DNA of 53,241 nucleotides from a virus (lineage: Duplodnaviria; Caudoviricetes). The position numbers were made by a program, and so were the translations under genes. The DNA lies in IMG/VR virus record IMGVR_UViG_3300024331_000030, positions 1 through 53,241 of that record; one strand, given 5' to 3'. Positions 1-53,241 of this stretch are shown in pieces. Below the pieces are notes generated by a model. It worked only from the letters and a program-made list of their open reading frames with translations. It was not told the DNA's origin and did no database searches. Numbering within the stretch: the stretch's first letter is position 1; every line of letters begins with the position of its first letter.

Positions 1-132
1 AGGGCGCTAAAGGTAAAGGTCCCACAGGAACTATGGAAGTAGAACCGTCTATCGAAGGTTAATATGAGTAACATGAATCCTCCCACAAATAACACTGAGT
101 ACATCAATACTCTAGACTATAAAAAGCTAGAG
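1..132. repeat. Terminal direct repeat (circular assembly overlap), copy 1
   Basis: 1-132 is identical to 53110-53241 except at position 6 (g vs t). Confidence 0.95.
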
Positions 133-1935
133 TGGAAGATGACTCAGGTGAAGTCTATTCTTGATGACTTGGTAGATAAGTCTGTCGCCTCTAGAAAGCT
201 CCGGTTCGCGGAGATTGATATAGAGGTGGAGCGAGAAGCCGGGAGGATTCAACCTGATGAGTTGTACATACCTACACACATCATTGATACTAATATACGT
301 CGAGAGCAATCATCGTACATACAGTACATTACTCAATCACCTAGGGCAGTAATCTTGAGAGACCCTAGCGATGCAACAGCTGACTTAGCTAATCTAGAGA
401 GAGACTTAACTGACAAACTACGGTATGACGGTTGGCAGTTAAGTCTCTTCTCTGCTATAGATGCCTTTCAAGCGAATGGCTATTCTATAATGGAAGTTGT
501 ACAAGACCAATCTAAGATTGGTGAGATAGCTCATGAGCATGTCACTATGCAGGATTTTGCTTATGTGGCTGATACTAAAGACTTACAAGCTTGTGAGATG
601 TTAGGTAGGACTTATCACTATACTAGGACTAAACTTCTCGCACTTTGCGGTGACCCAGCTCAACCTAAAGACAGTGATTGGTCAAAGAGTGAAGTAGATA
701 AGATTCTTGAGGGTGAGTCTAATGCTGGTACTAGTGAACCAGAGGAGTCTTCTGAAGATAAAGATAAGTCTCTTTTTAGAGTACAGAAACTAATGTTTCG
801 TGTCAATGGTATTGTACAAGTAGGTTGGGCTTGTATAGGTGTGTGCGATGATTGGGTTCGTAAGCCTCGGCCTTTATACCTTGGTCGTCGGCAGCCTTAT
901 ACTCCACAAGAGATTCAGCGTTTGCAGATGCAGAATCCTCAACAACCTGTAAATCCTACTCTTATACAGAATGGTAAGGTACAGTATGAGACTGCTTATC
1001 CTTATTTCTTGTTTCAGTATCTTATTTCTGAAGATGATACTATCTCTCATCTTAAAGGCCGGATTTTCTTAGACCAAGACTCCCAAGAAGCGGTTAGTAG
1101 TCTCCTCTCTAGCACAGTCACACAAGCTCGTCGTTCTGCTGGCCCCTATTGGGCTAAGAAGGAGAATGACCCTAATGATGATGTACTAATGAAGAAGAAT
1201 GTATACTTCAAGCCTAATTGCTTACTGCCTTCTGGTATAGAGTCCTTTATGATGAAAGCTCCTGAACCCGGTATGTTTCAAGCTATTAATATGCTAGTTG
1301 GTAATAACCAATCTGAGACTAGTCAAGTGAATTTTGCGGAGAGTAATAATCAGAAAGATAGTAGAAAAACTGCTACTGCTGTTAAAGAGTCTAGAGCACA
1401 GAGACAAGAGCTTACTACTGTACAGGTTGTATTGTTTTCTCAAGCCCTTAGAAATCTTTATACCACAATGTGTTCTGTTATTAAGTCACGTGTACTATCT
1501 GGACTACTGCAAGTTAACCCCTCTATATTACCTCTATACTCTCGCACTTTCCAAGTTAAGCCTTCTGGTGACGTGGATGTTATAGAGAAAAGTAATCTCA
1601 TACAAGCTATGATGACTGCTTGGCCTGTAGTGTCACAGACCGGGGCTGCTATACCCTTTTTATGTGATATGTTGGAGAAAGCTTTTCCTGATAATGCTGC
1701 TAAGTATTTACAAGCTATACAACAGCAACAAGCTCAGCAGAGTAATCAGCAAGCTCAACAGATGAAAGAGATGACTGGATTTGCTATGCAGTTAGCACAA
1801 GGGATTGAGGAGTTGGATAAGCATAAGAATTGGTTCTCTGAGGAAGGGCAACTTGCAGCTTATCCTCTTGTACAAAGAGCTAGTATAATGATAGACCAAA
1901 TGAGACAACAAATGAAAGGTACAAAATCACCATGA
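64..1935 (+). CDS. Portal protein (putative)
   Basis: 623 aa; follows the terminase across the circular junction and precedes scaffold/capsid; Gln-rich helical C-terminus as in podovirus portals. Confidence 0.7.
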   Translation: MSNMNPPTNNTEYINTLDYKKLEWKMTQVKSILDDLVDKSVASRKLRFAEIDIEVEREAGRIQPDELYIPTHIIDTNIRREQSSYIQYITQSPRAVILRDPSDATADLANLERDLTDKLRYDGWQLSLFSAIDAFQANGYSIMEVVQDQSKIGEIAHEHVTMQDFAYVADTKDLQACEMLGRTYHYTRTKLLALCGDPAQPKDSDWSKSEVDKILEGESNAGTSEPEESSEDKDKSLFRVQKLMFRVNGIVQVGWACIGVCDDWVRKPRPLYLGRRQPYTPQEIQRLQMQNPQQPVNPTLIQNGKVQYETAYPYFLFQYLISEDDTISHLKGRIFLDQDSQEAVSSLLSSTVTQARRSAGPYWAKKENDPNDDVLMKKNVYFKPNCLLPSGIESFMMKAPEPGMFQAINMLVGNNQSETSQVNFAESNNQKDSRKTATAVKESRAQRQELTTVQVVLFSQALRNLYTTMCSVIKSRVLSGLLQVNPSILPLYSRTFQVKPSGDVDVIEKSNLIQAMMTAWPVVSQTGAAIPFLCDMLEKAFPDNAAKYLQAIQQQQAQQSNQQAQQMKEMTGFAMQLAQGIEELDKHKNWFSEEGQLAAYPLVQRASIMIDQMRQQMKGTKSP

Positions 1936-2219
1936 CACCCCAACAGATTAAGCAGCAAGAAGAGTTACAAAGACTACAAACTAAACTACATGTTGACTGG
2001 TTAAAGCATCCTGTAACTCAAGACTTTGTTAAGGTGCTTTATGCTAGGAGAGATAATCAAGTTAAAGAACTACAAGATGGTATTCTATCATCTAGTGATG
2101 AAAAGAAAGAGATAAAATATAGAGCAAGCATACAAGCAATGGTAGCAGATATAGTTATAGCAACAGATACTATAATATTCGTACAAGAACTCAACAAACT
2201 AACACCCAACAACCAATAA
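1932..2219 (+). CDS. Small helical head-module protein
   Basis: ATGA overlap with the portal; 95 aa. Confidence 0.7.
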   Translation: MTPQQIKQQEELQRLQTKLHVDWLKHPVTQDFVKVLYARRDNQVKELQDGILSSSDEKKEIKYRASIQAMVADIVIATDTIIFVQELNKLTPNNQ

Positions 2220-2226
2220 GATAATT

Positions 2227-3456
2227 ATGGCAATCGAACTAGACAAACTCCCCAAAGATGAAAAGTCCGGACTTCCAGTAGTACAAGCTCCCACTAAAGG
2301 TAACACTAATATAGTAATCCCTGAAAAAGTATCAGCCTCCACCTTTATAGATGAGTTTGAAGTGGAACAGTTACCTGAGCAAGGTAAGGCAGAAGACCTT
2401 GCTAAAGGTACTACTAAGGTAGAGGATAAGAAGGGTGAACCGGCGCAGCCGGCTCTTGAGACTGTTGACCAGAAGACTGAAAAGGCCGATGAGAACGTAG
2501 AAGATAAGAAGGAAGAAACTACTAAGGTCAATTCTCTCGATAAGATTCTAAAGAAGCCGGGGCAGAAGAAAGACGAGACAATTAAGCCAGAAGACAAGAA
2601 GACAGATGAAACTATTAAGCCTATTGTTCCATCTAAGACTACTAGGGATTATACAGGATTCTCTCCTGAAGAAGTGACAGCTCTTAAAGGTATGTCTAAT
2701 GAAGGTTTTGCTTATGCTGTTAAGATGCGTAAGGAGAATCAAGAGTTGGCTAAGTTACGGGATACTACTTACTTGCAGCATGAGAAAGCTTATACTCTTA
2801 CTCCGGAATATCAAGAACTCTCACAGACTACTCGTCTTGCGAACTTTGAGACTAAGTATTGGAATGAACAGTTGATAGCTATGGATGCTGGTAAGGATTT
2901 GATTCCTCTTAAGGGTTATGATACTCGTACCGGACAACCTGTCTTTGGGGAACCTCTTAAACCTTCTAAGCAGCTAGAAGAAGAAGTTCGTCAGGCGATG
3001 TATGATGCTAGTAACTTAGTAAGGACTAATCAAGCTAAGCTGTCTGAATTCCCGCAACGCTACAAGTCTACAATCCAACAGGAATTATCTAACATAGAAA
3101 ACTATAGAAAGTCTCAATTCGGTTGGGTAGCTGACCCTACTATGTTGGACTATACTATGGATATAGGCGGTAAGGAAAAGTCTCTTAAGCAGATTAGAGA
3201 GGATGTAATTTCTATGGTTCCACCAGCTTTAAGGAACAATCCTCTTGTTGGTGTTCTAGGTGACCTTGTGATAGCTGTTCAAATACAGAAAGCTCAGCTA
3301 TCGGCCTATGAATCTACCAATACAGTAGCCAAGACTAAAGAGGAAGAGACTGAACTTGTAGAACCTTCATCTAAAGATAAGCCTATAAGTAAGGGTTCTA
3401 AAGATGAAGAAGTACATGGTATGAAAGAATTTAAGATAGACCCAATGCTTGTATGA
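2227..3456 (+). CDS. Capsid scaffolding protein (putative)
   Basis: Highly charged E/K-rich disordered and coiled-coil protein between portal and capsid. Confidence 0.6.
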   Translation: MAIELDKLPKDEKSGLPVVQAPTKGNTNIVIPEKVSASTFIDEFEVEQLPEQGKAEDLAKGTTKVEDKKGEPAQPALETVDQKTEKADENVEDKKEETTKVNSLDKILKKPGQKKDETIKPEDKKTDETIKPIVPSKTTRDYTGFSPEEVTALKGMSNEGFAYAVKMRKENQELAKLRDTTYLQHEKAYTLTPEYQELSQTTRLANFETKYWNEQLIAMDAGKDLIPLKGYDTRTGQPVFGEPLKPSKQLEEEVRQAMYDASNLVRTNQAKLSEFPQRYKSTIQQELSNIENYRKSQFGWVADPTMLDYTMDIGGKEKSLKQIREDVISMVPPALRNNPLVGVLGDLVIAVQIQKAQLSAYESTNTVAKTKEEETELVEPSSKDKPISKGSKDEEVHGMKEFKIDPMLV

Positions 3457-3917
3457 CTAATGACTATACACAAGAAGATATAGATAGATTCTGGGAGAAA
3501 GTAAATAAAACAGAATCTTGTTGGTTATGGACTGGAGGTAAAAGTACACAAGGTTATGGTGTCTTTAGGTATCATGGCCCCTACATATATTCTCACAGAT
3601 TCTCCTATCTTTTAAAGGATAAGGAATATGACCAAAGTTTATGTGTATTGCATTCTTGTGATAAGCCTTCTTGTGTAAACCCTGACCACTTATTCTTAGG
3701 AACGCAGAAAGAAAATATGCAAGATAAGTTAAATAAAAATAGACAGGCTAAAGGGCTTAGTATAAGTGGAGTTCTTACTGAAGAAGATGCATTAAGTATA
3801 ATTGATTTATATAAGCAAGGTAACACACAAAGATATATAAGTTCACTTTTTAATATCAATCAAAGTCAAGTAAGTAAAATTGTTAGTGGTAGTAGATGGG
3901 GGCATCTTAAAAGATAG
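3453..3917 (+). CDS. HNH homing endonuclease with C-terminal HTH
   Basis: CWLWTG...GYG...HRFSY...VLHSCDKPSCVNPDHL...EN motif; C-terminal TQRYISSLFNINQSQVSKI HTH. Confidence 0.92.
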   Translation: MTNDYTQEDIDRFWEKVNKTESCWLWTGGKSTQGYGVFRYHGPYIYSHRFSYLLKDKEYDQSLCVLHSCDKPSCVNPDHLFLGTQKENMQDKLNKNRQAKGLSISGVLTEEDALSIIDLYKQGNTQRYISSLFNINQSQVSKIVSGSRWGHLKR

Positions 3918-3920
3918 ATA

Positions 3921-3938
3921 TTGGCACGAGAAATGCTA
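3921..3938 (+). promoter_or_regulatory. sigma54 (-24/-12) promoter upstream of the major capsid gene
   Basis: TTGGCACGAGAAATGCTA, GG-N10-GC, intergenic. Confidence 0.88.
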
Positions 3939-3956
3939 TAGTAGAGTTGCTACTAC

Positions 3957-4002
3957 AGCACAAGGGCATGTGTATCGCTTCTTTAGCACAAGGGCATGTG
4001 TA
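3957..4002 (+). repeat. 18-bp direct repeat x2 (AGCACAAGGGCATGTGTA) in the capsid 5' leader
   Basis: Exact copies at 3957-3974 and 3985-4002. Confidence 0.9.
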
Positions 4003-4044
4003 CAATGTAACCGCTCTATAATAGAGCATAACTACTATATTCTT

Positions 4045-5373
4045 GTGCCTGTATTTTATAACCAGCCTGCCGTTTTCGGCAACGCTACTGTAGAAGATGT
4101 GAATAAGTTTAATTCACTCCCCTTCTATCTTGTTCGTAATGAAGTTAAACAGTTTCCAATCTGGTCAGTCTTTGACCAACTCTACGGTGAGATAGATTGG
4201 CAAGCTAATGAAGGTAACACTATGAAGGGTGTTACTCCTCAGCGTTCACCTGTTAGTCGCTCCTTCTTCTTCCCTAACGCTATTACACAAGTCCCCAATA
4301 AGGATGTGTATACTGTTACGGAATCTGTTGAACAGACTCAGCTCTACATGCACGACTATGAGTCCTTCCAGTTCAACTTCCTCCCCTCGTTTGTAGTATT
4401 CTGGAAGAACTACTTGCAGTTCGCTAATGCTGATATTGTTCGTCAGATTGCTGTCTCGAACAATCAGTTCATTGAGACGAACATGTACTACAATTCTCCA
4501 TATTACTATATTGCGGGTGTTGGTCTTCAGTATGGTGCTCCTACTACTATGGGTAATGATGCTGGTACTGCTGCTGGGTCTAAGACTGCACAGTGGTTGG
4601 TTGGTGTTACCAATGGTCAAGGAGGTGTCTCTGGTATCAATGTTAATGGATTGCGTTTGCGGGATGTATTCAATGCATTCATGAATCTCCAAGAAGACCT
4701 TGCTGCTCCGGCCTTTGGTGGTTCTAAGAACATGCCTAAGGATAATGATGGTTTGAAGGAGAAGTACGTTGTTCTATTGTCTTCTGAAGACTTCCTTAAC
4801 TTCACCTTTGACCCTGATGTTATTAACAAACTTCAAGGTCTTGCTCCTTGTGACTTGAATCTACTGTTCAATGACTTTAAGGGTCTTCTCTTTGGGTTCT
4901 TGACCTGCAAGATTAATAAGTACCCTATCCGTTACAATACTATAGACATTACTACGCCGGATGGTCTTACTGTTATCTATAAGGCTGGTACTCCTATTGC
5001 TCCTGAAATCTTTGATGCTACGGACAATAAGTGGAAACCTAATCCGTACTATACTTCTCGTATTAGCGCTCCTTACACTATTAGCTGGATTCTTGGTGCT
5101 GACAGGGCTAAGACTGTTAAGGTTGGGCCTCCGCCGAAAGAGTTTGCAGCTGTTAATATGAGTGCTAAGAAGTTCTACTCTATGAGATGGAATGGTGAAG
5201 TTCAGTTGACTGACCAAGTTCTTATCTTTGATGCGAACAATGTTCCTTCACTAAACGTCTATGGTAAGCAGTTGAAGTTTATCTCTGAGCTTACTCATGG
5301 TTACTTGGAAGGTGAACGTCGTTATGCCTTCCCAATTTTTAGCAAACGTACTCGTCCTGCTAATGTGGCTTAA
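4045..5373 (+). CDS. Major capsid protein (putative; GTG start at 4045 rather than ORF-track 3880)
   Basis: ~442 aa after the scaffold; own promoter; strongly biased high-expression codons; the ORF-track extension runs through the promoter and leader. Confidence 0.72.
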   Translation: MPVFYNQPAVFGNATVEDVNKFNSLPFYLVRNEVKQFPIWSVFDQLYGEIDWQANEGNTMKGVTPQRSPVSRSFFFPNAITQVPNKDVYTVTESVEQTQLYMHDYESFQFNFLPSFVVFWKNYLQFANADIVRQIAVSNNQFIETNMYYNSPYYYIAGVGLQYGAPTTMGNDAGTAAGSKTAQWLVGVTNGQGGVSGINVNGLRLRDVFNAFMNLQEDLAAPAFGGSKNMPKDNDGLKEKYVVLLSSEDFLNFTFDPDVINKLQGLAPCDLNLLFNDFKGLLFGFLTCKINKYPIRYNTIDITTPDGLTVIYKAGTPIAPEIFDATDNKWKPNPYYTSRISAPYTISWILGADRAKTVKVGPPPKEFAAVNMSAKKFYSMRWNGEVQLTDQVLIFDANNVPSLNVYGKQLKFISELTHGYLEGERRYAFPIFSKRTRPANVA

Positions 5374-5393
5374 TCATTAATATAATCAAACAT

Positions 5394-5927
5394 ATGAAGA
5401 AAATACTTCTTATCTCTCTCATCAGTGCTGTTAGTCTTATCTCTAAAGCTGATACTGCATCTGTTAACTCATTGCCGGGCACTATGACTAATATCTTTAC
5501 AGGGTATGGTGTAGTAACTACTATTACTGTTACTAGTCTTACCAGTACTAACACACAAGGTTTGTTGGTTGATGCTCCGACTAATTCATTGGGTTATGCT
5601 ACTCTTGCATATACTAATGTTCTGTCGTATATCACTAATCTTACTACCAATCCGGGCGGTGGTGGTATGCAACCTAATTACACAAACTATTTTGGTGTTG
5701 TAACTACACTCACTAATAGTTCTGGTAATTTGTTTGTTCTTGTGGATGTTACTAACAGTGTTCCCGCTGCTAGTAATAACTGGGTTACTTATGGTATTGG
5801 TAGTGCCGGTAGTGCTAGTACTACTATCCCATCTGCGAACATCAATATTATTCGTGGTCTGTGGTTTACCAATACGTCTTCGGGTACCGGCCCTTCGACT
5901 ATCTCTGTGACGTATCGTAAGCAGTAA
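5394..5927 (+). CDS. Thr/Asn-rich protein with Sec-type signal peptide, co-transcribed with the capsid gene
   Basis: MKKILLISLISAVSLISKA N-terminus; lies before the terminator at 5939. Confidence 0.75.
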   Translation: MKKILLISLISAVSLISKADTASVNSLPGTMTNIFTGYGVVTTITVTSLTSTNTQGLLVDAPTNSLGYATLAYTNVLSYITNLTTNPGGGGMQPNYTNYFGVVTTLTNSSGNLFVLVDVTNSVPAASNNWVTYGIGSAGSASTTIPSANINIIRGLWFTNTSSGTGPSTISVTYRKQ

Positions 5928-5938
5928 GTCTCTTAATT

Positions 5939-5980
5939 GGAGAGTACTAGTTATTTATACTAGTACTCTCCTTTCTCTTA
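5939..5980 (+). terminator. Rho-independent terminator
   Basis: 13-bp perfect stem GGAGAGTACTAGT/ACTAGTACTCTCC followed by TTTCTCTT. Confidence 0.8.
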
Positions 5981-5989
5981 TTAACCAAT

Positions 5990-6319
5990 ATGTTAAGAAC
6001 TATTTCAACCTGCGAGAAGAATTTGGTACCTCTTCCCGCCAATGCTATTAATGTACCAGATAGTGTTTCTACTGTTGTAATCGTTGATTACAGAAAAGTA
6101 GCTCAATTTGCTCATGAGATAGCTTCTATAACTTTGCAGAATGTGGGAGGGAATAAAGCTTATATTGCTTTTGGTCAAGATGCTGATGCTACAACTGCTT
6201 ATCATAAGATGATAGACGTTGGTCAAGAGTTAGCTATTCCTCTTGTTTGTCAGGTCTCTTGTTTCTCACCCGGTGGTACTATTATTGCTCCTTGTGTTTT
6301 ACAGCGCGTAGGATATTGA
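5990..6319 (+). CDS. Small beta-rich virion protein (putative)
   Basis: 109 aa; ITLQNVGGNKAYIAFG beta-sandwich pattern. Confidence 0.6.
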   Translation: MLRTISTCEKNLVPLPANAINVPDSVSTVVIVDYRKVAQFAHEIASITLQNVGGNKAYIAFGQDADATTAYHKMIDVGQELAIPLVCQVSCFSPGGTIIAPCVLQRVGY

Positions 6320-6324
6320 CGTAT

Positions 6325-8157
6325 ATGTTTAAATATCTTTCTATACTTTGTTTGTCTAGTACTTTAACTTTTGCGGGTTCTGGTAATCTCCTGCAACCTA
6401 CTATAGCAGGTGGTAGCGCTAGCAGTACTTTTACTATAGTGACAAACACTGCTGGTGCTTCCGGTTTTTCAGACCTCGCTGTTGTCTCTAGTACAAACTA
6501 TTTAGGTTCCCTTAAAACTGGTACAAGAGTATTCGGCCCTTGGCTTGGTACGGATTATGTACAACAAGCAGTTAATGTTATTTTTAGCCCAACTAATAAT
6601 TTACTTATTGCTGGCGGTAGTATAAAAATTATTGGCGATAACTACATGCCAAACACTTTAGTGCTTTCAAATGGCATAGCTAATGGGCTTAAAAGTTTTA
6701 ATTTGTATGCTGAATCTTACAGGGCAGGGGCATTGATTTGTGCTACGAACCCATGCATTAGAGTTATTGGTGGTAATTATTTGTTAAACGGTAACACAAG
6801 AAATAACTCTATGTTTGAAATGCACAATCTTACTGTAGCCTCTATCCCAAATCAAACGACCAATCTGTTTGAAATGATTAATGGATTTGACAAGTTTAAT
6901 ATAACAGAGAATCATTTTGGTTGCTGGTACAATATCACTAATGATGGTGTTGGCGCCGGGTTTTCTTGGCCTGCTGGTACAGGAGCTGGCAATTTAGTGG
7001 TGTATATAAGAGGATTCTTTAATGGTATTTGTGAATTTTGCGGTAATAATATGATACAGATATGTGCTGTAGATATCAATGTTGACCATTTATATACTGC
7101 TCAGAACTTTTTTAATACCTGCGGAAATAATTGTAATAATGCAGCATTTGTTAATGATTGGGCAACTGGCCCCTACATGATAGGTGGCTCTTTTATGTTA
7201 GGACAAGGTACCAATAATAGTAACGGTGATGTTGTATCAGTTGATGATTATTTTTGGGATTGTGGTGGCTCTTTTTGTCTACTGGGACAAACAGCTCTTA
7301 CAACTTTTGGGACTCAATATGAAGGTATGAATGGACAACCTTCTATTCTTGCTACCAATTTTGTTAATTTTAATACGGTATTTACAGCACAGATAAATAA
7401 TGCTAGAAATTATGATGGAAAAGTATGGACAGTTAATAGTGATTATTCTGTAGGAGCTTCTTATTTTAATAATGGTGTATTACAAGCTTCTAGGACAGGT
7501 ACACAAGGAGCTACACCCAATGCCAATAATTGGATTGTAAGAAGTAATATAACTTCCATTTCAATGTCAAATAGTTTTCTTAATGTACCAAGTTCTTTAG
7601 TTTCTTATTATATTTCTGGAACAAATAATAATGGATTAGAGGTAGTGGTTACTAATGCTTCCCCTTCAGCTTGGTCAGGTTTCACTGCTCAAGCTGACAA
7701 TGGTAATAATACCGGCCCAACTAATTATGTAGGCATGTATGAGAATAATTCTCGCTATGTTCCTAGCACAACTGTTGTAGGCTCTACTAATGATGGTGTA
7801 ATAGAAATGTCTGGTGGTAATCTGTTTGTTGATATGATAGGGCCTAATAAACACTTCTATATTAACTCACGTCCAACATATCTTAGTACTACAGTTACTA
7901 ATATTGATGTTAGTCCTACTAACGCTAACTTTTATGTGCCTATTATGGTACTCAGCAATCCCGCTTTCCAGCAAACTAATGTTCAACTCTCAGCAGCTAC
8001 TACCTTTACTTGGCAATTTGGTAAGGCATATGCTGACACTAACTATACCGCTATATGCTGTACTAACTTTATACCGGGTGCTTTTACTACAACTAGTGCT
8101 ACTTTTAACTTTCCTACATTTACAGGAAAACTTCAGTTGATAGCCATACATCAATAA
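6325..8157 (+). CDS. Beta-helix-like Asn/Gly/Thr-rich protein with signal peptide (start 6325)
   Basis: MFKYLSILCLSSTLTFA N-terminus; repetitive beta-strand composition. Confidence 0.6.
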   Translation: MFKYLSILCLSSTLTFAGSGNLLQPTIAGGSASSTFTIVTNTAGASGFSDLAVVSSTNYLGSLKTGTRVFGPWLGTDYVQQAVNVIFSPTNNLLIAGGSIKIIGDNYMPNTLVLSNGIANGLKSFNLYAESYRAGALICATNPCIRVIGGNYLLNGNTRNNSMFEMHNLTVASIPNQTTNLFEMINGFDKFNITENHFGCWYNITNDGVGAGFSWPAGTGAGNLVVYIRGFFNGICEFCGNNMIQICAVDINVDHLYTAQNFFNTCGNNCNNAAFVNDWATGPYMIGGSFMLGQGTNNSNGDVVSVDDYFWDCGGSFCLLGQTALTTFGTQYEGMNGQPSILATNFVNFNTVFTAQINNARNYDGKVWTVNSDYSVGASYFNNGVLQASRTGTQGATPNANNWIVRSNITSISMSNSFLNVPSSLVSYYISGTNNNGLEVVVTNASPSAWSGFTAQADNGNNTGPTNYVGMYENNSRYVPSTTVVGSTNDGVIEMSGGNLFVDMIGPNKHFYINSRPTYLSTTVTNIDVSPTNANFYVPIMVLSNPAFQQTNVQLSAATTFTWQFGKAYADTNYTAICCTNFIPGAFTTTSATFNFPTFTGKLQLIAIHQ

Positions 8158-8164
8158 GTTTACT

Positions 8165-8557
8165 ATGAACGAAACTTGGGCACAAATACTCTTAGGTCTT
8201 TGTTGTACTGCTGTCTTTGGTATTATAGGTAGTGGAGCAGTATGTGTGATTAATGGTGCCTCTAGATTATCTAGAGTAGAAGCTTCTGTTGAATTCTTGA
8301 TAGATGCTACAGGACGTTTAGCAGCTAAGAAACTACACTCTCCTGATGACCATTTAGGTATAGATTTCTATCTTGATGAATATATAAAGAATCATCATGA
8401 TATGTCTATGATACAATGGCAGGAGTTTAAAGAGATATGTAAGATGACTAGAGCTAATACTACAGCTTCTAAAGAAGAAAAGGCTTATGCTGAATTCCTT
8501 ATTGAACTGTGCGAACACAAATTAGGAGCTTATCAACCAAAGAAAACTTTGATATGA
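8165..8557 (+). CDS. Membrane-anchored protein, lysis block
   Basis: N-terminal hydrophobic helix followed by a soluble helical domain. Confidence 0.65.
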   Translation: MNETWAQILLGLCCTAVFGIIGSGAVCVINGASRLSRVEASVEFLIDATGRLAAKKLHSPDDHLGIDFYLDEYIKNHHDMSMIQWQEFKEICKMTRANTTASKEEKAYAEFLIELCEHKLGAYQPKKTLI

Positions 8558-8931
8558 GCATCAAGAAATTTAAAGACTGGTCATCTTGGTGGGAAGGTCT
8601 TCGTACATCAATGATTAAAGCTGGTGCTACTTCTGTAGTTACTAACTTGACAGTCTTTACTACAACCAACACAGTTAACTCTATTGGAATTCCCGGTTTT
8701 TCAGACTCTGGTGAGCATTGGAAGACTGCTCTTATAGGTTTGTGTGCACAATTTATACTCCACACAGTCTATGCTGCAGCTACCTATGTACAAGCTAATC
8801 CTGATGCCCAAGTAGTAACAGAGGAGACTAATACTACACATATTGTAAAGAATGATGATGGTTCTACTCTTGAGACTGGTGCAAGTAAAACTATCAAAAC
8901 AACTGTAACACCAGTAGAACCACCTAAATAA
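8554..8931 (+). CDS. Putative holin-like membrane protein (start 8554)
   Basis: ATGA overlap with the upstream gene; hydrophobic segments; position. Confidence 0.5.
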   Translation: MSIKKFKDWSSWWEGLRTSMIKAGATSVVTNLTVFTTTNTVNSIGIPGFSDSGEHWKTALIGLCAQFILHTVYAAATYVQANPDAQVVTEETNTTHIVKNDDGSTLETGASKTIKTTVTPVEPPK

Positions 8932-8933
8932 CT

Positions 8934-9065
8934 ATGTCTAACAATGTCCATGTCATTCTTCCTGTAATCGCTCTAGTACTTGCTGTTGCTGGGATTATCA
9001 AACCAGTATACCCTTTGGTTGCAGTTGCAGTTATTCTCCTTGCTATAAATGAACTAATTAAATAA
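8934..9065 (+). CDS. 43-aa two-TM protein (holin-like), not in the ORF track
   Basis: MSNNVHVILPVIALVLAVAGIIKPVYPLVAVAVILLAINELIK fills the gap exactly. Confidence 0.7.
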   Translation: MSNNVHVILPVIALVLAVAGIIKPVYPLVAVAVILLAINELIK

Positions 9066-9072
9066 CAAAACT

Positions 9073-9384
9073 ATGAAATCATTATTCCTTATCCCTCTCT
9101 TTCTTACAGGCTGTGTCATGGTTCCTAAGACTACTATAGTAGGTTCTATAGGTAATCAACCTTTCTCTCTCTCTAGTCCTAAAGACTCCTCTCTTGCAGG
9201 TCTTGATATTACTGCTAGTACAAATGGTACTATCCACTTGCACATAGACACTCTCCAAGCTCGCATGAATCCTGATGTTATCACCACTACAGGAGCCGCG
9301 CAAGCTCAAGTTATACAGGCGGCTGCTCAAGCTGGTGCTATGATAGCAGGTCAGGTTGCTGGTGCGGCTGTGAAGACTCCATAA
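9073..9384 (+). CDS. Lipoprotein (spanin-like position)
   Basis: Signal peptide with lipobox LTGC. Confidence 0.75.
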   Translation: MKSLFLIPLFLTGCVMVPKTTIVGSIGNQPFSLSSPKDSSLAGLDITASTNGTIHLHIDTLQARMNPDVITTTGAAQAQVIQAAAQAGAMIAGQVAGAAVKTP

Positions 9385-9393
9385 TAGACAGTT

Positions 9394-9735
9394 ATGAGAA
9401 ACCCAATATCAGTAGTTACTAAAGCCATATCAGAGATTGGCAAGAAGCGCTCTGATAAGTGGCCTGAAGTTCGTAAAGCTTGGTTAGAACAACATCCTAC
9501 TTGTGCTGCTTGTGGTGGAACACTTAATGTTGAAGTACATCACATAGTAGCATTTCACCTTCATCCTGAGTTAGAGTTAGACCCTTCTAACTTTATAACT
9601 CTTTGTGAACCTATTGGCATAGAACATCATTTGAAAGTGGGTCATACAGTTAACGGTAAATCTTCTTGGAAGATTAATAATACTTCTGTTAGAGAAGATG
9701 CACAGAGAATGTTAATAGCTAGCATGAAACATTGA
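9394..9735 (+). CDS. Small HNH endonuclease
   Basis: CAACG...EVHHI...NFITLC...HH. Confidence 0.85.
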   Translation: MRNPISVVTKAISEIGKKRSDKWPEVRKAWLEQHPTCAACGGTLNVEVHHIVAFHLHPELELDPSNFITLCEPIGIEHHLKVGHTVNGKSSWKINNTSVREDAQRMLIASMKH

Positions 9736-9736
9736 T

Positions 9737-10144
9737 ATGCCTTTTATTAATACAACTTTAGATGTTCGTACAGGTAATGGTCTTAATGATATATTACTTG
9801 AAACATTAGAGTATGTTACAAAGGCTGGTATTCATTACCGCGCGCCTATTGGTGGTACTACTGATGGTCTTAGTGTTCCACGTTGCGTACAGAACATCAT
9901 ACCCGCAACAGGTGGTGATTGGTTTTCTGGTGTTCTACACGACTCTGCTTACAGAAATCAATTAGAAGTCTTGGTCGATAGTGTTTGGATTAAAGCTCGT
10001 TTAACTAAAGATGTTTGTGATTTACTTTTGTTGGAAGCTTTACTATCACAAGATGTTTCTGAGTTAGAAGCATATGCCATATACAATGCTGTTAAAGTTT
10101 GTGGTGACAAAGCCTTTAATGAAGACCGTTTAGCTAACCCTTAA
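9737..10144 (+). CDS. DUF1353-like protein
   Basis: TDGLSVP and VLHDSAY motifs, then D..L.EAL...Y.AV. Confidence 0.75.
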   Translation: MPFINTTLDVRTGNGLNDILLETLEYVTKAGIHYRAPIGGTTDGLSVPRCVQNIIPATGGDWFSGVLHDSAYRNQLEVLVDSVWIKARLTKDVCDLLLLEALLSQDVSELEAYAIYNAVKVCGDKAFNEDRLANP

Positions 10145-10145
10145 T

Positions 10146-10487
10146 ATGCCCCAACAACCATCACCACCATACTATCCCGCTAGCATAACTATACCTAGAC
10201 AACTAGTCCGGTGGGATGATGTTAATGCACAGAATGGGCCACTTAGACGTTGTGCTATCACTCTCTTGTTGCCCACTTTTGCTACCATAATACCTAACTG
10301 GTTAGGGGTTCCGGACTTGGTAGCAGCGTTTAATGTTGAGTGTCAGAATAACTTTACACTTCCTATACACACTATACCGCAGTCCACAGTTACTAGAGAC
10401 TTAATAACAATAACAGTTGGTCAAGCTGTACAAGATAATGGTGTTGGTATTGGTGCCGAAGGTAACAATAATACTCTTATTTCATGA
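10146..10487 (+). CDS. Hypothetical virion protein
   Basis: Tightly packed ORF in the late arm. Confidence 0.6.
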   Translation: MPQQPSPPYYPASITIPRQLVRWDDVNAQNGPLRRCAITLLLPTFATIIPNWLGVPDLVAAFNVECQNNFTLPIHTIPQSTVTRDLITITVGQAVQDNGVGIGAEGNNNTLIS

Positions 10488-11101
10488 AAAAATTACTCTT
10501 AGTATTGTCTCTTTTTATAGCTATAGAATCACAAGCTGTTGTCTTGATTAATGTATCACAGTTCCCTAATATCACTTTGCCGGGAACTAATTATCTAATA
10601 CTTTTTACACAACCCGGAGTTACTAACTATAACATGAATATACTGCAGTTCGAGAATTGGTTAGCTACAGAACCAACCTTCTTGACTGTTCTATCTTCTA
10701 ATCTTAATGTCAATTCAACTAACTGGCCTAGTCAAACAGTTTCACCTAACTATATCTTCACCAATACAGTTAGTTGGTGGACTACCAATGTAAACTTTAC
10801 TTCTGCTGCTGTGTATAATCCTAGCCCCATAACTTCTAGTAGGTTAATGGTTTCTAATAGTAGTTCTCTATATATTACTAATACACTCCCTTTCAATGCT
10901 TATTCCTTGTCGAAAGGTGCTGTAGTTTCACAAGCTATAGTAGCTCCTACTTCTGTTTTGGATATTCGTATTGATTACTTTAATGGAGCTTATTATGTTG
11001 AGGATTACGGTAAAAATAATGCTACTCTAGTCTCTTTGACTACTAATACAGCTTCCGGTCAAGTCTTCATGACTAATGGTGTTCTCTATGTTCATCCATG
11101 A
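10484..11101 (+). CDS. Asn/Thr-rich protein with signal peptide
   Basis: MKKLLLVLSLFIAIESQA; ATGA overlaps on both sides. Confidence 0.7.
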   Translation: MKKLLLVLSLFIAIESQAVVLINVSQFPNITLPGTNYLILFTQPGVTNYNMNILQFENWLATEPTFLTVLSSNLNVNSTNWPSQTVSPNYIFTNTVSWWTTNVNFTSAAVYNPSPITSSRLMVSNSSSLYITNTLPFNAYSLSKGAVVSQAIVAPTSVLDIRIDYFNGAYYVEDYGKNNATLVSLTTNTASGQVFMTNGVLYVHP

Positions 11102-12615
11102 ATAAAGTACTGTACATACTGTTAGTTACTTGTTTAGGTGTTAAGGGAGCCACTATAACAGCTGCTTCTGTAGCTTATGTAGACGTCTCTAATGCTGTCT
11201 CTCAAGCTGTAGGTGGTGATACTGTTAACATACCGGCTGGTACAGCGTGGTGGAATGCTGGACTTACTATACAAGGTATTACTATCTCCGGAGTATCTAG
11301 TAATCTTACTATTATAGTCGATGAGACTCCTCATGTTGCAGGTTCCGGAGTTTCCATCTTTAACCTCAACGCTACCAATATACCCACTCGTATATGCAAT
11401 ATGACTATACAAGGTGGTACTACTAACACGAGTATAGTCTTTACTCCGGGGGTTATTAACATAGCTGGTACCAATCCTTACGTTCGAGTAGACCACATGT
11501 TCTTCAATCAACTCCCCGGCAAACCCATAGTTACAGTCTCACAGTGTAATGGTCTTATAGACCATTGTAACTTTTTTGCGAAAGCCGGAGCAGCTAACAT
11601 GATGGAAGTTCAAGGTAATAACTATGGTGATGATGCTTGGGCTAGTACATATAATTATGGAACTTCTAATGCTACTTATATAGAGAGTTGTGTTTGCTCT
11701 TCAGCTGACAACTTTAGTGCTTTTGATTTCGCACGTGGAGTAGTAGCTGTTGTACGATACAATACTTTCAATGGTACTTTTCTCTCTACTCATGGTTCTG
11801 AGTCAGGCGGTAGGTTCCGGTCTGTTAGAGCTGTGGAGGTATATAATAATACTTTCCACTATTCTGATACTGTGTTTAATAACTTCGGTACTACTATTCA
11901 AATACGTGGTGGTACTGCTCTTATATTCTCTAATACTACTTCTCAATTCTATACTGTTGCTACTTTCACAGAAGATAGAGCTACAGACAATCAACCCGGT
12001 TTTTATCCTTGGTGGGGCGCTACGGGCACTAATGCTTATGACCCTAATATAAAATTCACTAATTTCACAGCTAGTGCTAATAGTAATGTGTTATATGTTT
12101 CAGGGGTTAATTGGACACCAAATCAGTGGTACGGATTCTCAATCTTTAACACAGTCTCCAATATGTGCGGTATAGTAACAGCTAATGACGCTAATACTAT
12201 GACTTTCGCAAACTCTCGTTTCAATCAATTTCAAATAGGTTTTAAGACAGGGGATAGTTGTTTAGTCTCTTATATACACCCTATGATAGACCAGCCGGGT
12301 GCCGGAAAAGGAGACTTACTATCTGGGGATGGAGCACCTATTAATGTAGCATACGGTATAGTTACTAATGCCCACCAAGCCATAGAACCAGTCTATTGTT
12401 GGTCTAATACTGTAAACTACAACTTCTTGCCTGTCTCTGTATCTCCTATGATTTCTTCTTTAGGTAATATAGTAGAAGGCCGGGACTTTACTAATGCACC
12501 TAAAGCTGCTTATACTCCTTTCGCCTACCCCTATCCTATAGCTAGTGCAGTTATACCTTCTGGTTCACAGAATCCAACTATCGGCCCCGCCGGTAGAATA
12601 AGTAACATGCGATGA
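11098..12615 (+). CDS. Pectin-lyase-like right-handed beta-helix protein with signal peptide
   Basis: AVSQAVGGDTVNIPAGT start-of-helix motif; IDHCNF, VVRYNTF and VEVYNNTF rungs. Confidence 0.75.
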   Translation: MNKVLYILLVTCLGVKGATITAASVAYVDVSNAVSQAVGGDTVNIPAGTAWWNAGLTIQGITISGVSSNLTIIVDETPHVAGSGVSIFNLNATNIPTRICNMTIQGGTTNTSIVFTPGVINIAGTNPYVRVDHMFFNQLPGKPIVTVSQCNGLIDHCNFFAKAGAANMMEVQGNNYGDDAWASTYNYGTSNATYIESCVCSSADNFSAFDFARGVVAVVRYNTFNGTFLSTHGSESGGRFRSVRAVEVYNNTFHYSDTVFNNFGTTIQIRGGTALIFSNTTSQFYTVATFTEDRATDNQPGFYPWWGATGTNAYDPNIKFTNFTASANSNVLYVSGVNWTPNQWYGFSIFNTVSNMCGIVTANDANTMTFANSRFNQFQIGFKTGDSCLVSYIHPMIDQPGAGKGDLLSGDGAPINVAYGIVTNAHQAIEPVYCWSNTVNYNFLPVSVSPMISSLGNIVEGRDFTNAPKAAYTPFAYPYPIASAVIPSGSQNPTIGPAGRISNMR

Positions 12616-13631
12616 TAACTAATCTTAAAAATCTAACTATAGTCAATCCTAATTATATTGCTTGTATAATGTGGAAAGACCAATATGGTCGTACATATAG
12701 ATACCAGTTGTGGTATGATATAGGTGAGACTGTTCCTCTTGGATTCCCTCTTTATGCTGGTCAGATAATTAAGAAGAACTTTCGTATAGAGATATGGTCT
12801 ATCAATGGACAGAATATCACAGAGACTGTCGGTAGTACTCTTATTACTTCTGTATTACAGGGTATAGATTACCGGTTTGGCAATGATGCACCCATAGGCA
12901 ATAATGATGGCGAGGTAACTAACTTTGCCGCTATAGCTTCACCTATAACTAATCTACCAGTGGATTTGAATCCCTATCTCCAAGCTCGTTGGTTGGCTAG
13001 TACAGTTGTTAATGGACAACCTTGGGTTTCTAGTGATATACATGCTTACTCTCTAGCACCTTTTGGTGGGCCGGGTCTTGTAGCTTTCAATGATAATACT
13101 ATAGCAACTAATCCAGTTGCTTACATAGAAGGCATCAATACTGTTGTTGCTTGTAATATAACACCCGGACATATCTTCTTAGTAGTCAATATACCAGCTC
13201 AAGGTACTTCTATCCTATATAACTTTGATGGGCTAGTACAATCTATGGAGACCGGAGCTAGTACTCCAGGTTTTGTAACTGTAGCTATAGAAGATGGTAA
13301 TTCTGTTGAAGTGCCCATAAATACTTGGGTTATCATAGAGGCTGGTTATGTTGCTGGTCAGTCATTCATTAGGTACTTTAACCTAGAATCTAGAACCCCT
13401 TGGACTAATCCTACACTAGTAGCTAGCACAACAGTACCATCTAATAGAACAGTCTTGACGGTAACTAATGGTTTTAACAATTTCTATGTTGCTGATATGG
13501 AATTCTATGTTGGTTACTTGGGGAATGCTAGCCAAGAAGTACTAACCTATCTATACAACAGATACAACTATAACTTTACTCTACCATTAACCTTCCCAGC
13601 TAATTCGTCTCCTCAACCTAATACTATATAA
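12612..13631 (+). CDS. Virion protein, possible lectin/LamG-like C-terminal domain
   Basis: Beta-rich; ends VADMEFY...VLTYLYNRY. Confidence 0.5.
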   Translation: MITNLKNLTIVNPNYIACIMWKDQYGRTYRYQLWYDIGETVPLGFPLYAGQIIKKNFRIEIWSINGQNITETVGSTLITSVLQGIDYRFGNDAPIGNNDGEVTNFAAIASPITNLPVDLNPYLQARWLASTVVNGQPWVSSDIHAYSLAPFGGPGLVAFNDNTIATNPVAYIEGINTVVACNITPGHIFLVVNIPAQGTSILYNFDGLVQSMETGASTPGFVTVAIEDGNSVEVPINTWVIIEAGYVAGQSFIRYFNLESRTPWTNPTLVASTTVPSNRTVLTVTNGFNNFYVADMEFYVGYLGNASQEVLTYLYNRYNYNFTLPLTFPANSSPQPNTI

Positions 13632-13632
13632 T

Positions 13633-14772
13633 ATGTCTACCTCACTTGTTGACTTTCAAGCTCCTTTTGACCCAACAGGCTTCACCACTATAACTGGTGC
13701 CCAACTTCTACAATTAGTTGTAGCAGCTACTCCTTATGTTGATAAGGGTCTTGTTATGGTGGAAGCAGATAATGCTGGTATTCCGGTGATACCTGACGCT
13801 ACTACTAACACTAAATGGCAACGGTATCTGTGGTTACGTATTATACCTAATACTTCCACACTAGTACTCTACGCTTGGAATCCCAATGGACAATCCTATA
13901 TAGTGTACTCTGATGGTTCCGGTACTCAAGTACTTTCCAATTGGATACCAGTAATCTCTAGTGCTATACCGCCCGGTTCCATTACTGGTTCTCTTATAGC
14001 TGCTAATACTATATTGCCCGGGAATATAAATCTAAGTCTTCTAGCTACTGCTCTAGGATTCAATCCCGGAACTACAGTAACTACTGGTACTGCTCCTGCG
14101 GCTGGTGATATATCTGGTACTTATGCTACAGGGTTTAGTATTGGTGCTGGTAAGATACTTACTGCTTTGTTGGCTGACTTGAATGTTACAGGAGCTAAAA
14201 TAGCTAATGCTACTATAGACTATACTAAACTAATTGGTGATGGTACTGCTGGTGATATGTTAAAGTCTACTGGTACACCTGCTATAGCCCCCGTCTGGTT
14301 TACTCCTCTACAGATTACCACTGGGCTTGCCAACCCTAATGCTGGTGGAACTGACGATAATAAACTCCTAGCTGTAAACTCTGGAGCTGCCGGGACTTTC
14401 AAGTATAGCACCTTTGCCTCTTATGCAGATGCTTATACATTCTCCAAGTTTACTTCTGCTGCTACAGCCATAACTCTTGGAGCAGCAGTAATAAATACAG
14501 CTCACAGTCTTGGGGCAATGCCTACTTTTGTTAGAGCTGTGTGTGTTTGTCAAGTAGGTGAATTGGGTTATACTGCTGGCGATGAAGTTAATGCTGAAGC
14601 TTTTAGTAATAATACCAATAGTGATTTGTTTGTGTATGGAGCTAGTGCAACTAATGTATTTGTTTCCACACAAAACAATGCTTCTAATTTTGGTCTTATT
14701 AAGAAAGACGGTACTGGTATAGGAGCAGCAACATTAGCTAATTGGAAAGTTAAAGTTTACGCACACCTATAA
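13633..14772 (+). CDS. Tail fibre protein (putative)
   Basis: Gly/Ala/Thr-rich with ITGSLIAANTI and VTGAKIANATI repeats; fibre-like C-terminus. Confidence 0.65.
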   Translation: MSTSLVDFQAPFDPTGFTTITGAQLLQLVVAATPYVDKGLVMVEADNAGIPVIPDATTNTKWQRYLWLRIIPNTSTLVLYAWNPNGQSYIVYSDGSGTQVLSNWIPVISSAIPPGSITGSLIAANTILPGNINLSLLATALGFNPGTTVTTGTAPAAGDISGTYATGFSIGAGKILTALLADLNVTGAKIANATIDYTKLIGDGTAGDMLKSTGTPAIAPVWFTPLQITTGLANPNAGGTDDNKLLAVNSGAAGTFKYSTFASYADAYTFSKFTSAATAITLGAAVINTAHSLGAMPTFVRAVCVCQVGELGYTAGDEVNAEAFSNNTNSDLFVYGASATNVFVSTQNNASNFGLIKKDGTGIGAATLANWKVKVYAHL

Positions 14773-14777
14773 TACTT

Positions 14778-15761
14778 ATGAGCGTAGGATATATACTTAA
14801 ACAAGTAGGAGCAAAGACCGGTCTTTCTCCCTTACAGGCTTCTCAACGACAAACCTTACTTAGGTGGTTGAATGAAGCTTCTGATGAACTGTATAATCAA
14901 GCAGACCCTCCCGGTTCTATCTGGGAGCAAGTCTTCAGGATGAATGGGGACCAGACTATTACTATGCCTTGGTATGTGGGTTCTATTCGTGCGGTAAGGG
15001 AGAAGGATAGTCAGATAGCTTGGTCTATCAATCAGATGCGCCCTCGCTACAATCAATTCAATTGGGTTGATATGTGGAGGAATGTTCGATTGAAGAATAC
15101 TCAAGCTCTTGCTAGAACTATTAGCAATATGTCTGTAGTCACTCTTACTGTTCCAGTAGTTGAGACTCCTCCTGTTGTAATAACTATAGTCGGGCCGGCA
15201 GAAGGGTCTAGTAATCTGTCGGAGAGTGTTACTATGGATAGTACCACTAAGACTACTACTAACTCTTTTATAGATATAACTTCCATAATCAAAGATAGAA
15301 TCAATAACTATGATGTTGTAGTGACTGATGTAGATGGGAACGAATTGTCTACTATGCCTAACAACAGGAAAGAATCTAAGTATCAAATATTAGATATATC
15401 AGCTTGTCCTTGGTTAGCTCAATCCTTCTCCTCACTAGACCATTATGTTGAGATACTATATAAGAAGGCTAATTATCTATTACAAAATGATTCTGACGAG
15501 TGGGTCTTTGGTTCAGAGTATGACAATATCCTAGTCAATAAGTGCTTACAGTTGTGGAATGAAGAGCAAGATAAACCTAATAATGCTCTACAATATGATG
15601 CTAAAGCTACACGTTCTCTCGCACGTAAGACTGATGACCAAAATGCTGCTACAGAAGATATAGTTGCTACAGTAGCTAATCCACATGATACTCTACTTGC
15701 TAGAGTACGCTCCGGTCGTCTTAGGAACTATAGAGGTTGGGGATTGAGAGGTTATCGATGA
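14778..15761 (+). CDS. Head-tail adaptor / tail tubular protein A-like (putative)
   Basis: LRWLNEASDEL N-terminal helix; position before a nozzle-sized gene. Confidence 0.55.
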   Translation: MSVGYILKQVGAKTGLSPLQASQRQTLLRWLNEASDELYNQADPPGSIWEQVFRMNGDQTITMPWYVGSIRAVREKDSQIAWSINQMRPRYNQFNWVDMWRNVRLKNTQALARTISNMSVVTLTVPVVETPPVVITIVGPAEGSSNLSESVTMDSTTKTTTNSFIDITSIIKDRINNYDVVVTDVDGNELSTMPNNRKESKYQILDISACPWLAQSFSSLDHYVEILYKKANYLLQNDSDEWVFGSEYDNILVNKCLQLWNEEQDKPNNALQYDAKATRSLARKTDDQNAATEDIVATVANPHDTLLARVRSGRLRNYRGWGLRGYR

Positions 15762-17581
15762 GTAATGTAGGAAATATAGATACAGAGAAGGGTTCAGAAT
15801 ACAACCAGCTGTCGTTCATTGGAGGTATGAATCTGTTGGGTGATGATACACGTCTTGATACTACACAGTATAGAGTGGGATTTGATTTAACTAATCGCTA
15901 TGACTCTCTAGACCCTGTTCTACAATCTGTAGAGGATACTCAAGCTCCTCAAGGCTTAAAACAAGAGTGTGTTACTTTCGGTCTCTTTGTTATACTGTTT
16001 GTTGCAGGAACAGCTTGGTATAGGTCTTTCAACTCTCAACTCTGGACTGAGATAATACCTTTTCGCGGACGTTTATCTTCCGTAGCTCCTCGTTATTGGT
16101 CTATTTCCGTCCCTCTCGCTACAACTAACTACTACAGAGTAGCTGCAACTACTACCGGCCTTACTGGTAATACTACGGCTGATAGTCGTGGAGTTGTACA
16201 AGCTTTACAAGTTGCGGGAGCTGCGGCAGGCAACATTCCCGGTCTTTTGGTACAAGATAACATTAACCAACCAGTTTTTATATTCCTCGATGGTAATGGT
16301 ATTCCTACCTGTAGGATTACACAAACCTTTGCTCAATGGTCTATTACTTTTACCTCCAACTCTAATGCTATAGTAGCAGCTAATGGAGATAAAAGAGAAT
16401 ACGTTCCTATAGGTAATTGCATGGCTTGGACAGACGGTATACTGTATATAGTATCACAAGACTTCTCTCAGATATATCGTTCAGTCTCCGGTCGCCCTTT
16501 AGACTTCATGGTTAATGTTTCTAACCTACTAGTAACAACACCTTGGGTACAGACAGGTGGTGGAGATGCTAGTACCACAGCTTACTCTGTTGGAGTAGGT
16601 GGTATTACTTGTATTAGACCCCTCTCTACTGGTGGTATATTTGTCTCAGCTTCCGGGGCTAACTTTGCTGTTACTCTTGATAAGTCTAATGTTGCTGTTA
16701 AGATATTTGGTGAGTTTACGTTTGACCGGGCCTTTCTCTTTGCATCCAATTGTCTCTCTGATAGAGTTATCTTCGACTCTATTGGTGATACTAGATTTAT
16801 AGAACTCACAGGTATCAAATCTTTTAATGCTATCAAACAATCTACCAATGAAGGTAATAACTCTCCCTTCTCTGCTACCATACACGGAGCTTTCGGGCCT
16901 GATGAGAACCCTATAATACAAGATTTTACTAAGACAGCAGCCGTATTATTTAATGATTATGAACTATACTCTGTTAATACTATCTTCGGTCCAGCCATTG
17001 CAAAGTACGACACTTTGAATAATTGTTGGGTTGGGTTTGATAAACAACAAACAGGAGGTAAAGCAGTTAAGATATTTGCGAAGATAGAGTTATCTATACT
17101 ACGTCTCTTTGCTATAACAGAAGATGACAGACTCTTTACACTCTATATAGGCCCGGAAACTACTACCCCTTACTTCCGTACTGGTGGTATTTGTTTCTCT
17201 GTACTATATGCTGGTAGAGGCTTGAAAATAGCTAACCCTCGTATAGAGTTGAAGATGTTGAGGACAAGGGTTATCTTGAACAAGATAACTAAAGATTGTA
17301 CTTGCACCTTTACACCTTTCTCTGATAATAGACTAGGACAGTCTGCTATAAAACAGAGTATAATTTACGAAAGTCCGGCTATTGTATCTAATGACCCTTT
17401 AGCTCTACAGGATGTGAATACCCAACTTTCTAATCTAGTTTATCCTACCCCTGACGTTAAACAAGCATGGAAGTACTTTGCTACTTTCTCATGGTCTGGT
17501 GGTTCATTTGTACAGTTCTCTATGGAGATGGATGAACTGACCCCCAATCTACCTAACACTACAGAAGGAACAGTATCATGA
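15758..17581 (+). CDS. Tail nozzle / tubular protein B-like (putative; start 15758)
   Basis: SFIGGMN N-terminal motif; beta-propeller-like; ~607 aa. Confidence 0.6.
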   Translation: MSNVGNIDTEKGSEYNQLSFIGGMNLLGDDTRLDTTQYRVGFDLTNRYDSLDPVLQSVEDTQAPQGLKQECVTFGLFVILFVAGTAWYRSFNSQLWTEIIPFRGRLSSVAPRYWSISVPLATTNYYRVAATTTGLTGNTTADSRGVVQALQVAGAAAGNIPGLLVQDNINQPVFIFLDGNGIPTCRITQTFAQWSITFTSNSNAIVAANGDKREYVPIGNCMAWTDGILYIVSQDFSQIYRSVSGRPLDFMVNVSNLLVTTPWVQTGGGDASTTAYSVGVGGITCIRPLSTGGIFVSASGANFAVTLDKSNVAVKIFGEFTFDRAFLFASNCLSDRVIFDSIGDTRFIELTGIKSFNAIKQSTNEGNNSPFSATIHGAFGPDENPIIQDFTKTAAVLFNDYELYSVNTIFGPAIAKYDTLNNCWVGFDKQQTGGKAVKIFAKIELSILRLFAITEDDRLFTLYIGPETTTPYFRTGGICFSVLYAGRGLKIANPRIELKMLRTRVILNKITKDCTCTFTPFSDNRLGQSAIKQSIIYESPAIVSNDPLALQDVNTQLSNLVYPTPDVKQAWKYFATFSWSGGSFVQFSMEMDELTPNLPNTTEGTVS

Positions 17582-17943
17582 ACACAGAACCCACATTTGG
17601 GGATTTGATAAACTTTATACTTGAGAACAGAAAAGATAAAGTTTTTGTAGGTGATAGTATAGATACTGTAATCACTAAATGTCAAAAAGGCATTAAAGAA
17701 GGAACACTACTATTTAGTGTTGGCACAGATAATGCTATAAATGGTATGATATTAGCAGAAGAAAACTGGCCTGAACAAGGAGTGTTATTTGTTATAGAAA
17801 ATTTATCTATGTCTTTAGAGAATCTTAGAAAATTTGCTAAGATAGCCAAAAAGCGTAAACCTAACCACAGACTAGAGTGGTTTAAACACCATATACATAA
17901 GACACATAGCACAGAAAAACTTTACGAAAAACTACATGTATGA
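17578..17943 (+). CDS. Small protein between tail and ejection genes (GNAT-like position)
   Basis: Gene order typical of podoviruses; ATGA overlaps. Confidence 0.5.
   Translation: MNTEPTFGDLINFILENRKDKVFVGDSIDTVITKCQKGIKEGTLLFSVGTDNAINGMILAEENWPEQGVLFVIENLSMSLENLRKFAKIAKKRKPNHRLEWFKHHIHKTHSTEKLYEKLHV
17720..17737 (+). promoter_or_regulatory. Internal sigma54 promoter upstream of the ejection-protein genes
   Basis: TTGGCACAGATAATGCTA, GG-N10-GC, about 200 bp before 17940. Confidence 0.7.
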
Positions 17944-19055
17944 TATTTAACAATAAGATAGAAATACAACTAGGCTTACGTTGTTATCAAGGTGGTGGTA
18001 GCACTTCACAAAGTGAAGGACGCCCACAGGCTACACCACAACAGATGCTTCAAATATACGGACAAGCGTTGCCGGGAATCTTGGGTACTACATCTGCTCA
18101 AGCTACACCAACAGCTCAAGCTCTTGCTGGTGCTGCTAGTTCTGCTAACCCTATTTATACTAATAGTGTTCTTAATCAACTTAAAGGTTCTGGTACTGGA
18201 TATGTTAATACTGGTAATGATTTATCACAGACGCAAGCCGCCGGGCAGAATGCTCTATTGACTGGTACAGGGGGTCAAGCTGCTGGAAGCGCTGCTACTC
18301 TTAACGCTAGACTTAACCAAACACAAGGAGCCGCTAACACACAAGGTGCTAATCTTCTTAACTCTATAAACCTTAATGGTTTATCGCCCGGCGAGTTTAA
18401 TGCTACTGAAAGAGCTAACAATCAAAATCTTACTTCTACAGGTAATTTAGGTGTTGATAACCCTACAAATACATTATCCAATGCAATGAATTTTGGCGGA
18501 GCTTTCAACAATAAAATTGGTATACTTGGTAATGCTCTTAATCAAACTGCTGGTGTTTCAGCCAATCAACAGACTCAAGTTAATCCTGTTGGTACAGCTC
18601 TAGGAGCCGGTAATCTTGCTAATAATTTTGGGGCTAATTTATTTAATCCATCACAAGCTAATAGTAACCTTACTGTTCCGTTCTCTGCTGCTTCCGCTCT
18701 CGGCAATCAAGTTGCTTCTGTTTCTTCTGCCTCTAACACCAATTCTGGAAGTGGTGAAAGTCATGGTGGTATTTGCTTTCTTACTACAGTTGCTTGTGAG
18801 TATAAAGGTTTACCAGATGATTGCAAAGAATTACAAATACTCCGGTCTTTCCGTAATACTACAGTTCCAGTAGAACTGATTGATGAGTATAATAGAATAG
18901 CACCTTCTATAGTTGAAAAGATTAAAGGTGTGAAAGAGCATATGGATTATATATGGTCTGTTGTACAGGAATGCATAAAAGATATAAATGAAGGATATAA
19001 TGCTGATGCAATAGCCAAGTATAGAATGATGGTTATTAAACTTCAAAATCTATGA
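17940..19055 (+). CDS. Internal virion/ejection protein with C-terminal CFI-box-CTERM-like domain
   Basis: Gly/Asn/Ala-rich body; GGICFLTTVAC...DDCKELQILRSFR C-terminus. Confidence 0.65.
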   Translation: MIFNNKIEIQLGLRCYQGGGSTSQSEGRPQATPQQMLQIYGQALPGILGTTSAQATPTAQALAGAASSANPIYTNSVLNQLKGSGTGYVNTGNDLSQTQAAGQNALLTGTGGQAAGSAATLNARLNQTQGAANTQGANLLNSINLNGLSPGEFNATERANNQNLTSTGNLGVDNPTNTLSNAMNFGGAFNNKIGILGNALNQTAGVSANQQTQVNPVGTALGAGNLANNFGANLFNPSQANSNLTVPFSAASALGNQVASVSSASNTNSGSGESHGGICFLTTVACEYKGLPDDCKELQILRSFRNTTVPVELIDEYNRIAPSIVEKIKGVKEHMDYIWSVVQECIKDINEGYNADAIAKYRMMVIKLQNL

Positions 19056-19648
19056 ATATAGCTGATGATTTAGGGTATGTAGATAATATCTATAACAGAA
19101 TGTATGGAGCATCTAACGCAGGAGATGCCTCCAATCTAAATATAAGACCTACTGTAACTCAAAATGCCTTTCAAAGTATGGCTAATTCTAGCATAGCACC
19201 ATTTCAAAATGCTTCTGCTAACTTTAATAAAACTTATACAGATATAACTAATCCTAAGGGTGGTGTATTACAGTCCGGTCTTACAGATGCAGCCGACCTG
19301 TATAACTTAAAACACAACCCTTTTGGGGGTCAAGCTAAACAGTATCAAATGCCGCAATTAGATGATAAACACCTAGGGCCAGCGGATGAGAATGGTTTAC
19401 GCAAAGTACTAGATAGTGGTCATGCTATATTACAAGACCACGCTAATAATTTTGGTATTGCTGATAATACTGCACTATTATCCTCTAATCCTAGTGCTGC
19501 ATTAGGAGTACCACTTAACCCAAACAGCCCTTCCTCAGCACAACAACCAAGTGCGCTAGGTAACGCAGCTAAAGGAGTAGCTTCTGATGCTGTAGCTTCT
19601 TATGCCAGTGATAGTGGTTTACTCGGAGAACTCGCAGCATTTTTATAA
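19052..19648 (+). CDS. Internal virion protein (putative)
   Basis: Composition and position. Confidence 0.55.
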   Translation: MNIADDLGYVDNIYNRMYGASNAGDASNLNIRPTVTQNAFQSMANSSIAPFQNASANFNKTYTDITNPKGGVLQSGLTDAADLYNLKHNPFGGQAKQYQMPQLDDKHLGPADENGLRKVLDSGHAILQDHANNFGIADNTALLSSNPSAALGVPLNPNSPSSAQQPSALGNAAKGVASDAVASYASDSGLLGELAAFL

Positions 19649-19652
19649 TATT

Positions 19653-20942
19653 ATGGGAGCTTTAGGAGAACAAATTGGACTAGGTCTTTTAGACTCAACT
19701 TATACACCACAACGTACACCCGATTTGTATGTTAATAGCAATGGTCAATATGTAGATGCTACAGGTAAACCATCTACACCTTATACACCCCCTTCATGGA
19801 TTAATAGAGTTGTATCACCTACAGCTAGACAAATAGCTAACTTAAATGCAGAATCTTCTCTAGCACCTTTAGAAGCACAAAGACAGAACGCAATAAGAAA
19901 TACTATCGGGGGTTCTAACTTTGCTAAGATGAGAGCCGCTGGTGTTACTGGTCAAGGATTTGCAGATGTACCAGATGATGTAGGATTTATGGCTAATCCT
20001 TCTATGTCTCCATCTGTTTACACTTCTGAAGGTACTGGCATATTGAATAATAGAGGAGGGCTACAAGGTCTTACTTCTAATACCGATATAGGTAGTGCTC
20101 AATATAACCTAGAACATGTTAAAAGAGCTTTGAGCAGGCAACAAGTAAGTGAAGCTGGGTTAGACCAAGATACTATAAATGCTCTACATGCTAGTACACA
20201 CCTTACTCCAACAGTTACAGACAATGCTATCGCTAGAGCTAAAGGAGAAGCGGGTAGAATGACAAGAGAACAATCTCTATTGGGTACTCAAATAGATGCA
20301 GCTAATCTAGGTGCTGATGTTGATAAATCTCTAGCTATGACCAGAAAGGATATGACTCCTGTACTACAGGATACTCTTGCGACCGGACTGTATAATGAAG
20401 GCTGGGGAGTTCATCATCAACCAGTTCCCGGGCCTCTTAGTGTAGGGGTCGATAGTCATGGTGTTCGTACTACTGAACATACGCCCGGCGGTATGAATGC
20501 TGCACTCACAGGTATGGCCGGTATTCCCGGAGCACCAGACCCTTTAGCTACTATGGGTACTATACCATTAAGTTCTGGTAGGTCTATAGTAGCACCAAGA
20601 GGAGTTAAGCCGACTGTTAACTCCTATAGTGACAGACCACAATACGGCCCATTGTCTTATCCGTCTAGTCCTTCTTCCCGTCCTACAGTCCAACAAACTG
20701 CTGTACAACAAAATAGACCACAGACTACTAATGTCGCTGACAGTCAAGCTCAACAATTTAGACCTCTTGTTGGTTCTGGTGTTGGAACTAATACTTATAG
20801 AATGCCTGATAATACAGAAGCCTGGTTGAAGAATGCTTACAATGCTGACGTACCAGTTATCAAAGTAGGGGCTGTACACACTGGTAGAGCATTAGCTAAT
20901 CTACTTAGACTCTTAGAAGCACAACCTATGGAGAAATGGTAA
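19653..20942 (+). CDS. Internal virion protein (putative; start 19653)
   Basis: Composition and position. Confidence 0.55.
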   Translation: MGALGEQIGLGLLDSTYTPQRTPDLYVNSNGQYVDATGKPSTPYTPPSWINRVVSPTARQIANLNAESSLAPLEAQRQNAIRNTIGGSNFAKMRAAGVTGQGFADVPDDVGFMANPSMSPSVYTSEGTGILNNRGGLQGLTSNTDIGSAQYNLEHVKRALSRQQVSEAGLDQDTINALHASTHLTPTVTDNAIARAKGEAGRMTREQSLLGTQIDAANLGADVDKSLAMTRKDMTPVLQDTLATGLYNEGWGVHHQPVPGPLSVGVDSHGVRTTEHTPGGMNAALTGMAGIPGAPDPLATMGTIPLSSGRSIVAPRGVKPTVNSYSDRPQYGPLSYPSSPSSRPTVQQTAVQQNRPQTTNVADSQAQQFRPLVGSGVGTNTYRMPDNTEAWLKNAYNADVPVIKVGAVHTGRALANLLRLLEAQPMEKW

Positions 20943-20943
20943 T

Positions 20944-23900
20944 ATGCCTATCCAAGACTTTACACAGGATGAGATAAATGAAATGTTGGCTAAAGGGATA
21001 GACCCTAACACAGCTGAGCTGGCTCCAACAAATTCTCTAACACCAACAGGAATGTCTCCTACTGGTGCTGCCTTAGCTACACTAAAAGGTCATGCTGGTT
21101 CTACACTCTTAGGCGGTGGGGGAGCTTTAGCTGGTGGTGAAGCTGGTATGTATCTAGGTGCTTTAGGAGGCCCGGCAGCTCCACTTACTGTACCTTTAGG
21201 AGGTATCTTAGGGGCTATAGCGGGAGGTTTGGGAGGTGGTTATGTAGGTGATAAAGCACAGAAAGCTGTACTCTCGAAAGCTTATGAAGACTACTTGGAA
21301 CAACAAGCTCAACAAGCGCAGACTGAACACCCTTATATCTCGACCGGAACTGATATTGCTTCTAGTGCTTTGGCCTCTGGTGGTATGCTGTCTCCTACTA
21401 CTGCTGTTAAAGGGATTAGAGGTTTGGTAACTGGTTCTCTTACTCCTGAGGCTAAGAATGTAGCTCTACAAGCTCTTGTCAACCCAGCTATAAATACAGG
21501 ACTACAATACTCTCAAACTGGTGAACTACCTTCTGCTAGTGAGTTAGGTGAACAAGCTCTTGGTGGTGCTCTCTTTGCTAAGCCTTCTTTCTTGGGTAAT
21601 AGATTCGGTAGACCTAAGATAGAACCCCCTCAAGTAGAACCTACTCCTGAACCTATAGCTCTAGAACAACCAGCTGAGGCTTCCGGACTTCCCAGCTCTG
21701 TAGAGCAGTCTTCTCCTTGGATGGATAAAGATGAGCAAGGTAAATACAAACTTGACAATCAAGCTGTAGGTGTGGCACTAAAAGCTGCTTATCCTAAACC
21801 TACTACACAAGGAGACCCAACTGACCCTGCTTTCTTAGAGCAGATGACTAAGTGGAGACAGACTACTCGTCAACCTATTGATGATTTAAGACAGCTACTA
21901 CATAAGAAATTTGTTGATGAACAGTCTGCACCTAAACCTGAACCGACTCCTGAAGTAACTGAGAAGGAACAACCACCTTTAAAGATGGTTACTACTAAAC
22001 AAATACTTCCGAAGAACACTCTCGCGGAACCTGTTGCAGAATTGCAGAAGAAAGAAGATGTTGCTAAAGAAGAGACCGTTGAAGCACAACCTTTAAAGGA
22101 TGGGGAGAATTCTAAAGAAGAGACTCAAGAAGATTTACAGAAACAACTAGCTCAAGAGATGGGTTATCAGAGTCAGGCTACTGGGCCGTCAGATGACAAA
22201 GCTCGCTTTGATGAGATTAATCGTCTGAGGAATCAGATGCACAGTAATGGTTCTTATCTTGATTCTACAGGTAACTTCACACCTAAGTATATGGAGTTGT
22301 GGAAAGAGGCTGAGAAGATAAAGAATAAGAATAAAGGGATGCCGCCTGTGCAGAGTGCTACTCAAGACAAACTCTCTGAACCTGTCCAACAGATGCGCCA
22401 GTCTTATGGAACAGAAGCTACACCAGAACATATAGTTAATCATATATTCTCCGGTAAAGCTACTACAGGTTCTGTGATGAAAGAGTTTGCTAACGCTCAA
22501 GGTCATCCTATGCAAGAGTTGGCGAAGGCTCTCTACATGCATATGGATAAAGATTCTCGTGCTGTGAAGTGGGATACTAGTATGAAAGAGAGGAGTGCTT
22601 ACTACCCACCGGGTGGTAATGTTACTGGTGATACTGTTCAAATGGCTCTCTTACAGAATCATCATGCTCCTACTGTGATGGAGGAAGCTATACACTCTAT
22701 GACTAGTGCTAAGTTGCCGAGGGAGTGGCATGGTCTTAGAGGTAAAGCATTAAGTAATGCTATGGATGACTTTACTTTACAACATTCTAATCACCCTATT
22801 ACAGAGTTAATACACTCTTATTACAGTACAGCTAAAGCTTTAAATATTAGCAAACTATTATTTGAAGGTGGAAGTATTAAAAAGGAAAGGGCTGAGGAAC
22901 TTACTAATAAAGGTATAAATGTTAAAGAACTAGAGAAAGGGGTTGGAGGTAACCCTGATACACTTGCAAGTATAAATCAGCCTTACGCCATGGGTGACCT
23001 GCATGAATTCATAGCTCATGCTTTCATGGATAAAGAATTTCAAGAGACTCTCAATAAGATACATTCTCCAACAGGACTAACTATTTGGCAACGCTTCATC
23101 AATGCTATAGGTAAACTCCTAGGTGTACCGGTCAATCAACACTCTATGTTGGATAGAGTTATTCGTCATTCTAGTGAACTAATCTCTCAACCTCGTTCTA
23201 GAGAGAATAGTCATCTAGATATGGATAACCCACACTTTGCTCCTCCATCTAAGACTACAAAGTCTGAAGAACCGGGCCGTGTAAGAAAGACCTTTCAGTC
23301 ACTTATAGATAGCGTAAAGCAGATACCAAGACCAGAGGGTAAATTACTGGGAGAAGCCTTCCAGAAGATGTACAACGATAAGCAACTAAAGACTGGTCGT
23401 TGGGCTAATGAAGTTCAGAGAGTTGCCGATGAACACCATATTACTGGTGATGATATTAAAGCTATAGGTAAACAGCAAGAGTATGATAGACTCAATAAGT
23501 CTTACTCCCATAAGCTTCTAACCACTAAGGGACAGAAAGCTGTCTATGATAAGATGCTAGAAGCTAATAAAGCTATCATAACTGAACGTATAAAGATTAA
23601 CGAGCCGGTTATAGAGAATGGAAAACCGCGGGTAACTAAAGAAGTAGATGGTTATTGGCCCACTACAGCTAAACAATCTGTCACACAAATCTATAGGAAT
23701 AATACAGATTTTGCAGCTATAGCTAAGTTAGATAAAGACTTCTTGGATAATAGAATATTACATGGAGAATCCTCTCAACGTGCTCAACAAGCACTAGAAG
23801 ACTTCAAAACTTCTATGCAAGGTTCTACTAGGAACTCTCAAGTCTCTAATCATCAGTTCTTTAAAGCTAATAGAGCACCTCATGGTATACCTTTACCTGA

Positions 23901-25659
23901 GTCTTTTAGAGAACCTAATGCTCTAAAGAATTGGGAGAGATATGCCAAACGCTCAGCTCTCGATACTGCACATTACAAGAATATAGAGTCTGATCATAAA
24001 GTACTATCTGCTTTGGGTGAACAACAAGACCCTTGGCTTAATCCAGTTCCTAAGACTCCTGATGGTGGTGTTGCTAATAACGCTAACGTAAGGAACGTAC
24101 TTAATACCATACATGGAGAGATAGGTAATCCAGCAGACTATAATGAACATGCTATATCTCATCTTACTACTAGTCTTTTTATCGCTAGTCCGGCTCTCGA
24201 AGGGCACAAGCTAATCTCTAATATACTTCCGGGATTTGCTTCTGATGCAGAGAATCCTTACCAGTATACTAGAGCACTGGCTTACGGGCTAAAGAATATA
24301 AAGGCAGGTTATCAACATGCTTCTGAAGGTGGTTTATCTAAACTAACAGCTAAGTCTACTTCTGACATGTTGAACGGACAACTTACTGCTGCTGAAAGAT
24401 TACAAGGTCTAGCTAAAGGAGTACAGAATATAGCTTCTCTTGGTGACTTAACTAATAAGTGGGGTTCCGGTCTCTTGCAATCTATGTATGAGTATATAGT
24501 TCCATCGAAGATTCAGAGAGCTAATGCAGGTGATAAAGTACAACAAGATTGGTTGAAGAATATAGACCCTAGCTATAAGTACGGTAAACAATACTCTACC
24601 AAAGAGATACAACAACTATCCTCTTTAGCAGCCTCTTATGTTCACGGAACGGGAGATGCTAGACAACTACCGGGATGGATGCTTAGAGATTCTGAAGTCT
24701 CTGGATTCATGTCTCTCGCTCACTGGTCTGTAGCACAGACTAATAGATTCTATAAGAACATACTAGACCCTGCTAAGAAGGGAGATATAGGGCCACTGAT
24801 GACCTCTCTCTTCGGAGCTGCTATTGGGGGTTATATGGTGAAGAAGATTAGGGAAGAACTATCTGGGAAGAAGTCTGCTATACCATCTCTTTCTGAAATA
24901 GCAAACTCTGATAGAGGAATTGAAGGAAATATGGGCTTGATAGGGTACAACTTAGTGGCCGCAGCACAGTACTCTGGGTTCGCCGGTATCTTAGCTCAAG
25001 TAGCTAAATACCCTTTTGATTGGTCTTACAAGACCATGTCTCAAGGTGCTACCTTTCCTCTTGATGAACTAGCAGGAGATTTGGCTGAGACATTAGGACA
25101 AGTAGCTACTACAATAGCTAATGACCCTAATGTAAACTATATTAGTTTGGCTCAAGCTGTTAGTCAGCATCTATTAACCCACTCTTTCCAACTAGGAAGA
25201 ATGGGGGTTAACCAAGCTATAGACCATGGACTTATAACAGGCTTACCTGCCGAGAAGAAAGAACTATCAGATAATCTAGCTAAACTTAGAAGATTTGATA
25301 TGGTTGAGGGTCTACCATACAATGAGATAGAACAAGGTTCTAATCCTTACATGAATCTAGAACAGAAGAAGTTTAAGTCTACACAGGATATAGGAGAGGC
25401 GATGAAAGCTTTGCCGGGGCTTGTCTCTAATATAATGACTACTTACTCTAAGACTCCTGATATTATGATTGAGAAGTTGAAGGCTCTTAAACAAAATCAG
25501 TATTCTACCTTCCCGTCTATAGAGCATATGCCTATAGAGTTCATGAAGTATATGTCTTATTTACAGAAAGAAGAAGGGCCAGAAGTAGCACAAGCTGAAC
25601 TGGCCTCTTACATGAAGCATAAGATGATTAACTCTGTTAAAGCGGCAGCTGTACCTTAG
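20944..25659 (+). CDS. Large ejection/polyvalent protein with zincin-like module
   Basis: 1571 aa; glycine-zipper N-terminus; MEEAIHS...LHEFIAHA...IWQRFINAIGKLLG metallopeptidase-like motifs. Confidence 0.7.
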   Translation: MPIQDFTQDEINEMLAKGIDPNTAELAPTNSLTPTGMSPTGAALATLKGHAGSTLLGGGGALAGGEAGMYLGALGGPAAPLTVPLGGILGAIAGGLGGGYVGDKAQKAVLSKAYEDYLEQQAQQAQTEHPYISTGTDIASSALASGGMLSPTTAVKGIRGLVTGSLTPEAKNVALQALVNPAINTGLQYSQTGELPSASELGEQALGGALFAKPSFLGNRFGRPKIEPPQVEPTPEPIALEQPAEASGLPSSVEQSSPWMDKDEQGKYKLDNQAVGVALKAAYPKPTTQGDPTDPAFLEQMTKWRQTTRQPIDDLRQLLHKKFVDEQSAPKPEPTPEVTEKEQPPLKMVTTKQILPKNTLAEPVAELQKKEDVAKEETVEAQPLKDGENSKEETQEDLQKQLAQEMGYQSQATGPSDDKARFDEINRLRNQMHSNGSYLDSTGNFTPKYMELWKEAEKIKNKNKGMPPVQSATQDKLSEPVQQMRQSYGTEATPEHIVNHIFSGKATTGSVMKEFANAQGHPMQELAKALYMHMDKDSRAVKWDTSMKERSAYYPPGGNVTGDTVQMALLQNHHAPTVMEEAIHSMTSAKLPREWHGLRGKALSNAMDDFTLQHSNHPITELIHSYYSTAKALNISKLLFEGGSIKKERAEELTNKGINVKELEKGVGGNPDTLASINQPYAMGDLHEFIAHAFMDKEFQETLNKIHSPTGLTIWQRFINAIGKLLGVPVNQHSMLDRVIRHSSELISQPRSRENSHLDMDNPHFAPPSKTTKSEEPGRVRKTFQSLIDSVKQIPRPEGKLLGEAFQKMYNDKQLKTGRWANEVQRVADEHHITGDDIKAIGKQQEYDRLNKSYSHKLLTTKGQKAVYDKMLEANKAIITERIKINEPVIENGKPRVTKEVDGYWPTTAKQSVTQIYRNNTDFAAIAKLDKDFLDNRILHGESSQRAQQALEDFKTSMQGSTRNSQVSNHQFFKANRAPHGIPLPESFREPNALKNWERYAKRSALDTAHYKNIESDHKVLSALGEQQDPWLNPVPKTPDGGVANNANVRNVLNTIHGEIGNPADYNEHAISHLTTSLFIASPALEGHKLISNILPGFASDAENPYQYTRALAYGLKNIKAGYQHASEGGLSKLTAKSTSDMLNGQLTAAERLQGLAKGVQNIASLGDLTNKWGSGLLQSMYEYIVPSKIQRANAGDKVQQDWLKNIDPSYKYGKQYSTKEIQQLSSLAASYVHGTGDARQLPGWMLRDSEVSGFMSLAHWSVAQTNRFYKNILDPAKKGDIGPLMTSLFGAAIGGYMVKKIREELSGKKSAIPSLSEIANSDRGIEGNMGLIGYNLVAAAQYSGFAGILAQVAKYPFDWSYKTMSQGATFPLDELAGDLAETLGQVATTIANDPNVNYISLAQAVSQHLLTHSFQLGRMGVNQAIDHGLITGLPAEKKELSDNLAKLRRFDMVEGLPYNEIEQGSNPYMNLEQKKFKSTQDIGEAMKALPGLVSNIMTTYSKTPDIMIEKLKALKQNQYSTFPSIEHMPIEFMKYMSYLQKEEGPEVAQAELASYMKHKMINSVKAAAVP

Positions 25660-25822
25660 GAGCTAAAAGCTGTAACTTATACTTAATATAAAGATATTCA
25701 GGCCATAGAGCTATCTGCTCTTTCTCTGTAATATCTTGAAACAAAGAAAACAACTCATTGACTCGTTCATTGAGTTGTTCTTTTGTCATTAAGTCTAATT
25801 CTTTTTGTCTAGTGGTTGTCAT
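25637..25822 (-). CDS. Hypothetical protein, last gene of the - arm
   Basis: ATGA overlap with the upstream gene; 23-bp convergent overlap with 20944..25659. Confidence 0.55.
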   Translation of the reverse strand: MTTTRQKELDLMTKEQLNERVNELFSLFQDITEKEQIALWPEYLYIKYKLQLLAPKVQLPL

Positions 25823-27198
25823 TTTATTCGGTATACCTTTATAGTATCTTTAGTTATAGGGTCTATCATATCTCCCGCACTTACTTGATTAGTAGCTTGC
25901 AACATCTCCAAAGCCTCCTCAATCTCCACCTTCTTAGCTATCTTAGAGCAAGCTATATATAAATCTATCCAGTTGCAAGGTTTAGTTCTCATACACTCCA
26001 ACATCTTCTGTGCTGCTTTAGAGACAGGATTATTGCCCTCTAAGACTAGAGCATGGTGCATGTTAACTTCCTCTTTCCTCAAGATAGCTATAGCTCTCTT
26101 TAGTATATCTATAGTTATATAACCTGCCGGTTTCCCGAACTCATCTACAGAAGCATCTTCTCCAAAGAGAAGACACATAGCTAACTTCATCACATGTATG
26201 TTTAGACGAGCGTAATAAGGAACCATCTCAGGAGACTTATTCGCGAACAACTGTTTCTCACATAACTCATTCCACCACTCTTGAAACCATTGTGCAGCCT
26301 CATCAGTTATCTTCACCGGCCCATACATACTAGTTAACTTCCTAATATGTTCTTGTAGATGCTTTAAAGCTTCTTCTTGTTCAGGTGTTACGTTAGACCT
26401 AAACATTGCTACATTAAATCTATTCTTGGGAGCATAGATATAGAAAGTCCGGGATGTGAAACCCTCTCCTATCAACCCTTCGTCAAAAGTAGATTGCATG
26501 AAAGATGGAGTAGTACCAGCAATAATATTAAGACAACCACGACGTACACGGTCTTTTCCGCGTGTGATAGTTGTGTATTCATAGTCCTTAGGGCAATCAT
26601 AAATGCCGAGCAAGTAATTAACAGTATCGTTAGTACGCTTACGCATAAGAGAGGATAATTCTTGGAGTATGAAACAAAGGCTTGAATGTCCATAAGGTAC
26701 AATACGGTGAGGTTCTTTACTTGTATCGCGATAGTTAATATACCTATATGAATCTCCTACCGCGAGTACAAGAGCTTCATATGTTATAGCGTCAGCAGAG
26801 ACAGGTATTAAGAGGGGTTTAATAGTCTCCTTCTTACCCTTACCCTGTCCTTGAAATTCTGTCTTAGTAGCATTAGCTACATTAGTCTCCACAAGAGCAG
26901 CTATCTGTGCTTTCTCTTCTGTCGTCTTAGCTATATCTTTCGCACCCTCTGACATGTCAAGAGTCCAGTATCTCAAGAGATTGGTTACCTCCCTCAAGAC
27001 TAGACCTTTACCAGTGCCGGGAGGACCGACTAGAATGACATACATGTTGGGGAATAGTTGTTGATTATCACTACCCATCCAAACCCTCCTTTGAAGGGCA
27101 GCTGATACTATATAGTACCATGACCAGTCTATGTAATTTTCAGGAGAAGGTAGACCTTGGGTATAAAGTCTCCACTTCTCGAAATTGCTTAAAGCCAT
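25819..27198 (-). CDS. DUF3987-like P-loop ATPase/helicase
   Basis: NMYVILVGPPGTGKG Walker A; ILQELSS; LNIIAGTTP; GFTSR. Confidence 0.75.
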   Translation of the reverse strand: MALSNFEKWRLYTQGLPSPENYIDWSWYYIVSAALQRRVWMGSDNQQLFPNMYVILVGPPGTGKGLVLREVTNLLRYWTLDMSEGAKDIAKTTEEKAQIAALVETNVANATKTEFQGQGKGKKETIKPLLIPVSADAITYEALVLAVGDSYRYINYRDTSKEPHRIVPYGHSSLCFILQELSSLMRKRTNDTVNYLLGIYDCPKDYEYTTITRGKDRVRRGCLNIIAGTTPSFMQSTFDEGLIGEGFTSRTFYIYAPKNRFNVAMFRSNVTPEQEEALKHLQEHIRKLTSMYGPVKITDEAAQWFQEWWNELCEKQLFANKSPEMVPYYARLNIHVMKLAMCLLFGEDASVDEFGKPAGYITIDILKRAIAILRKEEVNMHHALVLEGNNPVSKAAQKMLECMRTKPCNWIDLYIACSKIAKKVEIEEALEMLQATNQVSAGDMIDPITKDTIKVYRIK

Positions 27199-27248
27199 AT
27201 TAACTCTCTTAATCCAAGGGGGTTATCCGACTTCTCGTCACTCCAATT
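27189..27248 (-). pseudogene. Orphaned duplicate of the last 19 codons of the polymerase gene
   Basis: Translates as NWSDEKSDNPLGLRELIWL*, versus the polymerase end NWGPQTKENELGLRELIWL*. Confidence 0.85.
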
Positions 27249-27723
27249 ATCTTGCAGCAAATTCTCCATGATATTTAATCACAGCTGCATCATAAGCGGT
27301 CTGAGCTTCAGCTTGAGTATCCCACCAACCTAATGTTAATCTTCCTTCTTTGGTGCGTATTCTAGCTGTCCACCTATTACTTCTTTTATCCAAAACAGTC
27401 CCCCTACCGGGTGTTGCAAATCTTGCACCAAAACAATTTTCTTGGTGAGTTACTAATCGAAGATTAGACTTCTTATTGTTTAACCTATTCTTGTCTATAT
27501 GGTCAACATTTAAGTCTAAGTCAGTTAACAAACAATTAAGTAAGAATCTAGATAAAATTATCTTAACCCTCTTACCATCAATCTTTGTCCAACCTACAAT
27601 CTGTTTAGTCTTCCTATTTAAATGCCATTCACAAGTACCAGTAAGGGCTGTACTAACTCTCAAGTAATCTTCATCATCTATTTCAATATCAATGTTATCG
27701 TAAATTTTGTATATCATAACCAA
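27247..27723 (-). CDS. HNH-AP2 homing endonuclease
   Basis: VDHIDKNRLNNKKSNLR HNH; WTARIR...LGWWDTQAEAQTAYD AP2. Confidence 0.92.
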   Translation of the reverse strand: MVMIYKIYDNIDIEIDDEDYLRVSTALTGTCEWHLNRKTKQIVGWTKIDGKRVKIILSRFLLNCLLTDLDLNVDHIDKNRLNNKKSNLRLVTHQENCFGARFATPGRGTVLDKRSNRWTARIRTKEGRLTLGWWDTQAEAQTAYDAAVIKYHGEFAAR

Positions 27724-28823
27724 ATAAGTTCTCGTAAACCTAATTCATTTTCTTTAGTTTGAGGTCCCCAATTAAACCCACACATTTGCTCCGACTTCAT
27801 ATTAAACTTGGTGCCGTCAATTGGACTGACCAAGGGAACATTCATAAACTCCCGCATCTTATCCTTACGCTCTTTAACGTCTATCAAGAGACCTTGCGTC
27901 AAGTATGAATCATGACAATCGTTGAGGAAATCCCAACACTTATTATTCTCCTCTGCATACCTAGAAAAGTCTACAACAGCCTTAGATACTATCTGTCCTA
28001 CTGTAGATTGAGGAGACCAAGCATAATACTCTTTCAATTTATCTTCCCACCTGTAATCTGTTATCTCATAAGGATGACCGAAGAGATTATATATTACACC
28101 AGTCTTCCGTATACAATCTTCTACCCATCTACATCTATCTGGTATTTCCGGGAACCAAGACCTATAGGCTACAAGGAAGTGGGTTGCATCATCATTTGAT
28201 ATAAATATCTTGCCGCCGGATTTCTCAAGGACGTTCATTCGGAATGTATTGGATTGTATACCATAATTGGCACTATGACATGTTTGTTTGGCTAGATAGT
28301 AGTACCTCTCCGACGCACTCCATTCATCACTTTTTTTAATCAAACTATCTATCTCTCGCCAATAGGGATGCTTCTTCAAGTCTGCTATAGGAGTCTCACA
28401 CAATTCATCTATATTTAAGTCTTCTATAAGACCGCCCATCTGCTTGTACTTCTTCTTCCAGACATGAGCGAACAACTTTAGAGCTACATAAACGTGAGGC
28501 TTGACAGCATTAATAAATAGTTGACGGAATTGTTTATTAGTAGACTCGTAAGCTACTATAAGAGCATCAGCACCTGATTCATCAGACTGGATGAAGACAT
28601 TGATTGTTAGGAGTTCTTCCTCAGTGAACACTGATATATCACCCTCTTTCAACCAATATAGACACTTCTCTTTGAGACTATCTGTAAAGCCGTCTGGTCT
28701 ATAAATCTTCCTAAGAGACTTCTCATAGTTCGCCATGTTGCCACCCCAATACTGTAGTATTTTAGTGCTAGCTTTTCGGAGAGTTTTGGTGCCCCCAAGT
28801 TTCCATGTACATGAGCATCTCAT
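27714..28823 (-). CDS. polA: Family A DNA polymerase, catalytic (palm/fingers) half
   Basis: Motif A QSDESGAD, motif B AKQTCHSANYG, motif C CHDS; PQSTVG. Confidence 0.88.
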   Translation of the reverse strand: MRCSCTWKLGGTKTLRKASTKILQYWGGNMANYEKSLRKIYRPDGFTDSLKEKCLYWLKEGDISVFTEEELLTINVFIQSDESGADALIVAYESTNKQFRQLFINAVKPHVYVALKLFAHVWKKKYKQMGGLIEDLNIDELCETPIADLKKHPYWREIDSLIKKSDEWSASERYYYLAKQTCHSANYGIQSNTFRMNVLEKSGGKIFISNDDATHFLVAYRSWFPEIPDRCRWVEDCIRKTGVIYNLFGHPYEITDYRWEDKLKEYYAWSPQSTVGQIVSKAVVDFSRYAEENNKCWDFLNDCHDSYLTQGLLIDVKERKDKMREFMNVPLVSPIDGTKFNMKSEQMCGFNWGPQTKENELGLRELIWL

Positions 28824-28975
28824 GACTTACATTCTATATCCAAAGTAATACCACCTTTATCATGTACTTCTATACCTATAACTTTCCGGAGAACCCAACT
28901 ACCATTCTCCTCTACCCAAGCCATTATTGGCATATCAAGTTCGGGTAACTTTTCTTTCAATTCTTTAGCTGTCAT
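28820..28975 (-). CDS. 51-aa ORF separating the two polymerase halves (not in the ORF track)
   Basis: MTAKELKEKLPELDMPIMAWVEENGSWVLRKVIGIEVHDKGGITLDIECKS; abuts both neighbours. Confidence 0.7.
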   Translation of the reverse strand: MTAKELKEKLPELDMPIMAWVEENGSWVLRKVIGIEVHDKGGITLDIECKS

Positions 28976-28976
28976 A

Positions 28977-30566
28977 TTAGTCAACTAGTTGTGGAAACAT
29001 TTCATGTGGTTTATTCTCTACAGGTGGTTCAAAAACACTACCATCATCATTGCGCCAAGGAATGAATTTCAATTTCTTGTGTTCTTCTTTATATGCCCTG
29101 AAAGCTAATATAAACATGAACACAGGATTCTCTGGATACTTTAGTGCCAGTCTATACATTAGTTTAGCCCCAAGTCCCGGTTTTCCTGTCTTAGGTGACG
29201 TGAAGAGAACAGGATACTCTAGTATAGTGTGAAAGTATTGTACACATTGTGTGGAGGAACCGGGCATTAGAGATACTTGACCTTCTCTCTTTCCACCTCT
29301 TACTTCATGCATACCTTCTTCACCTATCAGTATCTTAATTATCCTGACGTACTGCATCATTCTCCTGTCAGCTTCTTTAACTATAGCTGCTCTCTCTTGT
29401 TCAGAGTACATCATACCTTGTATAGTGGCACAGAGGTAGGGGACTATACATTGATTAGCTAAGTCTATGGACTCTCGAAGGCCGGGGGTTTTAGAAGCGT
29501 GCTTCTCTATGGCTTGGTGGACTAGATACATTGTATATACATCCTTACCGCAATACTTCATCTTCTGTGTCATGTGTTCTCTAGTTTGGTAACTTCTAGA
29601 ATCACTATCCTTATGAAACTTCTCCCAAGTCCAGAGAGAGACGCAATGCCCCAAAGACTTCTCTACATCAGGATAACACCTATGTTGAGCAAGCATAGTA
29701 TCATAACACTTCCTCACTGGAATATTATATTTAAATCCAAGAACAAAGAAGTCAAAGCAAGCACCATTATGAGCAACAATAATGTTATCACGTATCGCGA
29801 TAGCGAGAGCGCGTATAATCTGTGGAATAGAAGTATAAGCAGGCTTATAGTTATTATCGAGTACGGGTACGTTATAGATAGTCCTACCGTCGAAAGAGAA
29901 AGAAAAGCATAATAGGTTTTGTTCTTCATAATCTGTCTCCATGTCGAAGTAGAAGTATTTAACTTTAGTATTAGTCAATACTTCTATTGCATCTTCCGCA
30001 GAAGGGTAATTTCTATAGGTTGGCCCTTCCAGATTATACTTAAAATCTCGTAAGAGTAACTTGACTTTTTGTATGTCTTTCCTAAGCCAGAAAGCGTAAT
30101 TACTTCTTTTAGTCTTGCTGAATCTCTTGACGTCGCCTTCGTCTTCTTCATCTCCCTCAAGTAGTGAATCGTCACCAGTATAGTTTTTAGAATCTTCATT
30201 TAAGTTAGCCTCATGGTTTTTAGGGTCACAACAGTCTTGTGGGAAATAGGATGCTATAGCTGGTAAACCTTTACAGACTAAAGGAGAACCTCGCATCTCA
30301 TTGAGTACATTACCTACTGTCTCAGGTGCCCACTTTAACATTGCTGCTTCCCCTAAGAGTAGGACACACTTAGTCTCTAGGAGAAAAGGACTCTCATCCT
30401 CCATTACACGAATGTCACACATCATGTAATTGAGTTCGGGGAATAAGAACTCGTTGAGTAGAATCCCGGCCTCACCAGATAAGAGGTAAATCTTGTCAAA
30501 GCGAGAGCCATTACTCATAATAATAGTAAGGCCCGCATATCTAGACTTTGGTAAGTTGCGGAGCAC
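28977..30566 (-). CDS. polA: Family A DNA polymerase N-terminal half: UDG-like domain, 3'-5' exonuclease and thumb
   Basis: VLLLGEAA and ASYFP (UDG family 4-like); Exo I DMETD, Exo II HNGACFD, Exo III YCGKD. Confidence 0.82.
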   Translation of the reverse strand: MLRNLPKSRYAGLTIIMSNGSRFDKIYLLSGEAGILLNEFLFPELNYMMCDIRVMEDESPFLLETKCVLLLGEAAMLKWAPETVGNVLNEMRGSPLVCKGLPAIASYFPQDCCDPKNHEANLNEDSKNYTGDDSLLEGDEEDEGDVKRFSKTKRSNYAFWLRKDIQKVKLLLRDFKYNLEGPTYRNYPSAEDAIEVLTNTKVKYFYFDMETDYEEQNLLCFSFSFDGRTIYNVPVLDNNYKPAYTSIPQIIRALAIAIRDNIIVAHNGACFDFFVLGFKYNIPVRKCYDTMLAQHRCYPDVEKSLGHCVSLWTWEKFHKDSDSRSYQTREHMTQKMKYCGKDVYTMYLVHQAIEKHASKTPGLRESIDLANQCIVPYLCATIQGMMYSEQERAAIVKEADRRMMQYVRIIKILIGEEGMHEVRGGKREGQVSLMPGSSTQCVQYFHTILEYPVLFTSPKTGKPGLGAKLMYRLALKYPENPVFMFILAFRAYKEEHKKLKFIPWRNDDGSVFEPPVENKPHEMFPQLVD

Positions 30567-30568
30567 AA

Positions 30569-30793
30569 TTACTTTTCAGTGTAAGTTGCAGTGATAACTA
30601 ATTCTGTATTCTGTGATTTAGCTCTACCATACACATGCTCCGGAACTTCTAAAATAGCTGTTACTTCTGCTTCCAAAGGAACTGAACGAACTGTAGTACC
30701 AACTGGTACTACTTGGTCTCTCCAACCTAAAAATTTAAATAGCTCTTCTTTAGAAACTTTCTTTTGTATTGTGATTTTAACTTCTTCAGTCAT
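30569..30793 (-). CDS. Hypothetical protein
   Basis: Packed ORF in the replication operon. Confidence 0.6.
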   Translation of the reverse strand: MTEEVKITIQKKVSKEELFKFLGWRDQVVPVGTTVRSVPLEAEVTAILEVPEHVYGRAKSQNTELVITATYTEK

Positions 30794-30801
30794 AAAGATA
30801 A

Positions 30802-30833
30802 GCCGATATTATTACTCCCTCGGCAAACGGGAG
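30802..30833 (-). promoter_or_regulatory. Predicted H-type RNA pseudoknot
   Basis: CTCCC-GTTT-GCCGA-GGGAG-TAATAATA-TCGGC on the - strand. Confidence 0.6.
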
Positions 30834-30839
30834 GATTGT

Positions 30840-31040
30840 TTACCGACGAGCTTTATTTACAAGCTCTAGAACTTTGGTAAGTTCTGGGTTGTTATTTAAA
30901 GCATCAAGAGCTTGAGTCACATCATTCAACTCACGCTCAAGACGTTGTTTCTTACGGGTCAATTGTCCTGTGATAGATTCATCTGAACCACACAATGACT
31001 TAGGTGAATCGTCCGCACAACACACTTCTTGTCCCATCAT
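30840..31040 (-). CDS. Small coiled-coil protein (start about 31040)
   Basis: MMGQEV...LERELNDVTQALDAL; starts just after the SSB stop. Confidence 0.65.
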   Translation of the reverse strand: MMGQEVCCADDSPKSLCGSDESITGQLTRKKQRLERELNDVTQALDALNNNPELTKVLELVNKARR

Positions 31041-31041
31041 A

Positions 31042-31620
31042 TCAATACCCTTCCTTTGGAGCCACACCAAAGATTTCATCAATCTTTGGCCAGTGTTTGA
31101 CGCGGTCTTTACCCGTCAAAGGATTCTTAAGAATACGACCAGCCTTAGAAGGATGGATATTATTCTTCTTGGCCTTCGTCAACTCTTCACTAGTAGGAGT
31201 AGCACGGTCTTCAATAGACTCAGAAGAACATTGAACGAGAACTACCTTGCCAATCAACTGTTTGACATTAGGATTCTCCGGGTCTTCCTTTGCACCATCC
31301 AACTTCAACTTCTCCCACAAGGAAGGTTGGTCTGGATTGTTAGACACAAATACACGAGCACGAGCAGCTTCAGTTTTATCTGCCACAACCTCAGTACCAT
31401 CAAGTACCTTGGTAGTGTGATAAGTATCTTTCAACTTTATACCTGTGAGACTAACTTCTTTGTCACCAACCATCTTGGTTGCTGGACTAACCATTTCCCA
31501 GTTCAAAGTAATCATCGGATTACCAGAACCTTTAGATGGAGAGAATGATGCTCCTGTAATACGAGCACTATAATCACTATCTGTGGGGATGGGGATTTCT
31601 GCGTTCCATTTAGTTATCAT
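31042..31620 (-). CDS. ssDNA-binding protein, DUF669-like (putative)
   Basis: YSARIT...SKGSGNPMITLNWE...LIGKVVLV OB-fold pattern; downstream of a Sak4-like gene. Confidence 0.65.
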   Translation of the reverse strand: MITKWNAEIPIPTDSDYSARITGASFSPSKGSGNPMITLNWEMVSPATKMVGDKEVSLTGIKLKDTYHTTKVLDGTEVVADKTEAARARVFVSNNPDQPSLWEKLKLDGAKEDPENPNVKQLIGKVVLVQCSSESIEDRATPTSEELTKAKKNNIHPSKAGRILKNPLTGKDRVKHWPKIDEIFGVAPKEGY

Positions 31621-31683
31621 TTGTTTTGTTTTGGTAGTAGGATACAAGCCATTGTTTTGTTGTTTACCGCGTTTGACAAGATA

Positions 31684-31851
31684 CTAGTCCTTGCCAAAAA
31701 TATCTTCAAGAGCTTCACCAACTTCATTCAAGTTAGTGCAATTAGTAATGTCACCCGGCTCCATCTGTTGTGTGAGAGGATTAGGTGTTGGTGATTCACT
31801 AACAATATACCCATTAGTTGTTTGTGTGATTTGTATTGTTTTGTTTTTCAT
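31684..31851 (-). CDS. 55-aa hypothetical protein (not in the ORF track)
   Basis: MKNKTIQITQTTNGYIV...; ATGA overlap with the upstream gene. Confidence 0.6.
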   Translation of the reverse strand: MKNKTIQITQTTNGYIVSESPTPNPLTQQMEPGDITNCTNLNEVGEALEDIFGKD

Positions 31852-32711
31852 GTTGGTGTCTGTTGTTTGTTGCGATACTTAGCAAATGATTTATAGTCCG
31901 CTAAAATGTACTTGGGACAATTCTTTATAGTCCCTGTCCCAGCTTTAACTAAATCGTCAGCTTGTGTCTGGAATAGCCAGAAGGTATCATTAGTCCCAGA
32001 AGCAAACCATTCATCTTCTGTCTCCTTGTCTACTTTGAAGAAGGTTCTAAAAGCGTCTAAGCGTTCTGGTGTCTTCGGTTTCTCTTTAGGCAAGACGCGG
32101 AAGCAGTCTGTAAACGCACCAGCAAGTGCATCAGCCATAGCACCAGCAATAAGAGGTTTAACTCCACCCGTCAAATCACCATCTTTATTACGTTCTACTT
32201 GCTCATGACATATCATTACTACGTGAGAGTTGACTGACTTAATTAAGTCAAGTATCTCTTTAAAGTAACGCCCTTTCAAGTCCCACTCTACAAACTTATT
32301 ATATTCACCTTTCTTACTTGTAGCAAGTTGGTCTTTATTTTGGTTAAACCAATTATGGTATCCTGCATCTACAGCAGATAAACCATCAATAACAAGGGTT
32401 TGGTCTCTGTGTAATCTAGGAGCTTCAACAGTTAACCATTTAAGTAATGCATCTTTCTTGTTTGGAGGCCCAAGAAGAGCATCACGCTTTACTATACTAT
32501 CACAAAATTTACCATCATAGAATGGTACTTGAATTATGTCTTTCCTGCCTGCATGTGCCCCTAGCTTCTGGTCAAAGTCCAAGACACAGGGATTCGGGAA
32601 AGTCATTGCTGCATAAGTTTTACCGCTGAAAGGTGCAGCTTGAAGTAGCAAGCGAATCTGCAATTCATCTGTCAACTGGTCTAGTGATTTACAGTTTGGG
32701 GGTGTATACAT
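31848..32711 (-). CDS. Sak4-like AAA_24 ATPase (recombinase/annealase)
   Basis: AAPFSGKT Walker A, VLDFD, TLVIDGLS Walker B, VVMICHE. Confidence 0.82.
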   Translation of the reverse strand: MYTPPNCKSLDQLTDELQIRLLLQAAPFSGKTYAAMTFPNPCVLDFDQKLGAHAGRKDIIQVPFYDGKFCDSIVKRDALLGPPNKKDALLKWLTVEAPRLHRDQTLVIDGLSAVDAGYHNWFNQNKDQLATSKKGEYNKFVEWDLKGRYFKEILDLIKSVNSHVVMICHEQVERNKDGDLTGGVKPLIAGAMADALAGAFTDCFRVLPKEKPKTPERLDAFRTFFKVDKETEDEWFASGTNDTFWLFQTQADDLVKAGTGTIKNCPKYILADYKSFAKYRNKQQTPT

Positions 32712-32719
32712 AAGGTGAT

Positions 32720-32935
32720 TTAAGGCTTAGTTGGATACCTTCCTGTTTGTAGTATTACTGATTTAGGTGTAAAATGTTCTTCATATCTTTCTAAGAGTTT
32801 CTTAATCGCCTCTATAGATATTTTAGTACAGTTAACTTGTATGTAATCTTTAGTAGCTTCTATCTCTGCTGGCGAACCGTCATACATTATAGTTCCCATT
32901 TCGCTTAATAGTAATGAATGTTCTGCTTGTTTCAT
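32720..32935 (-). CDS. Hypothetical protein
   Basis: Packed ORF. Confidence 0.6.
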   Translation of the reverse strand: MKQAEHSLLLSEMGTIMYDGSPAEIEATKDYIQVNCTKISIEAIKKLLERYEEHFTPKSVILQTGRYPTKP

Positions 32936-32936
32936 A

Positions 32937-33191
32937 TTAATTTCCTGTCTCTTGATACCTCAAAGAGGTAACTTTGTTTGCCTGTATTGTTGTGCCGTTT
33001 AGTTTGATTCCTTGTATCTCATTAGACTCTACTGTACAAGAAGCATCCTTTAGAAGGAGAGGTAGCACTCGTTCTATAGCTAACTTGAGAGCATGTTCAC
33101 TCTCGAAGTAGAATCGTGCGGAGAAAGAAATGTGACCTTCTTTAGAAGGTTGTAAGATGCGGATGTTAATTTCAGTATTAGTGTTACTCAT
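32937..33191 (-). CDS. Hypothetical protein
   Basis: Packed ORF. Confidence 0.6.
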   Translation of the reverse strand: MSNTNTEINIRILQPSKEGHISFSARFYFESEHALKLAIERVLPLLLKDASCTVESNEIQGIKLNGTTIQANKVTSLRYQETGN

Positions 33192-34227
33192 TGTACAGTA
33201 ATGGGTTGAATGACCACTGTCTAAAGTTCTGCTTCAAAAGTATACGACCTACTTGGTCATTAGTACGGCAAATATCCCAGTAAGCACACTTGCTATACGG
33301 CTTAATACATGAGCCATTAAGGATACCTTCTTTAGGTATATATCCTGTCTTTATAGCTTTTACCAACTGTTGAATCTTATCGTCTAGTGTAAGCTGGAAA
33401 GCATCTAAGTCGTTAGGAGAAATCTGGAATACATCACTCCTCTTTACCGTAGTCTTATTAGCTTCCGCATTTAAGAAGATAGCATCAATAAAACACCCTA
33501 CTTGTTGTGCTCCTATCTTACCGAGAGTAGAGTCAGGATGAGCGTGGGACATGAGGCGAAGGGCTAGGAGATAGATGCGGAGTTGGCGAGAGAGTTCGTA
33601 CTGTTGAAAGTAACCATTATTATCCCATGCACTAGTAGTTTTCCAATCACCTATAGCGTAACATCCGTTATGGAACTTACCTATCTTGTCTATCGTACCA
33701 CAAAGATTAACTATGATAGATTCATCTTCCCAATACTTGATAGAGAAGGTTACTTCGGAAGCGGGTTGTAAATATGAATTTGCCCCTAGACAAGTTGGAC
33801 ACATTATTTTTGTGTCACCTATTGCACCCTTTCCTTTACACATATAACAAGGCAACTCTAATTCCAGCAAGCTAAACGAACTATCAGTAAGACAATAGTC
33901 ATTCCATATATTATACCCAACGGAAGTCAAGTGTTTAGTGTCGGCTAAGAAGTCTTTTGATTTGCCCGGTGCTGCTTTAGGAACATCAAATGACTTGAGT
34001 GCTGCTTTAGTAGCTCGACTTAAATCTCCTCTTGTCTTGTAACAGACATTGAGGTACTCATGTATAGCTACACCATACACAAGACTAGCTGACGTAGACT
34101 TCTCTCTATACCCACCAGCACTCTGACCATCGTCACCTAGTTCACCTACCACTGTTAGGTAGAGGTCTTTAATACAGGCTGAATGGCCTAGAGCCGTAGC
34201 GTCAAGATTAATTATTAGTTTGTTCAA
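33184..34227 (-). CDS. PD-(D/E)XK exonuclease (Cas4/RecB-like) with inserted CxxCxGxG zinc finger
   Basis: GVAIHE; GTIDKI...GDWKT; QLRIY; C-terminal C...CAYWDIC; insert CYMCKGKG...CPTCLG. Confidence 0.85.
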   Translation of the reverse strand: MNKLIINLDATALGHSACIKDLYLTVVGELGDDGQSAGGYREKSTSASLVYGVAIHEYLNVCYKTRGDLSRATKAALKSFDVPKAAPGKSKDFLADTKHLTSVGYNIWNDYCLTDSSFSLLELELPCYMCKGKGAIGDTKIMCPTCLGANSYLQPASEVTFSIKYWEDESIIVNLCGTIDKIGKFHNGCYAIGDWKTTSAWDNNGYFQQYELSRQLRIYLLALRLMSHAHPDSTLGKIGAQQVGCFIDAIFLNAEANKTTVKRSDVFQISPNDLDAFQLTLDDKIQQLVKAIKTGYIPKEGILNGSCIKPYSKCAYWDICRTNDQVGRILLKQNFRQWSFNPLLYNE

Positions 34228-34233
34228 TGTGAT

Positions 34234-34494
34234 TTACTTTCTCTTAAACCCTTTAACATCACTCAAATCTATACCTAAACCTAGGAGAGCATCAAGAGCT
34301 TTTCTCTTGGCTGGTGGCATATAGTTCTTAGAGCTGCTATTGGATTTATTGTGATTTGGATTCTTTGCTTTAATTGCTCTTACTCTATCCGGTCTTGTTA
34401 CATCGAAGAAAGGTTTGCACCATTCTTCTAATTCTTTATCTGTCATCTTCTCCAACTGGTCTGCTGACATTTCTAACAAATCCTCTAACTTCAT
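34234..34494 (-). CDS. Hypothetical protein
   Basis: Packed ORF. Confidence 0.65.
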   Translation of the reverse strand: MKLEDLLEMSADQLEKMTDKELEEWCKPFFDVTRPDRVRAIKAKNPNHNKSNSSSKNYMPPAKRKALDALLGLGIDLSDVKGFKRK

Positions 34495-35108
34495 ACCTTA
34501 ATAATCTTCACGCTTGTTTGGTCTATAGTCCAACGATAGATATTTTTGAATGGTAACAACAAGACATGTATATCCTGTTGCTCTTGGTCAGACAAGACTA
34601 GATTCTCTTTGGAAAAATATTCCTCATCACTCTCTCCTTCTATCCACTCTAACATCTTTCTGTACCATATAGGTTTAGTCTCAGATGGTGGAACATGGTC
34701 AGGTGTAAGAGCTACGAATGTATTGTTCCCAAAACCGGGCTTGTAGAAAATGTGTACGCCTATATTAGGTTCCCGCTTTACAGAAATCTGTTCTCTCCAC
34801 TGTTGGTAGATACCATCTTCATCCATACGTTCTAGGAGAAATCTCAAGGATTGATTGACGCGATTGTAGAGAGTCTGCTCAGATATTCCTGTTCCCTCAG
34901 TACACCATATCTTATATCTCCACCATATATCCTGCTTGTCATTCCGCATCTGGTCAATAGCTTTCTTAATCTCATCAGCATATAGCTTAGAGTAATAAGG
35001 TGCATTAGAAGAAGCACCGTAGTTAGCAGGTTTCTTAGAAGCGAGGAATTGAATAGTCTTACGTGTGATGTCTGGCGGGAGCGGCTCTTCAGAAGATAGT
35101 GGGGGCAT
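34491..35108 (-). CDS. Hypothetical protein
   Basis: 205-aa ORF at the head of the replication operon. Confidence 0.7.
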   Translation of the reverse strand: MPPLSSEEPLPPDITRKTIQFLASKKPANYGASSNAPYYSKLYADEIKKAIDQMRNDKQDIWWRYKIWCTEGTGISEQTLYNRVNQSLRFLLERMDEDGIYQQWREQISVKREPNIGVHIFYKPGFGNNTFVALTPDHVPPSETKPIWYRKMLEWIEGESDEEYFSKENLVLSDQEQQDIHVLLLPFKNIYRWTIDQTSVKIIKV

Positions 35109-35382
35109 GGTGTAAATGAGTATTGTGATTTAGATTGGTGGGTGTAGATAAGCATTTCACTATATCAGCAACTCTAAACACTGTGTACAGTTGACTTAGA
35201 GTCAGGAGTCTTAACACTCCCGCGTTTATCTTTCGCCATACACCCGACATAAATTTGTGTACTGTAGGTGGAGATTCTATCCAATCTTCTTGACTCGGAT
35301 TGTTCACATCCTTCAATCAAGCGTGCTCTCTGTAGTACTACTTTTCGATGATAGACTACTAAATACACTACTTACAGTACAA

Positions 35383-35575
35383 CCCAACAGATGAACTTGC
35401 GAGTAACATAACTGTTGGGAAATTAAAGAGAGTAGTGTAACCCGTTAGCCTGTATCCACGGAGTCGGGATACCAATCGGCTTGCTTATACACTACTCTCA
35501 AATTGGAACTCTCTGTCCCTTAGTCTTGCAACTAAGACCACCCGTAGGTAATACGTTCCTCCGCGGTCAGAGAGT
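35383..35575 (-). ncRNA. Cluster of three closed-stem RNAs, one tRNA-sized and CCA-ended (35504-35575)
   Basis: Stems CCCAACAG/CTGTTGGG, GAGAGTAGTGTA/TACACTACTCTC and ACTCTCTG/CAGAGAGT+TCCA, separated by AATTT. Confidence 0.55.
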
Positions 35576-35783
35576 CAAGTGTAGGTTACTATTCCACCCA
35601 CACAGAAGTCAGACAAGTTATAGTTACTTGACCAAACTATACTACTAACTATACACAGTCTAAGAGACCCTACGACGAGTCTTACCTTTCGACCAGACAA
35701 TCTAGTAGCGATGGATTGTCGAACATACCATCTAACTCTTAGTAGAGATGAGGAAACAAACTCTACTACAGAGGAAACTTATA

Positions 35784-35801
35784 TAGCATTTTCCATGCCA
35801 A
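35784..35801 (-). promoter_or_regulatory. sigma54 promoter for the replication operon
   Basis: TTGGCATGGAAAATGCTA. Confidence 0.88.
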
Positions 35802-35827
35802 TTGTACCAACTCTAGAGTCTCTATCA

Positions 35828-36772
35828 TTAGTTAATACAACCCCATACGGAGTATCGCACAATGTATTGCTGCAATGAGCGTACATTGTAAGGGACTTGT
35901 AGTGAACCATTCTCCAAGTGTTCTCCATACTCTTTTAGAAATGCCTCCCCGCCCTGTAAAGATTTACAGATAGGTACTATATCACACTTCCTGTTTGAGA
36001 GAGATTGTATAGAAAGACTAAGAGTACTTATACGAGCATACAAGTCCTCGCGGAATGTCTTATGCTCTACCATCTTCTCTAGATTTTTATTGGTAGCAAA
36101 GACAAACTTACAGGTAATCTCTTCATCATCCTTACCTCCTACTTTCCTTATAGTCCGCTCTTGTAGAATACGTAATAGCTTAGCTTGCATAGGTAATGGA
36201 AGTTCACCTACTTCATCTAGAAACATAACCCCATTAGCCGCATCTATTACTAGCCCATTCCTAGTAGACTCCGCACCTGTGAAAGCTCCTCTTACATAAC
36301 CAAAGAGTTCTGCCTCAATTAAGTTCTCTGGCATAGCTGCACAGTTGATTGCTCTTGTGTGACCTGTCCTATTGTATATCTGGGACTTAGCAATTATCTC
36401 TTTGCCGGTTCCTGTAGGGCCGTAGATAAGTACTTCGTTAATAACTTTAGAAGCCTTAAGAGCTTTCTCTTTCATCTCAAGAGTCTCATCGTGTACTGTA
36501 ATAAACTTACCTAAATGCAGTTCGCCGGGACAGAGAGTGTCTTTGATGAACCAGAATCTTTCACCTATGGGAACATCAGCAAAGATACCCACATTAACTT
36601 TACCATCTGCTACACCTTCTAGTATAGTGTACGGAAGTTTAAACTTATCTATCCATGTCTGTGCTGTATCAACGAAGTCTATACCATTCTTCAAGTAGAG
36701 TTCCAACTTCTGTCTTGAAGGTATAGGAGTTGTGTCTTGTGGAGGAGGTTGTGATTTTAGCGGGAAGGCCAT
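35828..36772 (-). CDS. sigma54 activator (bEBP AAA+), lacking the C-terminal HTH
   Basis: GPTGTGKE, INCAA, ELFGYVRGAFTGA, FLDEVGELP, QAKLLRILQE, ATNKNL, FREDLY, NVRSL; the protein ends 14 aa later. Confidence 0.96.
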   Translation of the reverse strand: MAFPLKSQPPPQDTTPIPSRQKLELYLKNGIDFVDTAQTWIDKFKLPYTILEGVADGKVNVGIFADVPIGERFWFIKDTLCPGELHLGKFITVHDETLEMKEKALKASKVINEVLIYGPTGTGKEIIAKSQIYNRTGHTRAINCAAMPENLIEAELFGYVRGAFTGAESTRNGLVIDAANGVMFLDEVGELPLPMQAKLLRILQERTIRKVGGKDDEEITCKFVFATNKNLEKMVEHKTFREDLYARISTLSLSIQSLSNRKCDIVPICKSLQGGEAFLKEYGEHLENGSLQVPYNVRSLQQYIVRYSVWGCIN

Positions 36773-36775
36773 ATG

Positions 36776-36952
36776 TTAATTAAGAAACTTTACATTCAAC
36801 TTTTCTAATTGTTTAGGCGTAAGATTTGCTACAGATACATTAGCATTATAATGTAAGAAAGCATCTTCTGCTATATCTCTTACATCTTTAATTGTAAGAG
36901 CCTTGGTATCTGTCTCAACCGCTAGTACTGCATATTTAACTTTAAGTTTCAT
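36776..36952 (-). CDS. 58-aa hypothetical protein (not in the ORF track)
   Basis: MKLKVKYAVLAVETD...; fills the gap with ATGA overlap. Confidence 0.6.
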   Translation of the reverse strand: MKLKVKYAVLAVETDTKALTIKDVRDIAEDAFLHYNANVSVANLTPKQLEKLNVKFLN

Positions 36953-37284
36953 TTCTTTCCTTTCTTCTTAAGAGCTTGGCTAAATATCTTAGCCTTCCAA
37001 GTATCATACATACTAATAGCCTTGTCACCTGTGTAGGTAACTGTGTGATTTGCGGAGAGTTGAAAAGTACAGACAGGGTACCATATATCTATAAGCTTAT
37101 TAGCTATTGCATAATCCAAAAGGTAAACACCAGATATATGTTTATCGTATGGGTTAAACATCATTCCATGAACTGTTGGCTCTAAAGGTTTTACTGGACA
37201 AGTATAACCAGACTTAGACTTCCAATACAGAGTAGCCCATTGACATTTTGTGAGGTCGAGAACTAGTGATTTAGGTGCTATCAT
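36949..37284 (-). CDS. Hypothetical protein
   Basis: Packed ORF. Confidence 0.65.
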   Translation of the reverse strand: MIAPKSLVLDLTKCQWATLYWKSKSGYTCPVKPLEPTVHGMMFNPYDKHISGVYLLDYAIANKLIDIWYPVCTFQLSANHTVTYTGDKAISMYDTWKAKIFSQALKKKGKK

Positions 37285-37433
37285 ACATCAAACTCCTCAG
37301 CATATTGTGTCTTACTGTCTGGCTCATCCGACCAATCTGCTTTAGCTATCTCATGTTCTACTCTCCTTGCTTCTAGTTCTAAATCTTCATAGAACTTATC
37401 GTCTGGTGCTTCTGGTTTAATGGGGTGTATCAT
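37281..37433 (-). CDS. 50-aa acidic protein (not in the ORF track)
   Basis: MIHPIKPEAPDDKFYEDLELE...; ATGA overlap. Confidence 0.55.
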   Translation of the reverse strand: MIHPIKPEAPDDKFYEDLELEARRVEHEIAKADWSDEPDSKTQYAEEFDV

Positions 37434-37611
37434 GTGATTTTATTTTATTGATTGTTATTTGCATCTTTTTCTTTATCCTCTTAATTCTACATAAACAAAG
37501 AAGAATGCGAAAGAAAGTTATAAGCCAAAGTATGGCTACGATAACCCAAGCTATCTTTAGCACTACTTCAATAGGGTCTGTAGAATGTACTATTCGTTGG
37601 ACTATATTCAT
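37417..37611 (-). CDS. Small single-TM membrane protein
   Basis: Hydrophobic helix followed by a basic tail. Confidence 0.6.
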   Translation of the reverse strand: MNIVQRIVHSTDPIEVVLKIAWVIVAILWLITFFRILLCLCRIKRIKKKMQITINKIKSHDTPH

Positions 37612-38540
37612 AGGTCTATTTCATTACGAAATCCGACGTATATTGGACTTCTTGGTTTGATTTTCTGCCCAAAGGGTTTGTGCTTTATCACTATAGTCTT
37701 TCCTAAGAAGGCTTCTCTATCCCACCAAATATCTGCTCGTCTCCCATCTGTCAACCCTACACCTGTACCCACTCTTACTTCTATACCATTCTCTAGTCTA
37801 CAGATGAAAGCTCCTAGTGTACCTTTGCCTATAAGTTTAGATTGACAACTGCTTCTATCCATCTTACCCACCGCATTTCTCTTAATACTATTCCCATTGT
37901 ACATCTGTTCCTCAAAGCCTATGATGGTACATTCTGTTCTTATGAAGCGAGCTAACTTAACTAGGTATTGTTCCTTGAGGGTTGAACGGCCTTGTTTGTA
38001 GGGTGAGTCAGGTAGGCGGAAACAAATGCCTTCGCCTTCTTGTTGTTCACACTGCTTGAAATAGTTTAATAGTTCTTCTGGTGCATAACATATCCATGTA
38101 CCATCATACTTAACATCTGCCCAATCTAGATTAATCTCTTGTAGTATATAGCTTAGTCTTGCGCTATAAACTCTTATATGCTTATCAGTATCACCAAAGA
38201 ACCAATCCAACACATGAAACTCTATCTCACCCTCACGCTCATGACTCTCCGACATAACTATAGATTCCACTTCATCATACGATAAGTGTGGTGCCCATAG
38301 TTCCATATCGAAACCATAAGGGAGTTTCATGCTCCTCATCCTTATACTCACATTAGGTATAAGGTTTAGAGTGCGGGAGCGTAGGTCGTCTAGTCTTATG
38401 GCTCGTATGCCATCCTTCTTAAGAGACGCTAAGACAGGATACTTTAACTTCCCCATCGCCTGTAAGATAGACTCATCTGTGTGTGGGTCGTTAGGCTTGA
38501 GAAGGGAGGCAGCAAGCATCGGAGACTTGAAAGGTGTCAT
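37608..38540 (-). CDS. lig: ATP-dependent DNA ligase
   Basis: KKDGIR motif I, FHVLD, EGICFR, YKQGRS, VGTG, RSPIY. Confidence 0.93.
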   Translation of the reverse strand: MTPFKSPMLAASLLKPNDPHTDESILQAMGKLKYPVLASLKKDGIRAIRLDDLRSRTLNLIPNVSIRMRSMKLPYGFDMELWAPHLSYDEVESIVMSESHEREGEIEFHVLDWFFGDTDKHIRVYSARLSYILQEINLDWADVKYDGTWICYAPEELLNYFKQCEQQEGEGICFRLPDSPYKQGRSTLKEQYLVKLARFIRTECTIIGFEEQMYNGNSIKRNAVGKMDRSSCQSKLIGKGTLGAFICRLENGIEVRVGTGVGLTDGRRADIWWDREAFLGKTIVIKHKPFGQKIKPRSPIYVGFRNEIDL

Positions 38541-38676
38541 AAATTAATAGATATACAACGGTTCCAATTCCAGATTCTAAAGTAGAAATGTATGTTATGC
38601 TCACCTTTGTATAACTGAAAGCCTAATATCTCTCTTATTATACTCTTACCTTCACCTACCCTATAGATTGCTATCT

Positions 38677-41010
38677 TCATTCTTCCTCTCCTTCTTCTAA
38701 GTCATCAGGACTAGATTCTTCTGGCAAAGTATCTATATACTTTTGCGCCGTAGAAGTATCATCACTAGTCACCATCTGACTCCAAGATTCTTTATGTTTA
38801 ACTATCTTCGACAAACACCTAAGACCTCTATTCGCAATGTCCGCAACTCTCGATTCTATCGTTCCGTTGTAGAATATGAGACGTTGGACTGTCTTAGATA
38901 GAGATGTAAGTCGCGGGACCCGGCCTACACCTTGTACTAGTTCTATGGGAGACCAAGTAGGGCAGCCTAAGACCTCCCGTTCCCTCACAGGTACTAGAGG
39001 AATATCTTCTTCAACTGCATAACCCGACTCTTTCCGGCGGCATTTAAACTTAGTCAGTTCATCGGAATGGTGAAGTGATAGACCAACACCACCAGCCTTA
39101 AGAGTGTAAAAGCAATAGAGACTATCACCTCGCTGAAACTTATCTATCTCTAGTTGACGAGCCTCAGGAGTTTGTATACCTAGACGTAGATACTCTGGTA
39201 TATCCATTATCTCTCTATCTTCCACATCATCTAAGTCTACTGTCTCTAAGAGTTCCTCTTGAGTCATCCCTAGAGCATCTAGTTGCTCCTGTGTCATCCC
39301 CATTATCTTCTTCTTCTGCTTCTGTGCTTTAGTAAGTTGAGTCTGACCACCGCCCCATATGATAGAGATTTTCTCGCGAGGTACTCCATACTTCTCTACT
39401 AGAAGTTGAACAGTTTTAATGATAGAGTTCTTAAAGGAGAAGAAGCAAACAGCAGCCTTATTCTTCTCCTCAACAATCTTATACATTTCATCAGCTATAT
39501 GACCTGACCTCATTAGTTCAGCCTTCATGCGGAAGATAAGAAACTGAACTAAAATCTCTAGACCATTACCTTTGCCGGTCATTGCAGCTTCTGACTCTGC
39601 TTTAGCCTTCTTCTCTAGATAGTCCTCCCACGCCTTCATGTACTCCCGCTTCTCCTCAGCAGTCTTAAAGTTAATACGTTCAATAGAGTTGACAGCCTCG
39701 AACTGAGGACGTACACCTTTGACACGAACTACATACTCCTCCAAGTCAGACATGAGACGTTCACAAGCTGCTTCATTATATTCCTCAGGAGAAGAAGGAT
39801 AAGCTATAGCTTTAGCATAAGAGGGCCAAGTCTCATTAGTTAGGATAGTACCTTCTGGAAAAGCTGTACGTTTACCATTGATATAATCTAGTGATTTCCC
39901 AGTAGCAACAGCAAAACACTTAGCCTCTATGACTTTAGTAAAGGGAGTCGCGGAGACAAAAGCTTGCTTAGGTCTCACACGCAAAGGCATATCGTTAAGA
40001 GCGCAAGCTATCTGGTGTTGTTGACTACCAGCATTCTTGAGGACTTGACACTCATCCCATGGTATGAAAGCTGGTTGAATACCTTTCTTCCATATCCATT
40101 TAGTTACCTCTTCTCCTTCATCTAGTGTTACTTCCTCTTTCAACCAATACTGTCCAGCTCTAGACCTCAGCATCTCTATGTTAATAACTTCACACATATC
40201 GACATCAATGTTGAAAGCATTCTTGAGGACGCGGGAAGTCTGTGTAACTATGGAAGCTTTAGTTACATAGACATAAGGTATATGGGAAAATGTCCTACCT
40301 TCATGAAACTCTGTGTCTATAAAGTGCCGTATCAAGTCCCCTACAATACCAGTCTTACCAGTTCCGGTTCCCGCAAGAATCATGACTACGGGTTTATCTT
40401 TAAGTATCTCTATAGCTTCTGAGACAGCCTTCTTCTGGTGCCAGAAAGGATGCCAGTCTTTGGAGATATTAGGAGAGCGGGTGTATAGATAATCGTTATC
40501 GGCTGTACGCTCTAGCTTGGAAGGCGTTACTGATTTAAGGACTCGCGGCAAGTCAGTGACAATAGTGTCTCTAACTTCTCGCTTGTTGGACTCTCCAGAC
40601 TCTCTATCATTGCACTCTTGAATCTTATCCAAAGCCTTTGTCGCAAGAGATACTCCGTTGACCTCTTGACTAGCTTGAGACGGCACTTCCCTGACGGCTT
40701 GAATATCCGTACTTTGTAGTGTGGTGTTATTTTCATAGAGTGGTTTCTTAGATGATTCTTCTATCTCTTTTTCTAGCTTGTCTTTTAGACTAGCCAAAAA
40801 GTCTTTTAGTTGAGGAAATGTTAGCTCACCTTGCTTATCGGCAAATTTAGTGTTACGGTATTCTTGACTGTACCCTAACTTACTTAAGACGCCATTCCAG
40901 TCTCTACTTATACTACCAAAATTCCAAGCAGACAAGACACTATTATGATGTTCTGTCTGTTGGTCTCTAAGAGTCTTCTGTCTCTTTTGTTCTAGAGTTA
41001 GTTTGGCCAT
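38677..41010 (-). CDS. SF2 helicase, Strawberry-notch-like
   Basis: GTGTGKT, DECQ, SATP, AGGVGLSLH, WSPIELVQGVGRVPR. Confidence 0.85.
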   Translation of the reverse strand: MAKLTLEQKRQKTLRDQQTEHHNSVLSAWNFGSISRDWNGVLSKLGYSQEYRNTKFADKQGELTFPQLKDFLASLKDKLEKEIEESSKKPLYENNTTLQSTDIQAVREVPSQASQEVNGVSLATKALDKIQECNDRESGESNKREVRDTIVTDLPRVLKSVTPSKLERTADNDYLYTRSPNISKDWHPFWHQKKAVSEAIEILKDKPVVMILAGTGTGKTGIVGDLIRHFIDTEFHEGRTFSHIPYVYVTKASIVTQTSRVLKNAFNIDVDMCEVINIEMLRSRAGQYWLKEEVTLDEGEEVTKWIWKKGIQPAFIPWDECQVLKNAGSQQHQIACALNDMPLRVRPKQAFVSATPFTKVIEAKCFAVATGKSLDYINGKRTAFPEGTILTNETWPSYAKAIAYPSSPEEYNEAACERLMSDLEEYVVRVKGVRPQFEAVNSIERINFKTAEEKREYMKAWEDYLEKKAKAESEAAMTGKGNGLEILVQFLIFRMKAELMRSGHIADEMYKIVEEKNKAAVCFFSFKNSIIKTVQLLVEKYGVPREKISIIWGGGQTQLTKAQKQKKKIMGMTQEQLDALGMTQEELLETVDLDDVEDREIMDIPEYLRLGIQTPEARQLEIDKFQRGDSLYCFYTLKAGGVGLSLHHSDELTKFKCRRKESGYAVEEDIPLVPVREREVLGCPTWSPIELVQGVGRVPRLTSLSKTVQRLIFYNGTIESRVADIANRGLRCLSKIVKHKESWSQMVTSDDTSTAQKYIDTLPEESSPDDLEEGEEE

Positions 41011-41012
41011 AC

Positions 41013-41195
41013 TTATACCTTAGTCTTACGAAACTTAAAATAGATATTAGGCCAGTCATATAGATTCCAATAAGTAACAGGATTCCACACTTTAGTATAA
41101 CCATATCTAAAGTTATCTTTGTAAGTGAACTCTATTGGAATACCACTATCAAATAACTTCTTCCATTTGTCTAAAGTTCTCTTTGAATTTTTCAT
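41013..41195 (-). CDS. Hypothetical protein
   Basis: Packed ORF. Confidence 0.55.
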   Translation of the reverse strand: MKNSKRTLDKWKKLFDSGIPIEFTYKDNFRYGYTKVWNPVTYWNLYDWPNIYFKFRKTKV

Positions 41196-41641
41196 TTCAA
41201 CTCCTCCTCTTTTGTTACAAGTTTAGGCATTCTCTCAGGACATATAGCTCTTATGTTCCCGAACTTCTTCTTAGAGACAAGAGCATAAGCTGTACTCCTC
41301 GCCGGGTCTTCTGGAAATTGTAGTTCTTGCATAATGAATCGTGTAACTATCTTCACGTTAGCCTCCAGTATCCATCTCGCTATACGTTCTTTCTCAGAAC
41401 GGTCTTTCTGTAACTTCCAATTAGTACTACTATTGTACCAAAGAGGATAGTCCCACAGCTTAGGAGACTCTAAAGGAGAACCATCCCAATCTGTAAACTG
41501 GACTCTATACTCTGTCCCCTTGTTGAAGTGTTGAGCTAATATCTCTCCGGTCTCTTGGTCTGGGAGGTCTCGAATACCTTTCAACTCTTTACCTAGAGTT
41601 AGTTCGAGGAAGGCTTGAAGGGAGACTGTAATGGTTTTCAT
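41192..41641 (-). CDS. Hypothetical protein
   Basis: Packed ORF. Confidence 0.65.
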   Translation of the reverse strand: MKTITVSLQAFLELTLGKELKGIRDLPDQETGEILAQHFNKGTEYRVQFTDWDGSPLESPKLWDYPLWYNSSTNWKLQKDRSEKERIARWILEANVKIVTRFIMQELQFPEDPARSTAYALVSKKKFGNIRAICPERMPKLVTKEEELK

Positions 41642-41659
41642 GTATTGTGATTTAAATAC

Positions 41660-41757
41660 TTAAGTCAGTAGTCATGGTGGAGTCGAACTCACTAGGCTCG
41701 ATAATAACACCTTATCAAGACAGATACCACTACTGTCATACATGACTACTGACTTAA
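41660..41757 (-). ncRNA. tRNA-like RNA with a 17-bp closing stem
   Basis: TTAAGTCAGTAGTCATG/CATGACTACTGACTTAA encloses a D-like arm (GACAG-TAGTGGTAT-CTGTC), an 8-bp arm and a GTTCGACTC T-loop. Confidence 0.7.
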
Positions 41758-41807
41758 ATACACATACTATAACTGGTATGTGAGCAGTTGAGGAACCAAT
41801 CTACAAC

Positions 41808-42416
41808 TTACGCCGCACTCGGAGCAGGAGTAGACTTCGAGGGAGAGGCAGCTTCCTTAGCAGCCTTAGCAGCAGCACGCTTAGCAGCAGCAGCCAAGTG
41901 CTTCTTCTCCAATTCACTATACTGCAACTTGAGAGGTTTAATCTTCTTCTGGACAGCCTTCATCTGTTCAGTGAGACGGATATAGTCTTCAGGGAACTTC
42001 GGCTGACCGGTCGCATCATCAGTCTCATATTTGTCATCCATGACAATCGTCTGAGCTTGGTCAACCAAGTCACCAATCTGTTCCTGCAAGTCACCCATCG
42101 TGGCAGCGCCGGACTCAAAATCAGCCCATGCGGAGATGACTCCATCCATGTCAGTGATACCAGTCGTCTTGTCAGTCTCTTCGACCCAAATGTCCATACC
42201 AACACGACGAAGGAAACGGGTGAGGATAGTGTTGACTGTGCTATCACCCATGAACTTACGACCATTCTCCTGGTTGGAAGCATCAACTTCCAAAGTCCAG
42301 AACTCTTGTCCTTTACGGTCAGAAGTCTTGCCGAATTTAGTGAGACTCAAAGGCAACGACACTTCATTGCGAGAGACTACAGGTGGATTTTCTTTAGTGT
42401 ATGTAACAGTACTCAT
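41808..42416 (-). CDS. Probably abundant hypothetical protein with coiled coil and Ala/Lys tail
   Basis: High-expression-type codons; first large gene after the promoter at 42689. Confidence 0.75.
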   Translation of the reverse strand: MSTVTYTKENPPVVSRNEVSLPLSLTKFGKTSDRKGQEFWTLEVDASNQENGRKFMGDSTVNTILTRFLRRVGMDIWVEETDKTTGITDMDGVISAWADFESGAATMGDLQEQIGDLVDQAQTIVMDDKYETDDATGQPKFPEDYIRLTEQMKAVQKKIKPLKLQYSELEKKHLAAAAKRAAAKAAKEAASPSKSTPAPSAA

Positions 42417-42688
42417 ATGTTTGATTTGTTTATCTACTTAACGAGATATTCTCTTTGTTGATGGTGTCTCGTATTCTAGTTCACCATTTAACCCATCTAT
42501 AGTGTGGGTGAAATTAACGACGAAATATAAGAATATATAAAACACAAACATAACAATAGCTAATGCTACTAGTTGGTGTTTAATACCCTGTGTATTACAA
42601 TAAATGTCATTGAGACAATGTGATTTGGGCGTCTGTCATAAGTAATTAGTTTGTGTAAGAGTGATTTACTAATTGTCCTTGTTGCCCT

Positions 42689-42706
42689 TAGCAATTTCCA
42701 TGCCAA
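42689..42706 (-). promoter_or_regulatory. sigma54 promoter
   Basis: TTGGCATGGAAATTGCTA. Confidence 0.9.
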
Positions 42707-42741
42707 GTGTTGTATTAGGTAGTTATATAGCTTAGAGAAGA

Positions 42742-43482
42742 CTAGTCTTTACTGCCTTTCATAGCGGCTGTGATGGCGGTGCGCCAAGTTTTCTGACTGG
42801 CTGCTGTTGATGGATTAAACTTGAAGTGTTCATAAATATGGACTGTTCTGTGTTTATCCATATAATCCAACCTTTCTTTATCCTCCACTAATCCCGCCGC
42901 ATGTTTGGTAAGGATTTGTTTTATTTGTTCTAAGTCTTCTGTTGAAAATGCTATAGGTATCTCATGCTCAATCTCCTCACTCGCCTCCTTAATCCAGTCG
43001 GGTGAGGTGGGAATAGTAACAACCTGTGATTTTCTGCGTGTTGTATCACGCAGGTAATTATCATTTAAACGAACAGTAGAGCAACCGTCTGCGTGACCGT
43101 TCATTTCACCACATATAGAGCATTGTTTCATAGTAGGTGGGGTGGGAGGAGTGGCGCGGGTGTTCCATCGTTGAACTAGATTTATATCTGGATTAGTGCC
43201 ATCAGTTGAAAAGGAGCGATACATGTTCGCTCCACATTTAATACAGGCAATGAATCGTCCGGTATAATTGGGATGGAAGCCTTGATTTGCAGGTTGTGAG
43301 GCTTCTCCGCCACAAAACGGACACGGCATCAATGCTTGTTCTTTGTTGGTGGGCGCAAGTTCTGGTGCGTCCGTGGGCATAAAACACTGCTTACACATCC
43401 ACCCATCACCATCAGGTGCTTGAATAATATCAGCATTACAACAAGTAGATTTCATAGGCATTAATTTGGTTTCTGGGGGCAT
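42742..43482 (-). CDS. Mosaic zinc-finger protein containing a Lar (restriction alleviation)-like domain
   Basis: LMPCPFCGG...IACIKCGA...WNTR; further CC..CxxC and CxxC..H..C units. Confidence 0.72.
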   Translation of the reverse strand: MPPETKLMPMKSTCCNADIIQAPDGDGWMCKQCFMPTDAPELAPTNKEQALMPCPFCGGEASQPANQGFHPNYTGRFIACIKCGANMYRSFSTDGTNPDINLVQRWNTRATPPTPPTMKQCSICGEMNGHADGCSTVRLNDNYLRDTTRRKSQVVTIPTSPDWIKEASEEIEHEIPIAFSTEDLEQIKQILTKHAAGLVEDKERLDYMDKHRTVHIYEHFKFNPSTAASQKTWRTAITAAMKGSKD

Positions 43483-43487
43483 GGTGG

Positions 43488-43673
43488 CTATTCAGTTTTA
43501 ATTGCTTCGATTGCTGCTTTGTTTCTACTCTCGATGCGCTCAATGGCCTTTCGTGCGCTCGCTATAGCTTCTTTTTGGTTTGGTAGCAGAGTTGGCGTCA
43601 ATTCAATGCCTTTCAACACTCCGCTTATTGTGCCTATGTCATAAGCATTTTCCGCTAAATCACACATTTTCAT
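43488..43673 (-). CDS. Hypothetical protein
   Basis: Packed ORF. Confidence 0.55.
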   Translation of the reverse strand: MKMCDLAENAYDIGTISGVLKGIELTPTLLPNQKEAIASARKAIERIESRNKAAIEAIKTE

Positions 43674-43713
43674 TTGTCAATCCTTTCTTCGTTGGTTTGT
43701 TTCTGGGGACATG

Positions 43714-43893
43714 TTAGTTCTTAGTTATTTGCCAGATGATTGGAAAGCACGGTATCAGGCAAAGATAAAACGTGCGACGTTGCCAAGTTCCAATTCTGAA
43801 TCCTTCGCTTACTTTGCCTTTCTCGCCGACCTTGATTTCAGTCTTCCAATATAAGCCAATCCAACAATTCTGAGGCACAAATTTAACCTTCAT
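43714..43893 (-). CDS. Hypothetical protein (start 43893)
   Basis: MKVKFVPQNCWIGLYW...YLCLIPCFPI. Confidence 0.6.
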   Translation of the reverse strand: MKVKFVPQNCWIGLYWKTEIKVGEKGKVSEGFRIGTWQRRTFYLCLIPCFPIIWQITKN

Positions 43894-43894
43894 A

Positions 43895-44467
43895 TCACTT
43901 CCCTTGGTTGAGTTGGTTGGTGGAGAAATGCTGGCAATTCTTTTTATGCTCAATAAACCAAAGCCAAGCACTTACTGGTAAATGAGAATCTTGTCGTTCG
44001 CATGAGGAACATATTTGACATAACAGTTCTTCCTTTTTCCTATTCTCCTCCAAAATCCGTTGGCCGGAGGTGGAGTTGTTTATGGCTTTGAATAAAGCAT
44101 CTTCATTGTGTGCCGATAGTCTTACTATGGTGCCATGAACTTCATCGTCTTTATGGTACAAAATAGTGTTCAACGCCTCATTCTTTTCCGCACACGCAGC
44201 TTCGAGGGTGGTGAGTTGGGATTGGAGATGTTGAATCTGTTGTTTTAAATTCCAGACAATATCTTCTTTGGTATTCTTGTCTTGCTCCAACTCCTCCACC
44301 CTCTCAAGCAATGGTTGGGTGGCTATGAGTTCACGTTCGAGAGTGGTAGCATGATTTACCATTTCTTCATAAACTTTAAAAAGTTTGACAGGAAATGGCA
44401 GTTTGCTTATTTTTGCGTCCGTCCTCCGTGTCGCAATCTCCTCAATCTTTTGTTGGGTGGGTGTCAT
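43895..44467 (-). CDS. Coiled-coil hypothetical protein
   Basis: Heptad-rich ORF. Confidence 0.65.
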   Translation of the reverse strand: MTPTQQKIEEIATRRTDAKISKLPFPVKLFKVYEEMVNHATTLERELIATQPLLERVEELEQDKNTKEDIVWNLKQQIQHLQSQLTTLEAACAEKNEALNTILYHKDDEVHGTIVRLSAHNEDALFKAINNSTSGQRILEENRKKEELLCQICSSCERQDSHLPVSAWLWFIEHKKNCQHFSTNQLNQGK

Positions 44468-44474
44468 AGCTTTC

Positions 44475-44735
44475 TCAAAGAGTTGTTTTCTGGTTACGGG
44501 CGGAGAGGATGGCTTTCTTGTAAATACCAGCAGTTGAAAACAACAGACTAGTACCTAAAGAACGTGATTCAGGGTTAGCATTGACAGTAGATTCGTTATA
44601 ACCTATCTCCGCCGCCTCAGTCATTCCGGTTTTGAAAGCGTCGAGTTGGATTAATGATATTGTTTCAGTTAAAGCAACATCAGGGCATTGATACGCCAGT
44701 GCAAGTCGTTCTAAAGCTTCTTTTGGTGTTAACAT
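44475..44735 (-). CDS. Hypothetical protein
   Basis: IQLDAFKTGMTEAAEI...AILSAR. Confidence 0.6.
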   Translation of the reverse strand: MLTPKEALERLALAYQCPDVALTETISLIQLDAFKTGMTEAAEIGYNESTVNANPESRSLGTSLLFSTAGIYKKAILSARNQKTTL

Positions 44736-44745
44736 AAATCAAAAA

Positions 44746-44847
44746 TTTGCCGGACATAGACAGGATTTGAACCTATAATAGTTAACTATACTTAGCAGAT
44801 GCTAGTGAAAGTATTATGTTTCACATTCCGCCACTACATCCGGCAAA
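44746..44847 (-). ncRNA. tRNA-Leu/Ser-derived RNA with extended acceptor and remodelled anticodon arm
   Basis: TGGCGGAATG D-arm start; ATAGG-TTCAAAT-CCTGT T-arm; 14-bp closing stem. Confidence 0.65.
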
Positions 44848-44852
44848 AGGAA

Positions 44853-44956
44853 TGATGGGTTAGTAACATTTTATTAGTTTCGTCATCAGGAAATATATTT
44901 ATCGAGTTCGCTATAAGATTGCTACACTCTATCCTTACACGGTTACCAACCCATCA
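44853..44956 (-). ncRNA. Structured RNA with a 15-bp closing stem
   Basis: TGATGGGTTGGTAAC/GTTACTAACCCATCA, with a G-U pair only on the - strand. Confidence 0.55.
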
Positions 44957-44987
44957 AAATTAAATGTCCGAGTTACGCTTATCGGAC

Positions 44988-45076
44988 TGGTTGCCGCGTT
45001 GGAATTGAACCAACTTCTAATATTGAACTAAGCTAGCCGTTCAACATCCGCAGTCACCATGACTACCATAACGGCA
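44988..45076 (-). ncRNA. CCA-ended tRNA-like RNA with elongated D and anticodon arms
   Basis: TGCCGT/GCGGCA+A+CCA; GTTGG-TTCAATT-CCAAC T-arm; 7-bp D stem; 10-bp stem with a 10-nt loop. Confidence 0.7.
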
Positions 45077-45082
45077 TTAAAC

Positions 45083-45206
45083 TGTAGCTCCCGCCACCGA
45101 TTCGAACGGTGGATTGACCAGACTATCGTAGTTGTATACGGTGCAAATAAGGTCATTACTTTTGCATATGTTTCGTCAGTAGCGTCTACCATTCCGCCAC
45201 GGGAGC
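45083..45206 (-). ncRNA. tRNA-Leu/Ser-derived RNA with a large structured insert replacing the anticodon loop
   Basis: GCTCCCG/CGGGAGC acceptor; TGGCGGAATGGTAGACGC D arm; CACCG-TTCGAAT-CGGTG T arm. Confidence 0.75.
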
Positions 45207-45481
45207 ATTAAATTTACTTCCTATACGACAGACCCTTCATCACTAGAACAAAGCATACAGACAGTATCAGTAAATCTGTAAGACATGTGTTGTGGAAATG
45301 GCGGACTGTGAGCCAATCGATAGAGTAGTGAGCCATATAGTTAATTATTAATAAACGTCCAATACAACACAAAACCTTTCTTCTTGACCCACTGATAAGC
45401 TGACATGTAGCCTTCTGTATCTTTGACAAAGGCTAAATGGACTCTAGGTGTCATGTGTTGGAGGTAGAGCATAAAATTAAA

Positions 45482-45665
45482 GATAGTTAGTGAAGCAGGA
45501 ACCGACCTGTTGTTTATCACTTGGCTAAGTGGGTTACTCTAGGTTCTCGAAACCTACACCTGCACATGAGTGATTACTAGGACTGCACTTCGGGTAACCC
45601 GACGCTCCCTTTGTAAGGTACTATCTTTTATCCTTCTCACTATCAGCCGCCACTCACTAACTATC
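45482..45665 (-). ncRNA. 184-nt multibranch structured RNA
   Basis: 12-bp perfect closing stem GATAGTTAGTGA/TCACTAACTATC plus several internal hairpins. Confidence 0.6.
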
Positions 45666-45991
45666 AAAATTTAACGTCTAATGACTAGATGGACATATAG
45701 TCACACTAGTTTGCCATTAGACGGAGCGTCTGTTATGCGCTCAGAAATTATAAGTAGTAGATTGCCTCTTTAAAACTGACTAAAGAGTTAATTGTTTTAA
45801 GGTCTCTAGATAACCTCTACTACTTCTTACACAATAAACTGGTTCATATCCTCCACAGAGGAGTCCTCTTTTCTTTTCAGGTGAGTGTTTAACCTATCAT
45901 TGTGTAAATCATGAAGGTTATTAACATAGTCAGAATTCTACTGGCAAAGTATTTCTACTTTAGAGGGGAACATTATATATTAATAACCAAA

Positions 45992-46066
45992 TGGTTGACT
46001 CTGTTGGACTCGAACCAACACTCAACGGCTTATGAAGCCGTAGCTTCACCTTTAAGCTAAGAGTCA
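45992..46066 (-). tRNA. tRNA with CAT anticodon (elongator Met or Ile2)
   Basis: TGACTCT/AGAGTCA acceptor; ACGGC-TTCATAA-GCCGT; GTTGG-TTCGAGT-CCAAC; encoded CCA. Confidence 0.92.
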
Positions 46067-46175
46067 GTAAATTGGTGCCCATTTCTCTACTTAAAGAACT
46101 TAGTATTCTAGTGTTTAACCAGATACCCGGATGGCAAAGAAAGCACAGTAGTATGTTTCTACTGATATTCTTACT

Positions 46176-46193
46176 TAGCATTTCTCATGCCAA
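46176..46193 (-). promoter_or_regulatory. sigma54 promoter for the tRNA/ncRNA array
   Basis: TTGGCATGAGAAATGCTA. Confidence 0.9.
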
Positions 46194-46227
46194 GTTGTAT
46201 TAGTGTATAGTAAAGTCTCTAAAGGAA

Positions 46228-46446
46228 CTACTTCTTAAATGCCGAAGGAAAACGATAGCGAGCTTCCGCTTTTGTGAGACGATTACACTCTTCCATTTCA
46301 TGTTTATCAAATAAAGCAGGATACCATTCTGAAGTATCTATATCGCAGAACATACCTTCATTAGGCTTATCAAGTTCAAAACGATAAAGACGAGTGTGAT
46401 TTGATATATCCTTAGTGTAATACCAATGTGTTCTTGCTTGGGGCAT
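46228..46446 (-). CDS. Hypothetical protein
   Basis: 72-aa ORF in the early arm. Confidence 0.55.
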   Translation of the reverse strand: MPQARTHWYYTKDISNHTRLYRFELDKPNEGMFCDIDTSEWYPALFDKHEMEECNRLTKAEARYRFPSAFKK

Positions 46447-46746
46447 AATAGTTCTTAGTGTTAATGGTTGTTATAGGTTTGAAAGGGCCGGCTCTTAATC
46501 AGCCTGTTGTTCTGTCTCCTTGATATGAACACGAATCTTACCAAAAGCGTTGAGTCTTTGTTCTTCTCGCAAACACCATTCTAACAAAGATTTGTCAAAT
46601 GCTTCTTTGGTCATAGGATGACTGGTGTAAAATCAAAGATACTACGTTTCTTATGGAGAGGGTTTATAGCACACATAATGTTTGTAGAGTCAACTAGTCT
46701 TGTTCTCCTCCGCGCTTCGCGCTCCGGGGCCTTATTATCCGTATGG

Positions 46747-46923
46747 TCAATTGGTGAAAGATGGATGGTTGAATATACGTTCTAAAGGAACTAAAGCTCT
46801 ACCCTGCGGCTTCTTACCTTGTGACTTAGCCGCTCGACGAGAGACTATGGGTCTTGCTGTTCGAGAGGAGAAGTGTCTTGCGGCCGAATAAGCTGAGAGA
46901 CGTTTGAATTCTTGGGGGGTCAT
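46747..46923 (-). CDS. 58-aa basic protein (not in the ORF track)
   Basis: MTPQEFKRLSAYSAARHFSSRTAR...; abuts the upstream ORF. Confidence 0.5.
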   Translation of the reverse strand: MTPQEFKRLSAYSAARHFSSRTARPIVSRRAAKSQGKKPQGRALVPLERIFNHPSFTN

Positions 46924-46924
46924 A

Positions 46925-47080
46925 TCATTTCCAAATTCTTATTTTGTGAGTTAAACTACCACAAGCCATATGTTTACCTTTGTGTCCTTTTTTTCTGGTA
47001 CACATATAATTATCTTGTATAGCTGGACAATCACTTTTTCTACCTCCACATCCTGTACATTTGTTTTTAGGTTTAGTCAT
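46925..47080 (-). CDS. 51-aa Cys/His-rich protein (not in the ORF track)
   Basis: MTKPKNKCTGCGG...CPA...CTRKKGHKGKHMAC. Confidence 0.55.
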   Translation of the reverse strand: MTKPKNKCTGCGGRKSDCPAIQDNYMCTRKKGHKGKHMACGSLTHKIRIWK

Positions 47081-47426
47081 AAACACCAACTACCACAGAG
47101 ATTGATATAACTACAGGTAAGAGGTAGTGTTGGAAGGAAGGTCTAATGGTAATTGGTGTTTAGGGCTAATATGCACTCTGCATTGATTTACAGGCTTGTG
47201 ACTGTTGATAACTATCAGTAAACACAGAGGTATATTATGTGAAGTGATTAGAGACACACAACATACTCTTAATGTATTTCAATCTATACTCTCGATTGCC
47301 TAGAACATACGGAGTTCTGTGCTTACTGGGCAGTTATCAGCTGCATTGCATATTAACACTTAACCACCGATAAACCCCTCACTCATTGTTGTCTAGCGTG
47401 AGGAACAACATTTAGGATGATTAAAA

Positions 47427-47572
47427 TAGAACTATCAACTGACCTATTTCAACATCCTTTTGTAAAGGTGCTAGTTGAACATGCGTTTCAGTCCTATCGG
47501 GTTGCCTCCTTATACATATTGAGTTGCGACCTCCATCACCTACAGTATTAGGTGCTATGGTTGATAGTTCTA
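47427..47572 (-). ncRNA. 146-nt multibranch structured RNA
   Basis: 13-bp closing stem TAGAACTATCAAC/GTTGATAGTTCTA with three internal arms. Confidence 0.55.
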
Positions 47573-47886
47573 GTCTAACCACCCTATGCGTCAACCCTTA
47601 CTAATTATCGTTTTCGCACGGTGGTACGGAAAGAAGTTGTATATTACTCATTGACCTGTTATCTTGGGAGTAACACTCAATTCTTGCGAAATGAGGAAAT
47701 TAGTCATCTTTTCACACTATTGCTAGTATGTAAGTTTCTACTCTACCAAGTTTGCGTCAGCTATACATTTAACTGCCATACATAATCTTGCATGGACTTC
47801 ATTACCTAGCAGAGCTAAAGTCTCATAGTCTGGCTATAATAGCGGTGTCATTGACTAATTTAGCTTTTAGGTTGTACAAGTAGTCT

Positions 47887-47904
47887 TAGCATAAATCATG
47901 CCAA
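47887..47904 (-). promoter_or_regulatory. sigma54 promoter
   Basis: TTGGCATGATTTATGCTA. Confidence 0.88.
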
Positions 47905-48125
47905 TGTTATCTACTGTATAAGCCTTGTACTACTGGACTATTGCTATCTATGAGTGTGCGGGTACTGTTGCTTTAAGAGCCGCTCGACAGACTAATCTAG
48001 AAACATTCGCTTAAAGACTAGTTAGCCTTACTTAACATCCCGATGCATTAGGTGCTGTACTGTTGAGAGAAAATGTCCCTTAGAGTGGAGTCTTGCTCTA
48101 ACACTCTAAGGGCGTGAGACTGTGC

Positions 48126-48533
48126 TTATTCCTTCACTGACAGAGTATCAACCCACTTCTGCAAGTCTTCCCGCAAAACCCATTTGGTTTTGCCGAACGA
48201 GACTTCATTCTTACCCGCGTCACCGGCCCATTGGATTGCCCTGACGACTGCCAAAGGGTTAGTCATGGTGACTCCCTTTGCTTTGCTGGCATCCGCAATG
48301 GTAACTTTACCATTCTCCCCCGCCTTACCAATTTTCATGGTGGCGGAGACGTTGCGGAAAGCCGCACCAGCGTCACTACCAGCTTGCTTGGCAATCTTTT
48401 CCGCTTTGGCTGGTTCAATGCCAAAGATGCTCTGACACGCATCATAGATGCGTTGCATCTCCGCACTGTATCGGCCATTGCCAAAGTTGGGCTTGGTTGA
48501 TACTTCAGTTGTGTTTTCAAGTGTCGCGTTCAT
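48126..48533 (-). CDS. First early gene, hypothetical protein
   Basis: 135 aa; followed by the hairpin CCCTTAGAGTG/CACTCTAAGGG. Confidence 0.75.
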   Translation of the reverse strand: MNATLENTTEVSTKPNFGNGRYSAEMQRIYDACQSIFGIEPAKAEKIAKQAGSDAGAAFRNVSATMKIGKAGENGKVTIADASKAKGVTMTNPLAVVRAIQWAGDAGKNEVSFGKTKWVLREDLQKWVDTLSVKE

Positions 48534-48741
48534 GTTTGTTCAGTACTGTATGGAGTTACTAGCTAGGCGTTGTGCCTAACCGTTTTGTGAACACTTAGAG
48601 CGTCCACAAAATTGTGAGTCTGACAAACTATTGGCGTGACACAGACAGGTCACTAGTGATACACTAGTGTCTTGGCAAAGCGTAACCTGTTGGCTACACC
48701 GCCTTACCTACCAGCACAGAGTCAAAGAACTACCAGACACT

Positions 48742-48758
48742 TAGCATCCCTCATGCCA
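48742..48758 (-). promoter_or_regulatory. sigma54 promoter (first early promoter)
   Basis: TGGCATGAGGGATGCTA. Confidence 0.85.
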
Positions 48759-48773
48759 TGCCAATGAAAGGTG

Positions 48774-48798
48774 TAAGATGTTGATAATCAACATATTG
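48774..48798. promoter_or_regulatory. Back-to-back IHF consensus sites
   Basis: TATCAACATCTTA (-) and AATCAACATATTG (+), both WATCAA-N4-TTR. Confidence 0.7.
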
Positions 48799-48871
48799 TA
48801 GATTGTCTGTTTGGAGTGACAGTGTAAGGTAATCAGACAACTATCCTAGGAAAATCGGCCTTTAGGCCAGT

Positions 48872-48896
48872 TAACTAATTGATACTCAACAACTTA
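48872..48896. promoter_or_regulatory. Second back-to-back IHF-like pair
   Basis: TATCAATTAGTTA (-, perfect) and ACTCAACAACTTA (+, one mismatch). Confidence 0.6.
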
Positions 48897-49142
48897 CAAA
48901 GACTGTAAGCTATCTCGACAACAGGTGGACAATTATCTACACTCTTTGCATAACACCCTACTATTCAACCACTTAATCTCACTCCACTAACTGTAAACCT
49001 TTCCAACGGTCTGAAAATCCGGCCTGCTGGCCAGTCTAAATACTTACAGCTAAGCCACTTAGCTAGACTCTAGGCTCGCTTCGCTCGTGGTACATATTAG
49101 TTACCGCTTACAATGTACATACATAGTTGACTAGTTAACTAG

Positions 49143-49160
49143 CAGCATTATCTATGCCAA
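49143..49160 (-). promoter_or_regulatory. sigma54 promoter
   Basis: TTGGCATAGATAATGCTG. Confidence 0.8.
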
Positions 49161-49165
49161 TATAG

Positions 49166-49183
49166 TTGGCACACTCTTTGCTA
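49166..49183 (+). promoter_or_regulatory. sigma54 promoter
   Basis: TTGGCACACTCTTTGCTA. Confidence 0.85.
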
Positions 49184-49185
49184 AA

Positions 49186-49202
49186 AAGCATCTATCATGC
49201 CA
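49186..49202 (-). promoter_or_regulatory. sigma54 promoter
   Basis: TGGCATGATAGATGCTT. Confidence 0.78.
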
Positions 49203-49765
49203 TCTTATTAGACTATCAGTAGATTGTATTAACATCTAATAAACCTTAAATATTAATAATTATAATATACAATCGGTAATAACCTTTATTTTATAAAAAT
49301 ATTAATAATATATATATATTACTAGTTATATTAGTTAATACAACTCCAAATAACTGGCCCCCACCGGAGGGAGGGAAAAAGCATTTTCGACCCTGTATCA
49401 GTATTAAATACAAGTATATTGTATATGTATTACGCATTATACAGGGTCTAAGTGGATGATTAATAAAGGTTAAATGAGAGACTAATAGTGTGCCAATGTG
49501 ACACTATTCTAAGTGTAGTAGTGAATCTTATAGAGTCATATTGACACACTTACTTAACTTTACTAATTATCTACAGCCCGCACCCTTTAAGAGTCATTAC
49601 TTACACTAATATCTAATGACCTACTATTAGTTTGTCTAATAGAAAGAAACCAGAAGTTAGAATGCGAAGTGGAACTATACCTCTCTTAGAACACAAGCAA
49701 TTTCAAGATTTAACCTACGTTTAATAGAACTACTAATAGGGGTCAGAAGAGTAGTCTTTAGAGGG

Positions 49766-49782
49766 TGGCATGATTCTTGCTA
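49766..49782 (+). promoter_or_regulatory. sigma54 promoter at the start of the late arm
   Basis: TGGCATGATTCTTGCTA. Confidence 0.88.
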
Positions 49783-49793
49783 GTAGAAGTAAC

Positions 49794-50072
49794 ATGAGTA
49801 GACATATTATTATAGGTAAGAGTCTCCAAGAGGCTATGATAGAGGATTTTTCTCTAGAGTATGCACAACAGAAGAAACTTCGGGATACAGAACCTAACAG
49901 TCCTCATGGTCTTAGGGCTAGCGAGAGGATGAAGGTTATATCTCAATCTATCGAGGAATTAAAGATGCAAATCAAGAATCCTGAACGTCATGCTATGATG
50001 ATTCATGGTGGATATAGTAAAGAAGAGATGGATAGGATAGAGCATTTACCGCGTAACCTTAATGGAGTCTAG
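49794..50072 (+). CDS. Hypothetical protein (start 49794, nearly leaderless)
   Basis: The ORF-track ATG at 49770 lies inside the promoter; the next ATG is about 2 nt after the predicted +1. Confidence 0.6.
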   Translation: MSRHIIIGKSLQEAMIEDFSLEYAQQKKLRDTEPNSPHGLRASERMKVISQSIEELKMQIKNPERHAMMIHGGYSKEEMDRIEHLPRNLNGV

Positions 50073-50173
50073 TATGTATATTATCAATCAATTTTGCGGA
50101 TTCTGGTTCACCCTACAAACTCCCGAACAACAGTGGCCCCCGACCCTTTTAAATTTGACTAAACTGTCTTAAG

Positions 50174-50611
50174 ATGACTAGTTCTGACGCACAACTTGTT
50201 AAAGCTTACGAAGCAGGAAGAACTCCTGATGAGATAGCTGAAGAGTTTGGTTTTTATACTCACCATGTAAAAGCCCGGCTTATGGCTATCTCTACTACTT
50301 ATCGTAAAGCTTGCGGTCAGGAACCTGAAGGTGAAGATGAAGTTAACTTTTCTAGAGATGAACAGTTAACCATAAAAAGAGAACTCTTCCAGATGGCTAT
50401 GTCTACAGAAGACCAGCATCTTAAAGCGAAACTTTTGTTAAACTTACGGGATGACGGGAAAGGTAGAAAAGATATAGTGAGGGACATGAAGAATAACGGG
50501 AACATCAATATCATGCAACTAATCAATAACTCTATCTCTCAAGCCTCTCAAAGCGCTGACCATTTAATAGCTTCTGTAGGACGTAAGACACCTAAGACAA
50601 TTGATGCCTAA
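50174..50611 (+). CDS. Terminase small subunit (putative)
   Basis: N-terminal HTH (TPDEIAEEFG); directly upstream of and overlapping TerL. Confidence 0.6.
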   Translation: MTSSDAQLVKAYEAGRTPDEIAEEFGFYTHHVKARLMAISTTYRKACGQEPEGEDEVNFSRDEQLTIKRELFQMAMSTEDQHLKAKLLLNLRDDGKGRKDIVRDMKNNGNINIMQLINNSISQASQSADHLIASVGRKTPKTIDA

Positions 50612-52544
50612 TCAACTAGACATTACTTCTTTCCGGAAACTTAGTCCTCACAGCCAAGAAGACTTCTTAGCTGATGGGGGTATTATAGTTTCTACTACCA
50701 CTGTTCCTTTGGAGAGTGTGATTTCTCTCCCTAAGGAGGGTGGCAGTGGGAGTAGTAAGGAGTTGGAGGTTGGCTTTGTTGATGTATTGCCGTTACATGT
50801 CAATATTGAGACTCCTCCAACTCCCCAACCTTCTGCGAGCGTAGCGAGCGGTTCGAGTCAACCTCAGCAAGCTGAGCAACCCGAAGTCAAGAAAGAGTAT
50901 AGTGATGAAGAGAAAGCTTTCATAGGTCAGTGGACAGAGGGGTTTGATATACCAACTCCTGTCCATCTCCTAATGATTCTCGATGATGATATAAGTTCCG
51001 GCCGCCACCACTTACACCCTTGGCAGATAGAGTTCATGCTAGATTTTGCTTATGAAGGCCACACTAAAGATAACCCCTTTTATGCGGCAGTTCAAGCAGC
51101 TAATGGTTCCGGCAAAGATAAGTATGTAGTCGCGGCTTGTGCAGTATGGTTGTGTATGAGGTACTCTAAGGCTAGAGCTGTCACAACTAATGGTTCAGGT
51201 GCTCAGTTGGACAGTCAGACAGAACACTACATCAATGACTTGTGTGAGTCTGCTAACCTTAAATGGGCGGGAGGTAAGGAACTTATATGGAAGTGTACTT
51301 ATAGGTACTATGAATGTATACCCACTAAGTCACCCATCACACTCTTTGCGACAGATGAACCTAACAAAGCGGAAGGTTATCATCCTCTCAAGGCAGGAGG
51401 TAAGATGGCCATATTCGCATCTGAAGCTAAGGCTATCCCTGATGAAATCTTTGGAGCACTCACTCGTTGTAAAGGATTCACCCACCGTATTGATGTTTCA
51501 TCTCCCGGTCTCCCTATAGGTTACTTCCACACCCAATGTACCAATAGTGTAAATCGCCGGACTTTCGATAGTATTACAGATAAGTCCCCCGGTTCTACAA
51601 TTCTCTATCATATTACAGCTTTCGATTGCTCACATATTAGTGAACAGGAAATTAAAGACTTTGCAGATAAGTGTCCATCAGGAGTTAATGACCCTCTTTA
51701 TATCTCTGGTGTTCTAGCTCAATTTACCACTACAGATGAGATGGTGGTTATACCTTATGCTTTCATCATGTGGGGTTATAAGGATGCTCCTAAGAAAGTA
51801 GAGTGGATACAAGAACCTTTCAATAAAGGTGGTCTAGACCTTTCGGATGGTGGAGCTGAGACTTGCTTAGTAGTAAGGAACGGGAACCGGCACTTGAGGA
51901 CTATACCATTTAAGTTCCAAGATACACAAGATACTATACACTTCTTGGAAGATAAGTTTGGTGAGAATGCTCTTACACATAGGGATGCTTTAGTGTTCTC
52001 TGATTGTTGTGGTATAGGTAAGCCTATGCTTGACCAACTAAAGTCTCGTGGGTGGTCGAATATGAGATATGTGGATAGTAGACATAAGAGTTCAGATAAG
52101 AAGGTCTACTTTAATAGAGGGACAGAACTCTTCTTTAATATACGCTTACTCCTAGAACGCAAAGAACTAATAGTTGAGTACGATAAACTCTTGTGTTCTC
52201 AGTTGTCCGGTCGTTATTATAAGTTGAGAGATGGTACTGTAAGACAGTTATTAACTAAACTAGAACAGAAGTCTCGTGGGTACCCTTCACCTGATAGAGC
52301 TGATGCTTTTAACTTAGCCTTCTGGGACTATAAGACTACTAGAACTTTTAAAGATTATCATGAGTCAGCTCCTTCTACTCCTGAATCTATGGTAGAGATA
52401 GTCAAACCAGTAAGTGATTTCTCCCTAAGACAGTGGGCTAGTAGTGATACTACTAATCTAGAGTCTTTTAGGAAGAATGTTAGTAAACATAAACCAATAA
52501 CCTATCTACAACGTGAGTTGGATAGGTATTTAAGAAAGAACTAA
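50604..52544 (+). CDS. terL: Terminase large subunit
   Basis: LHPWQ; AANGSGKD Walker A; GLDLSDGG, DCCGIG and SPDRADA nuclease motifs. Confidence 0.92.
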   Translation: MPNQLDITSFRKLSPHSQEDFLADGGIIVSTTTVPLESVISLPKEGGSGSSKELEVGFVDVLPLHVNIETPPTPQPSASVASGSSQPQQAEQPEVKKEYSDEEKAFIGQWTEGFDIPTPVHLLMILDDDISSGRHHLHPWQIEFMLDFAYEGHTKDNPFYAAVQAANGSGKDKYVVAACAVWLCMRYSKARAVTTNGSGAQLDSQTEHYINDLCESANLKWAGGKELIWKCTYRYYECIPTKSPITLFATDEPNKAEGYHPLKAGGKMAIFASEAKAIPDEIFGALTRCKGFTHRIDVSSPGLPIGYFHTQCTNSVNRRTFDSITDKSPGSTILYHITAFDCSHISEQEIKDFADKCPSGVNDPLYISGVLAQFTTTDEMVVIPYAFIMWGYKDAPKKVEWIQEPFNKGGLDLSDGGAETCLVVRNGNRHLRTIPFKFQDTQDTIHFLEDKFGENALTHRDALVFSDCCGIGKPMLDQLKSRGWSNMRYVDSRHKSSDKKVYFNRGTELFFNIRLLLERKELIVEYDKLLCSQLSGRYYKLRDGTVRQLLTKLEQKSRGYPSPDRADAFNLAFWDYKTTRTFKDYHESAPSTPESMVEIVKPVSDFSLRQWASSDTTNLESFRKNVSKHKPITYLQRELDRYLRKN

Positions 52545-52549
52545 AGTAT

Positions 52550-52900
52550 ATGGATAAATGTCCAATGTGTGGTTATGCAGAACAAGTGGGTGGTGTTCGA
52601 GTGAATACTATCATGAACAATTATGTCAATGAGAAAGGAGGTGTCTGCTGTCTTAATAGTGGTGAGGAGAAGATTGAGCAGAAAGATAAGGATGGTAATT
52701 ATATAGGTGTTCTCATTCGTCAAGATTTGTGGAAAGCTAAAGTTTCTATAAAAGAAGGTAAAGTAGAAGTTACTCCTACTACTTCTACTACTCCTACTAT
52801 AGTCAATCGTCTTGAGACACTTCCTTCTACTCCCGAAGTTCCCAAGACTAATCCTTTCGCCTCTGTGAAAGCTCCTACACCTCAAGAAGGGCCAATTTAA
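52550..52900 (+). CDS. Hypothetical protein (CPMCG)
   Basis: Packed ORF between TerL and portal. Confidence 0.65.
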   Translation: MDKCPMCGYAEQVGGVRVNTIMNNYVNEKGGVCCLNSGEEKIEQKDKDGNYIGVLIRQDLWKAKVSIKEGKVEVTPTTSTTPTIVNRLETLPSTPEVPKTNPFASVKAPTPQEGPI

Positions 52901-52901
52901 T

Positions 52902-53171
52902 ATGAAGAAAGATGAAGGTTCACAAGAAGAGGAAGCAGCAGAGACACCTGAGGAAGAGGCTAAAGAAGGTGTAGTTATACCTGAAGAGTTTCAACAACAA
53001 GTGCACGAACTAATTAGCAAAGCTAAAGACAAACACCACTTGAATCACATCCGTGATAGGGTATATGCTAAGGAAGATGAGTTGAGGAAGGAAGAAAGTA
53101 AAAAAGATAAGGGCTCTAAAGGTAAAGGTCCCACAGGAACTATGGAAGTAGAACCGTCTATCGAAGGTTAA
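52902..53171 (+). CDS. Charged hypothetical protein
   Basis: Packed ORF ending 1 nt before the portal ATG. Confidence 0.65.
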   Translation: MKKDEGSQEEEAAETPEEEAKEGVVIPEEFQQQVHELISKAKDKHHLNHIRDRVYAKEDELRKEESKKDKGSKGKGPTGTMEVEPSIEG

Positions 53172-53241
53172 TATGAGTAACATGAATCCTCCCACAAATA
53201 ACACTGAGTACATCAATACTCTAGACTATAAAAAGCTAGAG
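53110..53241. repeat. Terminal direct repeat, copy 2
   Basis: Matches 1-132. Confidence 0.95.

Follow-up and report, generated by a model that had tools for sequence, protein, structure and literature searches.

What is a protein of the sigma54-activator type doing in the genome of a phage, and does the same genome hold promoters on which it could act? This question is raised by the locus at positions 35,784 to 36,772 of the IMG/VR record IMGVR_UViG_3300024331_000030, which was analysed over its full length of 53,241 nt and is referred to as the window. The record is a tailed phage genome with a CheckV completeness of 100%, and its large terminase gene (50601-52544) identifies it as such. Genes for primase, DNA polymerase, helicase, ligase, and nuclease were found, and no capsid, portal or tail proteins were recognised in the record. 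A sequence-only reading of this DNA had proposed that the phage, instead of using its own RNA polymerase (RNAP) or sigma factor, supplies an enhancer-independent activator of sigma54 that fires the phage's own promoters.

The gene in question and the motifs of its product, located via the translation, are as follows.

35828..36772, minus strand: activator gene, 314 aa, with an N-terminal family-specific region (residues ~1-93), a sigma54-interaction AAA+ domain (residues 94 to ~300) and no C-terminal helix-turn-helix (HTH)
36398..36421, minus strand: Walker A motif GPTGTGKE, residues 118-125
36272..36289, minus strand: GAFTGA loop (L1), residues 162-167
35828..35887, minus strand: C-terminus NVRSLQQYIVRYSVWGCIN, consisting of the sensor-II-like NVRSL followed by 14 residues and the stop codon

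The gene encodes a sigma54-activator-type AAA+ protein without an HTH; activation itself is predicted from the sequence. The Pfam family Sigma54_activat (PF00158) matches residues 94-253 over profile positions 5-167 of 168, with an E-value of 1.7e-53 and 181.2 bits against a curated cut-off of 20.2. In a phmmer search of the PDB, the protein matches the AAA+ domains of FleQ, NtrC1, and PspF (E 1e-43 to 1e-29), and the alignment takes in ELFG..GAFTGA of the phage protein. The GAFTGA loop contacts sigma54 and is the feature by which sigma54 activators are set apart from AAA+ proteins of other kinds and from relatives that act on sigma70. It is kept as G[AS][FY]T[GD][AGS] in 120 of 120 family members, and T165 within the loop is invariant in alignment A1. 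Walker A (G..G.GKE) is found in 118 and Walker B in 115 of the 120 members; in the phage protein, Walker B reads FLDE, with D186 and E187 invariant in the same alignment. This also applies to R247 in FREDLYARIS, where R241 is nearly invariant, and to R298 in NVRSL. By analogy with PspF, these three arginines presumably take the arginine-finger and sensor II roles.

The protein ends soon after the sensor-II-like motif. In all 120 family members N[VCI]RS[LI] is followed by just 13-21 residues to the end, and the phage protein has 147 residues after GAFTGA, compared with a median of 244 in cellular relatives. HTH_8 has no Pfam match anywhere in the 53,241-nt record. No Pfam family covers residues 1-93 up to E=1, and a search of the N-terminus among 1.84 billion proteins returned nine weak matches and no detectable relatives outside the family. 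A relocated HTH in this region was considered and rejected, as hhalign gave a probability of 0.3% when the N-terminus was compared with the C-terminal parts of 64 cellular activators. The sequence-only reading had described the protein accurately, with its sigma54 enhancer-binding AAA+ domain, intact GAFTGA loop, end after sensor II, missing Fis-type HTH, and unrecognisable N-terminus of about 90 residues, and the profile results it had predicted, a match to Sigma54_activat and none to HTH_8, were both obtained.

The pattern TGGCAY-N6-TGC, which corresponds to a GG-N10-GC spacing, has exactly 11 matches in the record. All were found by pattern and by a position weight matrix (PWM), and are given below together with the genes that they adjoin.

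3922..3936, plus strand: -24/-12-type site upstream of the best-conserved structural gene
3970-5373: best-conserved structural gene, putatively encoding the major capsid protein
17721..17735, plus strand: -24/-12-type site within the crude ORF 17578..17943, upstream of gene 17940-19055
35786..35800, minus strand: -24/-12-type site TGGCATGGAAAATGC, PWM 24.2 bits, starting 28 nt past the activator stop codon
42691..42705, minus strand: -24/-12-type site, PWM 25.4 bits, heading the leftward replication operon, the last gene of which is the activator
45992-46066, minus strand: tRNA-Met
46178..46192, minus strand: -24/-12-type site 111 nt upstream of tRNA-Met
47889..47903, minus strand: -24/-12-type site in the small-ORF, early-like region
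48744..48758, minus strand: -24/-12-type site 210 nt upstream of ORF 48533..48126
49145..49202: divergent control region, in which three sites are packed together: 49188-49202 (minus strand), 49167-49181 (plus strand), and 49145-49159 (minus strand)
49766..49780, plus strand: -24/-12-type site heading the rightward arm, with the large terminase gene downstream
50601-52544, plus strand: large terminase subunit, tblastn 27% identity to the large terminase of Akkermansia phage Chantilly (E 3e-25)

The expected number of sites is 0.48 (sd 0.61, largest 2), and none of 100 dinucleotide shuffles reaches 11. When all dyads of a 5-mer, a gap of 3-10, and a 3-mer are compared, TGGCA-N7-TGC (Y counted within the gap) ranks first, with p 8e-10 over 524,288 tests. 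The PWM was trained solely on 107 sites from relatives and was used with a threshold of 16 bits. It gives 11 hits in the window, at 16.9-25.4 bits, while the next best reaches 11.0 bits; simulated sequence averages 0.12 hits at this threshold. The consensus of the sites in this phage, tTGGCAYG-N4-wTGCTw, equals the published sigma54 promoter consensus TGGCAC-N5-7-TTGCT, as quoted in an excerpt of PMC12316311. TGGCAC occurs in three sites and TTGC in three. A T after the GC, which is left unconstrained by the search pattern, is present in 90% of 146 unique sites. On a crude ORF map, in which ORFs cover 83% of the genome, 10 of the 11 sites fall in non-coding sequence, and each of the 11 has the orientation of the gene that follows it. 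By these features the sites are putative promoters of the canonical -24/-12 type.

Part of the earlier description of the sites has to be amended. The GG-N10-GC spacing stands, while the pattern written out with N7 instead of N6 has a single, unrelated match at 21773; the coordinate 49766 was exact, and the remaining ten were 1-2 nt off. The claim that ten sites are intergenic and that all point along the flanking genes agrees with the ORF map, and the PWM scan that had been suggested bore out the excess over simulated sequence. Regarding the modules headed by the sites, the labels were right for replication, given the helicase and ligase operon, for the tRNA, and for packaging, as the large terminase lies downstream of the 49167 and 49766 sites; the Atlas clusters of this terminase carry Terminase_6N and 6C. 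The capsid label is just plausible, and the structural proteins, including those of the proposed 'ejection' module, received no Pfam, PHROG or PDB assignment.

The control region 49145..49202 is where the gene arms part, one running leftward and one rightward, and the stretch from 44.7 to 49.8 kb is dense in small ORFs, as early regions are. The tRNA is the sole Rfam match over the record. The leader RNA after the 3922 site has a structure z-score of -0.69. There is no sign of leaderless mRNAs, as no ATG peak is seen 8-16 nt past the GC and an ATG lies within 16 nt at 6 of 131 sites.

Gene and sites travel together among related phages. The activator family comprises more than 120 protein clusters with 45-81% identity, all of 201-321 aa and many on contigs of 47-58 kb. 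Co-occurrence of gene and motif, a check that the sequence-only reading had put forward, was found in 18 of the 18 full records of relatives searched (13 terminase-related records and five complete relatives). The 13 terminase-related records, which reach down to 31% terminase identity, all have the activator gene and contain 55 sites versus 6 for a control pattern. None of these 13 lacks the gene, so the clade offers no natural case of absence for comparison. Each of the five complete relatives has 7-10 sites, versus 0-1 for the reversed pattern, and the more distant relatives (G009-G013 and G016) have just 2-3 strict sites each. At least one site is present in 49 of 50 loci (L001-L050) and in 71 of 80 related loci. 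In the 50 loci, 120 sites are on the strand of the activator gene versus 8 on the other. Among spacings, N6 alone is enriched in the related loci, giving 128 sites versus 6-20 for the others; 109 of the 128 sites of relatives are non-coding, and 112 are co-oriented versus 11 opposed. N6 also peaks in cellular loci beside cellular activators, with 48 versus 14-25.

The positions of the sites are syntenic: one site precedes the conserved structural gene, one follows the activator gene directly, one precedes the replication operon, and a divergent pair marks the control region. In all five complete relatives, the orthologue of 3970-5373 is immediately preceded by a site of matching orientation, a counterpart of the 42691-42705 site lies upstream of the replication genes, and divergent site pairs lie between the two arms. 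A site 6-63 nt past the activator stop was found in 27 of 40 related loci. The 17721 site has a counterpart at the equivalent place in one of the five relatives (G001, 16192, plus strand); in the remaining four, the structural arm carries a site at a different position.

Megablast of 15 kb of the phage against GenBank phages gave no match, and tblastn of the activator against the same set gave AAA+-level matches alone, mostly to mislabelled bacterial records. Among the matches listed, the best cellular relatives come from many phyla and share 36-49% identity in the AAA+ domain alone. An unrelated gut phage contig encodes a GAFTGA protein and has no strict site in 38.7 kb, which indicates that a phage activator gene need not come with phage promoters.

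The proposal that the phage has neither an RNAP nor a sigma factor of its own is in agreement with the searches of the record: the models Sigma70_r2, Sigma54 CBD, Sigma54 DBD, and rpoN have no match, and a T7-type RNAP was not detected in a search that had no positive control. As most of the phage proteins are without a family match, a very divergent phage sigma factor or polymerase may be present. Promoters of the sigma70 type are not enriched in the genome (36 found, 44.4 expected), and neither is the Bacteroidetes-type -7 motif TAnnTTTG (55 found, 48.6 expected). No second promoter class was found, with no other non-coding 8-mer standing out. In the search for a shared enhancer upstream of the sites, no k-mer exceeded the controls.

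Leads to the host conflict. Shine-Dalgarno motifs in the phage are at background level, as they are in two Bacteroidota control loci. In a panel of 40 arbitrary loci, the tetranucleotide usage of the phage is nearest to two Thermodesulfovibrionales loci, which do use Shine-Dalgarno sequences. Neither 151 Bacteroidota genomes nor 151 Nitrospirota genomes contain a close match to the tRNA-Met of the phage; in the former, the best match reaches 72% identity and occurs in 2 genomes. Sigma54 is present in five of five genomes probed from four candidate host phyla.

The combination of an enhancer-binding-type AAA+ protein with 11 sites, found clade-wide, suggests an undescribed way of running phage transcription. 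The best explanation, to which we assign a probability of about 0.8, is that the phage makes an activator of its own, which probably needs no enhancer, and thereby directs host sigma54-RNAP to the phage promoters. Host sigma54-RNAP would bind the phage -24/-12 sites as closed complexes. The phage activator, presumably an oligomeric ring acting from solution, would then open these complexes by ATP hydrolysis; both the binding and the activation at these sites are predictions. From the control region at about 49.2 kb with its three packed sites, the two gene arms would fire divergently. At the remaining sites transcription would start anew, namely ahead of the replication operon, just past the activator gene, and ahead of the tRNA and of structural genes. 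In the operon headed by the 42705 site the activator comes last, and thus its own synthesis is proposed to be self-reinforcing; the gene order is consistent with such positive feedback.

The activator probably needs no enhancer, as suggested by the missing HTH and by the lack of a shared upstream k-mer. Enhancer independence is something that we infer, since the N-terminal 90 residues are without a known fold and could bind DNA. By analogy with the AAA+-only protein DctD250, it is plausible that the phage activator deregulates the RpoN regulon of the host. Were all promoters to need the phage activator, something else would have to set the infection going. Candidates for the first round of firing would be a host activator acting from solution, an unrecognised promoter of the sigma70 type, or an injected protein.

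A bolder version would apply to the whole widespread clade of ~50-kb phages. Essentially all transcription, from early to late, would run on host sigma54-RNAP, bypassing sigma70, and the N-terminus of the activator would be a new control or recruitment module. The first round would be fired by a host activator, so that the phage would read the state of its host before committing, and the whole host sigma54 regulon would later be turned on. This version is tentative, and our judgement leans against it.

The requirement for a start that is free of the activator also leads to an alternative, in which host promoters of the sigma70 type or of a lineage-specific type start the early region and the activator, and the sigma54-type sites serve as a middle or late switch alone. 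Such a start is logically needed, the small-ORF region at 44.7-49.8 kb is early-like, and isolated sigma70-like matches exist, for example at 36918-36891 (minus strand) just upstream of the activator gene. Furthermore, phage YuA has -24/-12 fragments in its late structural region alongside sigma70 promoters (NC_010116), and promoters peculiar to the host lineage may escape notice. However, neither sigma70-type nor TAnnTTTG matches exceed expectation by the counts given above, no further 8-mer stands out, and the early-like region, like the control region, has sigma54-type sites at its head. This mixed use of promoters is considered unlikely, albeit worth keeping in view.

It is also conceivable that host enhancer-binding proteins fire the sites, as they must do in YuA, and that the phage AAA+ protein mainly reprogrammes sigma54 genes of the host, being dispensable for the phage promoters. 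YuA depends on host sigma54 according to an excerpt of PMC5053324, yet it has no Sigma54_activat gene; the gut phage contig encodes a GAFTGA protein but is free of strict sites, and without a DNA-binding domain an activator is unable to distinguish promoters of the host from those of the phage (PMC3844500, excerpt). These points are outweighed by the co-occurrence of gene and sites in every full record of relatives searched, by the site shortly past the gene stop in 27 of 40 loci, and by the search upstream of the sites, where no common sequence suited to act as a host enhancer was found; this division of labour is improbable. Even less credit is given to the idea that some unrecognised DNA-binding protein, sigma factor or polymerase of the phage uses the motif as its operator or promoter and that the AAA+ gene is unrelated. 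Most phage proteins have no family assignment, and the commonest form of the site contains a short palindrome, GCAT-N6-ATGC, but this palindrome is broken by the three TGGCAC and three TTGC sites. The half-sites, the exact spacing, and the T after the GC all fit the sigma54 consensus, directionality is strict both in the relatives (120 versus 8 by strand) and here (11 of 11 co-oriented), and the N6 peak recurs beside cellular activators, so that this idea is highly improbable.

The ways in which phages take over transcription are few, to our knowledge: some encode a polymerase or a sigma or sigma-like factor themselves, and others rely on appropriators of sigma70 or on sigma70 activators and antiterminators. 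Among bacterial holoenzymes, that of sigma54 alone is locked by default. If the reading favoured here is true, namely that a phage-made activator opens host sigma54-RNAP at phage promoters, the phage supplies just the ATPase 'key' to this holoenzyme and has its whole promoter set written for it. This would add one more strategy of phage take-over. Infection would be predicted to turn on the host sigma54 regulon, and sigma54 would be a host-range determinant for an abundant clade of environmental phages. The activator would be a natural, compact (314 aa), and probably promiscuous sigma54 activator that comes with an orthogonal promoter set for synthetic biology. In addition, gene and motif would form a simple genomic signature for annotating transcription units in phages with unrecognisable proteins.

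Pseudomonas phage YuA (Yuavirus) is likewise tailed and tied to sigma54. Its development is reported to depend strictly on host sigma54 (PMC5053324 and PMC10914365, excerpts), and most of its promoters are described as sigma70-like or as carrying a phage-specific motif (PMC10914365, excerpt). The GenBank record NC_010116 contains three promoter-trap fragments annotated '-24/-12 consensus', all in the structural region, which hold only weak GG-N10-GC candidates. The YuA genome has no Sigma54_activat gene and no strict TGGCAY-N6-TGC site; YuA is thus without its own activator, whereas this phage has one. Gp46 of Bdellovibrio phage phi1422 has a sigma54-linked annotation (PMC3391216). It is a protein of 109 aa with a Fis-type HTH only and no AAA+ domain, and the phi1422 genome has no strict site and no PF00158 match. 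Gp2 of Pectobacterium phage Q19 shows a weak HHpred match to sigma54 itself (PMC7693777). Htm of Mosigvirus AV110 is structurally similar to enhancer-binding proteins and binds ssDNA, according to an abstract (bioRxiv 10.64898/2026.10.06.757011) that mentions no cognate phage promoters. A phage-encoded AAA+ sigma54 activator with cognate phage promoters was not found described in the literature, with subscription journals and supplements lying outside the search. The novelty claimed by the sequence-only reading therefore holds for an own activator with cognate promoters, but phage use of host sigma54 has a precedent in YuA.

Enhancer-binding proteins of bacteria usually have a Fis-type HTH at the C-terminus with which they bind an enhancer, and a known minority does without it. 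H. pylori FlgR and R. sphaeroides FleT are such proteins without a DNA-binding domain. Chlamydia CtcC is another (PMC7482065, excerpt), and the engineered, AAA+-only DctD250 is described as constitutive, promiscuous, and able to work with foreign sigma54-RNAP (PMC3844500, excerpt). Like the phage activator, these four combine a Sigma54_activat AAA+ domain and its GAFTGA loop with the absence of a C-terminal HTH, and all are expected to act from solution on closed complexes at any sigma54 promoter. Unlike them, the phage activator is encoded by a virus, its predicted targets are the virus's own promoters, and its N-terminus is a 90-aa family-only region and not a receiver domain. E. coli PspF is likewise short and essentially an AAA+ domain, and aligns with the phage protein over residues 98-268 (E 1e-29). 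PspF retains an HTH at its C-terminus and is restrained by PspA. The phage activator, in contrast, has no HTH and possesses an extra N-terminal region.

Late transcription of T4 involves gp55, gp33, and the gp45 sliding clamp, i.e., a sigma-like protein of its own and the replication clamp as activator. In T4, in other phages that seize host RNAP and, as proposed, in this phage, the host core RNAP is redirected to a class of phage promoters, and the activation step resembles enhancer-dependent transcription. Unlike T4, this phage would use the sigma54 of its host and supply the ATPase activator alone.

The open reading frame (ORF) 35828..36772(-) encodes a putative activator protein of 314 amino acids, residues 94-253 of which match the Pfam family Sigma54_activat (E 1.7e-53). 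The protein can be aligned to the solved AAA+ domains of FleQ, NtrC1, FlrC, ZraR, and PspF, including ELFG..GAFTGA, and translation of the DNA yields the Walker A motif GPTGTGKE, the GAFTGA loop, and a C-terminus ending in NVRSLQQYIVRYSVWGCIN before the stop. NCBIfam matched many activators at domain level only, all far below full-length cut-offs, while the PHROGs match is phrog_7998, annotated as 'unknown function'. HTH_8 has no match in the entire record, and 147 residues follow GAFTGA, compared with a median of 244 in cellular relatives. These HMM searches, proposed by an earlier sequence-only reading, and the translation confirm its description of a sigma54-type AAA+ domain with an intact GAFTGA loop and no Fis-type HTH. 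The same reading could not recognise a receiver, GAF, or PAS domain in the N-terminus of about 90 amino acids, and residues 1 to ~93 indeed matched no Pfam family. Searched against 1.84 billion proteins, the N-terminus gave nine weak matches, none below 1e-10, and it does not resemble the C-terminal HTH regions of 64 cellular activators (hhalign probability 0.3%).

The pattern of the proposed cognate promoters required correction. As literally written before, TGGCAY-N7-TGC has only one match, at an unrelated place; the accompanying GG-N10-GC spacing corresponds to TGGCAY-N6-TGC, which has 11 matches within 2 nt of the places originally named. Only 0.48 matches are expected, and none of 100 shuffles reached 11. 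Among all 5-mer/gap/3-mer dyads in the genome, TGGCA-N7-TGC is the most over-represented (p 8e-10, 524,288 tests), its shifted and reverse-complement forms taking up many of the top ranks, and a repeat finder independently recovered the site family. The position weight matrix (PWM) scan called for earlier used a matrix trained only on sites of relatives (n=107) with a threshold of 16 bits. The 11 sites scored 16.9-25.4 bits, the next-best position (11.0 bits) being the reverse strand of one of them, and Markov-simulated genomes gave a mean of 0.12 matches at 16 bits. Positions left unconstrained by the pattern agree with the sigma54 consensus across 146 unique sites, with T before TGG in 60%, G or A after TGGCAY in 90%, and T after GC in 90%; the consensus quoted in PMC12316311 is TGGCAC-N5-7-TTGCT. 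The sites and the activator gene are real, far beyond chance.

Selected features of the window
3453-3917, 9394-9735, 27247-27723: three HNH-type homing endonuclease ORFs
3922..3936, plus strand: sigma54-type site before the putative capsid gene 3970-5373
3957-3974, 3985-4002: 18-nt direct repeat AGCACAAGGGCATGTGTA, within the leader that separates site 3922 from the putative capsid gene
42691..42705, minus strand: sigma54-type site heading the leftward replication operon
43467-43495, 43697-43725, 46431-46459: ~29-nt repeat, family D2, three copies overlapping starts of minus-strand small ORFs
58 bp from 49145, minus, plus, minus strand: three sigma54-type sites, the plus-strand one between two minus-strand ones
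50601-52544, plus strand: large terminase subunit, 27% identical to the terminase of Akkermansia phage Chantilly (E 3e-25), Atlas clusters with Terminase_6N and 6C

The window of 53,241 bases, an entire IMG/VR virus record, is 100% complete by CheckV, and no close cultured phage was found in the GenBank phage collection. Its genes form two arms diverging near 49.2 kb. The rightward arm crosses the record ends and runs through the structural genes, while the leftward arm carries small ORFs, a tRNA, and genes for replication and recombination, and extends to 25.8 kb. The window encodes a primase, DNA polymerase, helicase, ATP-dependent ligase, PD-(D/E)XK nuclease, and AAA_24 protein, as well as one tRNA-Met. 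In the structural arm (64-25659(+), ~25 kb), 20 larger proteins lack a Pfam match except for one DUF1353 and one HNH, and seven proteins compared with PHROGs gave no informative match, with one weak match to a family of unknown function. A 1571-aa protein is among those without an informative match. Judged by these comparisons, the virion module of the clade is uncharted. The D2 repeat copies suggest paralogous early genes or a common translation-start region.

On a crude ORF map covering 83% of the genome, 10/11 sites are non-coding and all 11 are co-oriented with the next gene, in agreement with the earlier placement of ten sites in intergenic regions and all along the genes. The tRNA lies 111 nt downstream of one site, and ORFs begin 13-420 nt downstream of others. 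A very AT-rich stretch (~49230-49340) adjoins the triple-site cluster at the divergence point of the arms; relatives, too, have divergent sites that overlap or are paired, e.g., at 2840(+) and 2856(-) of the full virus record G002. The leader after site 3922 has no significant fold (z -0.69). Downstream of the post-activator site, ~680 nt (35110-35785(-)) contain no long ORF, no protein-level match by tblastx against five complete relatives, and no Rfam match. Candidate explanations for this stretch are a non-coding RNA, a long leader, and small ORFs that evolve rapidly.

The activator family comprises more than 120 cluster representatives with 45-81% identity, all of 201-321 aa, many of them on contigs of 47-58 kb. 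As the search admitted proteins up to 550 aa, HTH-bearing forms would have shown among the top matches. The L1 loop is kept in 120/120 members, and 120/120 end 13-21 residues past the sensor-II motif. In IMG/VR, 137 stretches encode relatives, the best 80 of which were analysed. The 50 closest loci (833 kb) hold 120 sites on the strand of the gene and 8 on the other, with at least one site in 49/50; the 30 more distant loci hold 21 versus 4, with at least one in 22/30. Only the N6 spacing is enriched in relatives (128 sites versus 6-20 at spacings 2-11), and 80 cellular loci beside cellular activators show the same peak (48 versus 14-25). Of the relatives' 128 sites, 109 are non-coding (binomial P 3e-54 at a coding fraction of 0.79); 112 point along the next gene and 11 against it. 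Each of five complete relatives has 7-10 sites, compared with 0-1 for the reversed pattern. The suggested co-occurrence of gene and motif was also observed in 13 records retrieved by way of their terminase (31-74% identity): a Sigma54_activat gene is present in all 13, with open frames spanning 244-304 aa, and the records together hold 55 strict sites versus 6 for a control pattern, the distant ones having only 2-3 each.

Site positions are likewise conserved. A site starts 6-63 nt past the activator stop codon in 27/40 loci and within 700 nt in 36/40; of the remaining four loci, two stop at the activator gene. Among the five complete relatives, 4/5 have a site after the activator gene, and 5/5 have one before the replication genes as well as a divergent pair between the arms. 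All five carry a co-oriented site before the orthologue of gene 3970-5373, which, at 33-81% identity, is better conserved than the other structural genes and so probably encodes the major capsid protein. In relatives this promoter directly follows the preceding gene; in the window, HNH ORF 3453-3917 lies between the orthologue of that gene (2227-3456) and the promoter.

Sigma70-type promoter matches (36 found, 44 expected) and TAnnTTTG (55 versus 49) are not enriched in the window, nor are other non-coding 8-mers, and the stretches upstream of the sites have no k-mer in common above the level of the controls. The earlier claim that the phage lacks its own sigma factor and RNA polymerase (RNAP) is supported for the former, as models for Sigma70_r2, the Sigma54 core-binding and DNA-binding domains, and rpoN have no match in the record; for the latter, a T7-type RNAP search without a positive control gave no match in the record. 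Sigma54 is present in 5/5 genomes from four candidate host phyla. Shine-Dalgarno motifs precede 4/39 genes (3/49 by a stricter definition) against a background of 0.09, compared with 0.07-0.08 in two Bacteroidota control loci and 0.17-0.39 in the others; the sequence preceding start codons is rich in A and poor in G. Of 40 arbitrary loci compared by tetranucleotide usage, two from Thermodesulfovibrionales come nearest to the window (r 0.43 and 0.30), but these two do use Shine-Dalgarno sequences. The tRNA-Met gave no host lead among Bacteroidota and Nitrospirota genomes.

At -24/-12 promoters, sigma54-RNAP forms a closed complex that is opened only by an AAA+ activator via its GAFTGA loop. DctD250, an activator cut to its AAA+ domain, is described in a passage of PMC3844500 as constitutive, promiscuous, and active with foreign holoenzyme, albeit weaker than an enhancer-bound activator, and CtcC is mentioned in PMC7482065 as a natural activator without a DNA-binding domain. 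Given this biology and these precedents, the best-supported reading, to which we assign a probability of roughly 0.8, is that the phage activator would act from solution and open host sigma54-RNAP at the phage's own promoters. As previously noted, the activator gene lies downstream of the 42705 site; it is the last gene of that operon, and the next site follows immediately. This arrangement suggests that activator synthesis could be self-reinforcing, with transcription then passing on to the recombination and replication genes downstream and to the structural genes of the rightward arm.

The earlier suggestion that this strategy is undescribed holds in part: a literature search yielded no account of a phage that encodes an AAA+ sigma54 activator together with cognate promoters of its own, but Pseudomonas phage YuA already uses host sigma54. 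PMC5053324 describes YuA development as 'strictly dependent on the host sigma54 factor', and one sigma54-like promoter was confirmed by ONT-cappable-seq according to a passage of PMC10914365. The YuA record NC_010116 annotates three '-24/-12' promoter fragments (38392-38570, 40888-41035, and 47152-47312), which contain only weak GG-N10-GC candidates, the third having none; the sigma54 promoters of YuA look far from consensus. YuA has neither a Sigma54_activat gene nor a strict site, whereas the window phage has both. The 'sigma54-type regulator' of phi1422 is a 109-aa HTH only. An unrelated human gut phage contig (MT121960.1, 'Phage DP SC_2_H4_2017') encodes at 19770-20693 a GAFTGA protein of ~300 aa with no room for an HTH and with the Walker A motif GETGTDKE. 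As the 38.7 kb examined contain no strict site, phage activator genes may exist outside the clade with a different role. The proposed system would unite two things already known, enhancer-binding proteins that lack an HTH and the use of sigma54 by a phage, and the finding extends to a large clade of uncultured phages.

Follow-up and report, generated by a model that had tools for sequence, protein, structure and literature searches.

Paired 29-bp palindromes upstream of a sigma-54-type phage promoter match a repeat of Bacteroidota genomes

Sigma-54 promoters that combine an enhancer with an IHF site are well known from the Proteobacteria, examples being Pu of the TOL plasmid with XylR, nifH with NifA, glnHp2 with NtrC and pspA with PspF. 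Sigma-54 activators without a DNA-binding domain are also known, namely FlgR of Helicobacter pylori, CtcC of Chlamydia and FleT of Cereibacter. Infection by a phage is expected to begin at strong promoters of the housekeeping type or by means of the phage's own polymerase, and Pseudomonas phage YuA has one sigma-54-type promoter among sigma-70-type and phage-specific ones. The locus described here lies within a 53,241-nt stretch of phage DNA (the window, meaning the whole stretch analysed) and resembles the Proteobacterial promoters in having −24 and −12 elements, a bend-type site near −50, repeated sites further upstream (about −100 to −180) and an AAA+ activator that carries a GAFTGA motif. 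It differs from them in that a symmetric 29-bp palindrome is present twice where theirs have one asymmetric IHF site, in that it belongs to a virulent-looking phage genome whose host is probably a member of the Bacteroidota, and in that the only known activator, that of the phage, is without a DNA-binding domain while the repeated boxes vary among relatives.

Within the window, the sigma-54-type pattern TGGCAY-N6-TGCW was found eleven times against an expectation of 0.21, with all 11 predicted promoters co-oriented with the flanking genes or ORFs. Sigma-70-type promoters were no more frequent than in shuffled sequence, either at 34000–53241 (36 against 44.5) or at 48000–50200 (4 against 6.1), and promoters of the Bacteroidota −33/−7 type (TTTG ... 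TAnnTTTG) were not enriched, none being present in any of 11 control regions. As neither type lies above chance, both were rejected as the start of the cascade. The detectable promoters of the phage are all of the sigma-54 type, and the phage seems to run on the sigma-54 RNA polymerase of its host. In this it is unlike YuA, to which no sequence relation was found: here eleven sigma-54-type promoters cover the genome, there is no excess of the sigma-70 type and the phage encodes its own activator.

No DNA match to the window was found among the phages in GenBank. The phage family counts 10 complete relatives, together with 107 metagenome stretches that were detected by way of the terminase gene. 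A terminase search of bacterial genomes found no relatives, and therefore provided no prophage or host clue by that route. A loose Shine-Dalgarno match was present in 8 of 38 phage genes, which by a rough estimate is about the number due to chance; because the phage genes are without Shine-Dalgarno sequences, the host is probably a member of the Bacteroidota. The phage genome looks virulent.

The promoter of the first leftward gene (TGGCATGAGGGATGCT, 48743–48758 on the minus strand, predicted start near 48732) matches the pattern with GG at −24, GC at −12 and canonical spacing. Four of its six spacer positions are G or C, whereas 79 other promoters of 11 genomes average 1.61 (p = 8e-6), and the palindrome-associated promoters of related phages have four to five in six against the same mean. 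Their G+C-rich spacers set the palindrome-associated promoters apart as a separate class. The gene itself (48126–48533, minus strand) encodes a protein of 135 aa without a family match, the homologue of which in genome G002 shows 68% identity. It is preceded by a leader of about 200 nt (48534–48731, minus strand) with two CACTAGTG palindromes and a start-proximal AGTTCTTTGAC, the latter being common to some relatives. Most promoters of the phage stand directly behind the preceding gene, leaving no room for an enhancer; between 48580 and 49290, no ORF of at least 40 aa was found on either strand.

An earlier, sequence-only reading of this DNA had called this the first early promoter. It is the nearest to the first leftward gene but not the outermost, as two further leftward promoters (49144–49159 and 49187–49202, both on the minus strand) lie upstream. 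These belong to a cluster of three overlapping sigma-54-type promoters at 49144–49202, the third member of which (49167–49182) is on the plus strand. The two leftward promoters lie upstream of the palindrome-bearing stretch, carry no such modules themselves and would transcribe through 48742–49050 unless terminated; the stretch may thus itself be transcribed.

The same reading had described back-to-back IHF sites at 48774–48798, recurring at 48872–48896. Each motif that it named was borne out at its position, including the IHF-consensus matches and their recurrence, but the pairs of sites are really a single 29-bp palindrome, TGTAAGTnGTTGATnATCAACnACTTACA, present in the window only at 48772–48800 and 48870–48898. 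The proximal copy (TGTAAGATGTTGATAATCAACATATTGTA, centre 48786, about −54) has two overlapping IHF-consensus matches, and the distal copy (GTTAACTAATTGATACTCAACAACTTACA, centre 48884, about −152) has the best weight-matrix score in the window. The two sites score 25.8 and 33.7, respectively, with the next best place in the window at 9.4, which agrees with the earlier reading, where no such modules had been noticed at the other promoters. The pattern YAANNNNTTGANNNTCAANNNNTTR has mismatch-free matches only at 48774 and 48872 and three other matches in the window with two mismatches, making five against 1.37 expected, a number reached by none of 100 shuffles. The IHF consensus WATCAANNNNTTR is matched exactly at seven places in the 53-kb window, where 3.53 would be expected and 4 of 100 shuffles give at least that many; three of the seven lie within 111 bp (48774–48786, minus strand; 48786–48798, plus strand; 48872–48884, minus strand), and the partner half at 48884–48896 is one base off this consensus. 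The palindrome is a dyad-symmetric 29-mer, whereas the E. coli IHF site is asymmetric. The third near-match that had been pointed out, at 48963–48975 (plus strand), does have one mismatch to the IHF consensus and is a half-site, ATTCAACCACTTA, corresponding to a single palindrome arm (matrix score 6.1). Overall, the stretch 48774–49050 contains three separate families of gapped 6+6 direct repeats, while dinucleotide shuffles gave a mean of 0.01 and any such family in 1% of 300; its internal repetition is far beyond chance.

Two exact copies of the box TGTAAG-N7-GACAAC, which reads GTTGTC-N7-CTTACA on the promoter strand, are present at 48823–48841 and 48904–48922 (plus strand), centred at about −100 and −181, respectively, and are the only two in the window. 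Together with bend-type sites at about −54 and −152, these repeated boxes fit the enhancer-dependent sigma-54 layout that had been proposed. Analogous phage-specific boxes were found near −102 in G002 and near −96 in the metagenome locus L102, those of G002 being a different palindrome, GYGCAAAnTTTGCRC, at −102 and −170. As the boxes vary from phage to phage, nothing points to one host activator serving them all.

The GGCC repeats that had been recognised at 48851 and 49015 (48851–48871 and 49015–49035, minus strand) are 76% identical over 21 nt and constitute repeat family D1. The first reads GGCC-TAAA-GGCC followed by ATTTTCC on the minus strand, was terminator-like in a scan (48869..48856) and looks like a terminator or insulator against leftward transcripts from upstream. 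The second reads CTGGCC-AGCA-GGCCGG followed by ATTTTCA, its T run being too short for the terminator scan, and is adjoined by a remnant outer arm, CTAAATACTTACA, at 49037–49048. The string AAAATCNGGCC was rejected as a motif, its count (3 against 1.92) lacking significance; a single inserted base distinguishes the two hairpins, for which family D1 is the better description. A small RNA running from 49134 to the hairpins was likewise rejected, its folding being no stabler than that of shuffled sequences (z of −0.06 for 127 nt and −0.57 for 290 nt), and an Rfam search with this candidate at E up to 1 gave a chance snoRNA match alone.

Of 11 complete genomes of related phages, six (G000, G001, G002, G004, G008 and G009) have the palindrome upstream of the promoter equivalent to this one. 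It was also found there, with a score of at least 16, in 9 of 40 non-redundant metagenome loci, none of which had been used in building the palindrome matrix; the background for this score was 0 of 559,669 positions outside control regions. Five of the 11 complete relatives and 31 of the 40 new loci (27 at a looser cut-off of 12) are without a site at this score, so members of the family can do without the palindrome. Measured from the predicted start, the sites cluster in two ranges, −45 to −67 and −119 to −172. The eight proximal sites, namely the window's own and those of seven other phages, lie at −45, −46, −54, −54, −55, −56, −57 and −67, a spacing that suggests steps of about one helical turn. 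Fourteen distal palindromes were found at −119 to −172 among the relatives and three further out. No palindrome lies between −67 and −119 if the second site of G001 is measured from the promoter at 39054 (−143); measured from the nearer promoter at 39108 this site is at −89. Of the non-coding DNA within 48101–50200, only 49646–49706 aligns with relatives, and this conserved element gave no consensus RNA structure in eight sequences. As the flanking DNA is not conserved and the distances to the equivalent promoter match, the palindromes must have been kept by selection.

A search of public genomes with the exact palindrome pattern found 128 stretches, and of the 80 titles listed, 57 are from Bacteroidota and 13 from Fibrobacterota, WOR-3 or NPL-UPA2. 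Copy numbers in five Bacteroidota genomes were 1915, 25, 23, 2 and 1, the highest being that of a Microscillaceae genome, G011 (up to one mismatch allowed; one copy for the reversed control), with the 23 near-identical copies belonging to a Saprospiraceae genome. In the four G011 loci that were read, two to four sites stand in a cluster, for the most part outside long ORFs. The palindrome constitutes a repeat of Bacteroidota genomes. Positions left unspecified in the search pattern favour the phage-consensus bases in the bacterial sites (T at −8 and A at +8). No strict sigma-54 promoter was found within 200 bp in any of the 128 bacterial loci, only six weak and scattered matches, and the bacterial copies thus showed no link to sigma-54 promoters. 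E. coli REP, BIME and RIP elements are repeated extragenic palindromes with IHF sites, and the Bacteroidota repeat resembles these as a short palindrome with an IHF-type consensus, whose intergenic copies number hundreds to thousands and often lie in clusters. It differs from them in occurring in Bacteroidota and neighbouring phyla, in its sequence and in having no clear link to a transposase or binding protein.

The palindrome is unchanged across phages with proteins only about 45–70% identical and is abundant in bacterial genomes, which points to a host protein. No phage-encoded HU/IHF or HTH protein, nor any other with a DNA-binding domain that could be recognised, was found among the 22 + 29 ORFs scanned in Pfam. 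The palindromes are probably binding sites for a DNA-binding or -bending protein of the host, in an arrangement that their positions liken to classical enhancer-dependent promoters. The earlier assignment to IHF as such was not supported for the E. coli type of the protein, the site being symmetric unlike that of E. coli and its carriers being mostly Bacteroidota. Each of the five Bacteroidota genomes examined contains DNABII genes, a result with no discriminating power. It should also be noted that the core TTGATTATCAA appears in two papers on streptococcal FabT. We take this core to be the FabT operator of streptococci, and an ordinary winged-helix regulator could therefore read the palindrome, a bending protein not being required. 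The likeness lies in this core; the streptococcal site is shorter, has no TAAS/STTA outer arms and belongs to another phylum and a fatty-acid regulon, and the two are not homologues.

The phage encodes a sigma-54 activator (bEBP) of 314 aa (35828–36772, minus strand; Pfam Sigma54_activat, E 1.7e-53) with GAFTGA, Walker A and Walker B motifs, which is present in 10 of 10 relatives. Its model (pLDDT 85.5) has FlrC, FleQ, NtrC1 and PspF as best fold matches. None of its matches to phage proteins in GenBank covers 80% of it, and every one seems to be a bacterial gene that was entered in a phage record. The protein ends right after the AAA+ domain, without a C-terminal DNA-binding domain or HTH. 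In this it resembles FlgR, CtcC and FleT; unlike these it is phage-encoded, has a short N-terminal domain of its own and is accompanied by one promoter class with elaborate upstream sites. The N-terminus is a moderately conserved helix-helix-hairpin of about 60–90 aa, for which no Pfam match at E up to 10 and no fold match at E up to 0.001 were found, the separate model being of low confidence (pLDDT 62.6). The activator gene lies inside sigma-54-driven operons. Because it stands behind sigma-54 promoters and neither sigma-70-type nor Bacteroidota-type promoters exceed chance, the phage has a real ignition problem.

The explanation that we favour is that 48742–49050 would serve as the control region upstream of a sigma-54 promoter that is distinct from the others, is specially regulated and drives the first leftward (early) gene. 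The palindrome pair at about −54 and −152 would bind a dimeric, sequence-specific DNA-binding or -bending protein of a host probably belonging to the Bacteroidota, the half-site of this protein, ATCAA-N4-TTA, being IHF-like. Folded by the two bends, the DNA would bring factors that occupy the phage-specific boxes (about −100 and −181) within reach of the closed sigma-54 complex. As terminators or insulators of leftward transcription, the two GGCC hairpins would shield this assembly from transcripts starting at 49144 and 49187. Taken as a whole, this explanation has in our judgement an even chance of being correct; binding of the palindrome by a host protein, bending of the DNA, proteins at the boxes and termination at the hairpins are what we infer from the arrangement.

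A stronger model, which the sequence-only reading had put forward, is that the palindromes are true IHF sites and the boxes serve a host sigma-54 activator as its enhancer, so that this promoter fires before the phage activator is made; the latter would then drive all other promoters from solution. The fit of each palindrome arm to WATCAANNNNTTR, the agreement of −54, −100, −152 and −181 with the classical layouts of Pu, nifH and pspA, and the presence of upstream modules at this promoter only are all in keeping with it, as are the position of the activator gene behind sigma-54 promoters with no sigma-70- or Bacteroidota-type promoters above chance and the missing C-terminal DNA-binding domain. 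However, the site is symmetric and its carriers are mainly Bacteroidota, where E. coli-type IHF specificity is not established, the boxes are not common to related phages, two leftward promoters without modules lie further upstream and the bacterial copies are not beside sigma-54 promoters. Furthermore, the ignition problem would also disappear if the virion brought in an activator or if the phage used a promoter type that went unrecognised. In its full form this model is considered unlikely. A variant set on the favoured explanation, in which the palindrome is the site of an undescribed nucleoid or architectural protein of Bacteroidota (a symmetric-site counterpart of IHF) and two phased copies of it form the ignition switch together with a host activator at the boxes, the phage activator then taking over the other sigma-54 promoters, is put forward for this soil and water phage family as a similarly speculative possibility.

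Somewhat less probable still is that the palindromes or boxes are operators of a phage-encoded regulator, either an unrecognised early or middle protein or the N-terminal domain of the activator, which would boost or shut off the promoter. The boxes are phage-specific, as would be expected of co-evolving phage proteins, most early ORFs are without a family match and could hide a DNA-binding protein, and the activator has its moderately conserved helix-helix-hairpin. This is difficult to reconcile with a palindrome that is constant across such diverged phages and abundant in bacterial genomes. G009 and G010 also share the same activator N-terminus (readable in part in G009, where the gene is cut by the contig end) and only G009 has palindromes, and this domain gave no Pfam match, nor its low-confidence model a fold match.

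The repeats could also represent a replication origin or packaging site, with the palindromes as initiator-binding sites beside the A+T-rich block at 49230–49345. Repeated palindromes and such a block do occur here in a large non-coding region, at a switch of gene orientation and the minimum of cumulative GC skew, with the terminase genes about 1.5 kb to the right, and the block lies to the right of the palindromes in five of six palindrome genomes, the contig of G002 ending before that point. However, it is the distance of the proximal palindrome to the promoter that is tightly kept (−45 to −67 in eight phages), while the A+T-rich block may directly adjoin, as in G004, or stand off by as much as about 330 bp, as in G000 (in the window the block is about 330 bp from the nearer palindrome). 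G003, G005, G007 and G010 keep the block without palindromes, and no origin-binding protein was identified, making this explanation improbable.

That the palindromes are role-less copies of a REP- or MITE-like selfish element of the host landed in non-coding DNA is very improbable: the 1915 Microscillaceae and 23 Saprospiraceae copies, their intergenic clustering and a modest arm co-variation (complementarity 0.43–0.68 against 0.30–0.51 expected; 0.68 against 0.51 at position ±9) do also fit a REP-like hairpin repeat needing no dedicated role in transcription, but the phage sites keep their positions relative to one promoter class though the flanking DNA no longer aligns, and no clear link to a REP-associated transposase was found (three Y1_Tnp matches in G011, all weak, and 30 in G012, none adjacent to its palindromes).

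In the literature on phages and sigma-54, on IHF in Bacteroidetes and on the palindrome motif, neither the ignition of a sigma-54-only phage nor a reader of the palindrome was found described. The whole programme of a widespread phage family appears to depend on host sigma-54, with an activator of the family's own that lacks a DNA-binding domain. This raises the question of what fires the first promoter of a sigma-54-only phage and whether a signal from the host gates infection. One promoter class with conserved and position-constrained upstream sites has been pinned down in this family, and its sites are linked to a palindrome hugely amplified in some Bacteroidota genomes, so that which Bacteroidota protein reads this palindrome becomes a testable question. 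If the reading of this region as an ignition switch is true, infection would start only when the host activator is active.

At 53,241 bp, the window corresponds to a single complete virus record. Large rightward ORFs at 64 to 25659 gave no family match and are taken, from their size and position, to be the structural genes. Leftward genes, for replication and early functions, extend between 48533 and 25819; to their right lie a non-coding region of 1.2 kb (48534–49769) and rightward genes, including that of a 647-aa protein (50601–52544) which we take to be the large terminase from Walker A and nuclease-type motifs in its alignment. A PHROGs scan of 24 proteins matched only the sigma-54 activator and, weakly, a 1571-aa protein, so the putative structural module appears essentially unrelated to catalogued phage families.

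The activator gene (35828–36772, minus strand; Sigma54_activat, E 1.7e-53) encodes a protein with GAFTGA and both Walker motifs that stops just past the AAA+ domain. The motif TGGCAY-N6-TGCW occurs at 11 sites in the window against 0.21 expected, all co-oriented with the flanking genes or ORFs; sigma-70-type sites were not above shuffles and Bacteroidota-type −33/−7 sites were not enriched. Judged from these predictions, the phage appears to run on host sigma-54, with all detectable promoters being of that type. A tRNA-Met gene (45992–46066, minus strand) lies ~100 nt downstream of the sigma-54-type promoter 46177–46192, an arrangement that would be unusual for tRNA expression. There are two copies of the 15-mer GTTGTATTAACTAAT: one ends the activator gene (35828–35842), just upstream of promoter 35785, and the other adjoins an A+T-rich block (49331–49345). 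Promoters 42690 and 46177 have the core of this 15-mer, TAATACAAC (at 42709 and 46194), directly next to their −24 element, and these sequences may represent a second regulatory motif. Two ORFs together account for the family A DNA polymerase, with the exonuclease part at 28977–30566 and the polymerase part at 27714–28823, directly followed downstream by an HNH endonuclease gene (27247–27723).

The stretch 48742–49050 comprises the leftward promoter 48743–48758 and the sequence upstream of it, and every motif that the sequence-only reading had placed there was found at its position. Seven sites in the window match the IHF consensus exactly (3.53 expected), and three of these fall within 111 bp (48774–48884). 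What had been described as back-to-back IHF sites sharing one base is located correctly and is a symmetric palindrome with an IHF-like half-site (48772–48800 and 48870–48898); YAANNNNTTGANNNTCAANNNNTTR occurs without mismatch only at 48774 and 48872 in the window. Exact matches to TGTAAG-N7-GACAAC are likewise confined to 48823 and 48904, and the GGCC hairpin repeat (48851–48871 and 49015–49035) forms repeat family D1. Three separate gapped-repeat families are present in 277 bp, against a mean of 0.01 in dinucleotide shuffles. The order of palindrome, box and hairpin is present twice with a remnant outer arm after the second hairpin (49037–49048), which by appearance suggests a decayed tandem duplication with a unit of about 100–160 bp. 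One point needs correcting for promoter 48743, previously called the first early promoter: leftward promoters 49144 and 49187 and rightward promoter 49167 lie upstream, so the stretch sits between tandem leftward promoters. The rightward promoter 49167–49182 and the leftward promoter 49187–49202 form a 36-bp inverted repeat, so that each predicted start falls inside the opposite promoter, and the third promoter (49144–49159, leftward) abuts this pair. Similar face-to-face pairs, with offsets of 20–24 bp, are present in the related metagenome loci L045 (two) and L069.

No relative was found among GenBank phages. IMG/VR yielded 10 syntenic relatives with protein identity of about 45–70%, all encoding the activator and carrying sigma-54-type promoters (5 to 10 strict matches each), and a metagenome scan with the terminase gave 107 related stretches, 80 of them retained. 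In each of the 11 genomes the terminase genes are preceded by a control region, whose component parts recur: a first leftward gene, its leader 200–300 nt long where a promoter was found, a rightward promoter and, in most of the 11, leftward promoter(s) and an A+T-rich block. Six of the 11 also gave a match to a conserved 60-nt element that precedes the rightward promoter. In the window this element (49646–49706; AAACCAGAA...GAACTATACCTCTCT) lies about 60–120 nt upstream of rightward promoter 49766 and is the only non-coding part of 48101–50200 which aligns with relatives (about 76–82% identity), with the invariant blocks CCAGAA, GAACTAT and TCT. A search of this element for a consensus RNA structure found none. 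It may be a protein-binding site, either an enhancer for the rightward promoter or, because the terminase genes come next, a packaging site. An A+T-rich block with TATATA-type repeats (49230–49345 in the window) is a control-region feature that most of the 11 genomes possess; none was seen in relative G006, and the contig of relative G002 ends before the position. The cumulative GC skew minimum falls in the 1-kb bin 48001–49000, just before the block of the window. The block is a candidate origin of replication, and several genomes have CTAATAG-type repeats on its right side.

Alignment of the palindrome sites gave the consensus TGTAAGTnGTTGATnATCAACnACTTACA. A weight matrix built from seven sites matched only in the control regions of the window and of relatives G001, G002, G004, G008 and G009, where it also recovered second or third copies absent from the training set. 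A score of ≥16 was reached at none of 559,669 positions outside control regions, and in 9 of 40 non-redundant metagenome loci, none of them training data. With distances taken from site centre to predicted start, set 11 nt downstream of the promoter 16-mer, the proximal centres lie at −45, −46, −54, −54, −55, −56, −57 and −67, with 14 others at −119 to −172 and three farther out; no centre falls between −67 and −119, provided that the second site of G001 is counted from promoter 39054. Paired copies are 85–101 bp apart. The DNA around the palindromes does not align between relatives. Of the six spacer bases, 4–5 are G+C in palindrome-associated promoters, whereas 79 other promoters average 1.61 (p 8e-6). 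These conserved sites, with constrained positions, non-aligning surroundings and G+C-rich spacers, provide good support for a function at the DNA level linked to the promoter they accompany. Near the start of the transcripts from these promoters (window 48700–48732 and metagenome loci L065, L090 and L112), at about +12 to +25, lies a shared motif, AGTTCTTTGAC or AGTTCTTTTACAT, and a long leader comes after it.

The boxes between and beyond the palindromes are centred at about −100 and −181. In sequence, TGTAAG-N7-GACAAC is unmatched among the relatives. The box of G002, GYGCAAAnTTTGCRC, is another one and truly palindromic; it lies at about −102, −170 and −190 and nowhere else in that genome. 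In the metagenome locus L102, a 23-nt repeat occupies positions near −96 and −175. Since positions are kept and sequences are not, the binder is probably specific to each phage or each host.

None of the 51 phage ORFs scanned matched a DNA-binding family, leaving no phage candidate for reading the palindrome. The activator has no C-terminal HTH, and searches with its N-terminal domain matched neither a family nor a fold. This N-terminus is the same in G009 and G010 over the part readable in G009, where the gene is cut by the contig end, yet palindromes are present in G009 and not in G010. Shine-Dalgarno sequences are lacking in the phage genes, with a loose match at 8 of 38, about chance by our rough estimate; this points to a Bacteroidota-like host. 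An exact search for TAASNNNTTGATWATCAANNNSTTA in one genome per prokaryote species, a possibly biased sample, returned at least 128 stretches. Among the matches listed, 80 titles comprised 57 Bacteroidota, 13 Fibrobacterota, WOR-3 or NPL-UPA2, three Verrucomicrobiota, five other named groups (Chlamydiae, Helicobacter, Bacilli, Selenomonas and Deltaproteobacteria) and two unclassified. With up to one mismatch, 1915 copies were counted in one Microscillaceae genome, where the reversed control gave 1; two other bacterial genomes hold 23 and 25. Free positions in the bacterial sites favour the phage-consensus bases. The simplest reading of these comparisons is that an abundant DNA-binding protein of the host, recruited by the phages, would bind the palindrome, which is symmetric with an IHF-like half-site. 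Reading by an ordinary winged-helix regulator is possible, as the palindrome core also appears in FabT papers. It is also possible that the palindrome is a REP-like hairpin repeat: the bacterial copies are intergenic and clustered, and their arms co-vary modestly. No sigma-54 promoters adjoin them. In the Saprospiraceae genome with 23 copies, these are almost identical, and none of its 30 Y1-transposase genes is adjacent to them.

Taking the site as that of a host protein, we infer a mechanism in which host-protein complexes at about −54 and −152 would shape the DNA upstream of the G+C-rich-spacer sigma-54 promoter. Factors on the phage-specific boxes, between and beyond these complexes, would deliver or modulate activation, and the hairpins, terminator-like on the leftward strand, would stop read-through of transcripts from 49144 and 49187. 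Since the activator gene is part of operons driven by sigma-54, some ignition step is logically needed. The earlier proposal was that a host activator, acting through IHF and enhancer sites, starts the cascade before the phage activator takes over. This finds partial support: the enhancer-type architecture is upheld, and both IHF proper and host-activator ignition are unproven. The ATPase that activates transcription when infection begins may be a host activator, a virion-borne phage activator or something else.

The layout resembles that of classical enhancer/IHF sigma-54 promoters, and the phage activator resembles FlgR and CtcC, which likewise lack a DNA-binding domain. Phage YuA is reported to use one sigma-54-like promoter (PMC10914365). 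Searches of the openly accessible literature found no paper describing a phage family with its own sigma-54 activator and genome-wide sigma-54 promoters, and no description of this palindrome in Bacteroidota under IHF in Bacteroidetes or the motif string. The original observation is confirmed and extended, and it makes testable both the ignition of a sigma-54-only phage and the identity of the protein which reads an abundant Bacteroidota palindrome.
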